49,011 nucleotides of DNA, from the UHGV virus genome UHGV-1353889, one strand, 5' to 3'. Both the position numbers and the translations under genes were made by a program. Under the pieces are notes generated by a model that saw nothing but the letters and a program-made list of their open reading frames with translations, was not told the DNA's origin and made no database searches. Every line of letters begins with the position of its first letter. Positions within the stretch are counted from its first letter, which is position 1. Of the stretch, positions 1 through 49,011 are shown piece after piece. This DNA comes from a virus.

Positions 1-120
1 AGGCTTTGTGCTCTTCGATAGTTGTTAAGGCGGATCACTCTACCTTCTCATCAAGCCAATCCGCCCACCACTGCATCATTTCTCTGCGCTTATCGAGATA
101 CTGAGCATGGTTGTAAATTC
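1..120. repeat. Left copy of 120-bp direct repeat (putative att-derived); overlaps 3' end of the integrase gene
   Basis: 118/120 identical to 40241-40360 (differences at 56 and 60); sequences diverge immediately after position 120/40360. Confidence 0.8.
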
Positions 121-1228
121 CACGCACAGAACCGCCGTTGGCATGTGCTAGTTGCACTTCAATAGCATCAGCGGGCCATTCGTGCTCGTTCATAATCGTG
201 CTGAATTCATGCCTGAATCCGTGACCGCTTTCCAGACCCTCATAGCCAATTTGTTTGATCACAAGCAATACCGCGTTCTCGCAGATTGGCTTCTTCTTAT
301 CGTTGCGCCCGGCAAAAACAAATTCTGATACTGGTTTAGTGATGGAGCTTAGCGTAGTGAGAAGTTCAACCACCTGGTCTGACATAGGAACAACATGAAT
401 CTTGCGGCCCTTCATCACACTGGCGTCGATAGTGATAATCCTGTTTTCAAAATCGACGTTCTTCCATTGCATGGAACGAAGCTCTTTCGTTCTTAGGGCT
501 GTGTAGCGTAAAACTTTGGTCGCAATGAGCGATACGATGCTTCCTGAAAATGTTGCCAGTGCTTTGTTGAATGCAGGGATCTGGTCTGCTGGAAGAAACG
601 GGAAGTTCTTCTTGCGGTATCCTTTCATGGCGTCTGCAAGGTCAGGTGCCGGGTTATATTTAGCCCTACCAGTAACAATAGCGTAACGGAAAACCTCGCC
701 GCATCTTCTGCGTGCTTTGTTGGCTCGCTCCATTGCGCCGCGATCTTCAAATCTGCGGATTACTTCCAGAAGTTGCATCGGCTCAATATCCTGAATTTCA
801 AGGCTGCCGATGATAGGTAAAATGTCGTCATCAAACATTTTGGCAAGTTCAGTTGCATAGCCTACTGACCAGACTTGCTTCTTGTGCTCGTACCATTCCT
901 TGTAAATCGCACTAAAGGAATTGTTGTTAGACGAAGCCTTTTTCGCCTTTACAGGATCGATGCCAACCGAGATGTCTTTCCTCGCGGTCCATGCTTTATC
1001 CCTTGCCTCCTGCAAAGTCATAAGCGGATATTTTCCGACGGTCAGGATTTTCTCCTTACCGTCAATCTTGTAGCGAAGCTGCCATACCTTTTTTCCGGAT
1101 ACAGGGACATAAAGGTACAGACCATTACCATCGAGTAGGCGGTATGGTTTTTCTTTCGGCTTTGCTGCTTCAATCTGCTTAACGGTGAGCATGGGTAAAA
1201 ATCCGGTGGGTAAAATTATTTTATCCAC
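35..1228 (-). CDS. int: Tyrosine recombinase / phage integrase (P4-like family)
   Basis: 397 aa; N-terminal arm-binding-like region, C-terminal HGFRHEFST ... VRGIYNHAQY catalytic signature (R-H-R-Y); terminal position in prophage. Confidence 0.9.
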   Translation of the reverse strand: MDKIILPTGFLPMLTVKQIEAAKPKEKPYRLLDGNGLYLYVPVSGKKVWQLRYKIDGKEKILTVGKYPLMTLQEARDKAWTARKDISVGIDPVKAKKASSNNNSFSAIYKEWYEHKKQVWSVGYATELAKMFDDDILPIIGSLEIQDIEPMQLLEVIRRFEDRGAMERANKARRRCGEVFRYAIVTGRAKYNPAPDLADAMKGYRKKNFPFLPADQIPAFNKALATFSGSIVSLIATKVLRYTALRTKELRSMQWKNVDFENRIITIDASVMKGRKIHVVPMSDQVVELLTTLSSITKPVSEFVFAGRNDKKKPICENAVLLVIKQIGYEGLESGHGFRHEFSTIMNEHEWPADAIEVQLAHANGGSVRGIYNHAQYLDKRREMMQWWADWLDEKVE

Positions 1229-1441
1229 TTTTTACCCGTCATGGAGTGCGGCTGTCAACGATCTGACGCGAACCATTACGAACTGTGAATCTACGGAAGG
1301 CTTGATATTCAGGGGATTTTGCGGACTGGTACGGATGGGAGCGAACTGATAAATGGTGTCCCCTGCAGACATCTACTTGAAGCAGCAGGGGATTGATTAA
1401 AATGGTGTTTTTTAGGTGTGAGAAATATTTTACCCGCTATT

Positions 1442-1642
1442 TTACCCATTGGCGCGGCTTAAGAGCTTATTTTTGAATTCACAATGGTCACGATATAACC
1501 ATCTTGCTCGACCGTGGATAACTTTGGCTTTAGGCAGGTCGCCGGACTTAATCCGGTCGTAGATGAAGGTTTTACCAAAGCCAGTATCAGCCATGATGAA
1601 TTTCAAATCAACCAGTGAATCAGGTTGTAGTTCGTGTTGCAT
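1442..1642 (-). CDS. AlpA/Xis-like small DNA-binding protein (putative excisionase or regulator)
   Basis: 66 aa, adjacent to integrase; helix-turn-helix-like segment ADTGFGKTFIYDRIKSG typical of AlpA-family proteins. Confidence 0.5.
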   Translation of the reverse strand: MQHELQPDSLVDLKFIMADTGFGKTFIYDRIKSGDLPKAKVIHGRARWLYRDHCEFKNKLLSRANG

Positions 1643-1773
1643 GAGTGCTATCTCCGAATAGGGAATCGAACCTGCAAATCAGGCAATAAAAAACCGCCAT
1701 CAGGCGGCTTGGTGTTCTTTCAGTTCTTCAATTCGAATATTGGTTACATTGTTTTAATATATGAATAAATAAA

Positions 1774-1986
1774 TTAGCTTTTTTCGTTGCCTTCGCGTTC
1801 TTTATTAATTTTAACAAACTCGTTTTTACCACGCTCTCCAAATGCGTCTTTAGAGTCGTTGTATCCGCAATCGCAGCACACATAATCACCAGACCATCCA
1901 CGCATTGTTTTTTCTTTTGCAATATTTCCAGAACCGCATTTTGGACAAGACATATCACTACCTCCAAAGCATGAGTGAGATGACAA
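1774..1986 (-). CDS. Small zinc-ribbon protein (hypothetical)
   Basis: 70 aa with CPKCGSG ... CCDCGY four-Cys arrangement; the overlapping 1728..2111 ORF is judged spurious. Confidence 0.45.
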   Translation of the reverse strand: MSSHSCFGGSDMSCPKCGSGNIAKEKTMRGWSGDYVCCDCGYNDSKDAFGERGKNEFVKINKEREGNEKS

Positions 1987-2049
1987 CGTAACATTGATTG
2001 GAGATTAACAATAGATTGCTGATGTAAAAGATATGTATAAGCTTCGCTT

Positions 2050-2664
2050 TCAAAGTGGAGGCTCTGGTAGCGGCATCCAGTGTGACGGCTCACATACCCC
2101 CTCAACACCATTCATGTAAAAGAATTGAAATAACCCTTTACCTTTGTGAAACCCTACCATCTGCTCTTTTGTGTCTGAGCAATAAACCAAAACATCTTCT
2201 TCGCTTGGCATTCGCTCACTACAGCTTATCCAACCATCCGGAGTTACCGGAGAGTTGCCGGGTTCTTTAATGTGCAAGCGAGGCTCACCATCTTTTGGTT
2301 CAGGCCACTGGCGCTTCATGTTGATCTTCAATTTATCTTCCATAGCAGCGGTAATTTCAGCATCACTGATACCAGCACGGCGCTGTGCATCCCACAACAG
2401 GAACTGCATATCAGCCCACTCGCTGAGATCGTCAGGTTCGGCTGCGGCTTCCAGAGCCTCTTTTGAGAGATGTTTCAGCGGACCAATGGGGCCAACGCAG
2501 CCAAATGTTGAGTCAGACCATTTGGCATGCTCGTGGCGAATCTGTTCGCGTTCCAGTGATGCCAGTGCAATTCGTGCCAGTTCCATTTGTTCGCCACGAG
2601 TAAGCCCGTTTTCAAGCGGATCTTTAATGAACAATTCAATACGTTCTTTGGTAATAGTGGTCAT
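2050..2664 (-). CDS. Early-left accessory protein, DUF551-like C-terminus
   Basis: 204 aa; N-terminus MTTITKER shared with element 2 ORF 42479..42985; C-terminal HWMPLPEPP motif as I recall for DUF551. Confidence 0.5.
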   Translation of the reverse strand: MTTITKERIELFIKDPLENGLTRGEQMELARIALASLEREQIRHEHAKWSDSTFGCVGPIGPLKHLSKEALEAAAEPDDLSEWADMQFLLWDAQRRAGISDAEITAAMEDKLKINMKRQWPEPKDGEPRLHIKEPGNSPVTPDGWISCSERMPSEEDVLVYCSDTKEQMVGFHKGKGLFQFFYMNGVEGVCEPSHWMPLPEPPL

Positions 2665-2666
2665 GG

Positions 2667-2858
2667 CTATTTCACCTTAATCTCAACATTTCGCAGTTTT
2701 AGCTCCACTGGCAGGTCTGACTTTCCGGTTAAAGCTAATGCGAGATTTTCTGGAGTAATGAGAGCTGTTATTGTTTTCCCCATCGCCAGACGAATAATCA
2801 TTCGTATCTCGCGATCGTCACATGCTCCCGGTCGAACAATTGAGATTTGTCCGTTCAT
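2667..2858 (-). CDS. Hypothetical protein
   Basis: 63-aa ORF tightly packed (3-bp spacing) in minus-strand early-left operon. Confidence 0.35.
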   Translation of the reverse strand: MNGQISIVRPGACDDREIRMIIRLAMGKTITALITPENLALALTGKSDLPVELKLRNVEIKVK

Positions 2859-2859
2859 C

Positions 2860-3111
2860 TCACTCTCCTTTGATGCGAATGCCAGCGGCGCGGATTGCAG
2901 CGATGACCTCAGAAACTTTGTATGCCATTACCGTTTGGTAATCCTCGTGAAAATCTGTTCGATGAAGCATGCTGCTACGTTCTGGGAGCGATATTTCCCG
3001 TGCTTCCAGTTCTGCAATGCGCTTTTTTGCTGCTTCCAGCTCGTCCAGCAGTGTCAGCACGGTAGCCGGATTGGCTGCGGCGATGAATTCAGCATTGGCC
3101 TGCTGTTCCAT
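2860..3111 (-). CDS. Ea22-like protein, C-terminal portion (possibly remnant of a longer gene)
   Basis: 83 aa; KKRIAELEAREI coiled-coil and terminal GIRIKGE shared with element 2 ORF 43193..43807; the in-frame upstream extension lacks a start codon. Confidence 0.45.
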   Translation of the reverse strand: MEQQANAEFIAAANPATVLTLLDELEAAKKRIAELEAREISLPERSSMLHRTDFHEDYQTVMAYKVSEVIAAIRAAGIRIKGE

Positions 3112-3289
3112 TTGGAAATCTTCATCGAAACCGCTTTCTGGATGCGCTCCTTCAATTCTGCAAATAGGAATATATCCAGCAGCCTCGCGATGAATTAGCG
3201 CATCATCACCATCAAATCGGCCCTCTCCATATTCGAGCGATCACTCGCCACACGTTGCTTTTTCTGCCTTAGCACGCAGTGCCTGATAA

Positions 3290-3544
3290 TCAATCTGGCT
3301 CACTGGTTGCCTCCTGCTTTTCTGCCTTCAACACCATGCGAGAACCATCATCCAGCTCCCGCGCGATCTCACCACCTTCAGCCATGACCAGTCGCCACAC
3401 CAATTGAGCAGCCTCATTGGTAACATCACGACCTGGATCATTGCCAACGCGCATACGTCCACCTTCAACATCGCGCATTTTTGCCAGCATGATAGTTTTT
3501 GATAGCGGTGAAAAACCAAGCTGTAGTCGTGCTGAATTACTCAC
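3290..3544 (-). CDS. Hypothetical early protein (probable GTG start overlapping upstream stop)
   Basis: Track ORF 3290..3565; the more likely start is GTG at 3542-3544 preceded by GGAGG, overlapping the stop of the 3541..3708 ORF. Confidence 0.4.
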
Positions 3545-3708
3545 TGGTTGCCTCCTTTGCGCCACATCGCATTCAGATATTTGTTTTGATTTACTGATGG
3601 AAAAGAATTTCTCTTAAGTAATTCCTCTCTCGATGGCATTGGCTTTACGCGTTGGCGAATAATCATTTCTGCCGGAAGAATGCCGGGATTGTATGCAAGT
3701 CCTCTCAT
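3541..3708 (-). CDS. Small conserved protein (55 aa), hypothetical
   Basis: Manual translation [55 protein letters not shown]; near-identical copy at 44091..44258; below the 60-aa cutoff of the ORF track. Confidence 0.45.
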
Positions 3709-3724
3709 GGTAAATTCCTCTTTG

Positions 3725-4039
3725 TTAATTTATTCGTATGCCTGTTCTCTCTTCATCGAGTTTTTTTAGCTTGTATCGCATAGCTCTCACTGAATAAATT
3801 GAGCGGCAGGTTGCAATTGCTATTTCTTCTGCGGAGAACTTACCGAAAAGTGATACTTCGGCTCTTGTCCAGCGTCTTCCACGAAGTCGGCTAACAATGT
3901 CAGCGCCAATCCTTGTTGCTTTCGCCATTACTGCTTTTTCAGTCCTTTCCAGTTTTTCAGCGATAACTTCAACTGGCATTGTCGCCGCTACTTCGCGTAA
4001 GAAATCGACTTCCCATTTCTCCCAAGGAGTCTTTTTCAT
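3725..4039 (-). CDS. Conserved phage protein, putative DNA-binding (two HTH-like segments)
   Basis: 104 aa; near-identical paralogue at 44553..44867. Confidence 0.45.
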
Positions 4040-4050
4040 AGGCGATACCG

Positions 4051-4539
4051 TTATTTGATAAGAAGTGAAGGTTTCCCAACTTTGAGTTGAGCACCGGGGA
4101 TATTTATTCCTGCTTTTAGTTGGTGTTTGATTGCCAGTTTGTCGGCTTTAATTGTCGTTTCGAACTCAACGTATTCAGGAGGAAGGGCGCTTGAGTCGAT
4201 GATTTCTACAGTTTCTGACGGTTTGCGGATTGTTACCTGGTGAATACCTGCTCGAATCTTTTTCTTTCCAACCATTTCAAGCGATGACGCTATATACGTC
4301 ATAATGCTATCAATCTTATTTTGAATTACTGCTGCTCTTTCATTCAGTGACTTTGCCTCTTCCTTGAGGCGTTCAGCATAACCAGACTCATTTTTAATGA
4401 TGGCAAGAAGTTGCTCTATTTTATCGGTAAATTCTCCTTCCATGCCTTCTATTGTGTCAGCAATCATCTCTGGTTCTAAATCTGAATCCATCAATTTTGC
4501 GTATTCATTGGCAATTTCATACAGTTTGCTCACTGGCAA
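4051..4539 (-). CDS. Gp157-like protein (Sipho_Gp157 family, tentative)
   Basis: 162 aa acidic coiled-coil protein directly downstream of the RecT-family gene, the usual partner position; identical copy at 44879..45367. Confidence 0.5.
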   Translation of the reverse strand: MPVSKLYEIANEYAKLMDSDLEPEMIADTIEGMEGEFTDKIEQLLAIIKNESGYAERLKEEAKSLNERAAVIQNKIDSIMTYIASSLEMVGKKKIRAGIHQVTIRKPSETVEIIDSSALPPEYVEFETTIKADKLAIKHQLKAGINIPGAQLKVGKPSLLIK

Positions 4540-5428
4540 CCTCCAGTTTCGCTTTGCATTCTATGTAAATGGCTTGTACGTTCTGCTGCAATTTCATTCC
4601 AGATGTCAGGCGATATGCTTCTGCAAAATATCGCTTCAAATCATCCATGTTTTCTGCCTGAGCCATTTCATCACAAAGAAGTTGTGCTTTATCCGTTATT
4701 TCCTGCTGGCGTTTCCGTTCATCTTCGCGGATATCTTCCTCTGATTTGTGCGGCATAACTGGTTCAGTCCACACACCTTCTTCTTCGTTTAGTACGTGAA
4801 TAGCACTATCAAGACGTGATGCCTTAGGCCAATACTTGCTTGCACGCTTTACGACCGTCTTTCGCGCCATCTCATTCCAGTGATTTACCCATGGTCCTTT
4901 ATCGCTGAATGCCGCCTTGCTTGTTTTCCTTACAGCCTCAATTTCAGCCAGACTCATCTCTTCCGTTAGATAATCACCTGCTGGCGTCTTAACTGTGCAG
5001 TAAACGCCAACGATATCACCACGATCACCGAAGGCGTTGTATTTATGGGTTGGTGCTTTATCAAGCCCGTTTGACTCATAGGTATCGTTAGCATGAACAA
5101 GTTTTGCCTGACCCCATGAGATAACACCAGACTCCATTGCAATATGGAGCAATCCCATATAGCTGATATCAAGGCAAACCATGCCGTCGCGCGGAACCAG
5201 ATAAGCCAGTTTGCTAGCCGGGTTTAAGGTGATGCCGATCGCCGCAACATTGATGATGGCGTTCTGTGCGCTGGTTGGATTTGCCAGTGCCGTTTTAGCC
5301 AGGTAATCATTTTTCTGGAAATACTGAATTGCAAACTGGCTTTCCTTAGCCCATGTCACCGTCTGTTCAGTCAATGCTCCGCAGAATAACTGCTCCTGCT
5401 GTTTAACGAATTCAACGATATTGCTCAT
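4517..5428 (-). CDS. RecT-family single-strand annealing recombinase
   Basis: 303 aa; segment GPWVNHWNEMARKTVVKRASKYWP parallels the RecT core GPWVTHWEEMAKKTAIRRLFKYLP; identical copy at 45345..46256. Confidence 0.75.
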   Translation of the reverse strand: MSNIVEFVKQQEQLFCGALTEQTVTWAKESQFAIQYFQKNDYLAKTALANPTSAQNAIINVAAIGITLNPASKLAYLVPRDGMVCLDISYMGLLHIAMESGVISWGQAKLVHANDTYESNGLDKAPTHKYNAFGDRGDIVGVYCTVKTPAGDYLTEEMSLAEIEAVRKTSKAAFSDKGPWVNHWNEMARKTVVKRASKYWPKASRLDSAIHVLNEEEGVWTEPVMPHKSEEDIREDERKRQQEITDKAQLLCDEMAQAENMDDLKRYFAEAYRLTSGMKLQQNVQAIYIECKAKLEVASEQTV

Positions 5429-5736
5429 GCTGCTTCTCCATAAATGTGTCTGCGTTTGAATATTGCGAAGGCATATTCAGCCTTAACTCTTTCGGTTATT
5501 GCATCCCAGAACCATTCAGCGGCTTTTTCCTGATAGTTACAGTCATCATCTTCCAGCCAGTCGATAGCGTCCTTAGTGTGTTCATCTGGTTTATATGAGC
5601 GAAGCATTTCGCTTATTGGGTCGCAACGTTTGCAGAGACGATCAACTTCACTGTTGATTCGTTCGTAATCTTCATCAGTAAAACTTGCGATAATTTGCGA
5701 TATTTCACGCTTATCATTCAGAGTCAGAATCATCAT
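5425..5736 (-). CDS. Hypothetical early protein
   Basis: 103 aa, start overlaps RecT-family gene stop; copy at 46253..46564 with one substitution. Confidence 0.45.
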   Translation of the reverse strand: MMILTLNDKREISQIIASFTDEDYERINSEVDRLCKRCDPISEMLRSYKPDEHTKDAIDWLEDDDCNYQEKAAEWFWDAITERVKAEYAFAIFKRRHIYGEAA

Positions 5737-5817
5737 CTTTCTCCTGTTCTTTGTGCTGATTGAGCATTTTGTTCATCTGACGAATGAATTCTTCGTCTGA
5801 CCAGTTATCTGTAAAAC

Positions 5818-5988
5818 TCATGGGCGGCCTTGTTGTTTCAAAATATCCCAAAGCTTTTCGAGCAAGCTTTTCATTCTTGGTTGTTTAAAGTCTGCTCCGG
5901 TTAAAATATTTTTTCGTGAATGCTGTACCGATAAAATCGGGTTGAAAGGGCGAACCGATGCCGCCCCTGCAATAGCGAACTGTTGCAT
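5818..5988 (-). CDS. Small hypothetical protein (56 aa)
   Basis: ATG at 5986-5988 preceded by AAGGAG; the track's longer 5818..6093 ORF is probably over-extended. Confidence 0.35.
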   Translation of the reverse strand: MQQFAIAGAASVRPFNPILSVQHSRKNILTGADFKQPRMKSLLEKLWDILKQQGRP

Positions 5989-6018
5989 AGGATGCTCCTT
6001 CTGTTTGATTGCATAACG

Positions 6019-6221
6019 AAAACGCCTCGAGTGAAGCGTTATTGGTATGCATATAAAAAGGCCCTCACACTGGAGGGCAAAGAAGATTTCCAATAATCAG
6101 AACAAGTCGGCTCCTGTTTGGTTACGAGCGACATTGCTCCGTGTATTCACTCGTTGGAATGAATACACAGTGCAGTGTTTATTCTGTTGTTTATGCCAAA
6201 AGAAGGCCGACTATGCGGCCT
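6019..6221 (-). terminator. Cluster of hairpins including two intrinsic terminators (tL-like region of the leftward operon)
   Basis: Minus-strand hairpins at 6204-6221 (AGGCCG..CGGCCT followed by U-run) and 6061-6078 (GCCCTC..GAGGGC followed by U5), plus further hairpins at 6019-6038 and 6144-6170. Confidence 0.5.
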
Positions 6222-6262
6222 GTGATGTTAGATTTACTTTCATTTTTGAACGGCAGCTACAA

Positions 6263-6526
6263 TTATGATGGAATGTACAAAACCTCTTTCCAGTTCATAG
6301 AAGTGGATGATGGCATAAAATAATCCCACGACTCGTTAGCTACTAACTCTTTATTAACTGTGGTGGCAGCAATTTCGGCACCACCTTTATTATTAAAAAT
6401 GTCGTTCGAATACTGACATTTTCCATCTGCATGCACATATAAAATATCATATGTCTCTGTATCGTAATCACCACTTATGTCTCTGATAACAATTCCTGGC
6501 TTCAATGATTTAATTTTCTTGTCCAT
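6263..6526 (-). CDS. Hypothetical protein
   Basis: 87-aa ORF immediately downstream of N on the pL transcript. Confidence 0.4.
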   Translation of the reverse strand: MDKKIKSLKPGIVIRDISGDYDTETYDILYVHADGKCQYSNDIFNNKGGAEIAATTVNKELVANESWDYFMPSSTSMNWKEVLYIPS

Positions 6527-6534
6527 ATATCACC

Positions 6535-6861
6535 TCAAATAAGTGGTTTGCAGCCTAATTTCATTTTCTGGCGACCAACACAAGTCACCCCCATTTCACT
6601 GCGTGGCTTGCTGTACCATGTGCGCTGATTCTTGCGCTCAATACGTTGCAGGTTGCTTTCAATCTGTTCGTGGTATTCAGCCAGCACCGTAAGGTCTATC
6701 GGATTCAGTGCGCTTTCTACTCGTGATTTCGGTTTGCGATTCAGCGAGAGAATAGGGCGGTTAACTGGTTTTGCGCTTACCCCAACCAACAGGGGATTTG
6801 CTGCTTTCCATTGAGCCTGTTTCTCTGCGCGACGTTCGCGGCGGCGTGTTTGTGCATCCAT
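6535..6861 (-). CDS. N: Antitermination protein N (lambda-type)
   Basis: Arginine-rich motif MDAQTRRRERRAEKQAQWKAAN and the remainder match lambda N as I recall it; the track ORF 6535..6993 is an upstream over-extension. Confidence 0.85.
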   Translation of the reverse strand: MDAQTRRRERRAEKQAQWKAANPLLVGVSAKPVNRPILSLNRKPKSRVESALNPIDLTVLAEYHEQIESNLQRIERKNQRTWYSKPRSEMGVTCVGRQKMKLGCKPLI

Positions 6862-7090
6862 CTGGATTCTCCTGTCAGTTAGCTTTGGTTGTGTGTGGGA
6901 GTCGTAGTCCTGAACGAAAACACCCCGCAATGGCACATTGGCAGCTAATCCGGATTCGCACTTCCGGCCAATGCTTCGTTTCGTATCACACACACCAAAG
7001 CCTTCTGCTTTGAATGCTGCCCTTCTTCAGGGCTTAATTTTTAAGAGCATCACCTTCATGGTGGTTAGTGCGTCCTGCTGATGTGTTTAG

Positions 7091-7152
7091 TATCACCGCC
7101 AGTGGTATTTATGTCAACACCGCCAGAGATAATTTATTACCGCAGATGGTTA
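7091..7152 (-). promoter_or_regulatory. OL operators / pL promoter (lambda immunity type)
   Basis: TATCACCGCCAGTGGTA, CAACACCGCCAGAGATA and TATTACCGCAGATGGTT match lambda OL1-OL3; -35 TTGACA on minus strand within OL2. Confidence 0.8.
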
Positions 7153-7307
7153 TCTGTATGTTTTTTATATGGATTTATTTTTTGCAGGGTTGTGTGGCTT
7201 GGGAGGTGATCGAGAGATCTGAATTGCGATGTGTAGTGAGTTGTATCTATTAATTTTAAAATAAATACAATTGGTTATGTGTTTTTTTTTGGGTGGGGGG
7301 GTTAGGC

Positions 7308-7334
7308 AAAGAAAACCCGGCGCAGATGCCGGGT
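7308..7334 (-). terminator. Intrinsic terminator downstream of the cI-proximal accessory gene
   Basis: Minus-strand hairpin CCCGGCATCTGCGCCGGG followed by UUUUC. Confidence 0.6.
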
Positions 7335-7345
7335 TGTGGTAGAGA

Positions 7346-8251
7346 TCAATGCTTATTTGGGAGTGCTGGTTTTTTTATCGACTCTAATAGCTCGGAGGCG
7401 TTACTAATCTTTTTGTTCCCAAGGTAATTTGGCAGTTTTTCCATTGCGTAATTATCGTGTAGCCATTTTCTGAACACGCCAAGTGCCTCAATAGGATAAA
7501 TCCAAGCTGTTATATGCTTATTTGCAGCTGACTGCCTGTAATTTTCGGGGAATAGATGTTGGTACTGCACCCTTTCCCCGAATTTCTCAGATAGCCTATT
7601 AGCTGTCCAATACTTTCCCCAGTGAATTCCAACACTTCCATCCAAAGATGTGGTGTCATCCATTGGGAATCCTCCTCCGATCAGGTTCATGGCAATGTCA
7701 GCTATCTCTCTGAATACTGCAAAATGAGTTGTCGGTATCTGATCGTTTAGCTTAATCCTTGCTCTATAGTTCTCGAATGAGATATCTATTGAAGCATTTG
7801 GGTTGTAATTTGACTTTTCATAAATCATTCGCTTAAGCGTGTACTCAGCCAAGCGAACAAAATTACCTATTGCGACTGACCTATCAAAATTGGTGGCATC
7901 TAGAGCGTAGTAACGGAGGATAGCCATGCAAACATAGTCAGGATAAGCATGAGTTTCCACGTTTGAGCTATTTATAACGCGAGTGTATAGCTTTTCGACG
8001 TTATGAAACCCTTTCTCAGCTAAATACGCAGCTACTTTTTGACCTCTGGGTTTGTTTTTCTCTGTGTTCCAGTTTGATGTGAACACCCTCAGTGGCGTGT
8101 CATCAATGCCGCATAACTTTGCGAGACCGTAGAGAGTTAGGTAAGGAGTTCCATCATTGAGAACGCCCATAGGAATATCATCAGAAACAACCTCTACTAC
8201 AGGGAAAAGCTGCATTTGATGCAGGGATTCGCTATTGCTGTTAATCGACAT
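7346..8251 (-). CDS. Uncharacterized 301-aa protein in the rexA/rexB position (candidate lysogen-expressed exclusion gene)
   Basis: Same strand as and immediately downstream of cI, followed by a terminator; no confident family assignment from reading. Confidence 0.6.
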   Translation of the reverse strand: MSINSNSESLHQMQLFPVVEVVSDDIPMGVLNDGTPYLTLYGLAKLCGIDDTPLRVFTSNWNTEKNKPRGQKVAAYLAEKGFHNVEKLYTRVINSSNVETHAYPDYVCMAILRYYALDATNFDRSVAIGNFVRLAEYTLKRMIYEKSNYNPNASIDISFENYRARIKLNDQIPTTHFAVFREIADIAMNLIGGGFPMDDTTSLDGSVGIHWGKYWTANRLSEKFGERVQYQHLFPENYRQSAANKHITAWIYPIEALGVFRKWLHDNYAMEKLPNYLGNKKISNASELLESIKKPALPNKH

Positions 8252-8337
8252 ATCTTAATGATTTCCTTATTTTTATTGTAGGGATCTTCTTTTTTATTTC
8301 CTACATCTAGATGCGTATAAAGTCTCTTGCTGCGGAC

Positions 8338-9054
<717 letters not shown>

Positions 9055-9062
9055 TTAAATCT

Positions 9063-9127
9063 ATCACCGCAAGGGATAAATATCTAACACCGTGCGTGTT
9101 GACTATTTTACCTCTAGCGGTGATAAT
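9063..9127. promoter_or_regulatory. OR operators with pRM/pR promoters
   Basis: TATCACCGCAAGGGATA (OR3), TAACACCGTGCGTGTTG (OR2), TACCTCTAGCGGTGATA (OR1); pR -35 TTGACT and -10 GATAAT. Confidence 0.85.
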
Positions 9128-9142
9128 GGTTGCATGTACTAA

Positions 9143-9352
<210 letters not shown>

Positions 9353-9469
9353 ATAACCCCGCTCTTACACATTCCAGCCCTGAAAAAGGGCATCCAATTA
9401 AACCACACCTATGGGTATGCATTTATTTGCATACATTCAATCAATTGTTATCTAAGGAAATACTTACAT

Positions 9470-9763
9470 ATGGTTCGTGCAAACAAACGCAACGAGGCTC
9501 TACGAATCGAGAGTGCGTTGCTTAACAAAATCGCAATGCTTGGAACTGAGAAGACAGCGGAAGCTGTGGGCGTAGATAAGTCGCAGATCAGCAGGTGGAA
9601 GAGGGACTGGATTCCAAAGTTCTCAATGCTGCTTGCTGTTCTTGAATGGGGTGTTGTCGACGACGACATGGCTCGATTGGCACGACAAGTTGCTTCGATT
9701 CTCACCAATAAAAAACGCCCGGCGGCAACCGAGCGTTCTGAACAAATACAAATGGAATTTTAA
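9470..9763 (+). CDS. cII: CII transcriptional activator
   Basis: 97 aa, matches lambda CII across its length. Confidence 0.9.
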   Translation: MVRANKRNEALRIESALLNKIAMLGTEKTAEAVGVDKSQISRWKRDWIPKFSMLLAVLEWGVVDDDMARLARQVASILTNKKRPAATERSEQIQMEF

Positions 9764-9785
9764 CAACATCCAACGAGGTAATTAT

Positions 9786-10058
9786 ATGCGAAACAAAGGC
9801 TTTAATCCACCTGATACACACAAAGAAGCTAAGCGTTTGCGCTTCCTTCGTTCCATTGATGAAAGAACTCAAATCTCTTTTGTGAAAGTTGCCAGAACTG
9901 AGCTTCTGAAGGCTGAGGCGAGGGCGTTGCTCCCGTCTCTACCAAAAGAGGAGGGATATACGTTCATTCCAAACGCATTTCTGGAAAAGCTGCTCAAAGA
10001 AGACATATCCGTAAGTCAGTTTAACGATGTTATTAAGGTCTTTCGTCAAGGCAGGTAG
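9786..10058 (+). CDS. Hypothetical protein between cII and the replication genes
   Basis: ATG at 9786 with upstream GAGG; in-frame portion of track ORF 9633..10058. Confidence 0.45.
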   Translation: MRNKGFNPPDTHKEAKRLRFLRSIDERTQISFVKVARTELLKAEARALLPSLPKEEGYTFIPNAFLEKLLKEDISVSQFNDVIKVFRQGR

Positions 10059-10060
10059 TT

Positions 10061-11008
10061 ATGAGCAATACAGCAAAAATCTACGATTTCAGCGCCGCAC
10101 ACGAGCGCAGGAGCAACAGGATGGAGAACCAGAAAACTGGTTACATTCCGTTGTACCGGAGCATTCTGAAACAGTCATGGGCGAAAGATGTTTATCTTCG
10201 CACCCTGTGGGAAAACCTTCTCCTGAATGCCGCCAGAAAGCCATACAAAGCGAATTTCAAAGGTCATGAATGGCATCTGCAACCCGGTCAACTGGTTGTG
10301 ACAGCAGCTGATTTAGGTCTTCAGTTATGCGACAGACATGGCAAGCCAGCAAGCCGTGATCAGGTTGAGCGGATGCTTCAGGTTTTTGTGAAAGAGGGGA
10401 TGATCTCCATTGATGGAGAGAAGCAAAAAGGTCGTGTGATCACCATCACAAATTACCATGAATACGCTCAAAAAATGGACAATTCACCCGCACATGAAGC
10501 CGCACAAACAACCGCACATGATGCCGCACATGACGAAGCCGGCAATGGCGCGGCTTTCAGAGTACATGCCGCACATGAAAGCGCACATGAAGCCGCACAA
10601 ACAACCGCACATCATGAACAAGAAGGTATTAACAAGAATATAAATAATACCCCCCTACCCCCCAATGGGGGCGGCGATGGGCAGGTTAAACCTGAACGTC
10701 GCAAGGCAGAACGAATCGACTACGAATCCTTCCTGAACGCCTACAACACCGAAGTCGGTGACAGACTTCCACACGCTGTTGCGGTCAACGAGAAACGAAA
10801 ACGCCGCCTGAAGAAAATTATCCCGCAACTGAAAACGCCAAACGTGGACGGTTTCAGAGCGTATGTCAGGGCGTTTGTGCATCAGGCCAAGCCGTTTTAC
10901 TTCGGAGACAACGACACGGGCTGGACAGCTGATTTTGATTACCTGTTGAGGGAAGATTCGTTAACGGGAGTACGGGAAGGGAAGTTTGCAGACAGGGGGA
11001 TTGCATGA
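10061..11008 (+). CDS. Replication initiator, O-like (non-lambda allele)
   Basis: 315 aa in the O position upstream of the helicase; central low-complexity [10 protein letters not shown] linker is encoded by direct DNA repeats (iterons). Confidence 0.65.
10487..10650. repeat. Origin-like iteron array plus AT-rich tract inside the O-like gene
   Basis: Multiple tandem copies of CCGCACATGA/CCGCACAAAC-type units followed by AAGAATATAAATAATAC. Confidence 0.6.
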
Positions 11009-12381
11009 GACAGGATATCGAAGCGAGCGTTATCGGTGGCCTGCTGATTGGTGGATTAACTCCAACCGCCAGCGACGTTCTGGCAACACTGGAGCCGGAA
11101 GCGTTTTCAATTCCGCTCTACCGGAAAGCCTTCGAGGTTATCCGCAAGCAGGCGCGAAACAGAAACCTAATCGACGCGCTGATGGTTGCCGAGGCGTGCG
11201 GAGAGGAGCATTTCACGTCAATCCTGATGACCAGCAAAAACTGCCCGAGTGCCGCAAACCTGAAGGGATATGCCGGAATGGTCGCGGATAACTATCACCG
11301 CCGTCTGGTGCTGGAAATCATGGATGAAATGCGTGAACCAATTCAGAACGGAACCATCGATACATCGAGTCAGGCGATGGACGAGCTGGTAAAGCGTCTT
11401 TCAGCCATCAGAAAGCCCCGTGACGAGGTTAAACCTGTACGGTTAGGGGAAATCATCACCGACTACACTGACACGCTTGACAGGCGTCTGAGGAACGGAG
11501 AAGAGTCAGATACCCTGAAGACCGGAATCGAAGAACTTGACGCCATCACCGGAGGGATGAACGCAGAAGACCTGGTGATTATCGCCGCTCGTCCTGGTAT
11601 GGGTAAAACCGAACTGGCGCTGAAGATTGCCGAAGGCGTTGCAAGCCGCGTTATTCCTGGTTCTGACGTCCGGCGCGGAGTGTTGATTTTCTCGATGGAA
11701 ATGAGCGCATTGCAGATTGCAGAGCGAAGCATTGCCAACGCCGGGAGGATGTCGGTTAGCGTACTGCGAAATCCTGCATCGATGGATGACGAAGGCTGGG
11801 CGCGTGTTGCTAACGGCATGAGTCAGCTTGCAGATTTGGATGTATGGGTAGTCGATGCCTCGCGGTTATCGGTCGAAGAAATACGCTCAATCGCAGAACG
11901 GCATAAACAGGAAAATCCAAACCTGTCACTAATCATGGCGGATTATCTTGGCCTGATTGAGAAGCCGAAAGCAGACCGCAACGACCTCGCAATTGCTCAC
12001 ATCTCCGGAAGCCTGAAGGCGATGGCGAAAGACCTGAAAACGCCTGTTATCTCCCTAAGTCAGCTTTCACGCGATGTTGAGAAGCGACCAAACAAACGCC
12101 CGACAAACGCAGATTTGCGTGATTCAGGAAGCATTGAACAGGACGCAGACTCAATCATCATGCTCTATCGGGAAGCAGTATATGACGAGAACAGTAGCGC
12201 CGCGCCATTTGCTGAAATCATCGTGACGAAAAACCGTTTTGGCTCGCTTGGTACGGTTTACCAGCGATTCTGCAACGGACACTTTGTTGCATGTGACCAG
12301 GATGAAGCCAGACAGATTTGCACAGCATCAAATGCACCTGCTGCGCGTGGCAGACGATATGCACAAGGGGCTGACGTATGA
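11005..12381 (+). CDS. Replicative DNA helicase, DnaB-like
   Basis: 458 aa; Walker [11 protein letters not shown], DnaB-type RecA-fold motifs ([20 protein letters not shown]); start overlaps O-like gene stop. Confidence 0.85.
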
Positions 12382-12406
12382 CCATCTACGTCACTGAGCT
12401 AATAAA

Positions 12407-12438
12407 AGGCCTGCTGGTAATCGCAGGCCTTTTTATTT
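12407..12438 (+). terminator. Intrinsic terminator after helicase gene
   Basis: Hairpin AGGCCTGCTGGTAATCGCAGGCCT followed by TTTTATTT. Confidence 0.6.
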
Positions 12439-12453
12439 GGGGGAGAGTAAATC

Positions 12454-12660
12454 GTGGTTGAGTTGATTTTCTCTGCATTGAGGCTTCTCGGTGCTCTGTG
12501 GATGGTGGCGACGTTCATTGTGGTTGCTGGCTGTTTTGTCCGGTTGGTAGGCGAAGGTAAAGACCTGGGGAATATGCTTTTAGGTAGCATTTTCCTGTGG
12601 GGGATTATCGGTGTTATGCCTGTTGTCGTAGCAAAAATGGCGTGGCGTTTTGTGAGTTGA
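12454..12660 (+). CDS. Small hydrophobic (membrane) protein
   Basis: 68 aa, two predicted hydrophobic helices. Confidence 0.4.
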   Translation: MVELIFSALRLLGALWMVATFIVVAGCFVRLVGEGKDLGNMLLGSIFLWGIIGVMPVVVAKMAWRFVS

Positions 12661-12667
12661 GGTAACG

Positions 12668-12934
12668 ATGAAGATTACACGTTTACGCCACTTAACTAAC
12701 AACCCAGCACGCTGTTGGAGAGGAATGATGAGTACATTGGCTCAATTGATTAATGCAGACCTGGAAGAGTCAGGCGCACGGCATTATCGCTACTGGAAAG
12801 CCTCAAGACTTCCGATTATAGAGCGATACAATCGCAGGCCTAAGCCAAAGAGAAGCCCGCGAGACAGGGTGCTTAAGCGTCTGATGGGCATAAGCATGTC
12901 ACAGTTTACTAATTTCACCTGGTTCAAGCGGTGA
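12668..12934 (+). CDS. Hypothetical protein
   Basis: 88-aa ORF in nin-proximal region. Confidence 0.35.
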   Translation: MKITRLRHLTNNPARCWRGMMSTLAQLINADLEESGARHYRYWKASRLPIIERYNRRPKPKRSPRDRVLKRLMGISMSQFTNFTWFKR

Positions 12935-13181
12935 TGGAGAGGAATATGGACGAATCAAGAAAGCAGTTTGAAGAGTGGTTTAAAAACAAATTTATGAGGA
13001 AAACATCCGCACTGCTGGAGTCAAAGTGAAGGAGTGAGTATGAGCGCATACGAAGAAATCATGTTAGCCCTGCGATTCTTTTTCGGTGTGGAAGAAGATG
13101 AGAACGTAAATGAGATTATCGGGCAAGACCATGACCCGATAGGGACTATTGCAGCTGCACTTGACGATTACAGGAGCGTAA

Positions 13182-13625
13182 ATGGTGAGGAAACTAACGT
13201 TTGAACTAAGAAGCCCCATCCATCAGCAGAACGCCATTCAAGCTATCCAGCAAATTCTTCCAGACCCAACCAAACCAATCGTAGTAACCATTCAGGAACG
13301 CAACCGCAGCTTAGACCAGAATCGGAAGCTTTGGGCTTGCCTTGGTGACGTCTCTCGTCAGGTTGAATGGCATGGTCGCTGGCTGGATGCAGAAAGCTGG
13401 AAGTGTGTGTTTACCGCAGCATTAAAGCAGCAGGACGTTGTTCCTAACCTTGCCGGGAATGGCTTTGTTGTAATAGGCCAGTCAACCAGCAGGATGCGTG
13501 TAAACGAATTTGCGGAGCTATTAGAGCTTATACAGGCATTCGGTACAGAGCGTGGCGTTAAATGGTCAGACGAAGCGAGACTGGCTCTGGAGTGGAAAGC
13601 GAGATGGGGAGATCGGGCTGCATGA
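13182..13625 (+). CDS. ninB: NinB (Orf-family recombination mediator)
   Basis: 147 aa, near-identical to lambda NinB as I recall it. Confidence 0.9.
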   Translation: MVRKLTFELRSPIHQQNAIQAIQQILPDPTKPIVVTIQERNRSLDQNRKLWACLGDVSRQVEWHGRWLDAESWKCVFTAALKQQDVVPNLAGNGFVVIGQSTSRMRVNEFAELLELIQAFGTERGVKWSDEARLALEWKARWGDRAA

Positions 13626-14149
13626 CTATCAAATCAAATACGCCAGCACACGACAAGGACTGCTGGCAAACGCCGCTTTGGCTTTTTGATGCACTGGATA
13701 TTGAGTTTGGATTCTGGCTGGATTCGGCAGCGAGCGACAAAAATGCTCTGTGTGCTCACTGGCTAACTGAGGCCGACGACGCGCTCAATTCTGAGTGGGT
13801 AAGCCACGGTGCAATCTGGAATAACCCACCGTACAGCAATATCAGGCCGTGGGTGGAAAAAGCCGCTGAGCAGTGCATACAACAGCGACAGACGGTAGTT
13901 ATGCTTGTGCCAGAGGATATGTCAGTCGGATGGTTCAGCAAGGCTCTGGAGAGTGTCGACGAAGTTCGCATTATCACTGATGGACGGATTAATTTTATCG
14001 AACCATCGACAGGGTTGGAGAAGAAGGGAAACAGCAAAGGCTCCATGCTGCTGATTTGGCGACCGTTCATCAGTCCTCGACGGATGTTTACTACCGTATC
14101 CAAAGCGGCATTGATGGCGATCGGGCAGGGCGTCAGGAGGGCGGCATGA
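13622..14149 (+). CDS. DNA N6-adenine methyltransferase (phage Dam-type, orphan)
   Basis: ATG at 13622 overlapping ninB stop; NPPY catalytic motif (IWNNPPYSN); no adjacent restriction endonuclease. Confidence 0.7.
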
Positions 14150-14322
14150 GGCGACAGCGACGAAGTTTCACCGACATCATCTGCGAAAACTGCAAATACC
14201 TTCCAACGAAACGCACCAGAAATAAACCCAAGCCAATCCCAAAAGAATCTGACGTAAAAACCTTCAACTACACGGCTCACCTGTGGGATATCCGGTGGCT
14301 TAGACATCGTGCGAGGAAATGA
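14146..14322 (+). CDS. ninE: NinE
   Basis: 58 aa, [52 protein letters not shown] matches lambda NinE. Confidence 0.85.
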
Positions 14323-14684
14323 CAATGGATTATTCACAGTTAAGTGATTTTGAAATTAACGTGGCGGTATTCGAAGCTATTCATAACGGATCACCGGATT
14401 ACAAAGAAGGTGAGAATGGCGATATGGTGTTTGTCTCATTTGAGGGAGACATTGTAAACGGAGACGCAGTTGAAGTAGAAGTTGAGCGCGGTTCCTTTAA
14501 CCCATGCGCAAACCCAGCAGACGCATGGCCGATTATTGAAAAATACAGGATTAGCATTATCAATCTCGATGAAGACGAGTGGGGTGCACGCGGTGTGGCC
14601 TACTGTAAATCTAAGCGAGCTATACATGAAAATCCCCTCCGCGCCGCCATGATTGTCTTTCTCATGATGCAGAGAATCCAATAA
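14319..14684 (+). CDS. Nin-region protein (NinX/DUF2591-like, tentative)
   Basis: 121 aa between ninE and ninF. Confidence 0.4.
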
Positions 14685-14860
14685 TGCTTAGCCCATCCCA
14701 ATCCATTCAATACCAGAAAGAAAGCGTCGAGAGAGCTTTAACGTGCGCTAACTGCGGTCAGAAGCTGCATGTGCTGGAAGTTCACGTGTGCTCCGATTGC
14801 TGCGCAGAACTGATGAGCGATCCGAATAGCTCAATGTACGAGGAAGAAGATGATGGCTAA
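14684..14860 (+). CDS. ninF: NinF
   Basis: 58 aa manual translation [58 protein letters not shown] matches lambda NinF; below track cutoff. Confidence 0.8.
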
Positions 14861-15464
14861 ACCAGCGCGAAGACGATGTAAAAACGATGAATGTCGGGAA
14901 TGGTTTCACCCTGCATTCGCTAATCAGTGGTGGTGCTCTCCAGAGTGTGGAACAAAGATAGCACTCGAGCGACGAAGCAAAGAACGCGAAAAAGCGGAAA
15001 AAGCAGCAGAGAAGAAACGACGACGAGAGGAGCAGAAACAGAAAGATAAACTTAAGATTCGAAAACTCGCCTTAAAGCCCCGCAGTTACTGGATTAAACA
15101 AGCCCAACAAGCCGTAAACGCCTTCATCAGAGAAAGAGACCGCGACTTACCATGTATCTCGTGCGGAACGCTCACGTCTGCTCAGTGGGATGCCGGACAT
15201 TACCGGACAACTGCTGCGGCACCTCAACTCCGATTTGATGAACGCAATATTCACAAGCAATGCGTGGTGTGCAACCAGCACAAAAGCGGAAATCTCGTTC
15301 CGTATCGCGTCGAACTGATTAATCGCATCGGGCAGGAAGCAGTAGACGAAATCGAATTAAACCATAACCGCCATCGCTGGACTGTCGAAGAGTGCAGGGC
15401 CATCAAGGCGGAGTATCAGCAGAAACTCAAAGACCTGCGAAACAGCAGAAGTGAGGCCGCATGA
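14853..15464 (+). CDS. ninG: NinG (Rap) recombination-associated endonuclease
   Basis: 203 aa from the second Met of track ORF 14850..15464; near-identical to lambda NinG as I recall it. Confidence 0.9.
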
Positions 15465-15507
15465 CGTTCTCAGTAAAAACCATTCCAGATCACAAGGGAG
15501 AAGGCGC

Positions 15508-15996
15508 ATGGGCATAAGAGAACTAAACCTCACCAAAGAACAGCACGAGTGGCTGAATGGCTGGCTTGAACTGTGGGGCGCATGGGTTTATTCAGGTCGT
15601 CTGGAAAAGCGCATGAGCAGCGTAATAGCTAAGTTCATGGAGAGCGTAGAGCCGGGAAGAGTTATGACAAGGCCAATGTGTAATGATGATGATGGAATGT
15701 TGATTTCTCAGGTCGTCGATTCCGTCATGTACATTGACAAGAAAGCCTTTGGCATCCTCCTCAGCTACTACGCCCACGGCTCTTCCAAGCACGCCATTGC
15801 ATCTTACTATCATCGCGTCGCAAGACCTCGCAAGATGTTATGCCGGGGCGGCGGGCGCATTCAAAAACCATCGCTCGCAACCTGTCGACGGGAAGTTGAC
15901 GAAATCATCAATGCCTCGTTGTTTATGATTTACCCGGTTCTGGATAGTGCGTTTAAAAACCGGAAACGTGTAGAGAAAATTAAACATATAGCATAG
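15508..15996 (+). CDS. Late-gene antiterminator Q (phage 21/82-type family)
   Basis: 162 aa from internal Met of track ORF; WGAW and CxDDD motifs resemble Q21-family proteins and differ from lambda Q. Confidence 0.6.
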   Translation: MGIRELNLTKEQHEWLNGWLELWGAWVYSGRLEKRMSSVIAKFMESVEPGRVMTRPMCNDDDGMLISQVVDSVMYIDKKAFGILLSYYAHGSSKHAIASYYHRVARPRKMLCRGGGRIQKPSLATCRREVDEIINASLFMIYPVLDSAFKNRKRVEKIKHIA

Positions 15997-16001
15997 AACG
16001 T

Positions 16002-16087
16002 GTTGACATCATTGAGCAAATGAGCAACACTATTCGCATAAGCTGCCGTTAGTGACTCTTAAGTTGCAACGGTGGCTTTTTTTATTT
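16002..16087 (+). promoter_or_regulatory. Putative pR' late promoter and tR'-like terminator
   Basis: TTGACA at 16002-16007; hairpin CCGTT..AACGG followed by a T7 run near 16050-16085. Confidence 0.4.
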
Positions 16088-16162
16088 GGGTCAGTCGTAT
16101 AAAGGTCATTACGGAAGGCTGCTAACCTTCTTATCGTGGTTCGAGTCCACGCTGTCCCGCCA
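16088..16162 (+). tRNA. tRNA gene (manual fold; anticodon loop CUGCUAA gives GCU; isotype uncertain)
   Basis: Acceptor GGGTCAG/CTGTCCC (one U-U mismatch), T-arm CGTGG-TTCGAGT-CCACG, 3' G-CCA; 4-nt variable loop is atypical for a GCU tRNA. Confidence 0.5.
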
Positions 16163-16167
16163 AATAT

Positions 16168-16243
16168 GCTGGTTTAGCTCCAATGGTAGAGCGGTCGCCT
16201 TGTAAGCGAATGGGTAGCGGTTCAAGTCCGTTAACCAGCACCA
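16168..16243 (+). tRNA. tRNA gene, predicted anticodon UGU (Thr) by manual cloverleaf
   Basis: 76 nt; perfect 7-bp acceptor stem GCTGGTT/AACCAGC, D-arm TAGCTCCAATGGTAGAGC, anticodon loop CTTGTAA, T-loop TTCAAGT, discriminator A plus CCA. Confidence 0.65.
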
Positions 16244-16485
16244 TAACTGAGCCGTAGCCACTGGATGTCCTGAATTCATCAGTGATAGTTATGCTGCGGT
16301 CTTCTACACATGACCTTCGTGAAAGCGGGTGGCAAGAGGCTGCGCTAACAACCTCCTGCCGTTTTGCCCGTGCATATCGGTCACGAACAAATCTGATTAC
16401 TAAACACAGTAGCCTGGATTTGTTCTATCAGTAATAGACCTTATTCCTAATTAAATAGAGCAAATCCCCTTATTGGGGGTAAGAC

Positions 16486-16809
16486 ATGAAGATGCCAGAA
16501 AAACATGACCTGTTAGCCGCCATTCTCGCGGCAAAGGAACAAGGCATCGGGGCAATCCTTGCGTTTGCAATGGCGTACCTTCGCGGCAGATATAATGGCG
16601 GTGCGTTTACAAAAACAGTAATCGACGCAACGATGTGCGCCATTATCGCCTGGTTCATTCGTGACCTTCTCGACTTCGCCGGACTAAGTAGCAATCTCGC
16701 TTATATAACGAGCGTGTTCATCGGCTACATCGGTACTGACTCGATTGGTTCGCTTATCAAACGCTTCGCTGCTAAAAAAGCCGGAGTAGAAGATGGTGGA
16801 AATCAATAA
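16486..16809 (+). CDS. S: Holin S (class I)
   Basis: 107 aa, near-identical to lambda S including the dual-start MKMPEK. Confidence 0.9.
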
Positions 16810-17269
16810 TCAACGTAAGGCGTTCCTCGATATGCTGGCGTGGTCAGAGGGAACTGATAACGGACGTCAGAAAACCAGAAATCATGGTTATGACGTCATT
16901 GTAGGGGGAGAGCTATTCACTGATTACTCCGATCACCCTCGCAAACTTGTCACGCTAAACCCAAAACTCAAATCAACAGCCGCCGGACGTTACCAGCTTC
17001 TTTCCCGTTGGTGGGACGCCTACCGCAAGCAGCTTGGCCTGAAAGACTTCTCCCCCAAAAGTCAGGACGCTGTTGCACTGCAGCAGATTAAAGAGCGCGG
17101 CGCTTTGCCGATGATTGACCGCGGTGATATTCGTCAGGCTATCGACCGTTGCAGCAATATCTGGGCTTCACTGCCGGGCGCTGGTTATGGTCAGTTCGAG
17201 CATAAGGCTGACAGCCTGATTGCAAAATTCAAAGAAGCAGGCGGAACGGTCAGAGAGATTGAGGTATGA
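16793..17269 (+). CDS. R: Endolysin R (lytic transglycosylase)
   Basis: 158 aa, near-identical to lambda R as I recall it. Confidence 0.9.
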
Positions 17270-17733
17270 ACAGAGTAACCGCGATTATCTCCGCTCTGGT
17301 TATCTGCATCATCGTCTGCCTGTCATGGGCTGTTAATCATTACCGTGATAACGCCATCGCCTACAAAGAACAGCGAGATAAAAAAGTCAGTGAGCTGAAG
17401 CAGGCGACCGCCACCATTACTGACATGCAGCAGCGCCAGCGTTCTGCTGATGCACTCGATGCTAAATACACGAAGGAGTTAGCTGATGCGAAAGCTGAAA
17501 ATGATGCTCTTCGGCGCAAGCTTGATAATGGTGGTCGGGTGTTCGTCAAAGGAAAATGCCCTGTGCCATCCTCAGACGAAACCTCCAGCGCCTCCGGCAT
17601 GGGCAATGATGCCACCGTCGAACTCTCTCCAGTTGCTGGACGAAACGTTCTCGGTATCCGGGACGGAATTATCCGCGACCAAACAGCACTAAGAACGCTT
17701 CAGGAATACATCAGGACGCAATGCCTTCGATGA
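17266..17733 (+). CDS. Rz: Spanin inner-membrane subunit Rz
   Basis: 155 aa, [30 protein letters not shown] matches lambda Rz N-terminus. Confidence 0.85.
17486..17692 (+). CDS. Rz1: Spanin outer-membrane lipoprotein Rz1 (embedded in Rz, +1 frame)
   Basis: Lipobox LIMVVGC and proline-rich PPAPPAW; fully embedded in Rz. Confidence 0.7.
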
Positions 17734-18077
17734 TAGCGATAATTTTACTCATCATCCTTCACATCTGGCTCTGTAGGCAGGGTGGTGAACACTTCTGGAG
17801 TGAATCCGGATTAAATATCTCATTGCTGATGCTTGATATTGAGCATCTGGCGCGCGGTAAGGGGCTGCGTTGAGATAAGAGCCAGTCATTACAAATACCA
17901 GGATTTAGCCTCGCATTTGCGGGGCTTTTTTACATCTGCAGTAAACCGCGCATCGCAGCGCGTAACAATCCCGAGTCTTTCAGAAAGCTGAGCCTGAGAA
18001 CTGCCGTATATGGTGGCGACCATCTCGGGGCGGCTTTTCTGTGCGAACAGGCTCATCTTTCTAAAAGGTAAGACGCT

Positions 18078-18599
18078 ATGAATATCGTTCCACTAAATTA
18101 CAAAGGCGAACCTATCCGCTTCAATACTGATGGCTGGATTAATGCCACTGATATTGCAAAACGTTTCGGGAAGCGTCTGGATCACTGGTTGTCCAACGCT
18201 GAAACTCTCGAATACGTTAGAGCTCTGGATGAGGTTTATTCAGGTGAGCCATCGAAAATTCTACATACCCGTGATTCCGGGTATGTAAAAACAAGCAAGG
18301 CACGAAAGGACAGGGGCGGCGGAACATGGCTGCATCCAAAGTTATCAGTTGCCTTTGCAAGATGGTGCGATCCGAAATTCTCCGTATGGTGCGACCTGCA
18401 CATTGATAGTCTGCTTCGCGGTGAACTGACTGAGCAGCAGAAATATGAGCAAGCATGTCGCATTCGCGATGACCGGAAATCAAAAGCCAGCAATGGGGCA
18501 AGAGAGATGGCTCGCTGGCGATGGGATAAGCCGGTTATTGAAGCAAATGTCGAGTACTGGCGCGAGCAACTGCAGTTGACTCTCGATATCGCGTGCTGA
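18078..18599 (+). CDS. KilA-N/Bro-N-like domain protein (tentative)
   Basis: 173 aa; N-terminal pattern resembling KilA-N domain. Confidence 0.4.
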   Translation: MNIVPLNYKGEPIRFNTDGWINATDIAKRFGKRLDHWLSNAETLEYVRALDEVYSGEPSKILHTRDSGYVKTSKARKDRGGGTWLHPKLSVAFARWCDPKFSVWCDLHIDSLLRGELTEQQKYEQACRIRDDRKSKASNGAREMARWRWDKPVIEANVEYWREQLQLTLDIAC

Positions 18600-18956
18600 T
18601 GGCAAACGCAAAACTGCGTTATCGGAAAAATCAAAGCATTACGAGAACTGAGCAACGGCTATCCATTACAAAGCCCATCTACGGGTGGGCTTGATAATGA
18701 AACCGGAATTTATTCTTGGCAACCAGTTACGGCAGTACCACGAAACAACCCAAGCCAGTAAGTGGGGAAATAACACTGGCAGCCACTGAAAGATGAACCT
18801 CCAGCCTTATGGCAAAAAAGATTCTTTGTGGTGGCGGACTGATGGAAAGACATCGGTTATTGCAGAGGCCATTCAATGAGTGGTCTCGACAATGGCTTAT
18901 ACCCTACACGGGATAACTTAACTGATATCCCTTTTAACGGATAAACGGAGCCAACA

Positions 18957-19199
18957 ATGGCAGAGATTATTCCCATGACTGAAGAACAGAAATTCCAGTT
19001 AGAGATTTATAAACTGGTCATGAACCAGAACGCAGCCGCAGAAGAAGCATTTCAATTCATTGGCACTGACGAACTGAAGCTTGAGCTATTCAAAATTCAC
19101 TTCCAGTCAGGCGGCGCTAATTCAGATATCACGATCCGCACATTCGAAGCGGTGCGTAAATCGAAGGAAGCGTTAGACCTGTTCACTACCGGAGCATGA
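18957..19199 (+). CDS. Hypothetical protein upstream of terminase
   Basis: 80-aa ORF with RBS. Confidence 0.4.
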   Translation: MAEIIPMTEEQKFQLEIYKLVMNQNAAAEEAFQFIGTDELKLELFKIHFQSGGANSDITIRTFEAVRKSKEALDLFTTGA

Positions 19200-19397
19200 T
19201 GTGAGCCGCGTAATCAATTTGGGTAAGGAGAAGAAATTCCCAATTACTCAAGAGCTATACGAGCGGCTGGAAAGCGCCATCCATGATTACGATGGTGAAA
19301 TCAGTTTATGTGAGGCGATTGGCACACTCGAATTGCTGAAGCAGTCATTGATTGAAGGCGCGAAAGAGTCCTCAACCTGAAATGACAACTAAGTGAG

Positions 19398-19826
19398 ATG
19401 AATATGGCGACTGAACCAAAAGCTGGTCGCCCCTCTGATTATATGCCGGAGGTGGCTGACGATATCTGCTCGTTGCTTTCTTCTGGCGAGAGCTTGCTGA
19501 AAGTATGCAAGCGCCCAGGTATGCCGGATAAGTCCACTGTTTTCCGCTGGTTGGCAAAGCATGAGGATTTTCGCGACAAGTACGCGAAGGCAACTGAGGC
19601 GCGAGCTGATTCTATTTTCGAAGAGATATTCGAAATTGCTGACAATGCGATTCCAGATGCTGCTGAGGTGGCAAAGGCAAGACTTCGCGTTGATACCCGC
19701 AAATGGGCGCTGGCCCGAATGAATCCCCGTAAGTATGGCGACAAGGTAACTAACGAGCTTGTCGGCAAAGACGGCGGCGCAATACAGATTGAAACATCAC
19801 CGATGAGCACTCTATTCGGAAAATGA
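19398..19826 (+). CDS. Terminase small subunit
   Basis: 142 aa immediately upstream of and overlapping the large terminase subunit gene. Confidence 0.7.
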   Translation: MNMATEPKAGRPSDYMPEVADDICSLLSSGESLLKVCKRPGMPDKSTVFRWLAKHEDFRDKYAKATEARADSIFEEIFEIADNAIPDAAEVAKARLRVDTRKWALARMNPRKYGDKVTNELVGKDGGAIQIETSPMSTLFGK

Positions 19827-21238
19827 CCTCGATTAATCCTATCTTTGAACCGTTCATTGAGGCGCATCGCTACAAAGTCGCCAAAGGCGGTCGAGGTAGC
19901 GGTAAATCATGGGCAATTGCGAGACTGCTTGTTGAAGCGGCGCGTCGGCAGCCTGTGCGCATCCTCTGTGCTCGTGAACTGCAAAACAGTATCAGCGATT
20001 CGGTAATCCGGTTGCTTGAAGACACCATAGAGCGGGAAGGGTATTCGGCCGAGTTTGAAATTCAGCGTTCCATGATTCGTCATCTCGGAACGAATGCTGA
20101 ATTCATGTTCTACGGCATCAAAAACAACCCGACGAAGATTAAATCGCTCGAAGGCATTGATATCTGCTGGGTGGAAGAAGCGGAAGCGGTAACGAAGGAA
20201 TCGTGGGATATCCTGATACCAACCATCCGTAAGCCGTTCTCTGAAATATGGGTAAGCTTCAACCCGAAAAACATACTCGACGATACCTATCAGCGGTTCG
20301 TCGTAAATCCTCCCGATGATATTTGCCTGCTGACGGTGAACTACACCGACAATCCGCACTTTCCTGAAGTTCTCCGTCTGGAGATGGAAGAGTGTAAACG
20401 CAGAAATCCGACACTGTATCGTCACATCTGGCTTGGTGAGCCGGTAAGCGCAAGTGATATGGCAATCATCAAACGTGAATGGCTTGAAGCTGCTACCGAT
20501 GCGCACAAGAAACTCGGATGGAAAGCGAAAGGCGCGGTTGTTTCTGCGCATGACCCATCAGACACAGGGCCAGATGCTAAAGGTTACGCATCGCGTCACG
20601 GTTCGGTAGTTAAGCGCATTGCCGAAGGCCTGCTGATGGACATCAACGAGGGCGCTGACTGGGCTACTTCTCTGGCGATTGAAGACGGCGCTGACCACTA
20701 CTTGTGGGATGGTGATGGTGTTGGTGCAGGTCTACGCAGACAGACAACGGAAGCGTTCTCCGGTAAGAAAATCACCGCCACGATGTTCAAGGGCAGCGAA
20801 TCGCCATTCGATGAGGATGCGCCTTATCAGGCCGGAGCATGGGCTGATGAAGTCGTGCAGGGCGACAACGTTCGCACTATTGGCGATGTATTCCGCAATA
20901 AGCGAGCGCAATTCTATTACGCGCTGGCTGACAGGCTTTATCTGACATATCGGGCGGTTGTCCACGGTGAGTATGCAGACCCCGACGACATGCTGAGCTT
21001 CGACAAAGAAGCGATAGGCGAGAAGATGCTGGAGAAGCTGTTTGCAGAACTGACGCAGATTCAGCGCAAATTCAATAACAACGGGAAGCTGGAGCTAATG
21101 ACTAAGGTCGAAATGAAGCAGAAGCTCGGTATTCCATCTCCTAACCTGGCTGATGCGCTGATGATGTGTATGCATTGCCCGGAGTCGGCTGCGCAAACCG
21201 ACTATTCCAGTTACTCAATTCCTTGTGGTGTAGGTTGA
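19823..21238 (+). CDS. Terminase large subunit
   Basis: 471 aa; Walker A KVAKGGRGSGKS, nuclease-domain acidic residues; the nested minus-strand ORF 19907..20551 is rejected. Confidence 0.85.
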   Translation: MTSINPIFEPFIEAHRYKVAKGGRGSGKSWAIARLLVEAARRQPVRILCARELQNSISDSVIRLLEDTIEREGYSAEFEIQRSMIRHLGTNAEFMFYGIKNNPTKIKSLEGIDICWVEEAEAVTKESWDILIPTIRKPFSEIWVSFNPKNILDDTYQRFVVNPPDDICLLTVNYTDNPHFPEVLRLEMEECKRRNPTLYRHIWLGEPVSASDMAIIKREWLEAATDAHKKLGWKAKGAVVSAHDPSDTGPDAKGYASRHGSVVKRIAEGLLMDINEGADWATSLAIEDGADHYLWDGDGVGAGLRRQTTEAFSGKKITATMFKGSESPFDEDAPYQAGAWADEVVQGDNVRTIGDVFRNKRAQFYYALADRLYLTYRAVVHGEYADPDDMLSFDKEAIGEKMLEKLFAELTQIQRKFNNNGKLELMTKVEMKQKLGIPSPNLADALMMCMHCPESAAQTDYSSYSIPCGVG

Positions 21239-21239
21239 T

Positions 21240-23438
21240 ATGGCAGAAAAAAAGATGACTGACTGGCATCGCAAGGTGCTGTGCAACTTTGATAATGCCT
21301 GGTCAGCAACGCAGGATATGCGTGAGCAGATTATTGAGGCTCAACGTTTCGTACGGGTGTCCGGCGCACAGTGGGAAGGCAGCACAAACGCTGGTTACTC
21401 ATTTGATGAGGGCAGGTTTGAGCATTACCCGCGCTTTGAGCTGAATAAGATCGCCCGTGAATGTGATCGCATCATTGGTGAGTATCGACAGAATCGCATC
21501 AGCGTTAAATTCAGGCCGAAGGACGATAAGGCATCGGAAGCGTTAGCCGAAAAGATGAACGGCAAATTCCGCGCTGACTATCAGGAAACATCCGGTGGCG
21601 AAGCGTGTGATAACGCATTTGATGATGCTGTAACGGGCGGATTCGGTTGTTTCCGCATGTGTGCTGATTACGAGGATGAAATGGATCCGAGTAACGAGCA
21701 GCGACGCATCAGCCTTCTTCCTGTTTACGACCCAGCGACATGCGTCTTCTTCGATCAGGACAGCAAGCAATATGACCGCTCTGATGCTATGTGGGCTATG
21801 GAAATGTTCTCCATGACGCCTAAAGCGTTCGAGGCTGAATACCCTGATTCCATTGCGGCAAGCCTTTCTCGTGATGACACTGGTACTCAGTATGACTGGT
21901 CAACGCCCGATGCCATCTATGTTGGACGCTACTACGAAGTTCGCATAGAGAAGGTGAAGCTCACGGCGTGGCGCAATCCTGTCAGCGGAGAAACAGCAAT
22001 CTATGATGAAGAGCAAATCAAAGATATTGTCGACGAGCTAACCGATGGCGCATTCGAACTGATTGGTGAGCGGACAGTGAAGAAACGCCGAGTTTATTGC
22101 GGTCTTCTGTCTGGCGCTGAATGGCTGGAAGAACCGAAGCGCATTCCGGGCGAACATATTCCTCTCATCCCGGTATATGGGCGTCGTTCATTTGTTGATA
22201 ATCAGGAGCGAATCGAAGGCCACGCAGCAAAAGCGATGGATGCACAGCGTCTTGAGAACCTGATGGTTTCCATGATTGCAGATAACGCCACTCAGGCTGG
22301 CGGTGATGGCATTCCTATCGTGGATGTTGATTTCATTCCCGGCCCATTAATGAATTACTGGGCAGAGAGGAATAAGAATAGACCTGCAGTTCTTCCTATG
22401 ACCAGCAAGAAGGACAAAAACGGAACAGTCATTTCAGAAGCTCAGGTTGCTGGCTGGACACCTCCGACACAAATGCCTCCAGCTCTTGCCGGGCTATTGC
22501 AGTACACCGGAACGGCTATTCAGCAAATTACAGGCGCGTCGCAGCTTGAGAACATGCCGAGCAACGTCGCTACCGATACCGTTGATAGCATCTTTAACCG
22601 GATGGATACGCAGTCCTATATCTACATGGACAACATGGCTAAATCCATGCGTCGCGCTGGCGTTGTGTGGCTTTCTATGGCGCGTGAAGTCTATGGCAGC
22701 GATACGCCGATGCGTATCGTTAATGAGGACGGCAGCGATGACGTGGCGCTGATGACTGGTGAAGTTGTTGACCGTCAGACAGGGCAGGTTATCGCGCTTA
22801 ATGACCTTTCGCAGGGCAACTATGAAGTGACTGTCGATGTTGGTCAGTCGTTCGCTACTCGCCGTGATGCAACGGTTAAGTCGTTACTTTCCATGCTGGC
22901 ACTTATCCCACCAGGAACGCCGAAGCACGACCTTGTATCGTCGATGATTCTCGACAATATGGACGGCGAAGGGATGGACGACCTTAAAGAATACAATCGC
23001 AATCAGTTGCTTCTGTCTGGAGTTATCAAGCCGAGAACGCCAGAAGAACAGCAAATGGTTGAGCAGGCGAAACAACAACAGGCCAGTCAGCCAGATCCGG
23101 CTATGGTTGCTGCGCAAGGTCAGCTTCTTGCTGGTCAGGCTGAATTGCAGAAAGCGCAGAACGAACAAGCAGCCATTCAGGTTAAAGCATTCCAGGCACA
23201 GACGGATGCTCAGGTTGCTGCGGCAAATGTTGTGAAAATCCTCGCATCTGCCGATAGCCAGCAAAAATCTGATATCCGTGAGGCGCTGAAACTGCTCGGA
23301 CAGTTCCAGCAACAGCAGGGAGATAATGCCCGTTCTGATGCAGAGCTTGTCTTGAAAAGTCAGGCACAGGGCCATGCGCAGCGCATGGACATCAGCAGCA
23401 TCCTGCAAAAATCAACTCAGCAACAACCACAGCAGTAA
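21240..23438 (+). CDS. Portal protein (P22 gp1-like)
   Basis: 732 aa; Gln-rich C-terminal helical tail typical of P22-type portals. Confidence 0.8.
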   Translation: MAEKKMTDWHRKVLCNFDNAWSATQDMREQIIEAQRFVRVSGAQWEGSTNAGYSFDEGRFEHYPRFELNKIARECDRIIGEYRQNRISVKFRPKDDKASEALAEKMNGKFRADYQETSGGEACDNAFDDAVTGGFGCFRMCADYEDEMDPSNEQRRISLLPVYDPATCVFFDQDSKQYDRSDAMWAMEMFSMTPKAFEAEYPDSIAASLSRDDTGTQYDWSTPDAIYVGRYYEVRIEKVKLTAWRNPVSGETAIYDEEQIKDIVDELTDGAFELIGERTVKKRRVYCGLLSGAEWLEEPKRIPGEHIPLIPVYGRRSFVDNQERIEGHAAKAMDAQRLENLMVSMIADNATQAGGDGIPIVDVDFIPGPLMNYWAERNKNRPAVLPMTSKKDKNGTVISEAQVAGWTPPTQMPPALAGLLQYTGTAIQQITGASQLENMPSNVATDTVDSIFNRMDTQSYIYMDNMAKSMRRAGVVWLSMAREVYGSDTPMRIVNEDGSDDVALMTGEVVDRQTGQVIALNDLSQGNYEVTVDVGQSFATRRDATVKSLLSMLALIPPGTPKHDLVSSMILDNMDGEGMDDLKEYNRNQLLLSGVIKPRTPEEQQMVEQAKQQQASQPDPAMVAAQGQLLAGQAELQKAQNEQAAIQVKAFQAQTDAQVAAANVVKILASADSQQKSDIREALKLLGQFQQQQGDNARSDAELVLKSQAQGHAQRMDISSILQKSTQQQPQQ

Positions 23439-23528
23439 TTAACCCATAACGTGCAATGGCTGTCTTTATGAGGCCTGGCACCCTATTGCCTTCCGATGGG
23501 CTGAACATCGAGTAAACAGGGGTAACAA

Positions 23529-24422
23529 ATGGACCAGATGGCAGAAAACACACCAGAAGTTGAAATCGAAACCGACGCGTCAGAGCAGATTCCTGATGAT
23601 GTCGAACTGGCTGAAGAAGTCGAAACAGAAGATGGCAGTGAGTCCTCCGGTAATGATGCAGAGGAAGCTACTGAAACTGATGACGACGAATCAAAACAGG
23701 AATTCTACTTTGGTGACGAAAAGCTGGATTCGCCAACCAGCGAAGATGGAGCTGAGCATGGACTGGTAAAACACTTGCGCAAGACGATTAAAGAGAAAGA
23801 CCGCGAGCTGAAAGAGCTGATGCGTCAGTCTCAGAAACCCGTCGAGCAGCAGCCGGTAATCACTCAACCACCGCGAATGCCAAAACTGGACGATGAGGAC
23901 ATCGGTTTCGATGAAGAAATCTACCAGCAACGCATGGCTAAGTGGGCAGAGGATAACGGCAAGTACCAGCAACAGGAGATGGCTCGCAAGCAGAAGGAGC
24001 AGGAGCTTCAGGCTGCCTATCAAGATCGATTATCCAAATATCAGCAACGTGTTAAGGCTCTCAAGGTTCCTGGCTATCAGGAAGCAGAACAGGCCGTACT
24101 CGAGGAAATCCCCATCGAGACACAAAACGCGATCCTGTTTGAGTCAGAGAAGCCGGAAATCGTTGTTCTGGCACTCGGTCGCAACGCTGAACTGCGCAAG
24201 CAACTGGCAGAAGCTACCAACCTCGTAGCAATTGGTCGTCTGCTGGAACGTATCGAATCGAAGGCCAGAATCATGCCAAAAGCAAAAACCACGGCAGCCA
24301 CAACCCCGACAGTTAAGGGGAGCAACGGCGCAGTAATCAACAACCTAGACAAATTGAAAGCCAAGGCGCTGGAAACTGGTGACTGGACGCCGTATTTCGC
24401 CGCTAAAAAGGCAAAAAAATAA
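23529..24422 (+). CDS. Scaffolding protein
   Basis: 297 aa, highly charged helical protein between portal and coat. Confidence 0.6.
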   Translation: MDQMAENTPEVEIETDASEQIPDDVELAEEVETEDGSESSGNDAEEATETDDDESKQEFYFGDEKLDSPTSEDGAEHGLVKHLRKTIKEKDRELKELMRQSQKPVEQQPVITQPPRMPKLDDEDIGFDEEIYQQRMAKWAEDNGKYQQQEMARKQKEQELQAAYQDRLSKYQQRVKALKVPGYQEAEQAVLEEIPIETQNAILFESEKPEIVVLALGRNAELRKQLAEATNLVAIGRLLERIESKARIMPKAKTTAATTPTVKGSNGAVINNLDKLKAKALETGDWTPYFAAKKAKK

Positions 24423-24440
24423 CCTATCGGAGCATTAAGC

Positions 24441-25694
24441 ATGGCTAACCAATTAGCAAAAGACCTTGAAATCATGTTCGAAAACTACGTTGAAGGCTTT
24501 GAGGCCGCCTGCGTAGTTTCCCGTAACGCTAAAAAATTCCGTCCCGGTGATACTGCAATGCAGCGAGCAGGTGATGTTCTGTATCGTCCGCAGCATTACC
24601 ACATGAACATTGAGGAAGGCCTCGACCTCAGCGGAAAAACGCCTACAGCACTGGTTCAGCGCCTTGTTCCTTCAGTGTTCAAGGAGCCGAAAAACATTCT
24701 GTACACTCTGGATGCGCGTGAAATGCGTGACCCGGAACATAAAACTGAAGCTGGTCGCGCCGCAGGTATGCGCCTTGCTGCACAGATTGACTCTGACCTG
24801 ATTTCCATGGTCACGCAGCGTGCTACTAACGTGATCACAATGGCTGACTCAACCACTGGTTCACAGGGCCGTGATTTGTGGAACTGTGCGGCAGGTATTG
24901 ATGCCACCATGACGGCGATTGGCGTACCTCAGGGGATCAACCGTCGCTCTTTCTGGAACCCCTTCAACTACAAAGACCTTGCTGGCGAGCTTGGTCACCG
25001 TGCCTATGCTCAGGGCGCAACCCTGACAGCATACGAAAAAGCGCAGATCCCTCCGGTTGCGTCATTCGATAGCTACAAGACCGATATTTCTGGTCGTGTT
25101 CCGAAGGGTACAGCAACTTCCCTGACGCTGGCGGCTGAACCTGCGCACAAGGTTGAAGCGAAAGATGCCAACGATATGCCAGTGGATAACCGACAGGGGA
25201 CCATTACGGTATCTGCATCTGGTTTGCAGGTTGGCGATGCGTTCACCATTGCTGGCGTGAATTCCGTACACCAGATCACCAAAGATACCACCGGGCAGCC
25301 GCAGGTATTCCGCGTTCTGGCAGTAAGCGGAACGACAGTAACTATCTCCCCGAAAATTCTGCCGCCTGACAACGCGGATGTCGCCAGCCGACCATATGCA
25401 AACGTTGATGCTAACGCGGCAAATAGCGCAGCAATCACCATTCTCAACAAGAATGCTGCACCGGCTAACCTGTTCTGGGCTGATGGTTCTGTTGAGCTGA
25501 TGTACGGCAAACTGGCGTTCCCGACTGGTCAGGGTCCACAGGTAATGACAGCAACCACCGAGCAGGGCGCTACGCTGATCATGTCTTACGCCTTCGACCA
25601 CATCAAAGGCGTAACCACTGCTCGTTTCACCACTCTGTACGGTTGCTCTGTACTTGTTCCTGAATATACGGGCATCGTTATTGCCGGGCAGTAA
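24441..25694 (+). CDS. Major capsid (coat) protein, P22-like
   Basis: 417 aa in coat position with strong RBS. Confidence 0.7.
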   Translation: MANQLAKDLEIMFENYVEGFEAACVVSRNAKKFRPGDTAMQRAGDVLYRPQHYHMNIEEGLDLSGKTPTALVQRLVPSVFKEPKNILYTLDAREMRDPEHKTEAGRAAGMRLAAQIDSDLISMVTQRATNVITMADSTTGSQGRDLWNCAAGIDATMTAIGVPQGINRRSFWNPFNYKDLAGELGHRAYAQGATLTAYEKAQIPPVASFDSYKTDISGRVPKGTATSLTLAAEPAHKVEAKDANDMPVDNRQGTITVSASGLQVGDAFTIAGVNSVHQITKDTTGQPQVFRVLAVSGTTVTISPKILPPDNADVASRPYANVDANAANSAAITILNKNAAPANLFWADGSVELMYGKLAFPTGQGPQVMTATTEQGATLIMSYAFDHIKGVTTARFTTLYGCSVLVPEYTGIVIAGQ

Positions 25695-25904
25695 TTTTGG
25701 TGGGGCTTCGGCCCCATTTTTATTGGGAGAAGACAATGGCACGAACAATGCTCTATAAGCCTGGCAACATGATCACCTGTGGTCAGTTTGCTGTCGATTA
25801 CATCATTGTTGATGACGAGGAAGTTAAATCTCACCTGAAAAAAGGTTGGGTAAAAACTCCTGAAGAAACCGCAACGAAGCAAAAAGTGGCTAAGGCGGAA
25901 GAAG

Positions 25905-26366
25905 ATGGCGAAAACGAAGGGTGATCTCGTTCTTAAGGCTTTACGAAAAGCCGGGCTGTATTCCAATGCCACGTTGACAGATGCTGACCCTCAGGCAATT
26001 GAAGATGCCATTAATGACCTCGAAGACATGATGGCAGCATGGCAGGCGAAAGGTATCGAGCTTGGATATCAGTTTGCTGATACAGAAAACGGCATCATGC
26101 CGTTACCTGACGATGATTCAGGTATCCCTGCATGGGCAAATGATGGCGTTGCTTTGAAACTCGCTGTGCAAGTGTGCATGGATAACGTCATTCAGCCGTC
26201 AGACGCTCTCCTTACCGCTGCTGACAGTGCATATCAAACAATCTGTATCGCTTTAACCAAAATACCACCACTTGAGCGGCGAAATGACATGCCTCGCGGT
26301 AGTGGTAACAAAAGCGCGTTTACGTGGAATCGGTTTTACATCGAGAAAGATGATCCGAGTACGTGA
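25905..26366 (+). CDS. Head completion / tail accessory protein (P22 gp4-like)
   Basis: 153 aa; synteny after coat. Confidence 0.5.
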   Translation: MAKTKGDLVLKALRKAGLYSNATLTDADPQAIEDAINDLEDMMAAWQAKGIELGYQFADTENGIMPLPDDDSGIPAWANDGVALKLAVQVCMDNVIQPSDALLTAADSAYQTICIALTKIPPLERRNDMPRGSGNKSAFTWNRFYIEKDDPST

Positions 26367-26375
26367 GGTGAATAA

Positions 26376-27794
26376 ATGCCGATTCAGCAACTTCCGCTTA
26401 TGAAAGGTGTCGGCAAAGATTTCAGAAACGCCGACTATATCGACTATCTGCCAGTAAATATGTTGGCTACACCCAAAGAAATCCTGAACAGCAGCGGATA
26501 TCTTCGCTCATTCCCGGGCATTGCCAAATGCTCTGATGTGAACGGTGTATCTCGCGGCGTCGAGTACAACATGGCGCAGAATGCTGTTTATCGCGTGTGT
26601 GGTGGCAAGCTGTACAAAGGCGAAAGTGAAGTCGGTGATGTTGCCGGAAGTGGTCGCGTATCAATGGCGCATGGTCGAACATCTCAGGCTGTAGGCTTTA
26701 ATGGTCAACTGGTCGAGTATCGCTATGATGGCACGGTTAAAACCGTCTCAAACTGGCCTACAGACAGCGGATTCACGCAGTATGAGTTAGGCTCAGTCCG
26801 CGATATTACGCGCTTACGTGGGCGTTATGCGTGGTCAAAAGATGGTAGTGATTCATGGTTTATCACTGATCTTGAAGACGAATCGCACCCTGACCGATAC
26901 AGTGCACAATATCGCGCAGAATCGCAGCCGGACGGCATCATCGGTATCGGAACATGGCGAGACTTCATCGTCTGCTTTGGTTCATCGACGATTGAATATT
27001 TTTCCCTGACAGGCGCAACCACCGTTGGTGCTGCTTTATATGTCGCCCAGCCATCGCTGATGGTGCAGAAAGGCATTGCCGGAACTTACTGCAAAACGCC
27101 GTTTGCTGATTCCTATGCGTTCATCAGCAATCCGGCAACAGGTGCGCCGTCTGTATACATCATCGGCTCCGGCCAGGTGTCACCAATCGCCAGCGCGAGC
27201 ATTGAGAAAATACTACGCTCCTACACTGCTGATGAACTGGCTGATGGCGTGATGGAATCGTTGCGGTTTGATGCTCATGAATTGCTGATTATCCACCTTC
27301 CGCGCCATGTTCTTGTTTACGACGCATCTTCAAGCGCCAATGGTCCGCAATGGTGTGTACTGAAAACAGGCCTGTATGACGATGTGTACCGCGCTATCGA
27401 CTTCATTTACGAAGGCAATCAGATAACGTGCGGCGATAAGCTGGAGTCCGTGACCGGGAAATTGCAATTCGATATCAGCAGCCAGTACGACAAGCAACAG
27501 GAACATCTGCTGTTTACTCCTCTGTTCAAAGCGGATAACGCCAGAGTTTTCGACCTTGAAGTTGAATCTTCAACTGGCGTTGCTCAGTACGCTGACCGCC
27601 TGTTCCTATCGGCAACCACTGACGGCATAAATTACGGTCGTGAGCAGATGATTGAGCAGAATGAACCGTTCGTTTACGACAAACGCGTTTTGTGGAAGCG
27701 TGTCGGGCGCATCAGGAAAAACATTGGCTTCAAATTGCGCGTTATCACGAAGTCACCTGTCACTCTGTCTGGTTGCCAGATAAGGATTGAGTAA
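26376..27794 (+). CDS. Head-tail adaptor (P22 gp10-like)
   Basis: 472 aa, same length as P22 gp10; synteny. Confidence 0.6.
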
Positions 27795-28495
27795 TGGCTG
27801 ATTCGAATCTCAATGAGCCGGTAACAATTCAGGCTACACGACTCGATACATCAATCCTTCCACGCAATATATTCAGCCAGTCTTACCTGCTGTATGTCAT
27901 TAATCAGGGGGCTGATGTCGGCGCAATTGCCGGGAAGGCAAATCAGGCTGGTCAGGGCGCTTACGATGCCCAGGTAAAAAACGATGAACAGGATGTCGAA
28001 CTGGCTGATCACGACGCAAGAATCACCGCAAACACAAAAGCGATAAATCTCCTTGAGGTCAGGTTAACAACTGCCGAAGGGAAGATAGTCGTACTGCGTA
28101 GCGATGTTGATTACTTGCTGGATGAGGTTATCGATATTCAGGCGCATCTGGTCACTGTTGACCAAAGACTGGATGACGTAGAAAACGATGTCTCTGGCAT
28201 TAAGAGTGATTACGTATCGAAAACCGTAACCGAATTGCAGTCTCTTGAGTCACCGCTGGATGTAAAAACATCATATTCAGTTGATGGAATTCAGGTTGTT
28301 GGAGCAAGAAATACCGGATGGACTGCAGCCACAGGTACGCCACTTCTTGGCTCATTCAACGCTAACCAGTCATACACTGTCGGCACTACGTACACACAAT
28401 CCGAAGTCGCAGCTCTCGCTACAGGTTTGCAGCAGGCGCGGCAGCGTATTCTGGCGCTTGAAACGGCACTTAGATTACATGGGCTGATTGACTGA
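27794..28495 (+). CDS. Tail needle protein (P22 gp26-like)
   Basis: 233 aa; trimeric coiled-coil heptads, same length as P22 gp26. Confidence 0.65.
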
Positions 28496-28950
28496 TGATT
28501 ACATTCAAACCAACGCGAAACATCGACCTGATAGAAGCCGTAGGAAATCACCCTGACATTATCGCTGGTAGCAACAACGGTGATGGATACGACTACAAAC
28601 CTGAATGCCGTTACTTTGAGGTGAACGTGCACGGGCAGTTCGGCGGAATTGTTTACTATCAGGAGATTCAGCCGCTAACCTTTGATTGCCACGCCATGTA
28701 CCTGCCAGAGATTCGTGGATTCAGCAAGGAAATCGGGCTGGCGTTCTGGCGATACATTCTGACTAACACCACCGTTCAGTGCGTCACATCGTTCGCCGCA
28801 CGCAAATTCCGCCACGGGCAGATTTACTGCGCAATGATTGGCCTTAAGCGTGTAGGAACCATCAAGAAATACTTCAAAGGCGTGGATGACGTGACTTTTT
28901 ACAGCGCCACACGCGAAGAACTAATCGACTTCCTGAATCACGGGAGATAG
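28495..28950 (+). CDS. Tail/ejection-associated protein (gp14-like)
   Basis: 151 aa, synteny. Confidence 0.4.
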   Translation: MITFKPTRNIDLIEAVGNHPDIIAGSNNGDGYDYKPECRYFEVNVHGQFGGIVYYQEIQPLTFDCHAMYLPEIRGFSKEIGLAFWRYILTNTTVQCVTSFAARKFRHGQIYCAMIGLKRVGTIKKYFKGVDDVTFYSATREELIDFLNHGR

Positions 28951-28952
28951 CC

Positions 28953-29645
28953 ATGTTATATGCATTTAAGCTGGGCAGAAAACTGCGCGGCGAGGAACCT
29001 TATTGCCCTGAAAAAGGCGGGAAAGGTGGCAGTTCTGATAAAAGCGCAAAGTATGCAGCAGAAGCTCAGAAGTATGCCGCAGACCTGCAAAATCAGCAGT
29101 TCAACACCATCATGAACAACCTGAAACCGTTTACTCCTCTGGCTGAGAAGTATGTCGGCAGCCTCGAGAACTTATCGTCTCTGGAGGGGCAAGGTCAGGC
29201 ACTTAACCAGTATTACAACTCTCAGCAGTACAAAGATCTTGCTGGTCAGGCTCGCTATCAGAGTCTGGCGGCAGCGGAAGCAACAGGTGGATTGGGTTCC
29301 ACCGCAACCAGTAATCAGTTAGCAACAATCGCACCAACGCTTGGTCAGCAATGGCTATCTGGACAAATGAACAATTACAACAACCTGGCAAATATCGGTC
29401 TTGGCGCTCTTCAGGGACAGGCAAACGCCGGGCAAACATATGCCAACAACATGAGTCAGATTTCACAGCAAAGCGCGGCGCTGGCTGCGGCAAACGCCAA
29501 CCGACCGTCAGCATTGCAGCAGGGGGTTAGTGGTGCTGCATCCGGTGCACTTTTGGGTGGTGGCATAGCCAGTGCTCTCGAGCTATCAACTCCGTGGGGT
29601 GCTGGTATCGGTGCTGGTCTTGGTCTGCTTGGCTCGTTGTTTTAA
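28953..29645 (+). CDS. Ejection (DNA transfer) protein, gp7-like
   Basis: 230 aa; Gln/Ala/Gly-rich with C-terminal hydrophobic GAGIGAGLGLLGSLF. Confidence 0.55.
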   Translation: MLYAFKLGRKLRGEEPYCPEKGGKGGSSDKSAKYAAEAQKYAADLQNQQFNTIMNNLKPFTPLAEKYVGSLENLSSLEGQGQALNQYYNSQQYKDLAGQARYQSLAAAEATGGLGSTATSNQLATIAPTLGQQWLSGQMNNYNNLANIGLGALQGQANAGQTYANNMSQISQQSAALAAANANRPSALQQGVSGAASGALLGGGIASALELSTPWGAGIGAGLGLLGSLF

Positions 29646-29655
29646 GGGGTAATCA

Positions 29656-31005
29656 ATGGCTAAGTGGCAACAGGGTATTAATTCTGGTGGTTTTCTGGCT
29701 GGCATCGGTACGCAAAACGAGAATGCACCAAAGGCAAGCGACATTAACGCAACGCTTGGTCTGATCCGCGAAAACAATGAGTTGGCTCGCTCAGGTGCAA
29801 ATAACGTTGGTCTGACCGCGTTACGTGGTCTGGCTGGAGTTGCTGATATTTACAATCAGGAACAGCAACAGAAAGCGATTAATGCGTTCAATAAGGTTCA
29901 CGCTGATGCATGGGCTTCTGGTGATCCATCGGGACTATTTAAGTTTGCCCAGGAAAATCCAGCGTTTGTTGCACAGGCACAACAGGCGTTTTCCGGTCTT
30001 AATGATCAGCAACGCAACGATATGGGCGATTTAGCCATGAGGGCTAACGTCGCTCTTTCTCAGGGACCGGAAGCCTACAGTAAATTCATTACTGACAACA
30101 AGGACAGGTTAAATCGCGTGGGGGCGAATGCTGACTGGATGATTCAGACAGGTATCCAGAATCCAGAGCAGCTATCACACATGCTGACTACTATGACGCT
30201 AGGGGCTGTTGGTCCGGATAAAATGCTGGATTATCAGGATAAGATGGTTGGTCGCCAACTTGAGAAAGGGCGATTGGATGAAAGCATCCGTCAGGCTGAC
30301 ATGGAGAACGCGAGAGGATGGGCAAATATCCAAAACGCTCAACTAGACAGGGCTCAGCGGGCACAAATGCATAATGATAACGTAGCCCTGAAGTTGCAGG
30401 AATTAGGGATGAAACAACAGGAAAGCGGAAAGATTGACCCAAAACTTGTTCGAGATCTGAATAGTGATATTAATGGGTTCTCAAAGAATTATTCTGCAAT
30501 GCGCAGTGCTGCTGACAACCTACAAGCCCTTGGGAAGCGCAACACTCCGGCCGCGCAGTTGGGAATGATTTTCAACTATATGAAATCGCTGGATCCGCAA
30601 TCTGTGGTACGCGAAGGTGAGCAAGTGCAGGTAAAACGCACTGATGGAATATTCGGCACACTTGGTAACTATGTTAGCCAATTATCTAACGGCAAGATGC
30701 TGAATAATGAGCAAGTCCAAGACTTAATCAACACCTCAAAACTGATGGCAAATACTGAAGGAGAAAAGTTTAATCAGCAAATGGATGATTATCTTTCAAC
30801 TTATGGGGATTCTCTCCCCAGCGGACTAACTAAGCAATTGCAATCCAGAAAAGCCAAGCTGTATGAAGATATTCAGCAGCCTGCGCAACAACAGACACAA
30901 CAAGCAACATCTGGCGGTCAAACATTTCGAGAAGGTATGACCGCGAAAAATCCTAAAACTGGTCAGAAAATTATTTACAGGAACGGACAATGGCAACCAA
31001 TGTAG
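29656..31005 (+). CDS. Ejection protein, gp20-like
   Basis: 449 aa, synteny with P22 ejection cassette. Confidence 0.55.
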
Positions 31006-33113
31006 GTTTACCAGAGGGGTTTGTTCTGGATGAACAGCCTGATAACTCACAGCTTCCTGATGGCTTTGTGCTTGATGCACAACCAGAACAGCAGCAATCT
31101 CCTTTGGTTTCACTAGAGGAAAATTCCAGACAGGAAAATGTTGTTAATAATGCTAACGGCTTCGACCGTTTTATGTATGGCGTTCTCAGTGGATTGATGG
31201 ATGTTGGTAAAGGTGTTGGCCTGTTTCAGGACATGACACCAGAAGAGCAAGCCGCAATTCAGTCTCTACAGCAGAAGTTAGCGGCAAAACCATCAACCGC
31301 ACAAGATGTTGGTGAGTTCGTTGGACAAGCAGCGCCATTTGTTAGTGGTGGTGGGATTATTTCTCAGGTTCCGAAAGGGGCGGCAAGGCTGGCTGCCGCC
31401 GCAGGGCTTGGTGCTGGAGAAGGGGCTATTGTAGCCAATGGAACAAATAGCGATGTTGCTTCCGGCGCTGCTATTGGCGCTGTGGCTGGCCCTGTAGCCG
31501 AGATTGTTGGTCCAGCGCTTGGGAAGATTGCAGGAAAAATTAAAAATAGTGCCGGAGATATTTATCGCTCATCCGTAGGGATGGGTAGTAAATCATCTAA
31601 AGCAACGTTAAAGAAAGCTGCTGGCGCAATGGACAATAAATTTATCGGCGGGCAACGAGCTATTCAAGATTTCGCCGATGAAGTTAATCCTGATTTTAAC
31701 GCGATAAATGCTATTCGTGAGCTAGAACTGGAAAATTATGCCACTCCAGGCATGATCTCTAATAATCCTGCTGTCAGGGCTCTTGATAATGCAGTGGCAA
31801 GTCTCCCTGGAACAGAGATTAGTGAGGCGCATAAGCGTTTTATTACTGAATTAGGAAGAAAAGCTGATGAAATGATAACTTCATTTGGGGGAAGCCTTGA
31901 TAAGCAACTGGTTTCTGACAGGCTTGCAGATAATTTTGATAAAACCATTTCATCATTACAAAATCAGTCAGATAACATCTACAACAAAATTGCCGAAAAG
32001 GTTCCTGTAAGAGACCGGATTGAGGCAACTAATACATTGAATTTTTTAGAGGATTTTGCTGATGACATAGGTGGAATTGATGAATTATCTCCAATAATGA
32101 AGCGGACATTGAACCGACTTGATCCAAACACCTTGCCAACGTATGGGCGTTTAGATCTCGCTAGAAAGCAGGTTGGACAAGCTATTGGCAAAGGCTCTGG
32201 TCCATTCAAGGATGAAGAAACAGGTGTTCTTAAAAAGTTATATGCAGCCATAACAGATGACCAACAGGCTGTCGCAGAAAAATATGGCGCAGGGGAATTA
32301 TGGACGCTTGGTAAGGAGTTGGTAAAAAAACGAAAATCCATTGAAGATGATGCTGTAACCGTCTTGGGTAGAAAACTTCAGCAATCAGCAATTCCAAAAG
32401 TTGAAAGTGCTGTTGTTAATATGGCAAAAGGAAACGGTGGCGACTTTAGGCAATTAATGAAGTCGATTCCAAAGGATATGCGGCAGGAAGTTGCGCTCAC
32501 CTCAATGAATAAAGCATTTACCAGCTATGCCAAATCACCTGGTCAGCAATTAGGAGTTGATGGATTTGTAAAATGGTATAACGGAATGTCACGCAATGGG
32601 GCCAATATGAAGGCTCTCCGTGATGCTATTGGCACAGATGCATCAAAGCGCCTTGATACGATTTATCAAGCAGCTAAGGCTATGAATAGACTCAATACTG
32701 GTAAGCAGTATGCTAGTAGTCTTGTGGATCAGCAAGTTAATAACTTTCTGAAAGAAAAGGGTAGTCTCGCAAAAATTTATGGAATAGCCTCAAAAGCTGC
32801 TGCGGCGGAAGGTATTACAAGCTTATCTGGTCTCCCTGGTGTAGGTGCAACAGGGGTGATAACGTCTGCATTGATGTCAGGGAAAACAAGCAGGATAAAG
32901 GCTGCTGATGCTCTGCTATCTTCTCCTGAGTTTAAATCAATGCTATTTCGCCTGCAAAACGCACCAGTAGACAGAGCAGAAGTGAGACGCGCAATAGAAA
33001 GGAAACTGATGCAATCTGGGGCATTTAAGAGATGGGAGAAAACCTTATCAACAGATGAAGCAAAAACCATTGCCCGCACGGGGATTATTACATGGCTCGC
33101 TAGTGACAGTTAG
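30990..33113 (+). CDS. Ejection protein, gp16-like
   Basis: 707 aa, last gene of ejection cassette. Confidence 0.5.
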
Positions 33114-33337
33114 TCAACTTTGGTTATTTTGCCTTCTTTTTCTTGATGAACTTTGCATCCATCATCTTTTGATAGCCAAACTAAAAACTTTAAAACCTTA
33201 AACACAAGTACGGCTACTGCAATGAAAGCACCAATCGAAATTATTGCTAGTGAAATTATTTGCATTGGTGCTTTTAATGCAGGGAAAATAGTGTAAATGA
33301 TCGCGAAAACAGTAATTATGAGGAACCATCGCTTCAC
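33110..33337 (-). CDS. Small two-helix membrane protein (sieA-position accessory gene)
   Basis: 75 aa with two hydrophobic helices; divergent from the Panacea-like gene. Confidence 0.4.
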   Translation of the reverse strand: MKRWFLIITVFAIIYTIFPALKAPMQIISLAIISIGAFIAVAVLVFKVLKFLVWLSKDDGCKVHQEKEGKITKVD

Positions 33338-33705
33338 ACCAACCTCCTTAGTTTTGAGCAGGATACCAGATGATACTTTATTGGTGGAGTGGTGTGTGAA
33401 AACGTGTCAACGACAAACCATCCACAACTTGGACGAATGATTTAGCAAAAAGTGCTATTTTTGGTGTTTGGTGTCATAGAAAAGTGAATAGCTCACTTTT
33501 CAACATTGCATGAAACTTGCAGGAAATGTGACATTACCTTATAGGTAACTTCGGCGAAAATGCAGTAAATGTGAAACGTAATGGTTTAAACATGTCGCTA
33601 AAGTGGTTGTAAGTTAGCCTCCGAAGGATTGCTGATAGCTTTGTTATAGTATTAAATGACATTTGACATAGTTGGATACTTAGCTGTGGCTATCAAGATG
33701 GAGGT

Positions 33706-34155
33706 GTGTTCATGCTTACTTGTTTTGATGTCGCCGACTACTTCCTGTCGCGGTGTGACGAGGATAGCGGTGACACAATCTCTAATTTAAAATTACAAAA
33801 GCTTGTTTACTATGCTCAGGGTTTTTCATTGGCGTTGCTTGGCGAGCCTCTTTTTCAGAATAAGATGGAAGCTTGGATGCATGGCCCTGTTGTCCCTGAG
33901 CTTTATCGCCGTTATAAACAATATGGTAATGGCGCTATCCCTTCTCCAGAGTCTTTTGATGCTGAAAAATTCAGCGAAGAACAGTTAGAGCTATTAGAAG
34001 AAGTCTGGGATGTTTTTGGGCAATTTTCTGCCTGGAAACTGAGGAACATGACACACGAAGAGTCACCATGGAGATCAAACTATATTGAGGGTGTTGGTGG
34101 TTCTGAAATTAGCTCTAAGGAGATGGCAGAGTACTTTGCAACTCGGATTAACTAA
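33706..34155 (+). CDS. Panacea (DUF4065/COG3600)-like domain protein, putative antitoxin/adaptor
   Basis: 149 aa; NLKLQKLVYYAQG ... EAWMHGPVVPELY matches my recollection of the DUF4065 signature. Confidence 0.6.
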   Translation: MFMLTCFDVADYFLSRCDEDSGDTISNLKLQKLVYYAQGFSLALLGEPLFQNKMEAWMHGPVVPELYRRYKQYGNGAIPSPESFDAEKFSEEQLELLEEVWDVFGQFSAWKLRNMTHEESPWRSNYIEGVGGSEISSKEMAEYFATRIN

Positions 34156-34159
34156 CGAG

Positions 34160-34579
34160 ATGGCAAGAAAATCTAAAAGGATTATCCCCCCTGCTGAATC
34201 TACAGGTAAGTTAAAGTTAGGGCCGCAGTCAGGGGGGAATTCAGATCAAAAGAAACCGAAGTTTTCATTCTGTTACATCCAAAGCTCTCACTGCATAACG
34301 AAATGCCAAAAAGATGAGAAAGCTGGCTTAGCTGATAAATTATACAGATTAAGTCAACTAACATGGGCAGAGATTAAGCAGCAAGGTAGGCATAAGCTTG
34401 GATTTGAGAAGATTGCAAGGGGTGCAATTAAAGCAGGTATCCCCAGTCATATAACGGAAGACGTAGATCATTTCTTGGCTTTTAGATTTGATGATTTGAA
34501 AGCCATGGTTGGTTATCGTCTTGGATCGACATTTTTTGTTATATGGCTTGATAGAGAGTTCAACCTATACAAGCACTAA
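34160..34579 (+). CDS. Uncharacterized 139-aa partner of the Panacea-like gene (candidate toxin/effector)
   Basis: ATG 5 nt after upstream stop; basic disordered N-terminus, C-terminal beta-rich segment YRLGSTFFVIWLD; terminator follows. Confidence 0.5.
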   Translation: MARKSKRIIPPAESTGKLKLGPQSGGNSDQKKPKFSFCYIQSSHCITKCQKDEKAGLADKLYRLSQLTWAEIKQQGRHKLGFEKIARGAIKAGIPSHITEDVDHFLAFRFDDLKAMVGYRLGSTFFVIWLDREFNLYKH

Positions 34580-34582
34580 TAA

Positions 34583-34607
34583 AACCCACCGTCAGGTGGG
34601 TTTTTTA
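34583..34607. terminator. Bidirectional intrinsic terminator
   Basis: Hairpin AACCCACCGTCAGGTGGGTT flanked by A-run upstream and T-run downstream. Confidence 0.65.
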
Positions 34608-34631
34608 TAAGGAGTAATCATGATTTACCCA

Positions 34632-35168
34632 TCAAACAACCCACCAGTTTGCCTGATTGGATGCCAGCCTTGCAGTTTTTATGGAATTAATTATGCCATG
34701 CTCAAGAGCCTTGTTAGCATCCAAAATGGTCGAGTCTGCTATCAGGGATGCCCACCTAATATGGGTTCCGATGTCGATATTGAACGTCTCAACGAAGCGA
34801 TCAAGATCGTTATCGAGGCATTTCCCGTACTCTCTCAGTCTGGCATGGTCGGCGGCTGGGGTGGCAAAGCCCCATAATAGAGGATGTAACAGGAATCTTG
34901 ATAATGGGTTTGCGAAACGTTCTGAGCCAGCCAGGAAAACGATATTAGCTATGGATTCAACATTGCTTATGTTGTGAGTTCTAACGGTAACAGGGAGTGA
35001 CTTAAGAAAGTTATACGCAGTAAAACCAGCGGCAGTTTCCCCTCCCTGACTTGATATATGGATATTTAATTCAGTTGCGCCTTGAGATAATGCGGTGAGA
35101 CAGTGGTTCTGAAGTTGCCCAACAGTGGCGGTGTTAACGGGGCATAAGAAATGAATTGTGTGCAGCAT
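34632..35168 (-). CDS. ClpP-like (S14-family fold) serine peptidase homologue
   Basis: 178 aa; ISSQGGETAAG parallels ClpP INSPGGVITAG; candidate triad Ser (VESIA), His (LLHPL), Asp (ILDAN); start overlaps mnt stop (TAATG). Confidence 0.6.
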   Translation of the reverse strand: MLHTIHFLCPVNTATVGQLQNHCLTALSQGATELNIHISSQGGETAAGFTAYNFLKSLPVTVRTHNISNVESIANIVFLAGSERFANPLSRFLLHPLLWGFATPAADHARLREYGKCLDNDLDRFVETFNIDIGTHIRWASLIADSTILDANKALEHGIINSIKTARLASNQANWWVV

Positions 35169-35416
35169 TATTTATCATCCTTACCATACATGGTTTTCAG
35201 CGTCTCCAGCAGCGCCTCTTTGAATTTGTCAGCTTCTTGCTGAGCAAATGACTCAACTGACTTTGGCGACCTATCTTCATCAATCGCGGCTTGCAAAATC
35301 ATGACGATCTCGGAGTTAACAGAGCGACCATTTTTTGATGCTCTAACAGCAAGAGCCTCGCGTAAAGATTCAGGGATTCTTACCGTAGTTGGAGAAATTG
35401 ACACACCCTTTGCCAT
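35168..35416 (-). CDS. mnt: Mnt-like repressor (ribbon-helix-helix)
   Basis: 82 aa; NGRSVNSEI RHH motif, same length as P22 Mnt. Confidence 0.7.
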   Translation of the reverse strand: MAKGVSISPTTVRIPESLREALAVRASKNGRSVNSEIVMILQAAIDEDRSPKSVESFAQQEADKFKEALLETLKTMYGKDDK

Positions 35417-35530
35417 AACACACCTTTGGTATTCAATTTGATATCAAAGTGTATGCAAAAAAATTTTGACTAGATATACTCACTTTGCTATCTTTTGTAT
35501 TCGAAAAGAGTTGTTTGTGTGGAGGGTAAC
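35417..35530. promoter_or_regulatory. Divergent immI promoter/operator region (mnt versus arc-ant)
   Basis: Palindrome TTTGATATCAAA and further inverted repeats between divergent RHH repressor genes. Confidence 0.45.
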
Positions 35531-35683
35531 ATGGAGAAAGAAATAAGTAAGATTTTGGTAAGGATGCCGCAGTCGTTAAAGGATGCTATCGGTAGCAGGG
35601 CAAAGGAAGAGTGCAGGTCGTTTAACTCAGAGGTTATCAAGCGCCTGATAGACAGCCTGAAGAAAGAGGGGGTGGCGATATGA
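35531..35683 (+). CDS. arc: Arc-like repressor (ribbon-helix-helix)
   Basis: 50 aa from ATG at 35531 with GGAGGG RBS; CRSFNSEVIKRLIDSLKKEGV parallels P22 Arc. Confidence 0.7.
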   Translation: MEKEISKILVRMPQSLKDAIGSRAKEECRSFNSEVIKRLIDSLKKEGVAI

Positions 35684-35862
35684 ATAAAGAAGATGGCTTT
35701 AAGTGCTCCTTCTGCGGAAAGCCTCAGCATGAATGTGCAATGTTGATTCGCGCTAAAGCAGAGATATTTATCTGTAGTGGTTGTGTATCTCTTTGCGTTG
35801 AAGCGATGGGGAAAGAGTTAAATTCTAGAAAAACAATGTTAGATGTGAACATAAAACAGTGA
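35680..35862 (+). CDS. ClpX N-terminal zinc-binding-domain-like protein (ZBD only)
   Basis: 60 aa; [10 protein letters not shown] ... [10 protein letters not shown] parallels ClpX ZBD CSFCGKSQHE ... YICDECVDLC; ATGA overlap with arc stop. Confidence 0.6.
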
Positions 35863-35924
35863 AGCCCCAACTGCGGGAACAGTCAGGGCTTCGGTTGTCA
35901 GTAAATCCGTGGAGAAAAACCAAC

Positions 35925-36827
35925 ATGAATAGTATAGCAATTTTAGAAGCAGTGAACACCTCTTACGTACCATTCAACGGTCAGCAAATTATCACCGCCA
36001 TGGCTGCCGGAGTTGCATATGTTGCGATGAAGCCAATCGTTGAAAACCTCGGAATGAGCTGGGGTACTCAGCAACAAAAACTTATGAAACAACTAGATAA
36101 GTTCAAATGTATTCATATGAATATGGTTGCTGCTGATGGAAAGCTTCGTAAGCTACTCTGCCTTCCTTTGAAGAAGTTAAATGGATGGCTGTTCAGCATC
36201 AACCCTGAGAAAGTTCGTGCTGACATCCGTGATAAACTGATTCAGTACCAGGAAGAATGCTTTACTGTACTGCATGACTACTGGACAAAGGGAAAGGCAG
36301 AAAATGCACGTAAGAAAACATCTGTTGATGACAGGACTCCGCTTCGTGATGCTGTAAATATGCTAGTCAGCAAAAAGCATCTAATGTACCCAGAAGCTTA
36401 TGCAATGATTCATCAGCGTTTCAATGTGGAAAGTATTGAAGAGCTTGATGCATCTCAGATACCGCAAGCCGTAGAGTACATCCACAGGGTAGTGCTTGAA
36501 GGTGAATTTATCGGCAAACAAGAGAAGAAAACCAACGAGTTTTCTGCAAAAGAAGCAAACAGCCTTGTATGGTTATGGGATTATGCCAACCGTTCACAGG
36601 CATTATTCCGCGAACTGTATCCGGCATTAAAACAAATTCAATCGAACTATTCCGGCAGATGCTACGACTACGGTCATGAGTTCTCGTATGTTATCGGAAT
36701 GGCGAGGGACGTTTTAATCAATCACTCACGAGATGTTGATATCAATGAGCCAGACGGACCAACGAATCTTTCCGCATGGATGAGACTTAAGAATAAAGAA
36801 TTACCTCCTTCAATACATAACTACTGA
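35925..36827 (+). CDS. ant: Antirepressor Ant
   Basis: 300 aa from ATG at 35925 (GGAGA RBS), same length as P22 Ant; follows arc in immI arrangement. Confidence 0.65.
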
Positions 36828-36844
36828 CAGATAACCAACGCAAC

Positions 36845-36870
36845 GACCCAGCTTCGGCTGGGTTTTTTTA
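36845..36870 (+). terminator. Intrinsic terminator after ant
   Basis: Hairpin CCCAGCTTCGGCTGGG followed by T7. Confidence 0.7.
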
Positions 36871-37005
36871 TGCCCAAAATTCACCGCAGCAACTAAGCGG
36901 CGATTGCCTTCATGGATAGCACTACGAAATTTTCGTAGTTCAAAAACCAAACAAATACCAACCGTAGCCATGCTGCGGCGATTCCTTGTATCTGGAGCAA
37001 ATTAA

Positions 37006-39951
37006 ATGACAGACATTACAGCCAATGTTGTAGTGAGTATGCCTTCGCAACTCTTCACTATGGCGCGTTCTTTTAAAGCAGTTGCCAATGGCAAAATTTA
37101 TATCGGTCAGGTTGACACTGACCCGGTAAATCCTGAAAACCAGATTCAGGTTTATGTAGAGAACGAAGACGGCTCGCACGTTCCTGTTTCGCAACCAATC
37201 ATCATTAACGCTGCTGGATATCCGGTATATAACGGACAGATTGCCAAATTCGTAACCGTGCAAGGCCATTCTATGGCTGTTTATGATGCGTATGGTACAC
37301 AGCAGTTCTATTTTCCTAATGTGCTGAAGTATGATCCTGATCAGTTACGGCAGCAATTAGAAGACCCAGATGGAGCGAATAAATACCCAAAACTTCAGAT
37401 AGCAAGATGGAGAGACAGTTATGATGTAAGAGGTTGGGGGGCTATTGGTGATGGTGTTCATGATGATACATCAGCTCTATCAGAATTACTTTCTGTTGCA
37501 ACAGGTGGTGAAAAGATAGATGGGCGAGGGCTTACTTTTAAAGTATCAACTCTTCCAGATGTCAGTCGATTTAAAAATGCTCGTTTTTTATTTGAGAGAA
37601 TACCGGGTCAGCCTCTTTTTTATGCTTCTGAAGATTTTATCCAGGGAGAGTTATTTAAAATTACAGATACACCGTGGTACAACGCCTGGACGCAGGATAA
37701 AACGTTTGTATATGACAATGTCATCTATGCGCCTTTTATGGCTGGAGACCGCCATGGTGTAAATAACCTCCATGTTGCATGGGTTCGCTCAGGAGATGAC
37801 GGGAAGACCTGGACAACGCCGGAATGGCTTACAGATTTACATGAAAACTATCCCACAGTTAACTATCACTGCATGAGTATGGGGGTTGTCAGAAATCGCC
37901 TTTTTGCTGTAATTGAGACGCGGACCGTGAGCGGAAATAAACTGCAGGTTGCAGAGTTGTGGGATCGCCCAATGAGTCGCAGCCTTCGCGTTTATGGTGG
38001 TATAACGAAAGCAGCAAATCAGCAAGTCGCTTATATTCGCATTACTGATCACGGATTATTTGCTGGTGATTTTGTCAACTTCTCAAACTCTGGTGTTACA
38101 GGTGTTACCGGGAATATGACGGTGACTACTGTTATTGATAAAAATACTTTTACAGTTACGACGCAAAATACCCAGGATGTGGATCAGAATAACGAGGGTA
38201 GATACTGGAGTTTTGGTACATCATTTCACTCGTCACCATGGAGAAAAACCAGTCTTGGAACTATTCCTTCTTTTGTTGACGGAAGCACTCCTGTTACTGA
38301 GATTCACAGTTTTGCGACGATTAGCGATAACAGTTTTGCTGTTGGCTACCATAATGGTGATATTGATCCACGCGAGCTTGGGATACTCTATTTCTCTGAT
38401 GCTTTCGGTTCTCCTGGTAGCTTTGTTCGCAGACGCATACCTGTAGAATATGAGGCGAATGCATCTGAGCCATGTGTAAAATATTATGATGGCATTCTGT
38501 ATCTGACGACCAGGGGGACATTAAGTACTCAACCCGGTAGTTCATTGCACAGAAGCTCTGATTTAGGTACATCATGGAATTCTCTTCGCTTCCCAAATAA
38601 TGTTCATCACTCAAACCTTCCTTTTGCCAAAGTTGGCGATGAGCTGATTATTTTTGGCAGTGAGCGCGCATTTGGTGAGTGGGAAGGAGGAGAACCTGAT
38701 AACCGTTATGCAGGAAATTATCCAAGAACATTTATGACCAGAGTTAACGTCAATGAGTGGAGTCTGGATAATGTAGAGTGGGTTAATGTTACTGATCAGA
38801 TTTATCAGGGCGGAATAGTTAACTCTGCGGTTGGTGTTGGTTCAGTTTGTATCAAAGACAACTGGCTGTACTACATTTTCGGTGGGGAAGACTTTCTAAA
38901 CCCATGGAGCATAGGGGATAACAACAGAAAATATCCTTATGTTCACGATGGTCACCCGGCTGATTTGTATTGTTTCAGGGTGAAAATTAAACAGGAAGAA
39001 TTTGTTTCAAGGGATTTTGTCTACGGAGCCACTCCTAACAGAACGCTTCCTACTTTTATGTCGACGTCAGGCGTGAGGACGGTTCCTGTACCCGTTGATT
39101 TCACAGATGATGTTGCCGTCCAGTCACTGACTGTCCATGCAGGTACATCAGGAAAAGTTCGCGCGGAAGTCAAACTTGAGGGTAATTACGCCATTATTGC
39201 GAAGAAAGTACCGTCTGATGATGTTACCGCTCAGAGATTAATCGTTAGCGGCGGTGAAACAACGTCTTCAGCAGATGGTGCAATGATAACGTTGCATGGT
39301 TCCGGAAGCAGTACTCCACGTCGCGCGGTATATAACGCACTCGAACATCTTTTTGAGAACGGAGATGTTAAACCTTATCTTGATAATGTAAATGCTCTTG
39401 GTGGTCCGGGAAACAGGTTCTCGACAGTTTATCTTGGCTCCAATCCTGTGGTTACCAGTGACGGAACATTAAAGACAGAGCCGGTCTCTCCTGACGAAGC
39501 ATTGCTGGATGCCTGGGGTGACGTCAGGTATATCGCTTATAAATGGCTGAACGCTGTCGCTATAAAGGGGGAAGAAGGGGCGAGGATACATCATGGTGTA
39601 ATCGCGCAGCAACTTCGTGATGTTCTTATTTCTCACGGACTCATGGAAGAAGAAAGCACAACATGCCGCTATGCGTTTCTTTGCTATGACGATTATCCCG
39701 CAGTATATGATGACGTCATTACTGGCCAAAGGGAAATGCCGCTGACTGATAATGACGGGAGCATCATTGTTGATGAGGATGATAATCCAGTGATGGTAAT
39801 GGAAGACATCATTGAGCGCGTTGAAATAACGCCAGCAGGATCTAGATGGGGGGTCAGACCTGATCTCTTATTCTATATCGAGGCGGCATGGCAGCGCAGA
39901 GAAATAGAAAGAATAAAAGCTAGGTTAGACTTAATAGAAGGGAAGCACTAA
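37006..39951 (+). CDS. Tailspike: P22 gp9-type head-binding domain fused to endosialidase-like Asp-box domain and C-terminal intramolecular-chaperone domain
   Basis: 981 aa; N-terminus matches P22 tailspike head-binding domain; Asp-boxes SGDDGKTW and SSDLGTSW; C-terminal self-cleaving chaperone-like module. Confidence 0.75.
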
Positions 39952-40240
39952 ATGTTTCGTTGGCGTCAAAAATATGAACTGCTCACATAAAGAAGTAAGC
40001 ACATTGGCAAAAAACATTGACGTCAACGAAATTAAATATAAAACATCATGCAGACATATTACCAATATTAATATAAGGTAATAAAAATATAATTTACAAA
40101 AAAGCCCGTTGGAAGCGACGGGCATTAACCGCGGTAATGGATAAATTATTAATGTTTTTAGATTGTGAACGATATCATATTGTGCGGAAGTAGTGAAGTA
40201 ACCATGTAAAATGATTGTTTCATAGCCTATGAGACACACA

Positions 40241-40360
40241 AGGCTTTGTGCTCTTCGATAGTTGTTAAGGCGGATCACTCTACCTTCTCATCAATCCAGT
40301 CCGCCCACCACTGCATCATTTCTCTGCGCTTATCGAGATACTGAGCATGGTTGTAAATTC
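40241..40360. repeat. Right copy of 120-bp direct repeat (integrase 3'-end fragment)
   Basis: 118/120 identical to 1-120; encodes last ~28 codons of integrase with an in-frame stop just upstream. Confidence 0.8.
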
Positions 40361-40429
40361 AACTAACCCAGTCCGTTGACAAAAAATTAGCGCAAGAGGA
40401 CAAAAAATCACCTTGCGCTAATGCTCTGC

Positions 40430-40660
40430 CTCAGGTCACTAATACTATCTAAGTAGTTGATTCATAGTGACTGGATATGTTGTGTTTTGTAGTATTATGC
40501 AGTCTATTATTTAGACTAAACCCTTCATAACATATTGATATTTACAGTGTTTTCTGTTTCTCGTTCAGCTTTTTTATACTAAGTTGGCATTATAAAAAAG
40601 CATTGCTTATCAATTTGTTGCAACGAACAGGTCACTATCAGTCAAAATAAAATCATTATT
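40430..40660. other. Lambda-type attachment site with P-arm-like, core (GCTTTTTTATACTAA at 40568-40582) and P'-arm sequences, i.e. attP-like rather than attL
   Basis: Core 15-mer exact; right flank matches lambda P' arm into int; left flank resembles lambda P arm (CAGGTCACTAATAC ... TTCTCGTTCAGC). Confidence 0.8.
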
Positions 40661-41726
40661 TGATTTCAATTTTGTCCCACTCCCTGCCTCTGTCATCACG
40701 ATACTGTGATGCCATGGTGTCCGACTTATGCCCGAGAAGATGTTGAGCAAACTTATCGCTTATCTGCTTCTCATAGAGTCTTGCAGACAAACTGCGCAAC
40801 TCGTGAAAGGTAGGCGGATCCCCTTCGAAGGAAAGACCTGATGCTTTTCGTGCGCGCATAAAATACCTTGATACTGTGCCGGATGAAAGCGGTTCACGAC
40901 GAGTAGATGCAATTATGGTTTCTCCGCCAAGAATCTCTTTGCATTTATCAAGTGTTTCCTTCATTGATATCCCGAGAGCATCAACATGCAATGCTGTTGG
41001 GATGGCAATTTTTACGCCTGTTTTGCTTTGCTCGACATAAAGATATCCATCTACGATATCAGACCACTTCATTTCGCATAAATCACCAACTCGTTGCCCG
41101 GTAACAACAGCCAGTTCCATTGCAAGTCTTAGCCAATATGGTGATGATTCTGCTGCTTGATAAATTTTCAGGTATTCGTCAGCCGTAAGTCTTGATCTCC
41201 TTACCTCTGATTTTGCTGCGCGAGTGGCAGCGACCGGGTTTGTTGTTATATGGCCTTCAGCTATTGCCTCTCGGAATGCATCGCTCAGTGTTGATCTGAT
41301 TAACTTGGCTGACGCAGCCTTGCCCTCGTCTATGTATCCATTGAGCATTGCCGCAATTTCTTTTGTGGTGATGTCTTCAAGTGGAGCATCAGGCAGACCC
41401 CTCCTTATTGCTTTAATTTTGCTCATGTAATTTATGAGTGTCTTCTGCTTGATTCCTCTGCTGGCGAGGATTTTTTCGTAGCGATCAAGCCATGAATGTA
41501 ACGTAACAGAATTATCACTGTTGATTCTCGCTGTCAGAGGCTTGTGTTTGTGTCCTGAAAATAACTCAATGTTGGCCTGTATAGCTTCAGTGATTGCGAT
41601 TCGCCTGTCTCGGCCTAATCCAAACTCTTTACCCGTCCTTGGGTCCCTGTAGCAGTAATATCCATTGTTTCTTATATAAAGGTTAGGGGGTAAATCCCGG
41701 CGCTCATGACTTCGCCTTCTTCCCAT
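40656..41726 (-). CDS. int: Integrase (lambda Int)
   Basis: 356 aa, near-identical to lambda Int as I recall it. Confidence 0.95.
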   Translation of the reverse strand: MGRRRSHERRDLPPNLYIRNNGYYCYRDPRTGKEFGLGRDRRIAITEAIQANIELFSGHKHKPLTARINSDNSVTLHSWLDRYEKILASRGIKQKTLINYMSKIKAIRRGLPDAPLEDITTKEIAAMLNGYIDEGKAASAKLIRSTLSDAFREAIAEGHITTNPVAATRAAKSEVRRSRLTADEYLKIYQAAESSPYWLRLAMELAVVTGQRVGDLCEMKWSDIVDGYLYVEQSKTGVKIAIPTALHVDALGISMKETLDKCKEILGGETIIASTRREPLSSGTVSRYFMRARKASGLSFEGDPPTFHELRSLSARLYEKQISDKFAQHLLGHKSDTMASQYRDDRGREWDKIEIK

Positions 41727-41922
41727 TTCTGATCCTCTTCAAAAGGCTACCTGTTACTGGTCGATTTAAGTCAACCTTTACCGCTGATTCGTGGAACAGA
41801 TACTCTCTTCCATCCTTAACCGGAGGAGGGAATATCCTGCACTCGCGTACCCATCGACGAACTGTTTCAAGGCTTCTTGGGCGTCGCTGGCGTGCGTTCC
41901 ACTCCTGAAGTGTCAAGTACAT
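41704..41922 (-). CDS. xis: Excisionase (lambda Xis)
   Basis: 72 aa, MYLTLQEWNARQRRPRSLETVRRWVRECRIFPPPVKDGREYLFHESAVKVDLNRP matches lambda Xis. Confidence 0.95.
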   Translation of the reverse strand: MYLTLQEWNARQRRPRSLETVRRWVRECRIFPPPVKDGREYLFHESAVKVDLNRPVTGSLLKRIRNGKKAKS

Positions 41923-41961
41923 CGCAAAGTCTCCGCAATTACACGCAAGAAAAAACCGCCA

Positions 41962-42129
41962 TCAGGCGGTTTGGTGTTCTTTCAGTTCTTCAATTCGAAT
42001 ATTGGTTACGTCTGCATGTGCTATCTGCGGCCACAGCATCCAGTGGTCATAGCAGTCGTTGATGTTCTCCGCTTCGATAACTCTGTTGAATGGCTCTCCA
42101 TTCCATTCACCTGTGACTCGGAAGTGCAT
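41962..42129 (-). CDS. Small hypothetical protein (55 aa)
   Basis: Manual ORF MHFRVTGEWNGEPF ... NIRIEELKEHQTA; its 3' end plus terminator hairpin recurs as a start-less fragment at 1651-1740. Confidence 0.4.
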   Translation of the reverse strand: MHFRVTGEWNGEPFNRVIEAENINDCYDHWMLWPQIAHADVTNIRIEELKEHQTA

Positions 42130-42201
42130 TTATCATCTCCATAAAACAAAACCCGCCGTAGCGAGTTCAGATAAAAGAAATCCCCGCGAGTGCGAGGATT
42201 G

Positions 42202-42486
42202 TTATTTATTGCCGATATTCACCTTTATCGCGAACACCTTTACCGGTTTATCTCCGAAGTGCGGATGTGTGATTGTCTTGATTTCATACCCTTCATACGG
42301 GACGTCTATTCTGCGACTGGAGTCGTCGCGCTTCGGATATCCCTTTGTGATAATCAGGCGGTCATATTCCCGGAACATGATTCGCTTATTCCAGTAGTCA
42401 TTACACAGGCGATACTCTTCCGTCTTCTCTCCGCGAATCATGGCATCGAAGTATTCACCTTTAACGGCAAGTTGCAGGTTAGCCAC
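42202..42486 (-). CDS. ASCH/PUA-like (DUF3850-like) domain protein, tentative
   Basis: Probable GTG start at 42484-42486 with AAGGAG RBS; GEYFDAMIRGEKTEE resembles ASCH-domain N-terminal motif; track ORF 42202..42570 over-extended. Confidence 0.4.
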   Translation of the reverse strand: MANLQLAVKGEYFDAMIRGEKTEEYRLCNDYWNKRIMFREYDRLIITKGYPKRDDSSRRIDVPYEGYEIKTITHPHFGDKPVKVFAIKVNIGNK

Positions 42487-42985
42487 AGTTAACTCCTTGC
42501 TGTGTGGCGTCGAGTAATAAATCCCACAACCGCTGAGAGCAATTTCCGCATGTACAGCGTTGACCCACAACGTTTATCGCGTTGCTGATTTCCGGCGTTA
42601 CCTGTTTAGGAACCATAACCCAACCATCCGGAGTTACCGGATAGTTGCCATCCAGCGCGTTCAACTTGTAAGTCTGGCTTACAGGTTTGACACCGTGAAG
42701 CATGGCGGCGCGGTGACACCAGATAATCCAGCCCAGCGCCATATCCCATGCCATGTATTCTCTATCACCATTTTTTGCCCTGCGGCGATCTACAGATTCC
42801 CCGAAACGCTTCTCCATAAATAATTCATAGGCTGCCCGTTCATCCGATACTGCTGCCAGCGATGCCAGAGCAATTCGTGCCAGTTCTTCCGCTTCTTCTG
42901 CTGGCAGTACAACGTTGCTACCCGGCCCGTATGTTTCGCGCCACTGCTTGATTGTCAGCAGTCGCTCTTTGGTAATAGTGGTCAT
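42479..42985 (-). CDS. Early-left accessory protein, DUF551-like C-terminus
   Basis: 168 aa; shares MTTITKER N-terminus and YPVTPDGW motif with 2050..2664. Confidence 0.5.
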   Translation of the reverse strand: MTTITKERLLTIKQWRETYGPGSNVVLPAEEAEELARIALASLAAVSDERAAYELFMEKRFGESVDRRRAKNGDREYMAWDMALGWIIWCHRAAMLHGVKPVSQTYKLNALDGNYPVTPDGWVMVPKQVTPEISNAINVVGQRCTCGNCSQRLWDLLLDATQQGVNCG

Positions 42986-43191
42986 TTGTTAATCCTCAAA
43001 ACTTTATGCCCAGGCGCAAAAGCACGCGTTTTGTCTTTGCTTATTCGCCAGCCATCCTTGCGCGCCTCTTTTGCACAGCCAGCCCATGACGTACCTATAT
43101 ACTCACCGAAGTCTGGCACTGGATATACACCTTCCGTACACTGGCGGCAGTCACAATAGAGATGCATTGTGTAACTTGCAGCGATAGCCAT
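42982..43191 (-). CDS. Small Cys-rich hypothetical protein
   Basis: 69 aa from ATG at 43189-43191 (AAGGAG RBS, overlaps upstream stop); CDCRQC motif. Confidence 0.35.
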   Translation of the reverse strand: MAIAASYTMHLYCDCRQCTEGVYPVPDFGEYIGTSWAGCAKEARKDGWRISKDKTRAFAPGHKVLRINK

Positions 43192-43192
43192 A

Positions 43193-43807
43193 TCACTCTC
43201 CTTTGATGCGAATGCCAGGGGCGCGTGGCACATTAACTTCCACGATGCGCACTGTTGGTTTGTACATCTCAATCGCTGTCAGCCAGTCAGCTCCTGTCAT
43301 GCGCTTTTCCGCATCGCCATTAGTCCACTGAACCGGTACACCAATAGCCTTCATCGCGGTTTCTATTTCCCCGGCGATGGCGCTTTTCCCGCAACCAGTA
43401 AAACCAGAAACAACGACAAGAACTTCACCTTGGGCTGGTTTTATTTCCCGAGCTTCCAGTTCTGCAATGCGCTGTTTTGCGGCATCAAGTTCAATCGATA
43501 ATTTTTCCAACTGCTCTTTATGCTTCTTGTATTCCTGATATGCGTGCCAGGACTGACCTTTGCGCACACTATCAGTAATATCAGTAATCTGTTCTGGTGT
43601 TAGAGTGGTCAGTGGCTGTGCTGGGAAAATAAGCACTTTCCCGGCATCCCAATCAAAACCAGCGTGAATTGACTGAACCTCAACTGAGGGTGTTGAACCA
43701 ATGCTGCCAGGCGAATGAACAACGATCGTTACATCCATATCGCGACGATGGCTGTGGTTGTTGGACAAAATACGATTCACCAACTCAGAAAATTTGGAAA
43801 ATTTCAT
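43193..43807 (-). CDS. Ea22-like early protein (full length)
   Basis: 204 aa; coiled-coil KQRIAELEAREI and C-terminal GIRIKGE as in 2860..3111. Confidence 0.5.
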   Translation of the reverse strand: MKFSKFSELVNRILSNNHSHRRDMDVTIVVHSPGSIGSTPSVEVQSIHAGFDWDAGKVLIFPAQPLTTLTPEQITDITDSVRKGQSWHAYQEYKKHKEQLEKLSIELDAAKQRIAELEAREIKPAQGEVLVVVSGFTGCGKSAIAGEIETAMKAIGVPVQWTNGDAEKRMTGADWLTAIEMYKPTVRIVEVNVPRAPGIRIKGE

Positions 43808-44094
43808 GCTGATTCCCCTTTCTCTGCTCTCTCCTGTCGGAACATCACTATCATCAGGTCGCCTTTTGTCGCTATCCTGGCTGTTGTACCTGGTTCAATG
43901 CGGCTAAGCTCAAATGCGTCATAGAACGCTTCTAATGCCTTCTGGCGTAGTTCCTGTTTGCGCCGTTTTTTCCACTGTTTTAGGAAAATGGAACCCAGCC
44001 ATCGCCATGTACGGGACATGATGTAAAGCCAACCGAGAAGTGCCAGACCGGTATTTAGGAGCGTATCGATCGTTATTGTCGTGTCGATATTCAC
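43804..44094 (-). CDS. Hypothetical protein with N-terminal hydrophobic helix
   Basis: 96-aa ORF. Confidence 0.35.
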
Positions 44095-44258
44095 TGGTTG
44101 CCTCCTTTGCGCAACATCGCATTCAGATATTTGTTTTGATTCACTGATGGAAAAGAATTTCTCTTAAGCAATTCCTCTCTCGATGGCATTGGCTTTACGC
44201 GTTGGCGAATAATCATTTCTGACGGAAGAATGCCGGGATTGTATGCAAGTCCTCTCAT
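44091..44258 (-). CDS. Small conserved protein (55 aa), copy of 3541..3708
   Basis: Manual translation; one substitution relative to element 1 copy. Confidence 0.45.
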
Positions 44259-44536
44259 GATTTACTCTCCACGAACTGGTCAATAGCCATGCTAAGTGAT
44301 ACACCTAAAGTCTCGATATGCTGCTGAATATCCTGTAGCGTCTGCGCCTGAGATAACAGGATTTCACGGTTGCATAACTCTTTGACCAGATGCTCAAACT
44401 TGCTGTAATAACCGATACGGCTTAGTGTTTCTTTCCCTGCATTCTCACCTTCTTTGATAATTCCTCTTTCATTAAGAATCAGGTCGTGTTTTGTTCCAGT
44501 AATAACGTATTTACCGAGGTCGATGTTTAGCTTCAT
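44255..44536 (-). CDS. Hypothetical protein (insertion relative to element 1)
   Basis: 93-aa ORF present only in element 2 between the 55-aa and 104-aa genes. Confidence 0.4.
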
Positions 44537-44552
44537 TGTTAATTACTCCATG

Positions 44553-44867
44553 TTAATTTATTTGTATGCCTGCTCTTTTTTCATCGAGTTTTTTTAGCTT
44601 GTATCGCATAGCTCTTACTGAATAAATTGAGCGGCAGGTTGCAATTGCTATTTCTTCTGCGGAGAACTTACCGAAAAGTGATACTTCGGCTCTTGTCCAG
44701 CGTCTTCCACGAAGTCGGCTAACAATGTCAGCGCCAATCCTTGTTGCTTTCGCCATTACTGCTTTTTCAGTCCTTTCCAGTTTTTCAGCGATAACTTCAA
44801 CTGGCATTGTCGCCGCTACTTCGCGTAAGAAATCGACTTCCCATTTCTCCCAAGGAGTCTTTTTCAT
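44553..44867 (-). CDS. Conserved phage protein, putative DNA-binding (copy of 3725..4039)
   Basis: 104 aa, 3 substitutions near C-terminus relative to element 1. Confidence 0.45.
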   Translation of the reverse strand: MKKTPWEKWEVDFLREVAATMPVEVIAEKLERTEKAVMAKATRIGADIVSRLRGRRWTRAEVSLFGKFSAEEIAIATCRSIYSVRAMRYKLKKLDEKRAGIQIN

Positions 44868-44878
44868 AGGCGATACCG

Positions 44879-45367
44879 TTATTTGATAAGAAGTGAAGGT
44901 TTCCCAACTTTGAGTTGAGCACCGGGGATATTTATTCCTGCTTTTAGTTGGTGTTTGATTGCCAGTTTGTCGGCTTTAATTGTCGTTTCGAACTCAACGT
45001 ATTCAGGAGGAAGGGCGCTTGAGTCGATGATTTCTACAGTTTCTGACGGTTTGCGGATTGTTACCTGGTGAATACCTGCTCGAATCTTTTTCTTTCCAAC
45101 CATTTCAAGCGATGACGCTATATACGTCATAATGCTATCAATCTTATTTTGAATTACTGCTGCTCTTTCATTCAGTGACTTTGCCTCTTCCTTGAGGCGT
45201 TCAGCATAACCAGACTCATTTTTAATGATGGCAAGAAGTTGCTCTATTTTATCGGTAAATTCTCCTTCCATGCCTTCTATTGTGTCAGCAATCATCTCTG
45301 GTTCTAAATCTGAATCCATCAATTTTGCGTATTCATTGGCAATTTCATACAGTTTGCTCACTGGCAA
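44879..45367 (-). CDS. Gp157-like protein (copy)
   Basis: Identical to 4051..4539. Confidence 0.5.
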   Translation of the reverse strand: MPVSKLYEIANEYAKLMDSDLEPEMIADTIEGMEGEFTDKIEQLLAIIKNESGYAERLKEEAKSLNERAAVIQNKIDSIMTYIASSLEMVGKKKIRAGIHQVTIRKPSETVEIIDSSALPPEYVEFETTIKADKLAIKHQLKAGINIPGAQLKVGKPSLLIK

Positions 45368-46256
45368 CCTCCAGTTTCGCTTTGCATTCTATGTAAATGG
45401 CTTGTACGTTCTGCTGCAATTTCATTCCAGATGTCAGGCGATATGCTTCTGCAAAATATCGCTTCAAATCATCCATGTTTTCTGCCTGAGCCATTTCATC
45501 ACAAAGAAGTTGTGCTTTATCCGTTATTTCCTGCTGGCGTTTCCGTTCATCTTCGCGGATATCTTCCTCTGATTTGTGCGGCATAACTGGTTCAGTCCAC
45601 ACACCTTCTTCTTCGTTTAGTACGTGAATAGCACTATCAAGACGTGATGCCTTAGGCCAATACTTGCTTGCACGCTTTACGACCGTCTTTCGCGCCATCT
45701 CATTCCAGTGATTTACCCATGGTCCTTTATCGCTGAATGCCGCCTTGCTTGTTTTCCTTACAGCCTCAATTTCAGCCAGACTCATCTCTTCCGTTAGATA
45801 ATCACCTGCTGGCGTCTTAACTGTGCAGTAAACGCCAACGATATCACCACGATCACCGAAGGCGTTGTATTTATGGGTTGGTGCTTTATCAAGCCCGTTT
45901 GACTCATAGGTATCGTTAGCATGAACAAGTTTTGCCTGACCCCATGAGATAACACCAGACTCCATTGCAATATGGAGCAATCCCATATAGCTGATATCAA
46001 GGCAAACCATGCCGTCGCGCGGAACCAGATAAGCCAGTTTGCTAGCCGGGTTTAAGGTGATGCCGATCGCCGCAACATTGATGATGGCGTTCTGTGCGCT
46101 GGTTGGATTTGCCAGTGCCGTTTTAGCCAGGTAATCATTTTTCTGGAAATACTGAATTGCAAACTGGCTTTCCTTAGCCCATGTCACCGTCTGTTCAGTC
46201 AATGCTCCGCAGAATAACTGCTCCTGCTGTTTAACGAATTCAACGATATTGCTCAT
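45345..46256 (-). CDS. RecT-family single-strand annealing recombinase (copy)
   Basis: Identical to 4517..5428. Confidence 0.75.
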   Translation of the reverse strand: MSNIVEFVKQQEQLFCGALTEQTVTWAKESQFAIQYFQKNDYLAKTALANPTSAQNAIINVAAIGITLNPASKLAYLVPRDGMVCLDISYMGLLHIAMESGVISWGQAKLVHANDTYESNGLDKAPTHKYNAFGDRGDIVGVYCTVKTPAGDYLTEEMSLAEIEAVRKTSKAAFSDKGPWVNHWNEMARKTVVKRASKYWPKASRLDSAIHVLNEEEGVWTEPVMPHKSEEDIREDERKRQQEITDKAQLLCDEMAQAENMDDLKRYFAEAYRLTSGMKLQQNVQAIYIECKAKLEVASEQTV

Positions 46257-46564
46257 GCTGCTTCTCCATAAATGTGTCTGCGTTTGAATATTGCGAAGGC
46301 ATATTCAGCCTTAACTCTTTCGGTTATTGCATCCCAGAACCATTCAGCGGCTTTTTCCTGATAGTTACAATCATCATCTTCCAGCCAGTCGATAGCGTCC
46401 TTAGTGTGTTCACCTGGTTTATATGAGCGAAGCATTTCGCTTATTGGGTCGCAACGTTTGCAGAGGCGATCAACTTCACTGTTGATTCGCTCGTAATCTT
46501 CATCAGTAAAACTTGCGATTATTTGCGATATTTCACGCTTATCATTCAGAGTCAGAATCATCAT
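46253..46564 (-). CDS. Hypothetical early protein (copy of 5425..5736)
   Basis: 103 aa with one substitution; track ORF 46253..46672 is an artificial read-through across the N gap. Confidence 0.45.
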   Translation of the reverse strand: MMILTLNDKREISQIIASFTDEDYERINSEVDRLCKRCDPISEMLRSYKPGEHTKDAIDWLEDDDCNYQEKAAEWFWDAITERVKAEYAFAIFKRRHIYGEAA

Positions 46565-46574
46565 CTTTCTCCTG

Positions 46575-46603
46575 NNNNNNNNNNNNNNNNNNNNNNNNNN
46601 NNN
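46575..46603. other. Assembly gap (29 N)
   Basis: Run of N characters. Confidence 1.
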
Positions 46604-46946
46604 TTTGTTCATCTGACGAATGAATTCTTCGTCTGACCAGTTATCTGTAAAACTCATTTCCTGCGATACCATGGAAGGTTGATAGCTGATTTCATCGCTT
46701 TATTTGCTTCAAGCCACATTTTTGAATCACCAATAAATCGGGCTATTACTGCTTTGTTTTGTGCAGCACGAAGCATCTGGTGATTAATGGCTATTTCATT
46801 GCGCATAATAAGACCTCAACTCTTTTCCATCCGTCACGTAATTTACGGGTGATTCGTTCAAGTAAAGATTCATTTAGTTGGAAGGCACCCATGCGAGCGC
46901 CTCCCGCGATTGCGTAAATCATGGGTGGTTCCTTATGTTGGTTTTA

Positions 46947-47915
46947 TTAGTAGGTTATTTTTGTTGCGAATACTTCGCCTTTTACGATGGCTGTTATGAT
47001 ATTTTTAGCAACATCTTCTGATGCGCCAACCTTGATAAGGTCAGCAAGTATTTTGTTATTTACGTCTTTCCGGTGAGCCTTATCCTTTGCTCTACGCTCT
47101 TCTTCGTCCTTGATTCTTTTTTCTTCTGCTATTCTGGCTTGCTCTTTTGCTTCAGCCTCGCGACGGATTCGTTCAGCCTCCTCCTGTGCTTTTCTGCGTT
47201 CTACTTCAATTGCTGCCTGCTTTTCTCTTTCAGCTCGTTCTGCTGCCTCTTTTGCTTCGCGCTGTGCTCGTTGCTCGGCTTCAATGCGTTCACGCTCTGC
47301 ACGCTCCGCTGCGGCCTTAGCTTCTGCTTCTCTCCTTGCTGCTGCTTCAATGTCGGCTTTTGCCTTTGCTTCGGCTTCTGCTCTGGCTTTCTCTTCAGCT
47401 TCTCTTTTTAAGCGGTCTTCATGCTCTCGCTTTTCCTGCTCCTCTTTGAGTCTTGCCTCTTCTCTTTGTCGGTCAAATTCGCGATCCATCAAAATCGCTA
47501 TTTCATGGTCAGACTCAATTTGCTTTGCGAGAGCTTCAGCTGCTGCCTTAGCTTCTTCTTCGGCTTTAATCCGCGCCTGTTCTTCCTCATAATCAGTAAG
47601 AGGCTGGCGTGCCTTGGCTTTCAGCTCATCAAGTCGATCACGCACTGTTTTGCGGTTGGCATCAATTAGCTTTGGAATTTCCTTCAGTTCAGCAACAAGG
47701 TCTTTGCCAAGACCATCGAGATATGTTTTCGTCTGCGCAACTTTATACGCCAGAGAAGCGATCTCCTTTCTGCCCTTTGCCGTTGTGATATCAGGCACAA
47801 AGGACATAACTTCACTTTCAACCTTTTGAAGGATTTCTTCAATCTGGTCGGCAGACTGAAATACAGTCATTGCATTTGCTTTTTCAATAACAACTAAATC
47901 TGTTACTTCACTCAT
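46947..47915 (-). CDS. Hypothetical protein with long Glu/Ala/Arg/Lys-rich coiled-coil region
   Basis: 322 aa; globular N-terminal ~120 aa then ~170 aa EAR-rich repeat; plus-strand ORFs in this span are low-complexity artefacts. Confidence 0.5.
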   Translation of the reverse strand: MSEVTDLVVIEKANAMTVFQSADQIEEILQKVESEVMSFVPDITTAKGRKEIASLAYKVAQTKTYLDGLGKDLVAELKEIPKLIDANRKTVRDRLDELKAKARQPLTDYEEEQARIKAEEEAKAAAEALAKQIESDHEIAILMDREFDRQREEARLKEEQEKREHEDRLKREAEEKARAEAEAKAKADIEAAARREAEAKAAAERAERERIEAEQRAQREAKEAAERAEREKQAAIEVERRKAQEEAERIRREAEAKEQARIAEEKRIKDEEERRAKDKAHRKDVNNKILADLIKVGASEDVAKNIITAIVKGEVFATKITY

Positions 47916-47949
47916 ATATCCTCCTTCGTTGTATTCTTTAAAAACGCTC

Positions 47950-48318
47950 TCAGGCGGCTTTGATAGTCATATCATCTGAATCAAATATTCCTGATGTATC
48001 GATATCGGTAATTCTTATTCCTTCGCTACCATCCATTGGAGGCCATCCTTCCTGACCATTTCCATCATTCCAGTCGAACTCACACACAACACCATATGCA
48101 TTTAAGTCGCTTGGAATTGCTATAAGCAGAGCATGTTGCGCCAGCATGATTAATACAGCATTTAATACAGAGCCGTGTTTATTGAGTCGGTATTCAGAGT
48201 CTGACCAGAAATTATTAATCTGGTGAAGTTTTTCCTCTGTCATTACGTCATGGTCGATTTCAATTTCTATTGATGCTTTCCAGTCGTAATCAATGATGTA
48301 TTTTTTGATGTTTGACAT
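47950..48318 (-). CDS. Acidic hypothetical protein
   Basis: 122 aa, Asp/Glu-rich C-terminal half. Confidence 0.45.
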   Translation of the reverse strand: MSNIKKYIIDYDWKASIEIEIDHDVMTEEKLHQINNFWSDSEYRLNKHGSVLNAVLIMLAQHALLIAIPSDLNAYGVVCEFDWNDGNGQEGWPPMDGSEGIRITDIDTSGIFDSDDMTIKAA

Positions 48319-48468
48319 CTATTCATATCCTCATAGATAAAAAATCGCCCTCACACTGGAGGGCAAAGAAGATTTCCAATAATCAGAACAAGTCGGCTCC
48401 TGTTTAGTTACGAGCGACATTGCTCCGTGTATTCACTCGTTGGAATGAATACACAGTGCTTATTCGTA

Positions 48469-48939
48469 CTAATAAAACACCCAATTTTCTGTTTCTTGGT
48501 TGTGTCCAAAGTTATATTCAATATCTGGTGTTGATGTATCAATATTCTTCATCCCATCAACAAGAGTTGATACAACAGCCAAATCTTGTTTGATTCTCAT
48601 CAAATGGTATTTCTTCCGGCGCAATAAACTTTCAATGGCAAGTTTCTTCGTCGGGAATGCAAAAGATCTTTCTGCATTTTTTGCTACTTTCTTAATTGCA
48701 TATCTATTTCTCCTTTGTTTCCATTCCTGTAACCACAGATTTGGTGCTGGTTTAAAATTAACAATCCAATGCGCAGGAACCAACCATGCATAATGCTCTG
48801 TCTGATGAAAAGCTATATATTGAAGTGCGAATATTTTGATTCCATCTTCTTCAACTGTCGCTTGGAATCTCCAGAAAACAGGCATTCCATCATGTTCAGT
48901 TTCTGATTCAGGAAAAGGTACGCTCCATGATTTTGTCAT
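48469..48939 (-). CDS. Hypothetical protein (moron inserted within tL-like hairpin cluster)
   Basis: 156 aa; flanked by sequence that is contiguous in element 1 (6061-6221), insertion bounded by CAGTGC. Confidence 0.5.
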   Translation of the reverse strand: MTKSWSVPFPESETEHDGMPVFWRFQATVEEDGIKIFALQYIAFHQTEHYAWLVPAHWIVNFKPAPNLWLQEWKQRRNRYAIKKVAKNAERSFAFPTKKLAIESLLRRKKYHLMRIKQDLAVVSTLVDGMKNIDTSTPDIEYNFGHNQETENWVFY

Positions 48940-49011
48940 ATCTCACCTCAAATAATTCAGTGCAGTGTTTATTCTGTTGTTTATGCCAAAAGAAGGCCGA
49001 CTATGCGGCCT

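Follow-up and report, generated by a model that had tools for sequence, protein, structure and literature searches.

BstA was defined by Owen et al. (2021; PMC8585504) as an abortive-infection protein encoded by prophages. It co-localises with the DNA of an infecting phage and stops the replication of that DNA. Defence has been demonstrated genetically for three BstA proteins whose mutual identity is 40–48%, one of them from Escherichia coli (PMC8585504). The E. coli homolog that was tested, BstA-Ec, is the product of gene E4V89_RS07420 (NZ_CAADJH010000002.1 1520985-1521881) of strain NCTC10963. BstA-Ec confers phage resistance, its activity on coliphages being slightly lower than that of BstA-BTP1, and the bstA-Ec locus gave cognate self-immunity when it was moved into P22 (PMC8585504). 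Table S1 of the same paper places a homolog from E. coli 2012C-4431 (CP024289 382841-383737) beside the NCTC10963 gene.

The BTP1 prophage owes its self-immunity against its own BstA to aba, a 63 bp DNA element that consists of 29 bp upstream of the coding sequence and 34 bp within it (PMC8585504). Direct repeats of CCCGCC mark both ends of the element, and a one-base change in either repeat abolishes immunity. The element works in trans as untranscribed DNA, not as RNA or peptide, and aba elements are not interchangeable between BstA variants (PMC8585504). The aba of bstA-Ec was not mapped by Owen et al. (2021), and a function of the repeats was shown for BTP1 only (PMC8585504). How BstA tells own from foreign DNA is a question that the 2021 paper left open.

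Here we describe the bstA locus of the virus genome UHGV-1353889. The whole stretch of 49,011 nucleotides that was analysed is referred to hereafter as the window. An initial annotation of the window, made from the sequence alone, had drawn attention to an uncharacterized gene at 7308-8251, a range that comprises the open reading frame (ORF) together with its terminator.

Results

bstA fills the rexAB slot of a lambda-type immunity region

The ORF listing gives 301 codons with an ATG start at 7346..8251 (-), the stop codon being counted in the coordinates. The gene lies among the following features:

7346..8251 (-): bstA coding sequence, 301 aa plus stop codon, with PADLOC and PHROG matches
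8338..9051 (-): cI repressor of lambda immunity, a 237-aa ORF with similarity to lambda DNA
8252..8337 (-): spacer between cI and bstA, 86 bp
7314..7335 (-): intrinsic terminator hairpin, equivalent of Timm, from the terminator scan, with an annotated counterpart in EF120459
9152..9352 (+): cro, an ORF that diverges from cI, with a pR-like promoter at 9099-9127 from the promoter scan
6535..6861 (-): antiterminator N of the lambda type, the translation of which contains MDAQTRRRERRAEKQAQWKAAN; left boundary of the slot
7117..7089: pL-like promoter, from the promoter scan

The block from cI through cro to cII is 97.7% identical to lambda DNA, and this similarity begins exactly at the stop codon of cI (lambda coordinate 37227). 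On the other side of this boundary, after the 86-bp spacer and on the same strand, lies bstA, as the initial annotation had stated in assigning the gene to the rexAB position. A terminator scan of the 86-bp spacer predicted no terminator-like site. Just past the bstA stop codon the scan found the hairpin AACCCGGCATCTGCGCCGGGTT (7335..7314), which has 8 pairs, 6 of them GC, and is followed by TTCTTT; the gene does end in an intrinsic terminator, as had been claimed. Phage CL707 (EF120459) has a homologous hairpin, annotated as terminator Timm; its record and those of E. coli also show N at the corresponding place. With cI upstream on the same strand, a terminator at its end, and N and pL on the far side, bstA thus fills the slot of rexA and rexB. 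The DNA of bstA is conserved at 98–99.8% in ten complete E. coli genomes and phage CL707. Because the gene is intact and conserved to this degree across these genomes and CL707, it is not a chance ORF.

The product of the gene belongs to the BstA family

The PADLOC BstA model matched residues 8-286 of the window protein (E 7.7e-106; profile positions 4-281 of 292), and PHROG 6287, 'BstA abortive infection system, replication inhibitor', matched residues 5-301 (E 8e-133; positions 3-304 of 304). In a tblastn comparison, identity to BstA of Salmonella phage BTP1 was 42.3% across 99% of the query (41–42% over the full length), and homologs in Klebsiella and Pseudomonas phages were matched as well. 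According to precomputed annotation, the BstA C-terminal domain (PF26567) is present in all 116 homologs except one short fragment, and also on the representative of the window protein's own 90% cluster. Scans of the window protein with NCBIfam, and with a Pfam set that holds no PF26567 model, gave no matches. The exact window protein has been seen on 145 contigs, under the source name 'BstA-like C-terminal domain-containing protein'. Its AF2 model is confident (pLDDT 86), and the C-terminal domain of BstA has no solved relative. The tentative guess of a BstA-type protein in the initial annotation was therefore borne out by full-length PADLOC and PHROG matches, by 42% identity to BTP1 BstA and by the near-identical catalogued alleles described below.

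The protein had also been judged not to be Rex-like. Consistent with this, the only PADLOC matches were to BstA and to a weak helix–turn–helix (HTH) model. Neither homology to RexA or RexB nor a two-gene operon was found, the slot holding a single gene for which PADLOC gave no Rex match. The repressor is directly followed by bstA in BTP1 and RCIP0114, as it is in the window; D14H and PseuP_222 have a single small gene in between.

A possible KilA-N-like N-terminal region had been proposed in addition. At the level of sequence this was not upheld: Pfam KilA-N gave no match at E <= 1 for the window protein or for 51 homologs, and matches to the KilA-N, ANT and Bro families were absent from all 52 proteins, with weak HTH matches at most in the Pfam scan. 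Window BstA differs in this respect from the KilA-N/APSES DNA-binding domains, with which it has no sequence match. At the level of the fold the proposal found weak support. The N-terminal region compared with KilA-N at low scores, and other small DNA-binding folds scored equally well or better. The published label 'KilA-N-like' for the N-terminal domain is compatible with the model.

Relation of the window gene to bstA-Ec

The window bstA is 98.2% identical in DNA, and 99% identical in protein, to the 2012C-4431 gene. The primers that were used with bstA-Ec allow a further comparison. The 3' part of the cloning primers NW_761/NW_764 is identical to window positions 8314-8337 (24/24), and the sequencing primer NW_790 is identical to positions 8132-8155 (24/24). 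The NW_761/764 and NW_790 sites are absent from a second E. coli allele, the ZH063 type. Exact primer sites in the window and their absence from the ZH063 type indicate that BstA-Ec is of the window type; judged by these primer matches, the window gene is of the same allele type as BstA-Ec. Like the window gene, bstA-Ec is placed after a prophage repressor. The reverse primer of bstA-Ec, the site of which lies beyond the terminator, had no exact match in the window or in three other loci; it differs from the window at a poly-T/G tract downstream of the terminator.

The same immunity region is found at 98.6% DNA identity in the lambda-immunity phage CL707, deposited in 2007, where bstA is annotated as a hypothetical protein with 99% amino acid identity to window BstA. 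Two substitutions, R219 and Q231, are private to window BstA, the other three alleles compared having G and P.

We conclude that the gene is very probably bstA, encoding a single-protein, prophage-encoded abortive-infection defence, and a close allele of BstA-Ec, from which its phenotype is predicted by homology. As Owen et al. (2021) had already listed and tested near-identical alleles, this is a known gene of a known family; gene, family and defence are not new discoveries. The description 'uncharacterized' is accordingly outdated, since the BstA family was characterised in 2021. What the annotation had picked out in the rexAB slot was a known defence gene, guessed correctly from the sequence alone.

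A predicted aba at the 5' end of bstA

The start of bstA and the DNA ahead of it were compared with the aba of BTP1. The features concerned are:

8223..8285 (-): predicted aba, 63 bp, comprising by geometry 34 bp ahead of the start codon and the first 29 coding nt
8280..8285 (-): upstream repeat ATCCCT, extended form GATCCCTACA, within the cI-bstA spacer
8223..8228 (-): downstream repeat ATCCCT, extended form AATCCCTGCA, in codons 8-10 of bstA
8259..8268 (-): AAGGAAATCA box, Shine-Dalgarno sequence with conserved flank, within the predicted aba

The two ATCCCT copies of the window are 57 bp apart, and their extended forms agree at 8/10 positions. The BTP1 aba likewise has direct repeats ~56–57 bp apart around the ATG. 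The two loci differ in the repeat itself, CCCGCC(A) in BTP1 versus ATCCCT in the window, and in the start codon, which is offset by ~5–6 nt relative to the repeats. The downstream repeat starts 58 nt 5' of the conserved MGV codons in the window versus 59 nt in BTP1. The AAGGAAATCA box, or a near copy of it, stands ahead of the start codon in ZH063, BTP1, L020, L024 and L005. The exact repeat of the window is just 6 bp long (8/10 when extended) and, taken alone, could be due to chance. Because the window fits the repeat pattern of the family, described below, at the same place as BTP1, aba is predicted at 8223-8285. This segment falls inside the bstA-Ec fragment that immunizes P22, the 5' primer of which ends at window position 8337. 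A self-immunity element within the gene, for which the initial annotation had proposed a search, thus has a sequence-level candidate with the geometry of the BTP1 aba at the 5' end of bstA.

Residues 1-12 of BstA, which cover residues 1-10, the part encoded by the predicted aba, are unconserved and modelled as disordered. Such a start of the protein would suit a constraint that acts at the DNA level on the aba-coding segment.

In two close relatives of the window locus, L008 and L009, the repeat copies are imperfect, GATCTCT versus GATCCCT. The enterobacterial relatives closest to the window (L002, L008, L009, L010 and L020) have GATC, a Dam site, in both repeat copies. The window has GATC at 8284-8287, in the upstream copy only, the downstream copy reading GAATCC; the BTP1 aba has none. 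A link of aba action to DNA methylation or to replication state is possible, and is offered as speculation.

Directly 3' of the second repeat, in codons 10-14, the window carries a hairpin, CTGCATcaaATGCAG, at 8224..8210 (-), followed by CTTTTCC. It scores as terminator-like, but no role is assigned to it, because it lies inside the coding sequence and other alleles do not conserve it as a terminator. Where the window has CTGCATcaaATGCAG, a different small inverted repeat, AGGGTgaattACCCT, is found in the ZH063 allele.

Repeat geometry across the BstA family

We gathered 80 diverse, non-redundant bstA loci and assigned their start codons. An earlier position-averaged self-match profile at fixed offsets was blurred because of start-codon jitter, and was replaced by counts of the longest repeat in each locus. 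For each spacing from 30 to 90 bp, we counted the loci in which the two copies of a perfect direct repeat, 6 bp or longer, lie on either side of the start codon. Among the 80 loci, such repeats occurred at a spacing of 56 in 19 loci and at a spacing of 57 in 14, other spacings being represented by 0–4 loci each. In a second count the invariant M-G-V codons replaced the start codon as the anchor; slid spacings served as the control in both counts. Of 79 loci, 46 then matched at 8/10 positions or more at a spacing of 56 or 57, against an average of 2.6 loci, and 11 at most, for control pairs of spacings.

The sequence of the repeat varies by locus, the forms found including GGTCACCA, CCGCGCAC, CCCGCACC, GATCGCCA, TACCTGCC, TAGGCCCA and AAGGAAATC. 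The second copy starts 56–81 nt before the MGV codons, mostly 56–74. Among the 15 loci whose repeats are longest, 14 have the motif at its two places and nowhere else in ~5.8 kb; L006 is the exception, with two extra copies of a 7-mer. In ~8 loci, mostly alphaproteobacterial, the ribosome-binding box (AAGGAAATC) is the repeated motif itself.

Six alphaproteobacterial loci in which this box is the repeat (L050, L065, L069, L078, L080 and L083) carry AAAGAAATC, a degenerate copy and their third, directly behind the start codon. The third copy in this clade gives rise to an excess of matches at a spacing of 36 bp (9 loci).

From the repeat counts, we consider it rather probable that the architecture of aba is conserved family-wide, as two locus-specific copies of ~6–14 bp placed 56–57 bp apart, with specificity residing in the repeat sequence and switched by segment replacement. 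With similar probability, the first copy would lie upstream of or at the ribosome-binding site, and the second in the first codons before QGxLxL...MGV. We found neither the 56–57 bp repeat rule nor an E. coli aba described in Owen et al. (2021), in its figure legends or in the later literature that was searched. If the rule is true, the position of aba becomes predictable for any bstA locus, here 8223-8285, and a DNA-level constraint would have shaped the ~10 disordered residues with which BstA begins. The repeat geometry would extend the single mapped aba, that of BTP1, to a rule for any BstA locus. This is a modest, testable addition, and it supplies an exactly delimited candidate, of 63 bp, for the element of E. 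coli.

Two bstA alleles in E. coli

The gene lineage, at a coverage of at least 80%, was present in 33 of 5426 complete E. coli genomes. About ten of these 33 carry the window type, and the rest carry the second type, which is that of ZH063 and other strains. The ZH063-type protein (WP_001576830.1), from E. coli ST131-like prophages, occupies the same slot and is 91% identical in amino acids to window BstA. The cI protein of the ZH063 prophage is identical to that of the window-type 2012C-4431 prophage (WP_001274755.1).

The differences between the alleles are unevenly distributed. Residues 89-301 of ZH063 BstA are almost identical to those of the window, seven changes lie between codon 25 and residue 88, and codons 1-25 are unrelated. 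The cI-bstA spacer of ZH063 is 118 bp, versus 86 bp in the window. The repeat pair of ZH063, GATCTCAG / GATCGCAG, occupies the same positions with a spacing of 57 bp, and its sequence is unrelated to that of the window pair. The strongest divergence between the two E. coli alleles thus coincides with the predicted aba segment. Since both the repeat and codons 1-25 of ZH063 are unrelated to those of the window, a different aba specificity is predicted for this allele. We infer that aba and the N-terminal DNA-binding domain may jointly set specificity and be swapped as a unit; the pattern of the two alleles is as expected for such exchanges. Lying behind near-identical lambda-type repressors, the two alleles provide a ready pair with which to address the question of own versus foreign DNA.

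Surroundings of the locus

The window contains two adjacent lambdoid prophages, with integrases at 35..1228 (-) and 40656..41726 (-). Positions 1-120 recur at 40241-40360 (98%), and a 2-kb RecT-type recombination module is duplicated, 3705-5746 versus 44533-46574, with 99.3% identity. The pL arm of the second prophage (46608-49011) is 98% identical to that of the ZH063 prophage, which carries the other bstA allele. The second prophage's own N gene and immunity region would fall beyond the right edge of the window. Among complete E. coli genomes, none showed the window's junction.

Elsewhere, the pL-arm module of the second prophage is joined to several different immunity regions (L090-L098). 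In these, the slot between repressor and N holds 122-aa and 134-aa proteins without Pfam matches, and a HigB-toxin-like gene. These contents fit a slot that acts as a hotspot for genes of accessory or defence function. At 16088-16243 the phage carries two tRNA genes, Ser-GCT and Thr-TGT; by comparison with the related prophage L088, the tRNA region is placed after the late antiterminator gene.

Discussion

By analogy with the described BstA systems, the locus would work as follows. In the lysogen, bstA would be transcribed together with cI, by read-through from pRM across the terminator-less 86-bp spacer as far as the Timm-like terminator. Upon infection by a heterologous phage, BstA would gather at the replicating phage DNA and block its replication; the infected cell would still lyse, without releasing progeny. 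Upon induction of the prophage itself, the aba that overlaps the 5' end of bstA would suppress the prophage's own BstA on its replicating DNA. Expression from pRM, the defence phenotype, and the function and specificity of aba are here inferred from homology with the BstA proteins of BTP1, Klebsiella and E. coli.

Two other readings of the gene itself were weighed against a functional defence gene. It might be a BstA homolog by sequence whose main role is a different one, either that of a KilA-N-type DNA-binding regulator or antirepressor, or the virulence-associated one that was originally suggested for the Salmonella gene, then named st313-td. We regard this as very improbable, given that defence has been shown genetically for three BstA proteins that are as little as 40–48% identical, that the E. 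coli protein among them is of the same type as the window allele, and that KilA-N, ANT and Bro matches were found in 0/52 homologs. Slightly more improbable still is the reading that the prophage is defective and its bstA copy decaying or inactive. The private substitutions R219 and Q231 would be compatible with decay, as would the side-by-side position of two lambdoid prophages in the window, an arrangement in which decay often occurs. Against this, the ORF is of full length, the exact protein recurs on 145 contigs, the structure is confidently modelled (pLDDT 86), and its neighbours cI, cro and N are intact too. The protein also retains each of the 31 columns that are invariant in the alignment of 52 sequences, which follows by construction from the use of the window protein as the reference.

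The repeats 56–57 bp apart call for a separate judgement, as they might be the by-product of, for instance, a translation-initiation or mRNA feature, or of a regulator site for bstA expression, and not the determinant of aba. In one clade the repeat is at the same time the Shine-Dalgarno box AAGGAAATC, and BTP1 is the one locus in which the repeats have been given a function. In that locus, however, a single base change in either repeat is enough for immunity to be lost, and the element acts in trans as DNA that is not transcribed. The spacing is also fixed while the motif sequences vary widely among loci, and E. coli alleles that share the same cI diverge most in exactly the repeat segment. 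A by-product of this kind therefore seems unlikely to us, and we favour the reading of the repeats as determinants of aba.

A counterpart of the window bstA by position is the RexA/RexB pair of lambda, which occupies the same slot between cI and pL/N and is also an abortive-infection system. RexA and RexB are expressed in lysogens, as the window bstA would be. The two systems differ in make-up and in mode of action: Rex consists of two proteins that have no sequence relation to BstA, which is one protein, and, according to the literature, Rex acts via a membrane channel whereas BstA acts via a block of replication.

Follow-up and report, generated by a model that had tools for sequence, protein, structure and literature searches.

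A pair of accessory tRNA genes, encoding tRNA-Asn(GUU) and tRNA-Thr(UGU), forms a late-leader module whose description goes back to phage 21 and Sf6. In phage 21, Sf6, SfI, ST64T, PS3, BTP1 and Kapi1 the pair occupies the same site, between the lysis genes and the tR' hairpin, which it follows immediately, and in phage 21 the tRNA-Asn begins at the base directly following the pR'/tR' leader. The SfI paper describes ACA, the codon read by the tRNA-Thr, as enriched, with a figure of 7.1% of Thr codons for S. flexneri, whereas Asn codon bias was reported as absent and the role of the tRNA-Asn was called unclear (PMC3636060). In a study of BTP1, two tRNA genes were set aside from the list of prophage genes with TPM over 100 (PMC7067206), which implies that the homologous tRNA pair of BTP1 also exceeded that threshold in lysogen cultures. 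The antisense RNA STnc6030 of BTP1, which had been considered as a neighbor of the tRNAs, was dropped, as it is antisense to the tailspike region (PMC7067206).

The window analyzed here is the whole 49,011-nt stretch of viral DNA catalogued as UHGV-1353889, to which all coordinates refer. It contains an intact late antiterminator gene Q of the phage-21 type (15508–15996, plus strand; 162 aa; PF06530, E = 8.8e-25), whose product is identical to phage 21 Q at 160 of 162 residues. Since positions 16000–16087 match phage 21 (OL657228) at every base of the alignment, the phage 21 annotations of pR', the Q-binding elements and tR' can be transferred by position. The late promoter pR' thereby falls at 16003–16038 (plus strand), with a -35 element TTGACA at 16003–16008, Q-binding elements at 16011–16026, a -10 element at 16026–16031 and a start site at about 16038. 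The late-leader terminator tR', annotated as such in both phage 21 and Sf6, occupies 16040–16087 (plus strand) as a hairpin with a predicted folding energy of -20.2 kcal/mol (z = -3.9), directly followed by UUUUUUU. A simple consensus promoter and terminator scan of 15900–16520 called none; support for pR' and tR' comes from the match with phage 21, where they are annotated, and from the predicted fold. Downstream of the tRNA genes, a non-coding leader (16244–16485, plus strand), 95–98% conserved in P22-like phages, separates the tRNA-Thr from a lysis cassette (16486–17733, plus strand), which comprises a lambda-S-type holin (16486–16809; PF05106), an endolysin (16793–17269) and Rz (17266–17733; PF03245). 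All three are full length, and the lengths of the lysis ORFs agree with Sf6 and related loci. Antisense transcription has been reported for this part of related phages: in the Kapi1 transcriptome a clear signal lies antisense to the tRNAs, and BTP1 has a similar one between the tRNAs and the holin gene (PMC12922286). A 56-aa ORF on the minus strand (16109–16279) lies wholly over both tRNA genes and is almost certainly spurious.

Run on the 49 kb window, ARAGORN called exactly two tRNA genes, tRNA 1 at 16088–16162 with anticodon GCT and tRNA 2 at 16168–16243 with anticodon TGT, both on the plus strand. Each is a full-length match to the Rfam tRNA model RF00005, with 54.8 bits (E = 3.6e-9) for tRNA 1 and 61.2 bits (E = 6.3e-11) for tRNA 2 in searches of the whole window; since both exceed the gathering score of 29 bits and form a cloverleaf, they belong to the tRNA family. 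A preliminary description made from the sequence had proposed two tRNA genes at 16088–16243, between Q and the lysis cassette, with these anticodons; ARAGORN and Rfam place both genes exactly there, and the flanks are likewise as described, with Q upstream and holin, endolysin and Rz downstream.

The same description had portrayed the first tRNA as atypical, its T arm and CCA being canonical and present but accompanied by a weak D stem, a U-U mismatch in the acceptor stem and a short variable loop. The cmscan alignment agrees in each respect. The non-standard pairs of tRNA 1 are both U.U, one at 4:69 and the other at 13:22 within the D stem, which holds just one G-C pair; the T arm reads CGUGG-UUCGAGU-CCACG, the CCA is encoded, the variable loop has 4 nt and the anticodon loop is CUGCUAA. 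These weak stems are family-wide traits rather than decay of the window copy, as U13.U22 is unpaired in all 31 haplotypes of the tRNA pair family and U4.U69 is mismatched in 29 of 31, the two exceptions having a G.U or U.G pair there. The predicted cloverleaf of tRNA 1 has the same energy, -21.6 kcal/mol, for the mutant and for the wild type. The second tRNA had been described as a clean cloverleaf with anticodon UGU, which holds for the anticodon and the generally good fold, except for one non-standard pair, G27.A43, at the top of the anticodon stem. Across relatives the tRNA-Thr shows compensatory double changes in 6 pairs, a pattern consistent with selection on its structure.

A megablast search of 16000–16330 against GenBank phages matched 93 records, among them phage 21, Sf6, SfI, BTP1, Kapi1, SPN9CC and HK446, in which the two genes are annotated as tRNA-Asn and tRNA-Thr, and about 370 complete E. 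coli genomes carry the pair as well. The window shares with phage 21 the Q-binding elements, promoter and terminator, and tRNA 1 likewise starts at the base right after the leader, so that position (after pR'/tR' and before the lysis genes) and homology of both tRNAs identify the pair as the known module. The anticodons fit it by half: the expected UGU is present in tRNA 2, while the first anticodon is GCU instead of GUU. tRNA 2 is identical to its SfI counterpart at 76 of 76 bases and to those of phage 21 and Sf6 at 75 of 76. tRNA 1 matches the tRNA-Asn of SfI, phage 21 and Sf6, which ARAGORN labels tRNA-Asn(GTT), at 74 of 75 bases, and the sole difference is a C in place of T at 16122 (plus strand), which is position 35, the central base of the anticodon at 16121–16123. 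All module members examined have U at this position and the window has C. With an anticodon of GCU and not GUU, tRNA 1 represents a mutant allele and is no typical member of the module; it reads as a tRNA-Asn body with a U35C change. That change explains why a serine anticodon stands on a body with a short variable loop, a combination that the preliminary description had rightly called abnormal; its suggestion that the tRNA is diverged does not survive the comparison, since anticodon base 35 is all that differs.

The host tRNA-Asn genes of E. coli (asnT/U/V/W) share with the wild-type phage tRNA the CUGUUAA anticodon loop, G73 and the T-loop, but the two are only about 62% identical. The phage tRNA begins with G1-C72 where the host has U1-A72, and unlike the host tRNA-Asn it carries the U4.U69 mismatch and the weak D stem. 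On this comparison, the phage tRNA-Asn is not a recent copy of the host gene.

The GCU allele has been found in the window alone among the collections searched. The 57-mer of the window centered on the GCT anticodon had no perfect match in 58 phage records, nor at 387 places in 369 E. coli records of complete genomes, whereas its GTT version was matched perfectly in 54 of 58 phage records and 314 of 374 E. coli records; a further 60 E. coli records have one or two other mismatches to the GTT 57-mer, and two of these were inspected. The exact GCT 40-mer was absent from 185,579 species-representative genomes (GTDB), IMG/VR and JGI metagenomes, and the GCT 24-mer from the GTDB species representatives and the JGI metagenomes, while at least 120 contigs of IMG/VR contain the GTT 40-mer. 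Scans of IMG/VR with degenerate patterns, in which position 34, 35 or 36 could be any other base, found no match. Unbiased evidence for invariance of the anticodon comes from the megablast counts and these degenerate-pattern scans, as the IMG/VR loci that were aligned had been chosen by the exact 40-mer at 16104–16143 and are invariant inside this stretch by construction.

The background of the allele is common. Apart from 16122, the 156-nt tRNA pair of the window equals a haplotype with 13 members. The nearest relative recovered, L148, is a Logan contig present in at least 20 sequencing runs, and over 12350–16305 it is identical to the window at 3954 of 3956 bases. One of the two differences is a synonymous AAA/AAG change in ninB (13562), and the other is the anticodon base 16122, at which L148 has T. 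On the right-hand side the closest relative is L145, with 9 differences in 3423 bases and again a GTT anticodon. The near-identity of these two GTT relatives indicates that U35C arose de novo and very recently on an otherwise widespread background. Each substitution has a chance of about 3/3956 of striking the anticodon, and one of the two differences in about 4 kb did so; a chance strike on the central anticodon base is thus improbable, which leaves room for sequencing error or for selection, as weighed below.

Exact-protein look-ups (KilA-N protein, TerL, NinG, NinX and Rz) returned no contig with the exact mosaic of the window, and several features of the surroundings can be noted. A sharp mosaic junction lies at about 16305, 62 nt 3' of the tRNA-Thr: leftward of it the window and L148 are 99.95% identical, and beyond it L148 continues into phage-21-type lysis genes, while the window follows the lambda-S-type lysis genes of L145-like sequences. 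The tRNA module sits at a recombination boundary. A second, related prophage-like region begins at about 40.3 kb (window 40241–49011 compared with 1–6221), with 98% identity between 1–120 and 40241–40360, 99.3% identity between 3705–5746 and 44533–46574, and a second integrase-sized ORF at 40656–41726 (minus strand); this suggests lambdoid/P22-like prophages arranged in tandem at one site. A full-length match to the sar RNA (RF00262, 87.7 bits) at 35858–35924 on the minus strand overlaps the start of an ant-like ORF (35859–36827), and this match to the P22 immI antisense RNA marks the element as P22-like.

A tRNA with anticodon GCU pairs with AGC and AGU, so reading of the Asn codons AAC and AAU is lost by base pairing alone; what the molecule might do instead depends on which synthetase, if any, accepts it. 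We compared both tRNAs with the identity sets given by Giege and Eriani (2023; PMC9976931), which derive from host tRNAs and in vitro work, so that residual charging by AsnRS or ArgRS is not quantifiable from sequence. The second tRNA presents no difficulty: of the bacterial Thr set (G1-C72, C2-G71, G4-C69, G5-C68, G35 and U36; PMC9976931), every element is present at 16168–16243. For Asn, the set consists of G34, U35, U36 and G73 (PMC9976931), of which tRNA 1 keeps G34, U36 and G73, and it should be a poor AsnRS substrate with U35, one of the four known determinants, replaced by C. For Arg, the set includes C35, U or G at 36, A or G at 73, and A20, which is called 'the main determinant' for E. 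coli ArgRS (PMC9976931). Here tRNA 1 has C35, U36 and G73, but its D-loop, aligned to the Rfam model as AAAGGUCA, has U at position 20, so that ArgRS would be expected to charge it poorly even though C35 and U36 fit. Outside Asn, Arg and Ser, the remaining bacterial identity sets are not matched either: charging with Ala is ruled out by G3-C70, with Cys or Gly by G73, and with Gln, Lys or Thr by C35. A genuine phage tRNA-Ser(GCU) isoacceptor, as the ARAGORN label would have it, agrees with the anticodon and with the G73, C72 and G2-C71 that are part of the bacterial Ser set. The same set, however, asks for a long variable arm, C11-G24 and R4-Y69 (PMC9976931), where tRNA 1 has a 4-nt variable loop, U11-A24 and U4.U69; SerRS should ignore a tRNA that lacks the long variable arm, and with a body 74/75 identical to tRNA-Asn the serine reading is effectively refuted. 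Taken against these sets, the GCU tRNA is most likely an orphan, uncharged or barely charged, and in effect a null allele.

A charged product would be of a different kind, namely an active missense tRNA, loaded with Asn through residual AsnRS activity or with Arg by ArgRS, which inserts these residues late in infection at the Ser codons AGC and AGU. In favor of such activity, tRNA 1 keeps three of the four determinants for Asn and as many for Arg, homologous genes are transcribed in BTP1, and the predicted fold is intact. The retained U36-A37 makes the t6A37 modification plausible. Yet tRNA 1 lacks a major element of both sets, namely U35 for AsnRS and A20 for ArgRS; AGY codons make up about 23 per 1000 prophage codons, with 142 in the late-gene ORFs counted, so that efficient misreading would damage the virion proteins of the phage itself; and the GCU allele has not spread. 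We regard this as quite unlikely, and the more elaborate proposal, in which a late-expressed tRNA charged with Asn or Arg serves as a natural phage-borne missense tRNA whose mistranslation of the serine codons AGC/AGU is deliberate or tolerable, or an uncharged one acts as a decoy against a tRNA-targeting defense, as very unlikely. An adaptive origin of the change, whether as escape from or decoy for an anticodon nuclease acting on QUN-anticodon tRNAs or as removal of a GTTAAC restriction site, seems to us highly improbable. Phage tRNAs have indeed been proposed to evade host anticodon nucleases through changes in the anticodon loop (PMC10264068), the substitution does destroy a GTTAAC site spanning the wild-type anticodon, and one anticodon hit in two substitutions is improbable by chance; but evasion that abolishes Asn decoding would defeat the supply of a tRNA-Asn, and hundreds of relatives show no recurrence. 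Restriction-site escape was rejected, as the prophage keeps nine other GTTAAC sites, of which one lies in the neighboring tRNA-Thr. More mundane is an error of sequencing or assembly, in which the true base at 16122 would be T and tRNA 1 an ordinary tRNA-Asn(GUU). The GCT allele has no second instance in any collection searched and falls on an otherwise invariant site; with only 2 of 3956 bases separating the window from a widespread contig, even a modest error rate is not negligible relative to divergence. Error is nevertheless an unlikely explanation, because T-to-C transitions are the commonest kind of real mutation, the region has no frameshifts or broken genes suggestive of poor assembly, 16122 lies outside any homopolymer, and the second site at which L148 differs shows an ordinary synonymous change.

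The explanation that we consider likely, then, is that tRNA 1 represents the accessory tRNA-Asn(GUU) belonging to the late-leader module of phage-21/Sf6/P22-like phages, altered by a recent T-to-C change at position 35 and most likely null. By homology, tRNA 1 would be co-transcribed from pR' with the tRNA-Thr(UGU), the lysis genes and the structural genes, and both tRNA and late-gene transcription would require Q antitermination at tR'; again by homology, the GCU RNA, keeping its cloverleaf, should be processed normally. The preliminary description had also wondered whether the tRNA might be suppressor-like or a pseudo-tRNA. A nonsense suppressor was rejected, as GCU is complementary to AGC/AGU and not to UAA, UAG or UGA, and 'suppressor-like' would apply only loosely, to the missense activity considered above. 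'Pseudo-tRNA' was rightly raised as a possibility, and the published identity sets speak against efficient AsnRS, SerRS or ArgRS charging, but the weak stems lend it no weight, being traits of the family.

A null allele would be tolerated, given a dispensable module and a host with tRNA-Asn genes of its own, of which the median number is four. Dispensability is apparent among related prophages with the same Q family that lack the tRNA pair and have another insert of about 190 nt at the site, and among relatives with 3'-truncated copies of the tRNA-Asn (L125, L105, L038 and L035), with G73U copies (L045 and L026), or with extra or alternative tRNAs, for example Gly-UCC. The prophage otherwise looks intact, Q being full length along with the lysis genes and every large structural gene, and U35C is thus a point lesion and not part of general prophage decay. 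The neighboring tRNA 2 is an ordinary tRNA-Thr(UGU), expected to supplement decoding of ACA, a codon that the phage uses heavily: ACA makes up 29% of Thr codons in the prophage (14.6 per 1000), and Asn usage is unremarkable. In E. coli, the ACA share of Thr codons is roughly 13–17%.

The alternative occupants of the site have features of their own. In L132, and also in L127, L137 and L141, the insert of about 190 nt replaces the tRNA pair. Its 131-nt core (4177–4307 in L132) is predicted to fold at -50.5 kcal/mol into a tRNA-like shape. This shape has an acceptor-like stem of 8–9 bp, a perfect T arm (GCCGG-UUCGAUU-CCGGC), a D-like arm and, at its center, a long arm. Neither ARAGORN nor Rfam recognizes the L132 core as a tRNA; once its threshold is lowered, ARAGORN suggests a tRNA-Ala interrupted by a 38-nt intron. 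Degenerate or rearranged modules were seen more widely, in L125 (E. coli EC100), L105, L038, L035, L045, L026, L090, L073, L030, L010 and L099; they include a 3'-truncated tRNA-Asn without tRNA-Thr, the G73U form, and a tRNA-Thr allele of recombinant or degenerate type with an additional tRNA-Gly(UCC) behind it.

What the locus holds is a known module with a private, probably inactivating point mutation, and nothing in the module itself is new; as the oddity reduces to this single change, its wider biological weight is small. It does carry a caution for annotation, since callers that rely on the anticodon alone would report a tRNA-Ser(GCU) where the body is that of a tRNA-Asn and cannot be a substrate of SerRS. 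If the source strain is available, the allele would also serve as a natural knockout, allowing an isogenic test of what the phage tRNA-Asn contributes to fitness.

Comparison with more distant systems places the mutant tRNA in perspective. Stx phages such as 933W carry an ileZ-argN-argO cluster between Q and the stx and lysis genes. These, too, are accessory tRNAs in a lambdoid late leader that are thought to supplement host-rare codons, a concept cited in the SfI paper (PMC3636060). The 933W-type cluster differs in encoding Ile and Arg tRNAs with other anticodons. The animal mitochondrial tRNA-Ser(GCU) likewise combines the anticodon GCU with the lack of a long variable arm (PMC9976931). It also lacks the D arm, is served by a specialized mitochondrial SerRS and has no homology to the tRNA of the window. 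To our knowledge, enterobacteria have no such enzyme. A further parallel is tRNA recruitment, reportedly described by Saks, Sampson and Abelson in 1998, in which an anticodon point mutation turned an E. coli tRNA-Arg(UCU) into a tRNA-Thr(UGU). There, as here, one base change in the anticodon reassigns a tRNA body to codons that specify a different amino acid. Recruitment, however, needs a new synthetase that reads the anticodon, which SerRS does not do, and the window tRNA would accordingly offer a clean natural example of the opposite outcome, in which an anticodon shift to an amino acid whose synthetase ignores the anticodon should yield an orphan tRNA.

Follow-up and report, generated by a model that had tools for sequence, protein, structure and literature searches.

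A Panacea gene and its cluster T1 partner in a P22-like Escherichia coli prophage: a mobile cassette with a candidate latent RNase

Gene layout, upstream region and terminator

The window analyzed here, a stretch of 49,011 nucleotides from the virus genome UHGV-1353889, carries two co-directional plus-strand open reading frames, listed as coding for 147 residues upstream and 139 residues downstream. The first, panA (33712..34155, +), encodes a stand-alone Panacea (DUF4065) protein, recognised by Pfam PF13274 and by PGAP; the second (34160..34579, +) encodes the partner, a PanT of cluster T1, predicted to consist of a basic disordered tail of about 30 residues followed by a core with a RelE/BECR fold. 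The TAA stop codon of panA occupies 34153-34155 and the partner ATG lies at 34160, so that 4 nt separate the genes; the ORF coordinates thus confirm the two co-directional genes and the 4-nt gap of the original prediction, and the genes are translationally coupled. GTG at 33706 had been taken as the start of the upstream gene, but ATG at 33712 is more likely, because a Shine-Dalgarno GGAGG (33700..33704, +), read from the sequence, precedes the ATG by 7 nt but the GTG by only 1 nt, and because PGAP also calls the 147-residue form. Both genes are called in the same way by PGAP in E. coli NCCP12480, whose sequence is 100% identical in this region, and the 139-residue form of the partner is backed both by PGAP and by the family alignment.

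The upstream gene had been assigned to Panacea/DUF4065 on the strength of a motif, NLKLQKLVYYAQG, which is present at residues 25-37 of PanA. The assignment holds: PF13274 (SocA_Panacea) matches residues 28-120 with 87.3 bits (E=1.8e-24), where the gathering cutoff is 25.7 bits, and PGAP names the same ORF 'Panacea domain-containing protein' (WP_000954425.1). Neither Pfam nor NCBIfam finds a DNA-binding domain in PanA, and there is no room for one beside the Panacea domain. PADLOC has no model for PanA, and neither protein belongs to a defence system that it recognises.

What had been described as an untranslated leader of about 370 bp is a divergent intergenic region instead, since a 75-residue ORF on the minus strand (33110..33337, -), the divergent neighbour of the cassette, starts at 33337. 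The cassette-specific part of this region (33376..33711, +) is presumed to hold the cassette promoter, and cassette-less P22-like phages match around it only at window positions 33332-33375. Between the two cassette alleles described below the upstream region is 96-99% identical, while the coding regions have diverged. A consensus scan of the leader for plus-strand sigma-70 sites returned none, and a search of it against Rfam returned no family.

The original prediction had also proposed that repeated motifs in this region serve as autoregulatory operators. The motif AAATGTGA(C/A)A does occur twice, at 33524 and 33567, and these are the only copies in the window, where 0.53 would be expected; two or more copies were found in 13 of 100 shuffles. 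Both fall within a 14-nt direct repeat, TGCAG(G/T)AAATGTGA, which is present in two copies 43 bp apart (33518-33531 and 33561-33574, +). An equally long repeat with at most one mismatch arose in 9 of 300 shuffles of the 374-bp region (3%), and as a departure from chance the repeat is mildly unusual, not compelling. The leader further contains a perfect 9-bp inverted repeat (33479-33501) and a TTACC/GGTAA palindrome. The leaders of the Morganella, Xenorhabdus, Pantoea, Aeromonas and other cassettes show no recognisable conservation of any of these three elements, and phylogenetic footprinting was uninformative, the P22-like copies being too alike and the Morganella copy too divergent. The operator role is weak, because PanA is devoid of a DNA-binding domain and because the repeat is not seen in the leaders of other genera; it is unsupported rather than refuted. 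The authors of a follow-up study argue that Panacea is probably no transcriptional autoregulator (PMC10440598).

Immediately downstream of the partner lies an intrinsic terminator (34581..34606), formed by a stem-loop at 34581-34604 and a T-run that extends to 34606. It folds with -15.8 kcal/mol (z=-3.7), a value equalled in 1 of 200 shuffles. An A-run precedes the stem and a T-run follows it, so that the structure is usable in both directions, and it is common to the cassette and to a convergent gene for a Clp-protease-like protein (34632..35168, -). The record of Salmonella phage vB_SemP_Emek (hereafter Emek) annotates this same hairpin as a terminator. Fold energy, flanking runs and annotation together bear out the strong bidirectional terminator seen in the original prediction. 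The consensus scan overlooked the hairpin.

Published record and distribution of the cassette

The pair is already known, and belongs to a published cluster. In a survey of DUF4065 across 20,209 genomes, Kurata et al. (2022; PMC8832971) gave the domain the name Panacea and arrived at 1,268 predicted PanAT loci, whose partners form 88 clusters. Cluster T1 of their Dataset S1 includes the pair of phage Emek (YP_006560565.1/YP_006560566.1) and a pair from E. coli MOD1 (WP_089622957.1/WP_077635758.1), entered with gene order A|T, a PanA without N-terminal domain and the flag 'Phage'; T1 rows account for at least 217 of the 1,268 loci (PMC8832971). The window pair is 99.3% identical to Emek gp15/gp16 at the nucleotide level. 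PanA lies two residues from YP_006560565.1, and the 139-residue core of the partner differs from YP_006560566.1 at one residue. Gene order, prophage slot and terminator are also the same as in Emek, which makes this essentially the same pair; the published T1 partners of Emek and MOD1 have 161 and 147 residues, against 139 for the window partner, and otherwise there is no substantive difference. Both features that define a PanAT pair are found here, a Panacea domain above the Pfam gathering score and a pairing evident from the 4-nt gap and from a Panacea neighbour that is conserved while the flanks vary. Our searches found no later literature on T1, and the accessions searched for are absent from the supplements of the NetFlax follow-up (PMC10440598).

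The P22-like E. coli prophage carries the cassette in the interval from the DNA-transfer (ejection) gene to the immI region. The neighbouring genes are those for ejection, the 75-residue ORF, the Clp-like protein, Arc-family proteins and an antirepressor. Within the immI region lie an Arc/Mnt-like gene, arc, a ClpX zinc-finger gene, ant and the sar RNA (35858-35924). On the P22 map this slot is occupied by sieA. A neuO-type repeat array was looked for after the tailspike gene and was not found. In cassette-less P22-like phages the match to the window ends on the left at 33375 and resumes on the right at about 34585. Phage EC.P3 shares 96-100% identity with the window over the flanks and most of the leader, but across the two ORFs the figure drops to 44-80%, with 71% amino-acid identity for PanA and 51% for the partner. 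Because only the two coding regions differ on near-identical backbones, the comparison indicates that the pair is a co-diverged allelic cassette.

A match was found in 82 (1.5%) of 5,426 complete E. coli genomes. The window allele is present at 99% identity or more in 48 of them, and the other 34 match only the 3' end of the partner gene and the terminator, at about 85%; the one inspected from these 34, E. coli PA45B, carries an EC.P3-type allele, intact but unannotated. The partner gene is left unannotated in some RefSeq genomes, and the pair is present on more than 1,000 contigs. A T1 homologue was found in 12 of 50,697 phage records, namely P22-like enterobacterial phages and seven Pseudomonas aeruginosa phages. 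In phage phiv205-1 panA is frameshifted (A5 to A4) next to an intact partner gene, and in three clonal chicken isolates it is the partner gene that is frameshifted (C6 to C7); as these changes fall in homopolymer runs and are possibly sequencing errors, they are unreliable on the question of toxicity.

In 26 of the 27 related loci compared, which span about ten phyla, the gene that immediately precedes the partner is a Panacea gene; 22 of these loci come from a set of 23, and the other four from three look-ups. The 27 loci came from context look-ups and a genome scan, with near-identical E. coli and Salmonella copies excluded, and phmmer identified the same-strand upstream genes as PanA homologues with E values from 1e-45 to 1e-86. 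The host groups are Gamma- and Betaproteobacteria, Desulfobacterota, Cyanobacteria, Acidobacteria, Bacteroidota and Firmicutes, with hosts that include Aeromonas, Vibrio, Morganella, Xenorhabdus, Pantoea, Methylopumilus, Massilia, Solidesulfovibrio, Syntrophobacteraceae, Acidobacteria, cyanobacteria, Hallella and Oscillospiraceae. Flanking genes vary from locus to locus. The contexts are mostly mobile or defence-type, prophages and an integrative element among them. In a P2-like prophage the cassette sits between antirepressor and baseplate genes, and in another prophage it closes the element, following dinI; elsewhere it belongs to an element that carries a P4-type primase, or adjoins a P22-type portal gene, an hsdR restriction gene or, in a separate locus, an integrase gene; one locus (L029) lies among housekeeping-type chromosomal genes. 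The tight coupling originally proposed for the two genes thus extends to a module that is conserved in 26 of the 27 loci and co-diverging, and, judged from these sequences, the two genes are a conserved, co-evolving and mobile module.

The surroundings in the window bear on a reading in which PanA would act, as in a SocAB-like type VI system, as a ClpXP adaptor that hands the partner over for degradation, possibly in concert with the Clp-like and ClpX zinc-finger genes nearby. The NCBIfam model SocA_antitoxin does match PanA (71.4 bits, E 7.2e-20), and the Clp protease family gene and a gene for a ClpX C4 zinc finger (35680..35862) both lie within 1.3 kb. However, the score is far under the 190-bit equivalog cutoff and the partner is unrelated to the SocB toxin, so that neither component of SocAB is present. 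The Clp-like gene, moreover, is absent beside the 99-100% identical cassette in Emek and in E. coli NCCP12480, and Clp neighbours are lacking in distant cassettes. Toxicity in the absence of the adaptor would also be expected of a type VI toxin, and a T1 partner was not toxic (see below). We regard this reading as highly improbable, and a functional link to the Clp-like and ClpX zinc-finger neighbours was rejected, the association not being conserved in Emek and NCCP12480.

Family, predicted fold and candidate active site of the partner

The original prediction had found no family for the partner, and as far as Pfam is concerned this stands, with zero matches. Other collections do contain it: phrog_8366, of unknown function, matches the partner at 3.5e-66, the C-terminus of the PADLOC model NsnC matches it at E 5.9e-6 (profile positions 178-279 of 284), and NCBIfam MAG6450_fam matches it below the model cutoff. 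All 39 members of a family alignment match the NsnC model at E<=0.01 (best 1.9e-10), and 37 of the 39 match MAG6450_fam. A word-indexed search returned 182 relatives, nearly all of them 'hypothetical proteins' of 135-145 residues. An HMM search of a library of 1.84 billion proteins, each the representative of a cluster at 50% identity, returned 1,536 clusters at E<=1e-3 and 868 at 1e-10; the best 150 clusters are all stand-alone proteins of 94-158 residues. Twelve columns of the 39-sequence alignment are invariant (F35, W69, G81, E83, P95, A107, R109, V117, G118, W129, D131 and L136), and H78, R120, Y137 and H139 are among those that are nearly so; the window partner retains H78, E83, R109, R120, D131, Y137 and H139. 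The last 27 residues of PanA and the first 30 of the partner are variable.

Structure prediction, which the original prediction had proposed as a check, gave the partner a RelE-type core. The AlphaFold2 model built on the 39-sequence alignment has a pLDDT of 86.4 and a pTM of 0.76. Residues 1-30 are predicted to be disordered (pLDDT 53-70), and are followed by a strand (34-36), two helices (51-65 and 69-73) and four strands (83-86, 104-110, 114-121 and 124-131), in agreement with the basic unstructured N-terminus and beta-rich C-terminus read earlier from the sequence. Foldseek ranks the RelE/ParE superfamily first among PDB structures, although weakly (E about 0.3-1), and returned no match among viral structures (BFVD). 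The alpha/beta fold of RelE/BECR proteins is present in the model, and a RelE/ParE-superfamily (BECR) fold for the core of the partner is a confident prediction; the RelE/ParE-like fold raised as a possibility in the original prediction thereby gains support. Sequence methods did not detect the relationship. Searches of PDB sequences with the partner and with the family profile gave nothing relevant, the single match, to Caskin-2, being spurious, and hhalign of the family against an approximate E. coli YafQ sequence aligned 8 columns, an insignificant match. In Pfam and NCBIfam the partner belongs to none of the curated RelE, YoeB, YafQ, HigB or ParE families, and its sequence bears no detectable similarity to RelE, YoeB, YafQ or HigB. 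It differs from them further in its conserved basic N-terminal tail of about 30 residues and in being paired with a Panacea protein, whereas their antitoxins are RelB, YefM, DinJ and HigA.

The nearest relative by sequence to which any role has been assigned is NsnC, predicted to be the effector RNase in the anti-phage system Menshen (NsnABC; PMC12065111). The C-terminal region of NsnC that matches the partner is its PB-BECR1 RNase domain, which has an H-R-H triad (PMC12065111). The homology is significant across the whole core of the partner, and the conserved His, Arg and His are compatible with the triad: H78, R109 and/or R120, and H139 are candidate counterparts of the PB-BECR1 residues, and E83 and Y137 are additional candidates for the active site. 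NsnC, however, has an inactive-PIN domain at its N-terminus where the window partner has only a 30-residue tail before the core, and the controlling component of Menshen is an ATPase where that of the cassette is a Panacea protein. No NsnA (ParB-DUF262) or NsnB (ABC ATPase) genes were found near the cassette. As NsnA, NsnB and the inactive-PIN domain are all absent, the cassette is not a Menshen system, and shares with it the effector domain alone. A full-text search on BECR together with Panacea returned no relevant paper, and we found no literature linking the T1 family to BECR RNases or to the Menshen effector domain.

Toxicity tests and proposed function

The T1 family has been tested for toxicity. 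In SI Table S1 of Kurata et al. T1 is given the predicted class 'mRNase', and both YP_006560566.1 of Emek and WP_077635758.1 of E. coli are scored 'not toxic' in E. coli, with antitoxin rescue marked n/a; nine other PanAT pairs were validated as toxin-antitoxin systems (PMC8832971). The original prediction had offered a toxin-antitoxin pair as a candidate reading, and had named an absence of toxicity of the partner expressed alone as the outcome that would count against it. This is what was reported for a near-identical T1 copy, and the pair is therefore not a classical toxin-antitoxin system as far as the published tests go. The authors caution that non-toxicity in their assay does not exclude toxicity elsewhere (PMC8832971). 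E. coli, though, counts among the native hosts of the cassette.

In a classical type II system for addiction or stabilisation, PanA would restrain a constitutively active RelE-like translation inhibitor, and the published 'not toxic' would be an artefact of the constructs. The dataset gives gaps to panA of -62 nt for Emek and -20 nt for the E. coli member, and it follows that the tested ORFs were the extended annotated forms of 161 and 147 residues. Their starts overlap panA by 62 and 20 nt, and they carry 22 and 8 extra N-terminal residues, translated from inside panA, in comparison with the native form of 139 residues supported above. An antitoxin-first order, a 4-nt coupling and small sizes are, moreover, typical of such systems, and the nine validated PanAT pairs set a precedent. 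On the other hand, non-toxicity was recorded for two independent T1 members, of which one comes from E. coli, and the extensions join the tail that is predicted to be disordered and should not obviously inactivate the core. The panA frameshift of phiv205-1 next to an intact partner points the same way, if it is not a sequencing error in a homopolymer. Taken together, we think a classical system unlikely. The T1 partner also departs here from RelE-type interferases, in that it was not toxic on overexpression, and from validated PanAT systems, in which PanA rescues a toxic partner (PMC8832971). Validated examples with a stand-alone Panacea have membrane proteins as toxins, and the fold predicted for the window partner is a different one.

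We favour, with about even confidence, a reading in which the pair is a latent, PanA-controlled RNase cassette that is carried as cargo and acts on cue in defence or exclusion. A self-contained and horizontally mobile PanA-PanT T1 cassette would be cargo in the sieA slot of P22-like prophages. PanA probably binds the partner directly and controls it, as stand-alone Panacea antitoxins do. The Bartonella PanAT, which shares with the window pair a stand-alone Panacea gene placed first and a coupled small partner, is a case where the stand-alone domain neutralises directly (PMC8832971, PMC10440598). The partner would be a latent RNase using H78, R109 (and/or R120) and H139, together with E83 and Y137, and may be inactive, or devoid of an essential target, in the unperturbed cell; such latency would explain why near-identical proteins are harmless when overexpressed. 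The promoter scan found none, and we assume that the cassette is expressed from the prophage and that it fires on cue, for example upon infection by another phage. The outcome would be an RNase-based exclusion or an abortive-infection defence for the lysogen, and PanA would be an inhibitor and a sensor, not a labile antidote. Defence, the alternative named alongside toxin-antitoxin in the original prediction, gains some support in this way from the homology to the Menshen effector and from the cargo-gene positions of the cassette. The housekeeping context of locus L029, the presence of T1 in only 12 of the 50,697 phage records and the absence of both proteins from the defence systems that PADLOC recognises run against the latent-RNase reading, and the non-toxicity is equally compatible with a role that is neither toxic nor defensive.

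Such a role could lie in RNA or ribosome binding, in regulation or in phage counter-defence, with PanA as partner or regulator. It agrees with the lack of toxicity of T1, with the retention of the cassette in E. coli (a match in 82 of the 5,426 complete genomes) and with the differing biochemistry known for proteins of the RelE/ParE fold (PMC10440598). The same authors propose that Panacea is primarily a sensor, and favour a sensory role where other domains neutralise (PMC10440598). We nevertheless find a non-toxic, non-defence role improbable. H78, E83, R109, R120, D131, Y137 and H139 are invariant or nearly so across phyla, which suits an enzyme better than a binder; NsnC, the closest relative with an assigned role, is predicted to act as effector RNase in a defence system; and allelic co-divergence of both genes, as seen here, typifies conflict systems.

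The latent-RNase reading can be taken one step further. The pair would then be no toxin-antitoxin module but an anti-phage system of two proteins, activated by a trigger: infection would be sensed by the Panacea protein, which would release or co-activate a latent RNase of the PB-BECR1 type. We advance this proposal tentatively and hold it to be somewhat less probable than not. If it were correct, it would explain the harmlessness of T1, seemingly the largest partner family associated with Panacea, and would be the first direct case for the hypothesis that Panacea is a sensor. It would also tie Panacea modules to the repertoire of Menshen effectors, and make the cassette in the sieA slot the exclusion system of the prophage.

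The family is large, with 1,536 clusters at 50% identity and at least 217 PanAT loci, and both published toxicity tests of it were negative. To that record the present analysis adds the PB-BECR1 homology, the likely correct start codon and the pattern of allelic cassettes. The homology supplies a defence context and a concrete hypothesis on catalysis, in which H78, R109 and H139 would take part. Finally, about 1.5% of complete E. coli genomes have the cassette in the slot that an exclusion gene fills in P22-like prophages, and its two co-diverged alleles, on backbones that are nearly the same, offer a convenient natural test of sensing by Panacea.

Tailspike, integrase and duplicated recombination genes

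The tailspike gene (37006..39951, plus strand) encodes, by domain matches, a P22 head-binding domain joined to a complete endosialidase, the beta-propeller of which is matched with an E-value of 7.9e-233; a Peptidase_S74 chaperone domain is also present. Because of this domain make-up, the prophage is K1-capsule-specific and CUS-3-like. The gene for a lambda-type integrase follows directly (40656..41726, minus strand), and no neuO-like repeat array was found between the two genes. Past the integrase gene lies the second copy (44533..46574) of a 2,042-bp direct repeat whose first copy occupies 3705..5746; the copies are 99.3% identical and carry RecT-family and Gp157-family genes. This arrangement points to two lambdoid prophages lying in tandem, with a recombination module common to both, and not simply to a single genome that wraps around as a circle. 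Two adjacent tRNA genes are also found inside the prophage (16088..16240, plus strand; Rfam, 54.8 and 61.2 bits).

The immunity region and Clp-related genes

The sar antisense RNA (35858..35924, minus strand; Rfam RF00262, 87.7 bits) partly covers the antirepressor gene at its start, which confirms that the immI immunity region is of the P22 type. The Mnt position of immI is held by an Arc/RHH gene (35168..35416, minus strand), which appears to be co-transcribed with a gene of the Clp protease family (34632..35168, minus strand; 178 aa; PF00574, 4.3e-12). A ClpX C4 zinc-finger protein of 60 aa is encoded between arc and ant (35680..35862, plus strand; PF06689, 7.6e-11). The presence of Clp-family and ClpX zinc-finger genes beside PanA, a SocA-family protein, makes for a curious neighbourhood. 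The Clp-like gene is missing beside the near-identical cassette in Salmonella phage Emek and in E. coli NCCP12480. In phage phiv205-1 it is annotated as a 'head maturation protease', a label that looks wrong because of the position of the gene.

Sequences to the left of the cassette

A hydrophobic ORF of 75 aa with no Pfam match (33110..33337, minus strand) is divergent from the cassette. Its position, held by other genes in Emek (129 aa, Sf6 gp38-like) and NCCP12480 (164 aa), is a second variable cargo slot adjoining the cassette. The leader 5' of panA shares the 14-mer GCAAAAAGTGCTAT (33445..33458) with the leader of a Pantoea cassette (at about 4300 of locus L025); apart from this element, the E. 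coli and Pantoea leaders are unalignable. The Morganella leader has five GTTACC repeats instead of the 14-mer. These patterns may be due to chance or may represent lineage-specific regulatory sites.

Annotation of the partner gene

An intact partner gene of 140 aa, of the diverged EC.P3-type allele, is wholly unannotated in the RefSeq record of E. coli PA45B (NZ_CP021288.1; 1653..2075 of locus L031). Among the matches listed, most other genomes with the same short match have no feature annotated there either, and the partner family is probably under-called by PGAP.

Follow-up and report, generated by a model that had tools for sequence, protein, structure and literature searches.

The window, by which we mean the whole 49,011-nt stretch of DNA that was analyzed, contains a P22-like prophage in which an immI-type region is placed between the tailspike and the ejection-protein genes. 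The mnt-like gene of this region is divergent from arc-ant and occupies the same position as mnt in the annotated P22 record, which also shows Pmnt and its operators. The mnt-like ORF matches Pfam Arc (E=9.6e-11), and its product is 37.5% identical to P22 Mnt over residues 13-79 (82% of length, E=2e-6). Directly 3' of it lies a gene for a ClpP-like protein. Both ORFs were found on the minus strand where the first-pass annotation had placed them, and its statement that the start of the second overlaps the stop of the first was borne out: the mnt stop TAA (35170..35168) and the clpP-like ATG (35168..35166) share one base (TAATG). By this geometry, the two genes form a single transcription unit that ends at a hairpin terminator. 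The locus features are collected in Table 1.

Table 1. Features of the immI-type region and of the prophage around it (positions in the window; strand "." for features assigned to neither strand).
Feature	Position	Strand	Basis
Integrase gene	35..1228
Head module: terminase, P22-type portal, scaffold, P22-type coat	19823..25694	+
Bidirectional intrinsic terminator hairpin AAAACCCACC-GTCA-GGTGGGTTTT	34581..34604	.	sequence and RNA fold
clpP-like gene, 178 aa, N-terminally truncated S14 peptidase subunit of the PpClpP1 type	34632..35168	-	ORF, Pfam PF00574, 9UXT match, AF2/Foldseek, dN/dS
His95 codon CAT; aligns with ClpP His122	34884..34886	-	invariant in 62 homologues
Ser72 codon TCC; aligns with ClpP nucleophile Ser97	34953..34955	-	invariant in 62 homologues
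mnt/clpP-like junction GGTAAGGATGATAAATAATG (SD-like AAGGA, mnt stop TAA, clpP-like ATG)	35166..35185	-	sequence
mnt-like gene for an 82-aa ribbon-helix-helix repressor; first of the two cistrons	35168..35416	-	Pfam Arc, P22 Mnt homology
Divergent immI control region	35417..35530	.	promoter scan, sequence, P22 layout
Pant-like promoter TTGACT-17-TATCTT	35466..35494	+	promoter scan
arc-like repressor gene, part of the opposing Pant operon	35531..35683	+	Pfam Arc 1.3e-12
ant antirepressor gene, target of Mnt control	35925..36827	+	Pfam P22_AR_N 7.2e-45, P22_AR_C 4.1e-29; PHROG 245
Endosialidase tailspike gene	37006..39951

The terminator hairpin, which in the MFE fold of the minus-strand RNA has a GC-rich 10-bp stem between A and T runs, closes both the mnt/clpP-like unit and a convergent Panacea toxin-antitoxin unit on the opposite strand. 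In the record of phage Emek, this element carries the annotation of a rho-independent terminator. The SocA/Panacea antitoxin pair, located next to the clpP-like gene, is present in only some copies of the module. At the other end of the operon, the control region contains the palindrome TTTGATATCAAA. A consensus promoter scan gave no location for Pmnt and inspection by eye yielded weak -35/-10 candidates only; the promoter must lie somewhere within the control region. Two antisense ORFs within the clpP-like gene (34620..34877 and 34657..34977, plus strand) have no support besides being open.

The arrangement resembles P22 immI in its divergent Pmnt and Pant, in the order of mnt, a second cistron, and a terminator, in the arc-ant operon on the opposite side, and in a sar-like antisense terminator. 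The same slot is taken by orf59a in P22, where the mnt transcript covers it and the mnt terminator follows. The two regions differ in this second cistron, which is the 59-aa orf59a without mnt overlap in P22 and a 178-aa ClpP-family protein overlapping the mnt stop in the window. In phage Emek, the slot is filled by a small membrane protein gene plus a further ORF, and the P22-like contig L070 has a clpP-like gene and an Emek-type membrane protein stacked in the slot. Judged by these gene contents, the position 3' of mnt is a cargo slot.

An N-terminally truncated ClpP-family protein

The ClpP-like ORF passes the Pfam CLP_protease model (PF00574) with 46.7 bits against a cut-off of 20.2 (E=4.3e-12, residues 24-165). 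The top match of a PDB sequence search was 9UXT (E=4e-35, 40% identity over residues 3-175), as compared to about 3e-8 for the best canonical ClpP. This entry is ClpP1 of Pseudomonas plecoglossicida (PpClpP1), the nearest characterized relative of the ClpP-like protein. An AlphaFold2 (AF2) model built from 62 homologues (pLDDT 94, pTM 0.90) contains the ClpP alpha/beta fold with the handle helix. Using Foldseek, the model matched 9UXT with a TM score of 0.94 and an rmsd of 1.4 Å, and matched the E. coli, S. aureus, and other ClpP structures with TM scores of 0.83-0.85 and an rmsd of ∼2 Å. Taken together, the Pfam match, the homology to 9UXT, and the fold support the ClpP family membership that had been proposed from the bare sequence. 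The PGAP label for the gene is likewise "ATP-dependent Clp protease proteolytic subunit". The dN/dS of the gene, 0.08 against a homologue of 80% amino acid identity and 0.10 against one of 69%, indicates that the ORF is a real gene under strong purifying selection and no chance reading frame.

At 178 aa, the protein is shorter than canonical ClpP, as the first-pass annotation had remarked; the missing part comprises the N-terminal gate and helix A. It begins at the strand equivalent to residues 27-32 of E. coli ClpP (strand beta-1); consistent with this, the Pfam match begins at profile position 37 and the first element of the AF2 model is a strand at residues 2-7. What is absent are the N-terminal axial loops and helix A, that is, the pore gate and the contact with ClpX/ClpA. 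Residues of the unfoldase docking site were mapped as well. The hydrophobic pocket for the IGF/IGL loop of E. coli ClpP, which we take to consist of Y60, Y62, F82, I90, M92, F112, and L114, corresponds in the BLASTP alignment to N35, H37, S57, H65, I67, F85, and N87. Five of these seven hydrophobic positions are thus polar in the ClpP-like protein, and most of the replacements are conserved in the family. With the gate and most of the ClpX/ClpA-docking hydrophobics gone, the protein is without the canonical unfoldase-docking features.

The active site was examined in two family alignments of 21 and 62 members, which are 52-89% identical and include two further members at 32-34%. Ser72 and His95 are invariant across both. 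BLASTP against mature E. coli ClpP, in which S97, H122, D171, and L189 fall at their published numbers, aligned Ser72 with S97 and His95 with H122. The catalytic Asp is absent, since S146 occupies the D171 column and the family carries Ser or Ala there; D145, which adjoins S146, is not conserved in the family. Of the triad that the first-pass annotation wished to see confirmed by alignment, Ser and His were therefore kept and Asp was replaced family-wide. We read the protein as a functional ClpP subunit of a non-canonical kind that is probably catalytic.

Much of what can be expected of such a protein comes from PpClpP1, a type of protein that was characterized in 2026. PpClpP1 has an N-terminal truncation and a Ser-His-Pro active site (PMC12900304). 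Cryo-EM and analytical ultracentrifugation revealed a homo-14-mer with a 42.7 Å pore, and its peptidase activity is 13-fold below that of the canonical paralogue (PMC12900304). Mutation of Ser or His abolishes activity, while a change of the third residue leads to partial loss only (PMC12900304). PpClpP1 does not pull down ClpX and degrades neither casein nor GFP-ssrA without ClpX and canonical ClpP; with canonical ClpP it assembles stably into a mixed 14-mer, which does bind ClpX and shows somewhat higher activity (PMC12900304). The ClpP-like protein of the window shares with it full-length homology, a similar length (178 versus 183 aa), the beta-1 start, the lack of the N-terminal gate and helix, retained Ser and His, a third triad position other than Asp, and an aligned, conserved C-terminal Trp region. 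The third triad residue differs, being Pro in PpClpP1 and Ser here (Ser or Ala in the family). A second difference is the setting: PpClpP1 is a chromosomal paralogue in a host with a second ClpP of its own, whereas the clpP-like gene is phage-borne, in a repressor operon, and in a single-ClpP host.

Comparable logic is found in P. aeruginosa, where the atypical ClpP2 modulates ClpXP assembly (PMC13056064). The two-ClpP systems of P. aeruginosa (ClpP1/ClpP2, PMC13056064) and Listeria (ClpP1/ClpP2, PDB 4RYF) share the concept of an accessory ClpP that acts through mixed 14-mers and does not engage an unfoldase alone, as is predicted for the ClpP-like protein. The Listeria ClpP1/2 chains are also the next-best structural matches to the AF2 model (TM 0.83). 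These systems differ from the present one in sequence (∼20-25% identity) and in being host genes under chromosomal regulation, while the clpP-like gene is prophage cargo.

The same gene has been given another label. The phiv205-1 record annotates an identical gene as "head maturation protease", and the best PHROG match, phrog_94 (4.9e-21), carries that name as well. ClpP-related prohead proteases do exist, for example in Streptococcus phage 315.1 and as protease/scaffold fusions in Stx phages, and they have the same S14 fold and Ser-His core. Their genes, however, lie in the portal-coat interval of the head module, frequently encode fusions with scaffold or capsid domains, and are transcribed late, none of which holds for the clpP-like gene. 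The gene is ∼9 kb downstream of the head module, on the opposite strand, and in the mnt operon, and a near-identical copy lies between the tail genes L and K of a lambdoid phage (see below). Its position outside the head module had already been taken as an argument against a prohead protease, and the argument is strengthened by the module itself, which contains terminase, P22 portal, scaffold, and P22 coat and has no protease gene. In P22, the scaffold leaves the procapsid intact, and P22-type capsids assemble without proteolysis. At the sequence level, the protein scores far below the cut-offs of both NCBIfam models for ClpP-related head proteases (49.7 versus 120 bits for NF045542 and 51.4 versus 475 bits for NF045540), which speaks against clear orthology to head-maturation proteases. 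True phage head proteases are 26-29% identical to it (E about 1e-6), as compared to 40% for the chromosomal PpClpP1, and its closest relatives are stand-alone proteins of 178-190 aa encoded outside head modules. The NCBIfam scores, the identities, the content of the head module, and the strand and operon location together rule out the head-protease reading. The label is a recurring mis-annotation, which is corrected here.

The junction with mnt and the spread of the module

An SD-like AAGGA (35182..35178) lies inside mnt, 9 nt 5' of the clpP-like ATG. All 43 Mnt-linked IMG/VR loci that were inspected have the one-base overlap, and the identical junction occurs behind four different Mnt variants. 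In RNA folding, the junction had less structure than its shuffled controls (z=+2.3), and coupling made obligate by a hairpin over the ribosome-binding site is therefore ruled out. The unstructured RNA leaves the site freely accessible, so that translational coupling is permitted and not obligatory. The mnt operon of P22 is active in lysogens. From this Pmnt biology, we infer that the mnt-like and clpP-like genes would be expressed in the lysogen.

Near-identical copies of the clpP-like gene are found in phages phiv205-1, EC.P3, E212, and PhiR12_1/4/5, and further copies in dozens of IMG/VR contigs. In the lambdoid phage PhiR12_1, a 98.9% identical copy lies between tail genes L and K, behind an Mnt-like gene. 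The module is present in about 135 of 5,426 complete E. coli genomes (about 2.5%), in all of them on the chromosome, and the carriers include K1 APEC and clinical human isolates. Across P22-like and lambdoid phages, the Mnt in front of the gene comes in at least four variants, which are unrelated in their DNA-binding halves. The DNA identity to the window climbs to near 100% some 36-80 nt 5' of the ATG. This rise marks the last ∼12 mnt codons (ETLKTMYGKDxK, ribosome-binding site included) and the clpP-like gene as one recombination module. The same order of genes is seen in the P22-like contig L070, where the copy is 80% identical and the Mnt is of the P22 type.

The linkage to Mnt extends to every copy of at least 80% identity. 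In Pantoea, Erwinia, Proteus, Rahnella, Klebsiella, and other E. coli prophages, relatives of 52-75% identity are single genes that sit between tail or terminase genes and in most cases are encoded on the other strand; this arrangement fits a function that does not depend on a phage partner. No RHH neighbor was detected beside relatives of 34-60% identity at 20 genome loci or beside the viral relatives of 52-75% identity. Across these loci, a conserved Mnt/RHH partner for the whole family is thereby ruled out, with the linkage confined to the clade of at least 80% identity. Relatives in Massilia, Telluria, and Methylotenera are located in ordinary, non-phage chromosomal surroundings. An exhaustive search returned 8 clusters (50% identity) at E<=1e-30 and 525 at E<=1e-10. 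Many of the best clusters are proteins of 180-190 aa that align from their first residues, and the short ClpP proteins thus appear to be a sizeable, little-studied group. In strain FY26 the gene is interrupted by an IS3 element, and in phage E212 its mnt partner is destroyed, from which we conclude that the clpP-like gene is dispensable.

A 60-aa ClpX zinc-finger-like ORF (35680..35862, Pfam 7.6e-11) lies between arc and ant. Together with the clpP-like gene and the SocA/Panacea antitoxin pair, it brings the Clp-flavored genes to three in a span of about 2.2 kb. This hinted at a coordinated system, for which the data gave no support. In a concatenated-query search, this zinc-finger allele and the clpP-like gene occurred together in 1 of 137 matching E. 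coli genomes. Among 43 loci, the arc-ant slot was occupied by a 57-aa protein (12), was empty (12), held other zinc ribbons (11), or was of the window type (1). None of these other zinc ribbons gave a significant match to the ClpX zinc-finger model; one of them is in phage CUS-3, which is not among the tblastn matches to the ClpP-like protein. The single co-occurrence and the independently varying slot rule out an obligate pairing of the ClpP-like protein with the zinc-finger-like ORF.

A proposed accessory ClpP subunit and rival readings

Our current hypothesis, to which we assign a probability of roughly 0.55, is that the clpP-like gene is lysogeny cargo: the second cistron of the mnt operon, encoding an accessory, atypical ClpP subunit that would remodel Clp proteolysis in the host. 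In the lysogen, a single mRNA would be made from Pmnt, and the ClpP-like protein would be translated either by ribosomes finishing mnt or by fresh ones recruited at the AAGGA inside mnt. The retained Ser-His pair and ClpP fold would allow assembly into ClpP-type rings, and the loss of the gate and of the ClpX/ClpA docking pockets would leave the protein unable to work with an unfoldase on its own. By analogy with PpClpP1, we infer that it would form rings and act through mixed complexes with host ClpP, most likely by co-assembly with the host's single canonical ClpP into mixed 14-mers. Such 14-mers would alter the output of ClpXP and ClpAP in lysogens, and phage or host might profit through a more stable prophage, through exclusion of other phages, or through host fitness. 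Several points weigh against this hypothesis. The relative on which the analogy is built is only 40% identical and chromosomal, and the gain in ClpXP activity from PpClpP1 is small (PMC12900304). The interruption in FY26 and the destroyed mnt in E212 show the gene to be dispensable, and in the literature searched no phenotype is tied to it.

A different use of the same protein would be as a stand-alone, unfoldase-independent peptidase, with gateless rings in the lysogen degrading unfolded or incoming phage proteins and so serving superinfection exclusion or defense. The immI cargo slot and the expected expression in lysogens would suit this role, and sieA is found in the same neighborhood of P22. 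Genes of a conflict type are also close by, namely the Panacea toxin-antitoxin pair in the window and a YafO toxin in FY26, and the missing N-terminal gate and the wide pore of 9UXT also speak for it. PpClpP1 alone, however, left casein and GFP-ssrA undegraded despite that pore. In addition, relatives occur in the non-phage chromosomal contexts of Massilia, Telluria, and Methylotenera, and the defense models of PADLOC-DB v2 gave no family match for the ClpP-like protein at E up to 0.1, which rules out a known defense system as its identity. We therefore consider exclusion or defense unlikely.

Less probable still is a lysogeny safeguard, in which the protein would degrade, or help host ClpXP degrade, leaked Ant or another lytic regulator, hence its coupling to Mnt. 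Such a role would predict the close physical and translational link with mnt that is seen in every copy of at least 80% identity, and ant is only 750 bp away, under Mnt control. The linkage can also be explained by recombination at the conserved 3' end of mnt, and other P22-like phages hold unrelated small or membrane proteins in the slot. Neither mnt nor ant is found near the relatives of 52-75% identity, which are lone genes, and the effect on Ant levels suggested in the first-pass annotation consequently found no support.

The polar residues at five of the seven mapped docking positions and the loss of the N-terminal loops could instead be read as the marks of a dominant-negative poison of host ClpP, whose mixed rings would dock ClpX/ClpA poorly, lower Clp proteolysis, and stabilize some phage or host protein. 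That the atypical ClpP2 of P. aeruginosa modulates ClpXP assembly (PMC13056064) is in keeping with interference of this kind. In both characterized systems, however, the mixed complexes still bind ClpX and are more active (PMC12900304, PMC13056064), and strict conservation of the catalytic Ser and His is unexpected for a pure poison. This makes poisoning quite improbable. Head maturation, finally, has next to no chance of being the function of the gene, given the evidence above.

The accessory-subunit hypothesis builds on a protein type that was known already: the PGAP Clp label and the PpClpP1 type are not new, and what would be new is the proposed phage-borne accessory ClpP, its placement in the mnt operon, and its modular spread. 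Our literature search returned no paper on the clpP-like gene, on a phage-encoded non-structural ClpP, or on ClpP in immI, and no description of these three aspects; the reports on phiv205-1 describe whole-prophage phenotypes only. A broader proposal, which we put forward tentatively and at somewhat less than even odds, is that temperate phages of E. coli and other Enterobacterales give single-ClpP hosts a second, atypical ClpP. Lysogens would then be two-ClpP cells with mixed phage-host 14-mer cores in ClpXP and ClpAP, an undescribed form of lysogenic conversion that would be on only during prophage quiescence by way of the Mnt circuit. ClpXP and ClpAP control many regulators of stress, virulence, and phage development, and the tuning of these proteases by accessory ClpP subunits has been worked out recently, for chromosomal paralogues only. 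If the accessory-subunit hypothesis is true, a phage-borne accessory ClpP that is co-expressed with the maintenance repressor would be a new route for prophages to alter host physiology.

Conserved residues of the ClpP-like protein

Two regions of the ClpP-like protein are well conserved in both family alignments (A1 and A2). In the handle helix, Asp107, His108, Glu113, Asp121, and Arg124 are invariant or nearly so. At the C terminus, a W-W-V motif (residues 175-177) is nearly invariant and, in the predicted model, forms an extra terminal beta-strand spanning residues 173-177.

Neighboring genes and loss of the module

The slot between arc and ant is variable cargo among related prophages. In the window it is occupied by an ORF, a predicted product of the Pant operon, that consists of the ClpX C4 zinc-finger alone as a stand-alone domain and retains all four Cys residues. 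The encoded protein could act as a mimic of the ClpX N-domain or titrate it. This allele is rare, being found in few of the 5,426 E. coli genomes searched, and just one of them carries it alongside the ClpP-like gene. The terminator-type hairpin that follows lies where P22 has the terminator of its sar antisense RNA, and therefore the window probably also carries a sar-like regulator of ant.

On the other side of the module, a gene for a Panacea/SocA-like protein is followed by that of its partner, and the two are convergent with the ClpP-like gene, with which they share a terminator. These genes probably constitute a PanA-type toxin-antitoxin or defense pair, which is carried by only some copies of the ClpP-like module. 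Further out, a small ORF in the sieA position of P22 seems, on inspection, to have two hydrophobic segments, and it has only a marginal PADLOC match; it is possibly a small membrane exclusion protein. In other P22-like phages, a conserved membrane protein is an alternative or additional cargo 3' of mnt, and in one contig (L070) its gene lies downstream of the ClpP-like gene, in the same orientation.

The mnt/ClpP-like module decays through IS activity. In E. coli FY26, the ClpP-like gene is truncated at its 5' end by an IS3 element. In phage E212, mnt, arc, and the greater part of ant have given way to an IS remnant; the ClpP-like gene is intact, and of mnt the last codons alone remain in front of it.

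Features surrounding the ClpP-like module (window coordinates unless a locus is named)
Feature	Location	Strand	Remarks
ORF, 75 aa	33110..33337	-	just after ejection-protein gene; PADLOC, E=0.095
Panacea/SocA-like antitoxin domain protein	33706..34155	+	Pfam PF13274, 1.9e-24
Partner of Panacea protein, 139 aa	34160..34579	+	phrog_8366; weak PADLOC NsnC match, 5.9e-6
ClpX C4 zinc-finger ORF, 60 aa	35680..35862	+	between arc and ant; Pfam PF06689, 7.6e-11
Strong terminator-type hairpin	35861..35892	-	just upstream of ant start
Tailspike	37006..39951	+	P22 head-binding domain + endosialidase fusion
120-bp repeat	1..120 and 40241..40360		98% identity between copies; flanks P22-like prophage
Second integrase, lambda-type	40656..41726		directly after repeat copy 40241..40360
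Duplicated 2-kb stretch	44533..46574 vs 3705..5746		99% identical
IS-damaged modules	L026 (E. coli FY26) 1733..3512; L025 (phage E212) 2996..3513		
Conserved membrane protein, 73-77 aa	L070 4232..4837; L023 (phage Emek) 2681..3120		MxxQQGSP...FDWKMAVCL...

Prophage boundaries and host range

The 120-bp repeats bracket the P22-like prophage, placed as att sites would be. Beyond the second copy lie the lambda-type integrase and a duplicate of the first prophage's early genes and, taken together, these features suggest that the window holds two prophages in tandem.

The tailspike combines the P22 head-binding domain, in a single fusion protein, with a complete endosialidase that carries a chaperone domain at its C terminus. 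The target of the phage is therefore E. coli with a K1 capsule, in agreement with the presence of the module in APEC and clinical human genomes.

Follow-up and report, generated by a model that had tools for sequence, protein, structure and literature searches.

The 49,011-nt stretch of DNA analysed here (UHGV virus genome UHGV-1353889; hereafter, the window) is a P22-like (Lederbergvirus-type) prophage of Escherichia coli, with Escherichia phage phiv205-1 as the best phage match. Its gene order runs from the integrase through O/DnaB-type replication genes to the genes for head, ejection proteins and tailspike. Between the ejection-protein genes (an ejection-protein homologue is encoded at 30990-33113) and the tailspike gene (37006-39951) lies a P22-type immunity I (immI) region, the ant moron, which contains the divergent RHH repressor genes mnt and arc, the sar antisense RNA gene and a P22-type ant. 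The mnt-like gene (35168-35416, minus strand) encodes an 82-aa repressor (Pfam Arc/RHH, 41.8 bits) and occupies the position of mnt in epsilon34, divergent from arc (35531-35683, plus strand; 50 aa; Pfam Arc, 47.8 bits), which in identical prophages is annotated in RefSeq as 'Arc family DNA-binding protein'. The control region between the two repressor genes contains a putative Pant-like promoter (35466-35494, plus strand; TTGACT, 17-nt spacer, TG-TATCTT), which in a consensus scan gives 9 matches out of 12 and, in addition, carries the extended -10 TG; its position is that of the Pmnt/Pant/arcO feature annotated in epsilon34. Farther downstream are sar (35858-35924, minus strand; Rfam RF00262, 87.7 bits against a gathering score of 43), which is annotated at the matching place in epsilon34, and the gene for a 300-aa antirepressor, ant (35925-36827, plus strand; Pfam P22_AR_N, 152 bits, and P22_AR_C, 101 bits), with DNA identity of 96.6% to epsilon34 ant and 85.8% to P22 ant. 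The region closes with an intrinsic terminator (36845-36864, plus strand), identified by a terminator scan and also annotated at this place in epsilon34.

All the elements of the P22 and epsilon34 immI regions, namely, mnt, the divergent promoters, arc, sar, ant and the terminator, are thus found in canonical order, and the layout of the window is that of the annotated epsilon34 region plus one inserted ORF. In P22 and epsilon34, there is no gene between arc and sar, and the arc stop codon is separated from the ant ATG by 68 nt, whereas in the window this distance is 241 nt and the slot is occupied by a 183-nt ORF (35680-35862, plus strand) for a 60-aa protein, a stand-alone ClpX-type zinc-binding domain (ZBD). 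Such mosaicism is common in P22-type immI regions, of which ten types have been described in sixteen phages (PMC2629481). Two minus-strand ORFs (35488-35730 and 35724-35870) were taken as spurious given the strong domain match on the plus strand.

The start of the ZBD ORF overlaps the arc stop as ATGA, and a Shine-Dalgarno sequence, GAGGGGG, is located seven bases ahead of its ATG, in agreement with the original prediction that the ORF is coupled to arc. The terminator scan detected no plus-strand terminator between Pant and position 36845, which, together with the ATGA overlap, indicates that one transcript should carry arc, the ORF and ant, with translation of the ORF coupled to that of arc. 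In P22, Mnt keeps Pant closed in the lysogen, and Arc closes it once an early burst has taken place. By analogy, infection or the loss of Mnt would be followed by a burst of transcription from Pant that includes the ZBD ORF along with arc and ant. [quoted passage not shown] The ORF was further predicted to directly precede ant. This is correct as far as the order of the adjoining ORFs is concerned, but the 62-nt spacer between them (35863-35924) belongs to the sar gene on the opposite strand. The terminator-like hairpin of sar maps to 35892-35861 on the minus strand, with the TGA stop codon of the ZBD ORF inside the terminator stem, and the body of sar is complementary to the ribosome-binding region of ant.

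The 60-aa protein contains a genuine zf-C4_ClpX domain. The Pfam profile (PF06689) matches residues 8-42 of the ORF over profile positions 2-36 of 39, with a score of 42.2 bits compared to the gathering score of 27 (E 7.6e-11). The domain proper spans residues 7-46, and residues 50-60 are predicted to be disordered. The zinc-ligand cysteines are arranged as C9-x2-C12 ... C32-x2-C35, and the spacing of 19 between the two pairs is found in 102 of 346 ZBD-like domains (18 in 210). Among solved structures, the ORF matches none other than those of ClpX, as isolated ZBDs (1ovx and 2ds5, E 2e-7) or as full chains, and the alignment with the ZBD of E. coli ClpX contains 19 identical residues out of 39 (49%) and one gap. 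As a control for chance matches, our own ZBD profile was compared with all 1146 segments from a six-frame translation of the window, of which the ORF reached 55.8 bits and the second-best 9.2 bits.

Structure prediction leads to the same assignment. The AlphaFold2 (AF2) model of the ORF product (mean pLDDT 74, with 83-91 in the core and less than 50 in the tail, residues 50-60) displays the treble-clef fold, that is, a zinc knuckle, a β-hairpin and a C-terminal helix, with predicted strands at residues 22-26 and 29-32 followed by a helix at 33-50. The best Foldseek matches of the model are the ClpX ZBD structures 2ds5, 2ds6, 2ds7 and 2ds8 (rmsd 0.9-1.1 Å, probability 1.00), with target-normalised TM-scores of 0.78-0.86 at rmsd of 0.9-1.0 Å for 2ds5, 2ds6 and 2ds8. 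An AAA+ module is absent: the ORF stops after 60 codons and contains no linker or ATPase part, and its matches to the NCBIfam ClpX equivalogs involve positions 3-50 only, with scores of 32.9 and 28.6 bits against cut-offs of 359 and 371. The ORF product is, accordingly, not a ClpX unfoldase. Both features put forward in the original prediction, the ClpX-type zinc knuckle and the lack of an AAA+ module, are borne out by the profile scores, the four cysteines, the match of the predicted fold at about 1 Å and the end of the ORF after 60 codons.

The protein is already named in RefSeq, given that the DNA of the ORF is 100% identical to the gene for WP_047668240.1, 'ClpX C4-type zinc finger protein', and it joins a known, uncharacterised group of stand-alone ZBD proteins. 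Five PHROG families of short phage proteins (5259, 6797, 12435, 20296 and 3680) match the ORF, and other phage proteins with this domain include a 65-aa protein of Pseudomonas phage PP9W2, which is named 'Clp protease', a 110-aa protein of the E. coli P2-like phage P88, and gp258 of Bacillus phage G. Short or tandem multi-ZBD proteins that do not have the length of ClpX make up most of the best 150 among the 1509 cluster representatives that an exhaustive search with the ZBD profile retrieved at E ≤ 1e-3. Like the ORF product, the stand-alone and tandem ZBD proteins of phages and bacteria are short, consist of the ZBD alone or carry it at the end, lack an ATPase and have phage genes as neighbours; they are, however, no more than 54% identical to the ORF product, which is the only one seen in an arc-sar-ant operon. 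The ORF forms a singleton cluster at the 50% clustering level, and its nearest single-domain relative, P0136 (54% identity), which has in common with it an altered ligand loop (see below), is encoded among small phage-like ORFs with an adjoining Mom-like gene. A word-index homologue search returned only the ORF's own cluster, and the matches from a scan of GTDB were all weak (43-60% identity over the domain) and came from unrelated taxa; we took them for the ClpX genes of these organisms. Our literature search yielded neither a study of a stand-alone phage ZBD nor one that assigns a function to any free ZBD protein.

Within the well-known arc-sar-ant operon, the ORF occupies a cargo slot with fixed boundaries. 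The arc stop of epsilon34 lies directly next to the sar terminator. P22-like prophages of E. coli have in this place one of at least five alternative small ORFs, all of which start on an (A/G)TGA overlap behind one shared Shine-Dalgarno sequence and end on the TGA that belongs to the sar terminator stem (..TGAAGCCCC..). Apart from the 60-aa ZBD ORF (cargo E), the slot accommodates ORFs for proteins of 57 aa (cargo A; PHROG 17642; phiv205-1), 67 aa (cargo B; PHROG 7150), 73 aa (cargo C; PHROG 11805) and 89 aa (cargo D; PHROG 27312; EC.P3), the last with a predicted hydrophobic N-terminal segment. These alternative cargos, at least four in number, appear to be unrelated ORFs. Cargo B might be a divergent ZBD: it also contains a CxxC...CxxC arrangement and has a match to PHROG 5259 in common with the ZBD ORF; it scores 8.3 bits with the ZBD profile, with an hhalign probability of 42% and a BLASTP E-value of 0.024, and its AF2 model (pLDDT 43) is too poor for fold comparison. 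Across 5426 complete E. coli genomes, cargo B is the most frequent of the three cargos counted (372, about 7%), followed by cargo A (93) and the ZBD ORF (9).

Prophages with different arc genes, ant alleles, mnt-side neighbours and tailspikes carry ZBD genes with 100% identical DNA, and in one contig, the gene adjoins an arc that is only 82% identical. The identity of the gene amid differing neighbours suggests that it moves as a cassette. With only 0-3 nt of difference between copies, dN/dS cannot be estimated, and purifying selection is not measurable. All the differences are non-synonymous, including one in L009 and three (two missense and one nonsense) in the IMG/VR copy L010, which is a pseudogene with the nonsense codon at position 13.

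Two neighbouring genes came into consideration as partners of the ZBD ORF. One is a ClpP-like ORF (34632-35168, minus strand; Pfam CLP_protease, 46.7 bits), which overlaps mnt in a TAATG that couples the two genes, and in which the catalytic Ser and His align with those of E. coli ClpP. Among ten ZBD-ORF loci (the window, L003-L009 and the pseudogene copy L010 included), this ORF is present in the window and L009 only, and it also accompanies cargos A, B and D. The ClpP-like ORF thus assorts independently of the ZBD ORF, which rules it out as a functional partner. The SocA/Panacea-domain ORF (33706-34155; 87 bits), considered as a ClpXP-related partner, likewise assorts independently of the ZBD ORF.

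In ClpX, the ZBD was described in the original prediction as the docking site for adaptors and substrates, in line with the published work: λ O, MuA, UmuD, FtsZ and SspB dock on the ClpX N-domain (PMC3983244), and so do MqsA and RssB (PMC7804408, PMC8808172). A hydrophobic pocket around F16 and I46 in mature numbering, in which F16 corresponds to F17 counted from Met1, binds λ O, trigger factor, SspB and RssB (PMC7804408). The cryptic degron of MqsA requires L12, L13 and H23 of ClpX, and H23 is implicated in the binding of SspB as well (PMC8808172). With pocket residues given in the Met1 numbering of E. coli ClpX and roles taken from these two studies (PMC7804408, PMC8808172), the alignment indicates that F17 (F11 of the ORF) and H23 (H17) are kept, whereas L13 (F7) and Y35 (also replaced by F) show conservative changes, and L12 (G6) and I47 (A42; V in the database variant P0001) are altered. 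The A30-G31-P32 loop of ClpX is replaced by R-A-K-A in the ORF, with an insertion of one residue. The corresponding loop pattern, hydrophobic-hydrophobic-[A/S/G]-G-P, is present in 154 of the 346 compared ZBD-like domains, a His at the position of H23 in 30 and QHE in 9, the last two counts being, if anything, inflated by the retrieval of this set with the ORF as the query. Taken together, the ORF product and the ZBD of E. coli ClpX have in common the four cysteines, the Pfam family, F17, Q22-H23-E24, L28-I29 and the pattern of the C-terminal helix; unlike the latter, the ORF product is phage-encoded within an immunity operon, comes without linker and AAA+ module, and has lost the AGP loop. 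Given that L12 and the F16/I46 pocket matter for the known ligands, the specificity of the ORF product may differ from that of ClpX.

We consider it possible, although short of probable, that the ORF product acts as a decoy in solution, binding peptides that otherwise dock on the N-domain of ClpX. This idea is partly supported by the retention of F17 and H23 and by the published in vitro ligand binding of the free ZBD. The isolated ZBD of E. coli ClpX folds alone and binds XB peptides of SspB at 35-82 nM (PMC12373786), and the ClpX N-domain, an obligate homodimer, binds unfolded MqsA in its isolated form (PMC8808172). The ORF product would similarly fold as a zinc-bound and probably dimeric ZBD. 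Because a free ZBD without the AAA+ ring could not pass anything to ClpP, it would compete in solution for N-domain peptides, such as λ-O-type N-terminal degrons, the tails of SspB and RssB, the MqsA-type cryptic degron, UmuD, MuA and FtsZ, and this competition would lead to a transient slowing of the ClpXP-dependent degradation of the respective clients. The ssrA-type tags bypass the ClpX N-domain (PMC8808172), and substrates of this type, which are recognised by the pore, would be spared. We infer the binding of ligands by the ORF product, its effect on ClpXP and the identity of the clients from sequence, predicted structure and the published properties of ClpX. Several observations argue against a decoy, namely, the changes in the AGP loop, L12 and I47, the interchangeability of the cargo in the slot, the occurrence in only 9 of 5426 genomes and the existence of a pseudogene copy.

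In the window phage, the obvious beneficiary of a decoy would be its own O-type replication initiator (10061-11008, plus strand; Pfam Phage_rep_O, 56.8 bits), a candidate client of the free ZBD, the N-terminus of which copies the λ O degron: it matches the MTNTAKILNF of λ O, and the remainder of the protein aligns weakly. Degradation of λ O by ClpXP needs the ZBD and λ O residues 1-12 (PMC7804408), and the N-terminus of the window O protein suggests a conserved ZBD-dependent degron. A strict linkage between the ZBD ORF and a λ-O-type initiator is not observed: among the five ZBD-carrying prophages in which the initiators were read, three encode a λ-O-type protein and two encode another initiator (MSNISNLAEA...) without a λ O-like degron; in two further genomes, host genes are found at the distance expected for the replication module. 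In the PGAP annotation of strain PSJ-36, a 20-residue N-terminal extension of the O-type initiator is omitted.

A broader version of the decoy reading, in which the ORF encodes a natural domain-mimic inhibitor of ClpX that, produced along with Arc and Ant in one burst, would blind ClpXP to N-domain clients such as the phage's λ-O-type initiator, adaptor tails and labile antitoxins, and the arc-sar slot would be a site for small early host-takeover cassettes, cargo B included, appears doubtful to us. Small inhibitors of AAA+ proteolysis are known, including λ CIII, which acts against FtsH, PinA of phage T4, which acts against Lon, and the Ira anti-adaptors, which act against RssB. These, too, are small proteins that stabilise selected substrates of a host ATP-dependent protease, and their early expression is similar; however, they act on the protease or the adaptor, whereas the ORF product would mimic the docking domain, and there is no sequence relationship. 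A functional analogy can also be drawn with mycobacterial ClpC2, a partial homologue of ClpC1, in which a free ligand-binding part of a Clp ATPase serves as a molecular sponge (PMC10030653). ClpC2, however, is of an unrelated fold and family, and this protein of the cell itself takes up an antibiotic and doubles as a transcription factor; its sponge activity has been demonstrated, whereas that of the ORF product is putative.

As an alternative to the decoy, the ZBD fold could be a small binding module for a target outside ClpXP competition, such as Ant or the prophage repressor within the immunity circuit, or host FtsZ, in which case the likeness to ClpX would reflect ancestry rather than mimicry; this we regard as unlikely. 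The widespread occurrence of ZBD-like domains outside ClpX, with 1509 representatives of which the best 150 are mostly short or tandem, is consistent with such a module, and so are the five PHROG families of short phage proteins, the altered loop of P0136 in its setting of small phage-like ORFs, the dissimilarity of the ORF's ligand loop from that of ClpX, and the co-expression with arc and ant, which, judging by gene order, should be invariable. On the other hand, F17 and the rare QHE/H23, which are common to enterobacterial ClpX, point to a ClpX-type pocket. Furthermore, the alternative cargos are mutually unrelated, so that occupancy of the slot by itself implies no role in the control of Ant.

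It seems quite improbable that the free ZBD is a counter-defence decoy that binds MqsA-type antitoxin degrons and thereby blocks, early in infection, the ClpXP-dependent activation of toxin-antitoxin or abortive-infection systems. Such a role would fit with the delivery of MqsA to ClpXP via the ClpX N-domain, which involves L12, L13 and H23 (PMC8808172), with the requirement of the CmdTAC antiphage defence for ClpX-dependent antitoxin degradation and the description of MqsRAC as an antiphage system (bioRxiv 10.1101/2024.02.24.581848), and with the early burst from Pant, which would suit an anti-defence gene. However, the degron of CmdA is a C-terminal Ala-Ala read by ClpX (bioRxiv 10.1101/2024.02.24.581848), and the degradation of CmdA should not be blocked by a free ZBD, given that the N-domain is bypassed by tags of the ssrA type. 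Moreover, no PADLOC or anti-defence family matches the ORF, and L12, one of the residues on which MqsA depends, is not conserved in it.

Very unlikely, in our estimation, is a neutral or decaying passenger, in which case horizontal transfer would have brought in a low-GC moron of little or no present function, retained only through its place between conserved recombination anchors. The rarity of the gene among the complete E. coli genomes, the nonsense mutation in one copy, the non-synonymous nature of all differences between copies and the GC content of 38%, compared to 46% for the window, are compatible with a passenger. Against it speak the intact ORF, which is 100% identical across prophages with differing arc, ant, mnt-side neighbours and tailspikes, and the conservation of every zinc ligand, the strong Shine-Dalgarno sequence and the start-stop coupling. 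Finally, a dominant-negative subunit that would form mixed dimers with nascent host ClpX N-domains, disable the trimer-of-dimers and alter N-domain recognition is highly improbable. In its favour, the ClpX N-domain is an obligate homodimer (PMC8808172), and in the alignments the ORF retains the hydrophobic side of the C-terminal helix (V36, L38, C39 and M43). Against it, the identity to ClpX is only 49%, the β-hairpin contains an insertion, and exchange into pre-existing ClpX dimers would be unlikely.

If the ORF product does act as a decoy for N-domain peptides, it would be, as far as our literature search shows, the first natural trans-acting inhibitor that copies the substrate and adaptor docking domain of ClpX. 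A 183-nt cassette with natural allelic replacements would then offer a genetic handle on the N-domain clients in temperate-phage infection, through which the turnover of the O protein, RpoS, SspB-assisted quality control and antitoxin decay could be addressed, and the 60-residue protein would provide a tool for selectively blocking N-domain-dependent proteolysis. Should the decoy reading prove incorrect, what stands is a cargo slot with fixed boundaries in a well-known regulatory operon, together with the uncharacterised small proteins that are encoded there.

The gap between the arc stop codon and the sar terminator is a cassette slot with fixed boundaries, as observed in the window, where it holds the ZBD ORF (35680-35862), and in the compared prophage loci L001, L002, L022 and L023-L028. 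In all of these, the 5' edge of the slot is constant, each cargo ORF beginning at an (A/G)TGA overlap start preceded by GAGAGGGGG, and so is the 3' edge, the stop codon of every cargo ORF being a TGA that lies in the stem of the sar terminator. The slot is occupied by one of at least five cargos that are unrelated to each other; in P22 and epsilon34 it is empty.

One of the alternatives to the ZBD ORF, cargo B, is a 67-aa ORF seen in loci L024 (553-756) and L025, from E. coli 10035776-3 and MS 21-1, and in phage CUS-3 (CP000711.1, 6562-6762). Of 5426 complete E. coli genomes, 372 carry it. No CDS is annotated beneath the match in the RefSeq records among the matches listed, and the sole label on this stretch in the CUS-3 record is 'boundary sequence'. 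The encoded protein, MSKECCFCGISESDADQTYIYSKETGRMLCSDCVLDIIRYKHLGCSASISNIGEVYEGKDITDRSES, contains a CxxC...CxxC pattern, and its similarity to the ZBD proteins is weak (a hit to PHROG 5259 common to both; hhalign probability of 42%).

The ZBD ORF copy in the IMG/VR locus L010 (IMGVR_UViG_2534682161_000023, 4001-4183) carries a nonsense codon at position 13 along with two missense changes, and the adjoining arc is only 82% identical to that of the window. Within the ZBD ORF of the window, just downstream of the sar terminator, lies a promoter-like site on the minus strand (35849-35822; TTCACA, 16-nt spacer, TAGAAT; 10/12), which may be a chance occurrence, given that the density of such sites across the region does not exceed that in shuffled sequence.

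Upstream of the slot, the minus-strand ORF 34632-35168 encodes a ClpP-like protein of 178 aa and is translationally coupled to mnt through a TAATG overlap; it is therefore probably expressed in the lysogen. The BLASTP alignment with E. coli ClpP starts only at ClpP residue 72; the catalytic Ser and His align, and the catalytic Asp is one position off, D145 being alignable with a shifted gap. RefSeq names the product 'ATP-dependent Clp protease proteolytic subunit', and phage annotations name it 'head maturation protease'. This ORF is separated from a convergent 160-aa ORF (34097-34579, plus strand) by a GC-rich hairpin with perfect pairing, bordered by runs of A and T (34581-34604; AAACCCACCTGACGGTGGGTTTT), which looks like a bidirectional terminator; a partial sroH-like match was the only Rfam result for it. 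The 160-aa ORF matches no Pfam family, and its PADLOC hit, to NsnC, is weak (E 9e-6). It overlaps a plus-strand SocA/Panacea antitoxin-domain ORF (33706-34155; Pfam, 87 bits), and the two may constitute a pair of the toxin-antitoxin type within the ant moron.

Elsewhere in the window, an exact direct repeat of 1753 bp (3789-5541 and 44617-46369) spans recombination-region ORFs, and the sequence from about 40.6 kb, downstream of the tailspike, resembles an early-left arm belonging to a second lambdoid element. The O-type initiator bears a 20-residue N-terminal extension (10061-10120), also encoded in strain PSJ-36 (L034, 11271-11330), where it is missing from the annotation because PGAP places the gene start at a downstream ATG. 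Judged from its sequence, this extension is a predicted mimic of the lambda O ClpX degron.

What the first reader, a model, noticed from the sequence alone, without database searches (positions are those of the whole stretch)
37006..39951. Chimeric tailspike with endosialidase-like domain, no adjacent O-acetyltransferase gene
The N-terminal ~110 aa match the P22 tailspike head-binding domain, but the body carries sialidase-type Asp-boxes ([16 protein letters not shown]) and a C-terminal intramolecular-chaperone module as in K1-capsule endosialidases. P22-like K1 prophages of the CUS-3 type are known to carry the phase-variable neuO gene with heptanucleotide repeats near this end; I find no such gene or repeat in the 290 bp after the tailspike.
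Basis: partly seen in the sequence, partly recalled or inferred. Interest (0 to 1): 0.5.

Follow-up and report, generated by a model that had tools for sequence, protein, structure and literature searches.

The report
CUS-3-type K1 tailspike, neuO lost
This is the well-known capsule-cutting tailspike of the E. coli K1 phage CUS-3, in a relative that lacks the neighbouring capsule-acetylating gene neuO; about one in ten sequenced carriers of this tailspike lack it too, so the finding is correct but ordinary.

Summary
ORF 37006-39951 (+, 981 aa) has a P22-type head-binding domain, an endosialidase body with two Asp-boxes, and a C-terminal chaperone domain. It is 968/981 aa identical to SiaK1 of phage CUS-3. 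The three catalytic residues of the endoNF crystal structure are conserved.

neuO is absent. There are no AAGACTC arrays and no NeuO-like coding sequence anywhere in the 49 kb. The 853-bp neuO cassette of CUS-3 is missing exactly between two copies of AAATATAAAA, of which one remains at 40034-40043.

This is not rare. Of 178 complete E. coli genomes with this locus, 18 lack neuO, in three different junction types. At least two of those types must be deletions. Two of these hosts, VR50 and Ecol_AZ159, are typed K1.

Downstream lie a 27-codon remnant of the CUS-3-type integrase gene, then an intact lambda attP, int and xis. So the integration module has been swapped.

The window itself looks like a de Bruijn contig that walks through two related circular phages.

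Verdict: a new mosaic member of a known kind, of low interest. The modest added value is evidence for recurrent loss of neuO through short repeats, and the point that neuO-based surveys undercount CUS-3-like prophages.

The parts
37006..39951 (+). Tailspike gene. It is an ortholog of CUS-3 siaK1 (K1 endosialidase tailspike), 981 aa.
   Evidence: ORF list. 968/981 aa identical to CUS-3 ABQ88383; 36 nt differences, 25 of them in the first 300 nt. Pfam architecture.
37006..37344 (+). P22-type head-binding (tail-attachment) domain, aa 1-113.
   Evidence: Pfam PF09008, E=1.6e-66. PDB hits to Sf6 gp14 (7sg7) and P22 tailspike (1lkt, 2xc1, 2vky).
37441..38991 (+). Endosialidase N-terminal extension plus six-bladed beta-propeller catalytic domain, aa 146-662. 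The beta-barrel insert is at 37975-38223 (aa 324-406). Asp-boxes start at aa 262 and 517. Catalytic E488, R503 and R554.
   Evidence: Pfam PF12218, PF12217 and PF12195. Alignment to endoNF 3gvl/1v0e. Residue and motif check.
38992..39456 (+). Endosialidase stalk (tail-spike) domain, aa 663-817.
   Evidence: Pfam PF12219, E=1.2e-77. Aligned to the end of the endoNF crystal construct.
39457..39948 (+). C-terminal intramolecular chaperone domain, aa 818-981. It starts at the conserved Ser818 ([11 protein letters not shown]).
   Evidence: Pfam PF13884 from aa 818 at profile position 1. PDB 3gw6 (endoNF chaperone domain), E=8e-95 over aa 698-979. Residue check.
40034..40043 (.). Single copy of AAATATAAAA, which marks the empty neuO site (junction 40043|40044). 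In CUS-3 an 853-bp cassette sits here between two copies of this 10-mer. The cassette holds the promoter region, ATG, the AAGACTC heptads, the neuO body and the stop codon.
   Evidence: Alignments with CUS-3, phiv205-1 and ExPEC XM. The neuO stop codon lies inside the 3' repeat copy.
40104..40123 (-). Intrinsic terminator on the minus strand (GCCCGTCGCTTCCAACGGGC followed by TTTTTT). It faces the integrase side and is conserved in CUS-3.
   Evidence: Terminator scan. Identical in all relatives aligned.
40277..40360 (-). Remnant of the 3' end of a CUS-3/KplE1-type intS gene: 27 codons plus stop, IYNHAQYLDKRREMMQWWADWIDEKVE*.
   Evidence: Translation compared with the intact IntS encoded at window 35-1228. 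Homology to CUS-3 ends here. RefSeq marks it as a partial pseudogene in relatives.
40568..40582 (.). Core of an intact lambda-type attP (GCTTTTTTATACTAA), with phage arms on both sides.
   Evidence: Core located. In prophage vB_EcoP-720R6 and in Ecol_AZ159 the homology stops at this core and ybhB-bioA follow. Recognising the 15-mer as the lambda core rests on my own knowledge.
40656..41922 (-). Lambda-type integrase (40656-41726) and excisionase (41704-41922).
   Evidence: Pfam Arm-DNA-bind_1 (lambda Int arm domain), E=7e-33; Phage_integrase, E=5e-40; Exc, E=3.9e-41.

Best explanation
The ORF encodes the receptor-destroying tailspike of a temperate P22-like (Lederbergvirus) phage of the CUS-3 type, which infects K1-encapsulated E. 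coli.

Mechanism, inferred from near-identity to characterised proteins:
- The N-terminal head-binding domain (aa 1-113) anchors the trimer to the tail.
- The endosialidase body (aa 146-817) binds and cleaves alpha-2,8-polysialic acid capsule, using the E488/R503/R554 site.
- The C-terminal chaperone domain (aa 818-981) drives trimer folding and is then cut off at Ser818.

The lysogenic-conversion gene neuO, which in CUS-3 follows the tailspike, is absent. The missing segment is exactly the 853 bp lying between two 10-bp direct repeats (AAATATAAAA). I think loss by short-repeat (slipped or illegitimate) recombination is the more likely history, at about 0.6. The alternative is that this site was never filled, at about 0.35.

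Lysogens of this phage should therefore carry a K1 capsule that is never O-acetylated by the prophage. They should show no form variation and no NeuO-based exclusion of other K1 phages.

The integration module next to the tailspike has been exchanged. The CUS-3 intS gene is cut down to its last 27 codons and replaced by lambda attP-int-xis, which directs integration between ybhB/bioA and pgl.
For: - Identity and architecture.
- The CUS-3 record annotates siaK1 with endo-alpha-sialidase activity (evidence code IDA, PMID 16689790) and neuO with 19 heptads.
- CUS-3 plates on K1 strain EV36 (PMC10461980).
- Precise absence of the cassette between direct repeats.
- No neuO elsewhere in the window.
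- The same junction occurs in independent assemblies: Logan contig SRR5677845_2205, complete genomes VR50 and T309.Ta3, and three IMG/VR contigs. In total 18 of 178 complete E. coli genomes with this locus are neuO-less, while 158-161 carry neuO.
- Recurrent deletion. GPEC172 keeps 25 nt of the 5' edge and the last 43 nt of neuO, joined at a 9-bp repeat ATGACAAGA. The 720R6/Ecol_AZ159 type keeps 22 nt of the 5' edge. Whichever empty type is taken as ancestral, at least two of the three types must be deletions.
- K1 hosts. VR50 and Ecol_AZ159 are typed KL8A1/K1 with 14/14 genes in Data S1 of PMC13001214. VR50 is listed as OR:K1:H- in PMC8281228.
- Integration module. A pgl-bioA site for CUS-3-like phages is already reported in PMC9659370.
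Against: - No enzymatic or host-range data exist for this allele. It has 13 aa differences from CUS-3 SiaK1, none at the catalytic residues.
- The window-type junction carries no cassette-specific scar, so sequence alone cannot separate deletion from a never-filled site.
- In a very small sample, neuO-less types a and b share two SNPs (38718 T, 39304 G) that three neuO+ loci lack. That would also fit an old, separate neuO-less lineage.
- The window appears to be a graph walk through two phage variants. The linkage of this tailspike to one particular integrase in the source sample is therefore not proven by the window alone.
Confidence: 0.9

Rival explanations
1. The empty site is ancestral. 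This lineage of K1-tailspike P22-like phages never acquired neuO. CUS-3 gained the cassette as a moron, by illegitimate recombination at the AAATATAAAA microhomology.
For: - The window-type junction has no cassette-derived scar.
- It occurs with three different integration modules: intS/argW in T309.Ta3, lambda, and the torT-side site in VR50. That suggests some age.
- neuO-less types a and b share SNPs that the three neuO+ loci sampled lack.
Against: - The missing segment is bounded exactly by direct repeats, which is the classic deletion signature.
- Two other neuO-less junctions show that the cassette is lost repeatedly via short repeats or illegitimate joins.
- neuO+ loci are about nine times more common.
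Confidence: 0.35
2. Assembly artefact. The real phage or phages in the sample carry neuO, but the assembler dropped the cassette. This could happen through a low-coverage branch, trouble with the heptad repeats, or collapse of two variants.
For: The window has exact 54-nt overlaps between both of its ends and interior sequence. It contains 1.2 genome units with two different integrase modules, so it is a de Bruijn graph path through more than one variant.
Against: - The identical junction is found in complete genomes and in an independent Logan contig.
- A mis-join would be unlikely to land exactly on a natural 10-bp repeat also seen in 12 finished genomes.
Confidence: 0.05
3. The tailspike has shifted specificity, for example to O-acetylated polysialic acid or to K92-type alpha-2,8/2,9 polymer. 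neuO would then be dispensable or counter-selected for that reason.
For: 13 aa substitutions relative to CUS-3 SiaK1, 7 of them in the endosialidase body and chaperone domain.
Against: - The catalytic part is 99.6% identical in nucleotides to CUS-3 (11 differences in 2646 nt).
- The catalytic triad and Asp-boxes are intact.
- neuO-less prophages with this tailspike sit in hosts typed K1.
Confidence: 0.03

Closest known systems
Enterobacteria phage CUS-3 (CP000711), siaK1-neuO-int region
   Same: - The tailspike is 968/981 aa identical.
- The 92-bp stretch after the stop codon, the spacer with its minus-strand terminator, and the last 27 codons of intS are the same.
- The virion and replication genes are P22-like (38-49% of each window half matches at about 96%).
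   Different: - The 853-bp neuO cassette with its AAGACTC heptads is absent.
- intS next to the tailspike is truncated and replaced by lambda attP-int-xis.
- The ant-moron and early-left regions are mosaic.
- 25 of the 36 tailspike nucleotide differences are in the head-binding domain.
Escherichia phage vB_EcoP-720R6 (ON470605), a prophage at ybhB-bioA
   Same: It has the same tailspike-spacer-lambda att arrangement, at 98.9% identity over 3581 nt, and it also lacks neuO.
   Different: - Its neuO-less junction differs: it keeps 22 nt of the cassette's 5' edge and lacks the 19 nt CATCATGCAGACATATTAC.
- It is recorded as an integrated prophage with host flanks, whereas the window has an intact attP.
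Endosialidase endoNF of coliphage K1F (PDB 1v0e, 3gvl; chaperone domain 3gw6)
   Same: The domain order is the same: N-terminal extension, beta-propeller with beta-barrel insert, stalk, and C-terminal chaperone domain. The catalytic E/R/R residues and the two Asp-boxes are conserved.
   Different: - The N-terminal particle-attachment module differs: P22-type head-binding domain here, T7-type adaptor in K1F. The K1F adaptor type is from my own knowledge.
- There is a 7-residue insertion at about aa 423-429 relative to endoNF.
P22 gp9 and Sf6 gp14 tailspikes
   Same: The N-terminal head-binding domain is homologous (E from 1e-45 to 4e-64), and the gene sits at the same place at the end of the late operon.
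   Different: The receptor-binding body is an endosialidase beta-propeller, not a right-handed beta-helix endorhamnosidase.

Membership tests
Phage endosialidase (endoNF type, GH58) | Beta-propeller catalytic domain with a nested beta-barrel, followed by a stalk domain | tested here: met
   Pfam PF12217, PF12195 and PF12219, full length, E from 1e-46 to 8e-233. PDB 3gvl/1v0e, E=0 over aa 145-817.
Phage endosialidase (endoNF type, GH58) | Catalytic residues equivalent to endoNF E581, R596 and R647. The residue identities are from my own knowledge of the endoNF structure papers. | tested here: met
   They align to E488, R503 and R554 in the motifs ASEPC, TRGT and SERA.
Phage endosialidase (endoNF type, GH58) | Two sialidase Asp-boxes (S-x-D-x-G-x-x-W) | tested here: met
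   SGDDGKTW at aa 262 and SSDLGTSW at aa 517; chance expectation 0.007 per protein.
Phage endosialidase (endoNF type, GH58) | C-terminal intramolecular chaperone domain released at a conserved serine | tested here: met
   Peptidase_S74 starts at Ser818 at profile position 1. 3gw6, E=8e-95. The cleavage itself was not tested.
Phage endosialidase (endoNF type, GH58) | Depolymerises alpha-2,8-polysialic acid | not testable with these tools
   Annotated as experimentally shown for the 98.7%-identical CUS-3 protein (GO evidence IDA, PMID 16689790, in CP000711).
P22-like tailspike | N-terminal head-binding domain, with the gene at the end of the late operon after the ejection-protein genes and the ant moron | tested here: met
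   PF09008, aa 1-113. Neighbours in the Logan contig and the window are gp7, gp20 and gp16 homologues, Arc/Mnt and Ant.
CUS-3-type converting prophage | siaK1-type endosialidase tailspike on a P22-like backbone | tested here: met
CUS-3-type converting prophage | Phase-variable neuO with AAGACTC heptads immediately downstream of the tailspike | tested here: not met
   The cassette is precisely absent. No heptad arrays and no NeuO homolog anywhere in the window.
CUS-3-type converting prophage | IntS-type integrase next to the tailspike, with integration at argW | tested here: not met
   Next to this tailspike only a 27-codon intS remnant is left, followed by lambda attP-int-xis. An intact intS-attP-torI module does exist at window 35-1642. 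It belongs to the other variant in the contig.

The most novel reading that the evidence does not exclude
neuO is not a stable cargo of CUS-3-like phages. It is a cassette bracketed and internally seeded by short direct repeats (AAATATAAAA; ATGACAAGA) and it is excised repeatedly and irreversibly. On top of the reversible heptad switch there would then be a second, one-way 'OFF' route. neuO-less CUS-3-like phages would circulate as active viruses with swapped integration modules (argW, lambda att, torT side) in K1 lineages. In that case neuO surveys undercount these phages, and superinfection exclusion by capsule O-acetylation is dispensable for them.
Probability: 0.5. Interest if true: 0.3.

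Novelty: new member of a known kind. Interest (0 to 1): 0.15.

Why it matters
The practical significance is small.

[quoted passage not shown] In complete genomes, 18 of 178 loci with this tailspike have no neuO, so that proxy misses about 10% of CUS-3-like prophages.

Second, three different neuO-less junctions show that the conversion gene is lost repeatedly. This bears on whether capsule O-acetylation is under fluctuating selection.

Third, the locus shows how the same K1 tailspike-spacer block travels with at least three integration modules.

None of this changes what is known about endosialidase tailspikes.

Tried and rejected
- Searched for neuO elsewhere: heptad pattern with mismatches, tblastn of NeuO, and blastn of the whole cassette against the window. 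Only chance-level fragments were found.
- Tested whether the window comes from a GTDB species-representative genome by an exact 36-mer across the junction. No match.
- Tried to read King et al. 2007 (PMC1951898) and the VR50 genome paper (PMC4399054), to see whether neuO-less CUS-3 prophages were described. Neither is held. Full-text searches for CUS-3, CUS-3-like and neuO found no paper describing a neuO-less CUS-3-type phage.
- A search for the run id SRR5677845 found nothing, so the source host is unknown.
- I first suspected that torI was an insertion disrupting the argW-type attP at window 1369-1661. Comparison with K-12 KplE1 showed a normal intact attP, with the order intS-core-torI along the window, so I rejected that idea.
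- I considered the 115-aa ORF 39931-40278 (-) that spans the empty site as a possible replacement gene. It has no Pfam hit, contains the terminator hairpin and is split by neuO in CUS-3, so it is probably not a gene.
- SNP haplotypes of 12 loci were too few to decide between deletion and an ancestral empty site.
- No structure prediction was run. It is unnecessary given the match to crystal structures.

Full report
**Observation**

The ORF is at exactly 37006-39951 on the + strand and encodes 981 aa.
- Head_binding, aa 1-113, E=1.6e-66
- End_N_terminal, aa 146-212
- End_beta_propel, aa 213-662, E=7.9e-233, with End_beta_barrel nested at aa 324-406
- End_tail_spike, aa 663-817
- Peptidase_S74, starting at aa 818

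Both quoted Asp-boxes are present, at aa 262 and 517. Shuffled versions of the protein carry 0.007 such motifs on average.

Against solved structures the body matches endoNF of phage K1F (3gvl/1v0e, E=0, about 1050 bits, aa 145-817). The C-terminus matches the endoNF chaperone domain (3gw6, E=8e-95). The N-terminus matches the Sf6 and P22 tailspike head-binding domains. The endoNF catalytic residues E581, R596 and R647 (identities from my own knowledge of the structure papers) align to E488, R503 and R554. The conserved serine that opens the chaperone domain is S818.

**What the protein is**

Megablast puts it at 98.8-98.9% nucleotide identity to the siaK1 region of phage CUS-3 and to phage vB_EcoP-720R6. 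At protein level 968 of 981 residues equal CUS-3 SiaK1. Of the 36 nucleotide differences, 25 lie in the first 300 nt. The head-binding module therefore comes from a slightly different P22-like backbone, while the catalytic part is 99.6% identical.

The exact protein also occurs on Logan contig SRR5677845_2205. Its 90%-identity cluster has 3581 members, and all the named members listed are from E. coli.

The CUS-3 record marks siaK1 as an experimentally shown endo-alpha-sialidase. CUS-3 plates on K1 strain EV36 (PMC10461980). This is therefore a known protein.

**The missing neuO**

In CUS-3, phiv205-1 and ExPEC XM the tailspike stop codon is followed by 92 bp ending in AATTAAATATAAAA. Then comes the neuO cassette: promoter region, ATG, 18-28 AAGACTC heptads, the hexapeptide-repeat body, and a stop codon inside AATAAATATAAAA. 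After that comes CATCATGCAG... and a conserved minus-strand terminator.

In the window the 853 bp between the two AAATATAAAA copies are gone. One copy remains at 40034-40043. No heptad array and no NeuO-like coding sequence exist anywhere in the 49 kb.

**How common this is**

Counts among 5426 complete E. coli genomes:

| Category | Genomes |
|---|---|
| Contain the 300 bp around the junction | 178 |
| Junction uninterrupted (neuO-less) | 18 |
| Carry the neuO cassette | 158-161 |

The 18 fall into three junction types:
- Type a is the window type. I verified it in VR50, T309.Ta3, the Logan contig and three IMG/VR contigs. I infer it for ten further complete genomes from 300/300-nt single-piece alignments.
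- Type b is seen in 720R6, Ecol_AZ159 and four genomes with identical alignment statistics. It keeps the first 22 nt of the cassette and lacks the 19 nt after the 3' repeat.
- Type c is GPEC172. It keeps 25 nt of the 5' edge and the last 43 nt of the neuO coding sequence, joined at a 9-bp direct repeat ATGACAAGA. This is an unambiguous internal deletion.

Whichever of a or b is taken as ancestral, at least two of the three types must be deletions from a neuO+ state. neuO is therefore lost recurrently.

For the window's own type, the exact flanking repeats favour deletion. There is no scar, however, and a tiny SNP sample groups types a and b apart from three neuO+ loci. An ancestral empty site stays open; I put it at about 0.35.

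**Host capsule**

The window contains no host DNA. Two hosts of neuO-less prophages with this tailspike are typed K1. VR50 and Ecol_AZ159 are KL8A1/K1 with 14/14 locus genes in Data S1 of PMC13001214. VR50 is listed as OR:K1:H- in PMC8281228. This fits an unchanged K1 specificity.

**Surroundings**

After the terminator (40104-40123, minus strand) comes the last 27 codons plus stop of a CUS-3/KplE1-type intS gene (40277-40360). At that point homology to CUS-3 stops. An intact lambda-type attP follows (core at 40568-40582), then lambda-type int (40656-41726) and xis (41704-41922).

In 720R6 and Ecol_AZ159 the homology ends at the core and ybhB-bioA follow. A pgl-bioA site for CUS-3-like phages is already in the literature (PMC9659370). 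VR50 carries the same tailspike-spacer block next to torT, and T309.Ta3 carries it next to intS and argW. The block therefore travels with at least three integration modules.

**Nature of the window**

The first 54 nt equal 40241-40294 and the last 54 nt equal 6168-6221, both exactly. Early-left genes at 3705-5746 recur at 44533-46574 with 99.3% identity. Window 35-1642 holds an intact intS-attP-torI module of KplE1 type.

The window therefore looks like a complete k=55 de Bruijn contig that walks once around an IntS-type genome (about 40.2 kb) and then 8.8 kb into a lambda-int-type sibling. The two share roughly 6222-40240. Both attP sites are intact. The DNA was thus circular, concatemeric or tandem; tandem arrays exist, for example in ExPEC XM.

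The tailspike-to-lambda-int linkage is confirmed independently by the Logan contig and by finished genomes. Which of the two variants carried this tailspike copy cannot be told from the window, and nor can whether both did.

**Mechanism**

Shown here: domain architecture, conserved catalytic residues, absence of neuO, and module exchange.

Inferred from near-identity to characterised proteins: the trimer attaches to the tail through aa 1-113, the capsule is depolymerised by aa 146-817, and the chaperone domain is released at S818.

Inferred consequence: lysogens have no prophage-encoded, phase-variable K1 O-acetylation, and so no NeuO-based protection against other K1 phages. The functions of NeuO are as reported in PMC13001214 and PMC9659370.

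**Novelty and score**

The tailspike is already known. The neuO-less arrangement is present in GenBank and RefSeq, although I found no paper in the searchable library that describes it. Recent work treats neuO as a proxy for CUS-3. No phage record covers even one half of the window at 80% or more; the best covers 61% of the first half. It is therefore a new mosaic member of a known kind. Interest is 0.15.

Noticed in passing
window 1-54 vs 40241-40294; 48958-49011 vs 6168-6221; 3705-5746 vs 44533-46574: Both window ends overlap interior sequence by exactly 54 nt, and about 1.2 genome units are present, with mosaic early-left regions that are 99.3% identical over 2 kb. The window looks like a whole k=55 de Bruijn contig running through two related circular phages, one of IntS type and one of lambda-int type.
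   Followed up: partly
window 35-1677: An intact KplE1/CPS-53-type integration module: intS (35-1228, -), attP core CTGCAGGGGACACCA (reverse complement at 1354-1368) and torI, the recombination directionality factor (1442-1642, -). The 16-mer TTGCAGGTTCGATTCC, which the CUS-3 record annotates as the att core, lies beyond torI at 1662-1677. The published CUS-3 record may therefore end short of torI.
   Followed up: partly
window 46575-46603: A run of 29 N interrupts an early-left ORF (46253-46672, -). The paralogous copy has 21 nt at the same place (5747-5767).
   Followed up: no
window 33706-36827: The ant-moron region between the ejection-protein genes and the tailspike carries: a SocA/Panacea-domain antitoxin (33706-34155) with an unassigned partner ORF; a ClpP-like protease (34632-35168, -); two Arc/Mnt-like repressors (35168-35416, - and 35495-35683, +); a 60-aa protein that is only a ClpX-type zinc finger (35680-35862); and Ant (35859-36827). 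The pairing of a ClpP-like protease with a ClpX zinc-finger-only protein is unusual cargo.
   Followed up: partly
window 39931-40278 (-): A 115-aa ORF runs antisense across the empty neuO site and is annotated 'hypothetical protein' in 720R6 and RefSeq relatives. It has no Pfam hit, contains the terminator hairpin and is split by neuO in CUS-3. It is probably not a gene.
   Followed up: yes
L005 (E. coli ExPEC XM, NZ_CP025328.1, 822788-867353): Tandem CUS-3-like prophages at the lambda site, with an intact attP between the units. There are two neuO copies: one with 28 heptads (annotated as a short ORF) and one with 27 heptads (full length).
   Followed up: partly
L007 (E. coli GPEC172), L002/L010 (720R6, Ecol_AZ159): Two further, different neuO deletion junctions. 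In GPEC172 a 9-bp repeat ATGACAAGA joins the 5' edge to the last 43 nt of neuO. The 720R6 type is a join without clear microhomology that keeps 22 nt of the 5' edge.
   Followed up: yes
window 46947-47915 (-): A 322-aa early-left protein with a long, highly charged, low-complexity stretch rich in Glu, Ala, Lys and Arg (AEAEAKAKA...). It is present only in the lambda-int-type unit.
   Followed up: no

Follow-up and report, generated by a model that had tools for sequence, protein, structure and literature searches.

A lambda-type attP in the unrecombined arrangement beside the fossil of a probably displaced integrase in a CUS-3-like coliphage scaffold

Lambda-type attP sites and mosaic joints are well known, as are P22-like phages whose integration modules have been swapped, and the region described here is a known kind of element in its ordinary state. 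Phages Huey and Louie (PQ850609, PQ850616; PMC12243541) are free circular P22-like genomes in which the tailspike gene is followed by an accessory gene, a partial integrase fossil, a P-O-P' site, a lambda-type int and xis. Lambda and phage 434 have the same kind of cassette in the b region of a lambda-like siphovirus, whereas here it lies after the tailspike gene of a P22-like podovirus. CUS-3 and the K-12 prophage KplE1 (CPS-53) are integrated at argW through an IntS-type module, which the present DNA also contains but in the attP (excised) configuration. In the complete genome of ExPEC XM (NZ_CP025328.1), tailspike, (acyltransferase), fossil, P-O-P' and int follow one another at 98.9% identity to our sequence, within a host-flanked tandem array whose two units each have the lambda-type module; here there are two different modules and no host DNA.

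We analysed a stretch of viral DNA of 49,011 nt (UHGV-1353889), referred to as the window, whose features are collected in Table 1. The reading that we favour, with a probability of roughly 0.78, is that 40364-41922 is a complete, unrecombined lambda/434-type integration cassette (sib/tI, P arm, 15-bp core, P' arm, int and xis) in a CUS-3-like phage, that it adjoins the fossil of a displaced integrase, and that the scaffold strings together two alternative arms (A and C) and a shared body (B) as an A-B-C walk through an assembly graph.

Table 1. Features of the window and their positions, counted from its first nucleotide.
Feature	Position	Strand	Remarks
Arm A: IntS/argW-type integration module and early-left (pL-side) genes of CUS-3-like phage	1..6221	-	alternative to arm C
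Body B: immunity, replication, lysis, head, ejection and K1 endosialidase tailspike genes	6222..40240	+	Lederbergvirus; either arm can join
Arm C: lambda-type integration module and second version of early-left genes	40241..49011	-	contains scaffold gap
Scaffold start	1-54		exact copy at 40241-40294
Left of N gap	46521-46574		exact copy at 5693-5746
Scaffold gap, 29 N	46575..46603		over short 129-nt node common to arms A and C
Right of N gap	46604-46657		exact copy at 5768-5821
Scaffold end	48958-49011		exact copy at 6168-6221
IntS/P4-type tyrosine integrase, full length	35..1228 (GTG start); 35-1192 from ATG, 385 aa	-	Pfam Arm-DNA-bind_3, Phage_int_M, Phage_integrase
Unrecombined argW-type attP core ATGGTGTCCCCTGCAG	1353..1368	-	between int and torI
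torI-type excisionase (recombination directionality factor)	1440..1642	-	97% DNA identity to K-12 torI region; torI in annotation of matching genomes
SocA_Panacea-domain protein	33712-34155
ClpP-family protease	34632-35168	-
ClpX zinc-finger ORF	35680-35862		Arc also in accessory cluster
Tailspike	37006-39951
IntS-type integrase 3'-end fossil (pseudogene)	40241..40363	-	last 27 codons (in-frame stop before), stop codon, 34 nt downstream
sib retroregulator and tI terminator hairpin of lambda-type int transcript	40364..40440	-	aligns with lambda and 434
P arm of attP	40418..40567	+	P1 40433-40443, P2 40464-40472, IHF-like sites
attP core (C-O-C') GCTTTTTTATACTAA	40568..40582	+	identical to lambda 27724-27738; includes 7-bp overlap region
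P' arm	40583..40662	+	H' 40594-40622, P'1-P'3 40629-40659; overlaps int 3' end
Lambda-type integrase	40656..41726	-	Pfam Arm-DNA-bind_1, Phage_integrase
Lambda-type excisionase Xis	41704..41922	-	Pfam Exc, E = 3.9e-41

The core, GCTTTTTTATACTAA, has one exact match in the window and is contained in none of 100 shuffled sequences, and core and P' arm together are identical to lambda at 95 of 95 nt. Over the 150 nt of the P arm, 124 positions are shared with lambda, 130 with phage 434 and all 150 with the attR of an E. coli IAI39 prophage; P1, P2 and the sib/tI hairpin are conserved relative to lambda, whereas the central P arm (Xis/Fis/H2 region) differs from it at 26/150 and is closer to 434. 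The int product agrees with lambda Int at 353 of 356 residues (3 differences), xis is present, both genes read towards attP, and sib/tI lies beyond the P arm. The hairpin at 40390-40418, followed by a U run, has a folding energy of −29.1 kcal/mol (z = −4.05), and we take its function to be that of established lambda biology. An earlier note on this DNA had reported the exact core, the P and P' arms and lambda int in the P-O-P' order of free phage DNA; all of these elements are confirmed, with core, arm sites and int in place, and the site at 40418-40662 is a true unrecombined P-O-P' attP in the free-phage-DNA arrangement.

The target of this attP would be the gal-bio attB, judging from prophages with exactly the same P arm. 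In IAI39 the identical 150-nt P arm and core are joined to ybhB-bioA, recombined with attB, and the identical Int protein adjoins ybhC at the canonical attB in many genomes. Among the matches listed, about 20 complete genomes match from the tailspike to just beyond the core and the match ends there. By comparison with lambda, and with support from these genomes, Int and IHF would recombine attP with attB between ybhC (gal side) and ybhB/bioA. In the P-O-P' state, as in infecting or excised phage, sib is contiguous with int, and by analogy with lambda this contiguity would destabilise pL transcripts of int (retroregulation).

Immediately to the left of sib lies a direct repeat of the first nucleotides of the window. 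The two copies had been described as 120 bp long (1-120 and 40241-40360) with 2 mismatches, which is correct (the mismatches are at positions 55 and 59), and the repeat extends to 123 bp (1-123 and 40241-40363; 97.6% identity, BLAST E = 3.7e-54). It had also been identified as the 3' end of a P4-type integrase gene of which it would hold some 85 bp, and we find 89 nt of the integrase ORF, stop included, of P4/IntS type by Pfam, and 34 nt downstream. The copy at 40241 translates as S*IYNHAQYLDKRREMMQWWADWIDEKVE*. The repeat does not contain the core of its own integrase, which lies 1.2 kb away at 1353-1368; host DNA outside both copies, with joints at their boundaries, was looked for and the left copy stands at the scaffold edge in a window with no host gene. 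The repeat is thus no att duplication or prophage end, and its copy at 40241-40363 is a non-functional fossil. The label of a prophage right end given to this position does not hold: CUS-3 is colinear across 40240/40241 into its int with no junction there, and in CUS-3 and many argW prophages tailspike, (acyltransferase), the sequence of window 40033-40358 and the full int run unbroken. The left edge of the repeat is simply the start of the scaffold and not a recombination joint, whereas the right edge, 123/40363, is an old mosaic joint at which IntS-type int passes into lambda/434 sib-attP sequence.

The same fossil stands to the left of sib in phage 434 (85% identity, with the match starting at window 40239) and beside attP in Huey and Louie, as well as in the attR of many E. 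coli prophages at the gal-bio attB; RefSeq lists it in IAI39 and ExPEC XM as a partial pseudogene of 84 bp. In Huey it is partial, its match beginning at window 40282; lambda matches only from window 40377, and the fossil is absent there apart from its first 12 nt or so (AGGCTTTGTGCT). Since the integrase fragment occurs in phage 434, Huey, IAI39 and many other genomes without a second phage alongside, it is part of the lambda/434-type att cassette; its likeness to 1-123 comes from the full IntS-type gene that the window contains as well. We regard the int family of CUS-3 and KplE1 as its source. In an ancestor, a lambda/434-type sib-attP-int-xis cassette would have replaced most of an argW-targeting integrase gene of the IntS/KplE1/CUS-3 type, and the remnant appears to decay stepwise across CUS-3-like prophages, 434, Huey and lambda; the version in the window is longer and less diverged than those of 434 and lambda. 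An IntS-type integrase fossil beside a 434-type attP is one small new detail, and no mention of an integrase fossil was found in the 434 genome paper (PMC9119081). The annotation of phage 434 places a 49-aa ORF across the fossil; it was considered and is not real here, since its frame is not conserved in the window, where an indel and early stops occur. Directly left of the fossil, CACACAAR-CTTTG-like motifs form a tandem pair in 434 (2477-2514) and lambda, annotated in the 434 record as CII-binding sites, while a single copy (CACACAAGGCTTTGTGCT) is present in the window and CUS-3; 434, lambda, the window and CUS-3 all converge at AGGCTTTGTGCT.

An exact 48-nt pattern across the fossil/sib joint was found at 3 loci in IMG/VR and 8 loci in metagenomes, and at none in the GTDB representative genomes. 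Eight of these 11 loci are P-O-B' attR sites and three have a core that looks HK022-like. In three metagenome contigs (L015, L017 and L018) the tailspike, fossil, sib and P1/P2 are the same as in the window and the remaining P arm and core differ. We take these differing parts to be HK022-like, and if they are, a mosaic breakpoint would lie inside the P arm near window 40497-40513.

The other integration module, at the left end of the window, is of the KplE1/CUS-3 IntS-TorI kind, with an IntS-type integrase, the 16-nt argW core CTGCAGGGGACACCAT and torI across attP. Its 385-aa integrase is identical to a protein that adjoins argW/yfdC in many E. coli genomes, and 1-1368 is 97% identical to CUS-3 int and 96% to K-12 intS. 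In K-12 CPS-53, 1-1368 matches the attL side and 1353-1692 the attR/torI side, so that core and both arms are accounted for, and the overlap of the two matches is the core; it is the 16-nt KplE1 core reported in PMC2951348. No Pfam hit was obtained for the torI-type ORF. The IntS attP is unrecombined, and therefore 1-40240 is a circular permutation of a CUS-3-like genome and not an integrated prophage. Exact-protein lookups of the IntS, 204-aa, 121-aa and BstA proteins returned matches in common prophages only, and some assemblies include small E. coli records of 29.7-39.4 kb that carry intS-torI. A second 16-nt piece of argW (GGAATCGAACCTGCAA, T-arm) is found at 1662-1677, 293 bp from the true core with torI between, and the two pieces together make up the 31-nt 3' end of argW, split by the torI segment. 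The GenBank record of CUS-3 sets its attL and attR 'cores' on the inner argW repeat and therefore omits torI; we reject that position as the crossover site, the KplE1 core being the outer repeat.

The carrier of the lambda-type cassette is, as far as its sequence tells, a K1-specific, CUS-3-like P22-like coliphage (Lederbergvirus). Over 15000-39990, phiv205-1 covers 78% at 96.8% identity and CUS-3 66% at 95.8%, Lederbergvirus DNA matches include CUS-3, phiv205-1 and Kapi1, and Pfam Phage_stabilise, P22_gp7, Inj_translocase, Head_binding and endosialidase domains are found in identical Logan genes, in keeping with a P22-type set of portal, coat, gp4/gp10/gp26, ejection proteins and a tailspike with the P22 head-binding domain. 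Through endosialidase tailspike, spacer and int, CUS-3 is colinear with the end of body B and with arm A. The K1 endosialidase tailspike shares 98.7% identity with its CUS-3 counterpart, and neuO, the phase-variable O-acetyltransferase gene of CUS-3 (843 bp), is missing at 40033-40043. Huey and Louie, by comparison, have a tailspike of the O16/colanic-acid type, a shorter fossil, and a UmuD-like gene in place of the 290 bp of CUS-3-like spacer seen in the window. On the minus strand at 7346-8251, beside a CI-like repressor, is a 301-aa gene with a BstA_C domain (abortive-infection type) that is common in lambdoid prophages; an accessory cluster precedes the antirepressor at 33712-35862 (domains assigned via identical Logan genes), and two phage-borne tRNA genes, tRNA-Ser(GCT) and tRNA-Thr(TGT), lie at 16088-16243.

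The window contains seven exact repeats of at least 54 nt, four of which are exactly 54 nt long and stand each at a sequence edge. At all four edges (the two scaffold ends and either side of the N gap) the 54-mer recurs exactly in the other arm, which is the k−1 overlap signature of a k=55 short-read De Bruijn assembly. Arm C is parallel to arm A with patchy homology of 88-100%, and the Lederbergvirus phages Louie and Huey account for about half of it at 97% identity. Both arms leave body B through one common 54-mer and re-enter it through another, and the scaffold is therefore probably an A, B, C walk around a circular phage graph with a bubble, from arm A through the shared body to arm C. 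The earlier note was right about the N gap and about a duplication, put there at 2.2 kb, which we place at 3705-5821 and 44533-46657 (~2.1 kb). Within it, 1753 bp of the RecT/Gp157 region are repeated exactly (3789-5541 and 44617-46369), in arms that are otherwise about 95-97% alike. This block is either a repeat edge collapsed by the assembler or a very recent exchange; together with an N gap over a 129-nt node it fits reuse of repeat edges by the assembler. The sequence missing from the gap is probably the 21 nt of 5747-5767, the gap length being only an estimate.

Most likely, each arm would close with body B into a circular genome, A+B measuring 40.2 kb and C+B about 42.8 kb, the two being alternatives to each other; within the same view, there may instead be one main phage and a minor variant. 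In both cases the molecules would have been free circles, concatemers or virion DNA. A-B-C would be the order in which a bubble of the assembly graph was traversed, and no actual molecule need have it. The two sizes plausibly suit P22-like genomes, although 42.8 kb comes close to the largest that P22-like headful packaging takes, which counts against our explanation. From the edge geometry only, we infer that body B is collapsed (2x coverage). What is doubtful is the long-range order of IntS arm, shared body and lambda arm, with the A-B adjacency the least certain.

An independent assembly bears on the local order. The exact tailspike protein is present on one contig only in a large public collection, Logan SRR5677845_2205 (20,185 bp), a k=31 assembly, and the part that was fetched is 100% identical to window 27006-41509. 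It passes from the tailspike through fossil, P arm, core and P' arm into int without a break, and therefore the local junction exists in reads. No fork was seen in this contig at the core, where attL and attR would branch, which means that attL and attR forms are not abundant in SRR5677845, and none after the fossil, suggesting that arm A is rare or absent in those reads, with the reservation that the Logan graph clean-up could hide minor branches. The contig ends inside the lambda-type int, at window 41509, which suggests another related int copy in the SRR5677845 reads. Nothing on this read set was found in the literature.

These data also serve to weigh other explanations of the P-O-P' arrangement. 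It could be the internal junction of a chromosomal tandem, i.e. two related P22-like prophages head to tail as in a classical lambda dilysogen, and there are precedents on finished E. coli chromosomes where P22-like units are joined through an intact attP: ExPEC XM has such a tandem at the lambda attB (its second unit is without replication-to-head genes), and GPEC60-33-648 has tailspike, intS, attP and torI contiguous, an IntS-type joint. The window has no array ends, where attL and attR would stand. Against a tandem, host DNA is absent from its 49 kb and all its sequence edges are k−1 graph overlaps. By our reasoning, moreover, no simple Int-mediated or homologous series of insertions yields A-B-C with two intact attP sites and different integrases. 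The unforked core, lacking the attR/attL branch point, probably favours free circular, concatemeric or virion DNA, and we consider a (hetero-)polylysogen improbable. Somewhat less improbable, though still doubtful, is that the sample was one K1-specific P22-like phage population polymorphic for its integration module (IntS/argW versus lambda Int/gal-bio), with the fossil as the homology patch for exchange of cassettes by homologous recombination; the alternative cassettes are indeed bracketed by the 123-bp fossil on one side and by early-left genes on the other (1753-bp block, 54-mer 6168-6221).

A chimeric misjoin at 40241-40700, fusing attR-side reads with the attL side of another prophage across the 15-bp core or the 123-bp repeat, would be in keeping with a short-read scaffold that has an N gap and collapsed repeats, and the distrust of the assembly in the earlier note was justified by the repeat, the gap and the duplication. 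A 15-bp core, however, is far shorter than k, so that P-O-P' k-mers must exist in the reads; the k=31 assembly is identical across the junction, and ExPEC XM has the same contiguous order, as do phages 434 and Huey, in which the fossil is shorter. We thus regard a misjoin at this place as very unlikely. Even harder to sustain is that the 120-bp repeat arose when an IntS-type phage (1-40240) entered what was left of an integrase gene in a resident lambda-like element, although a direct repeat of 123 bp and 97.6% identity does bracket some 40.2 kb and homologous recombination across 123 bp is physically possible. The IntS core is intact, unrecombined and outside the repeat, so that integration into a remnant was not IntS-mediated. 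The proposals of an att duplication and of a prophage within a prophage, the latter raised in the earlier note, are wrong. The left end of the repeat is the scaffold start, its first 54 nt being an exact graph overlap, and the colinearity with CUS-3 across 40240/40241 means that nothing was inserted there. Homologous insertion into the fossil would also leave a full-length int at 40241, where instead a truncated, fossil-type copy is found. This reading is already largely refuted.

With the preferred reading, an unrecombined lambda-type cassette beside an integrase fossil in a graph-walk scaffold, some points bear on how such sequences are read: a direct repeat reaching the edge of a contig is not to be taken for an att site, an intact attP without host flanks signals free or tandem phage DNA (ExPEC XM shows that P-O-P' can also be internal to a tandem array), and exact k−1 overlaps at every sequence edge reveal an assembly-graph walk. 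For the phages themselves, the apparent stepwise decay of the fossil would be the trace of a past insertion of a lambda-type cassette into an argW-type integrase gene. If the sample did contain a polymorphic population, it would be module swapping caught in progress, and not inferred from distant genomes.
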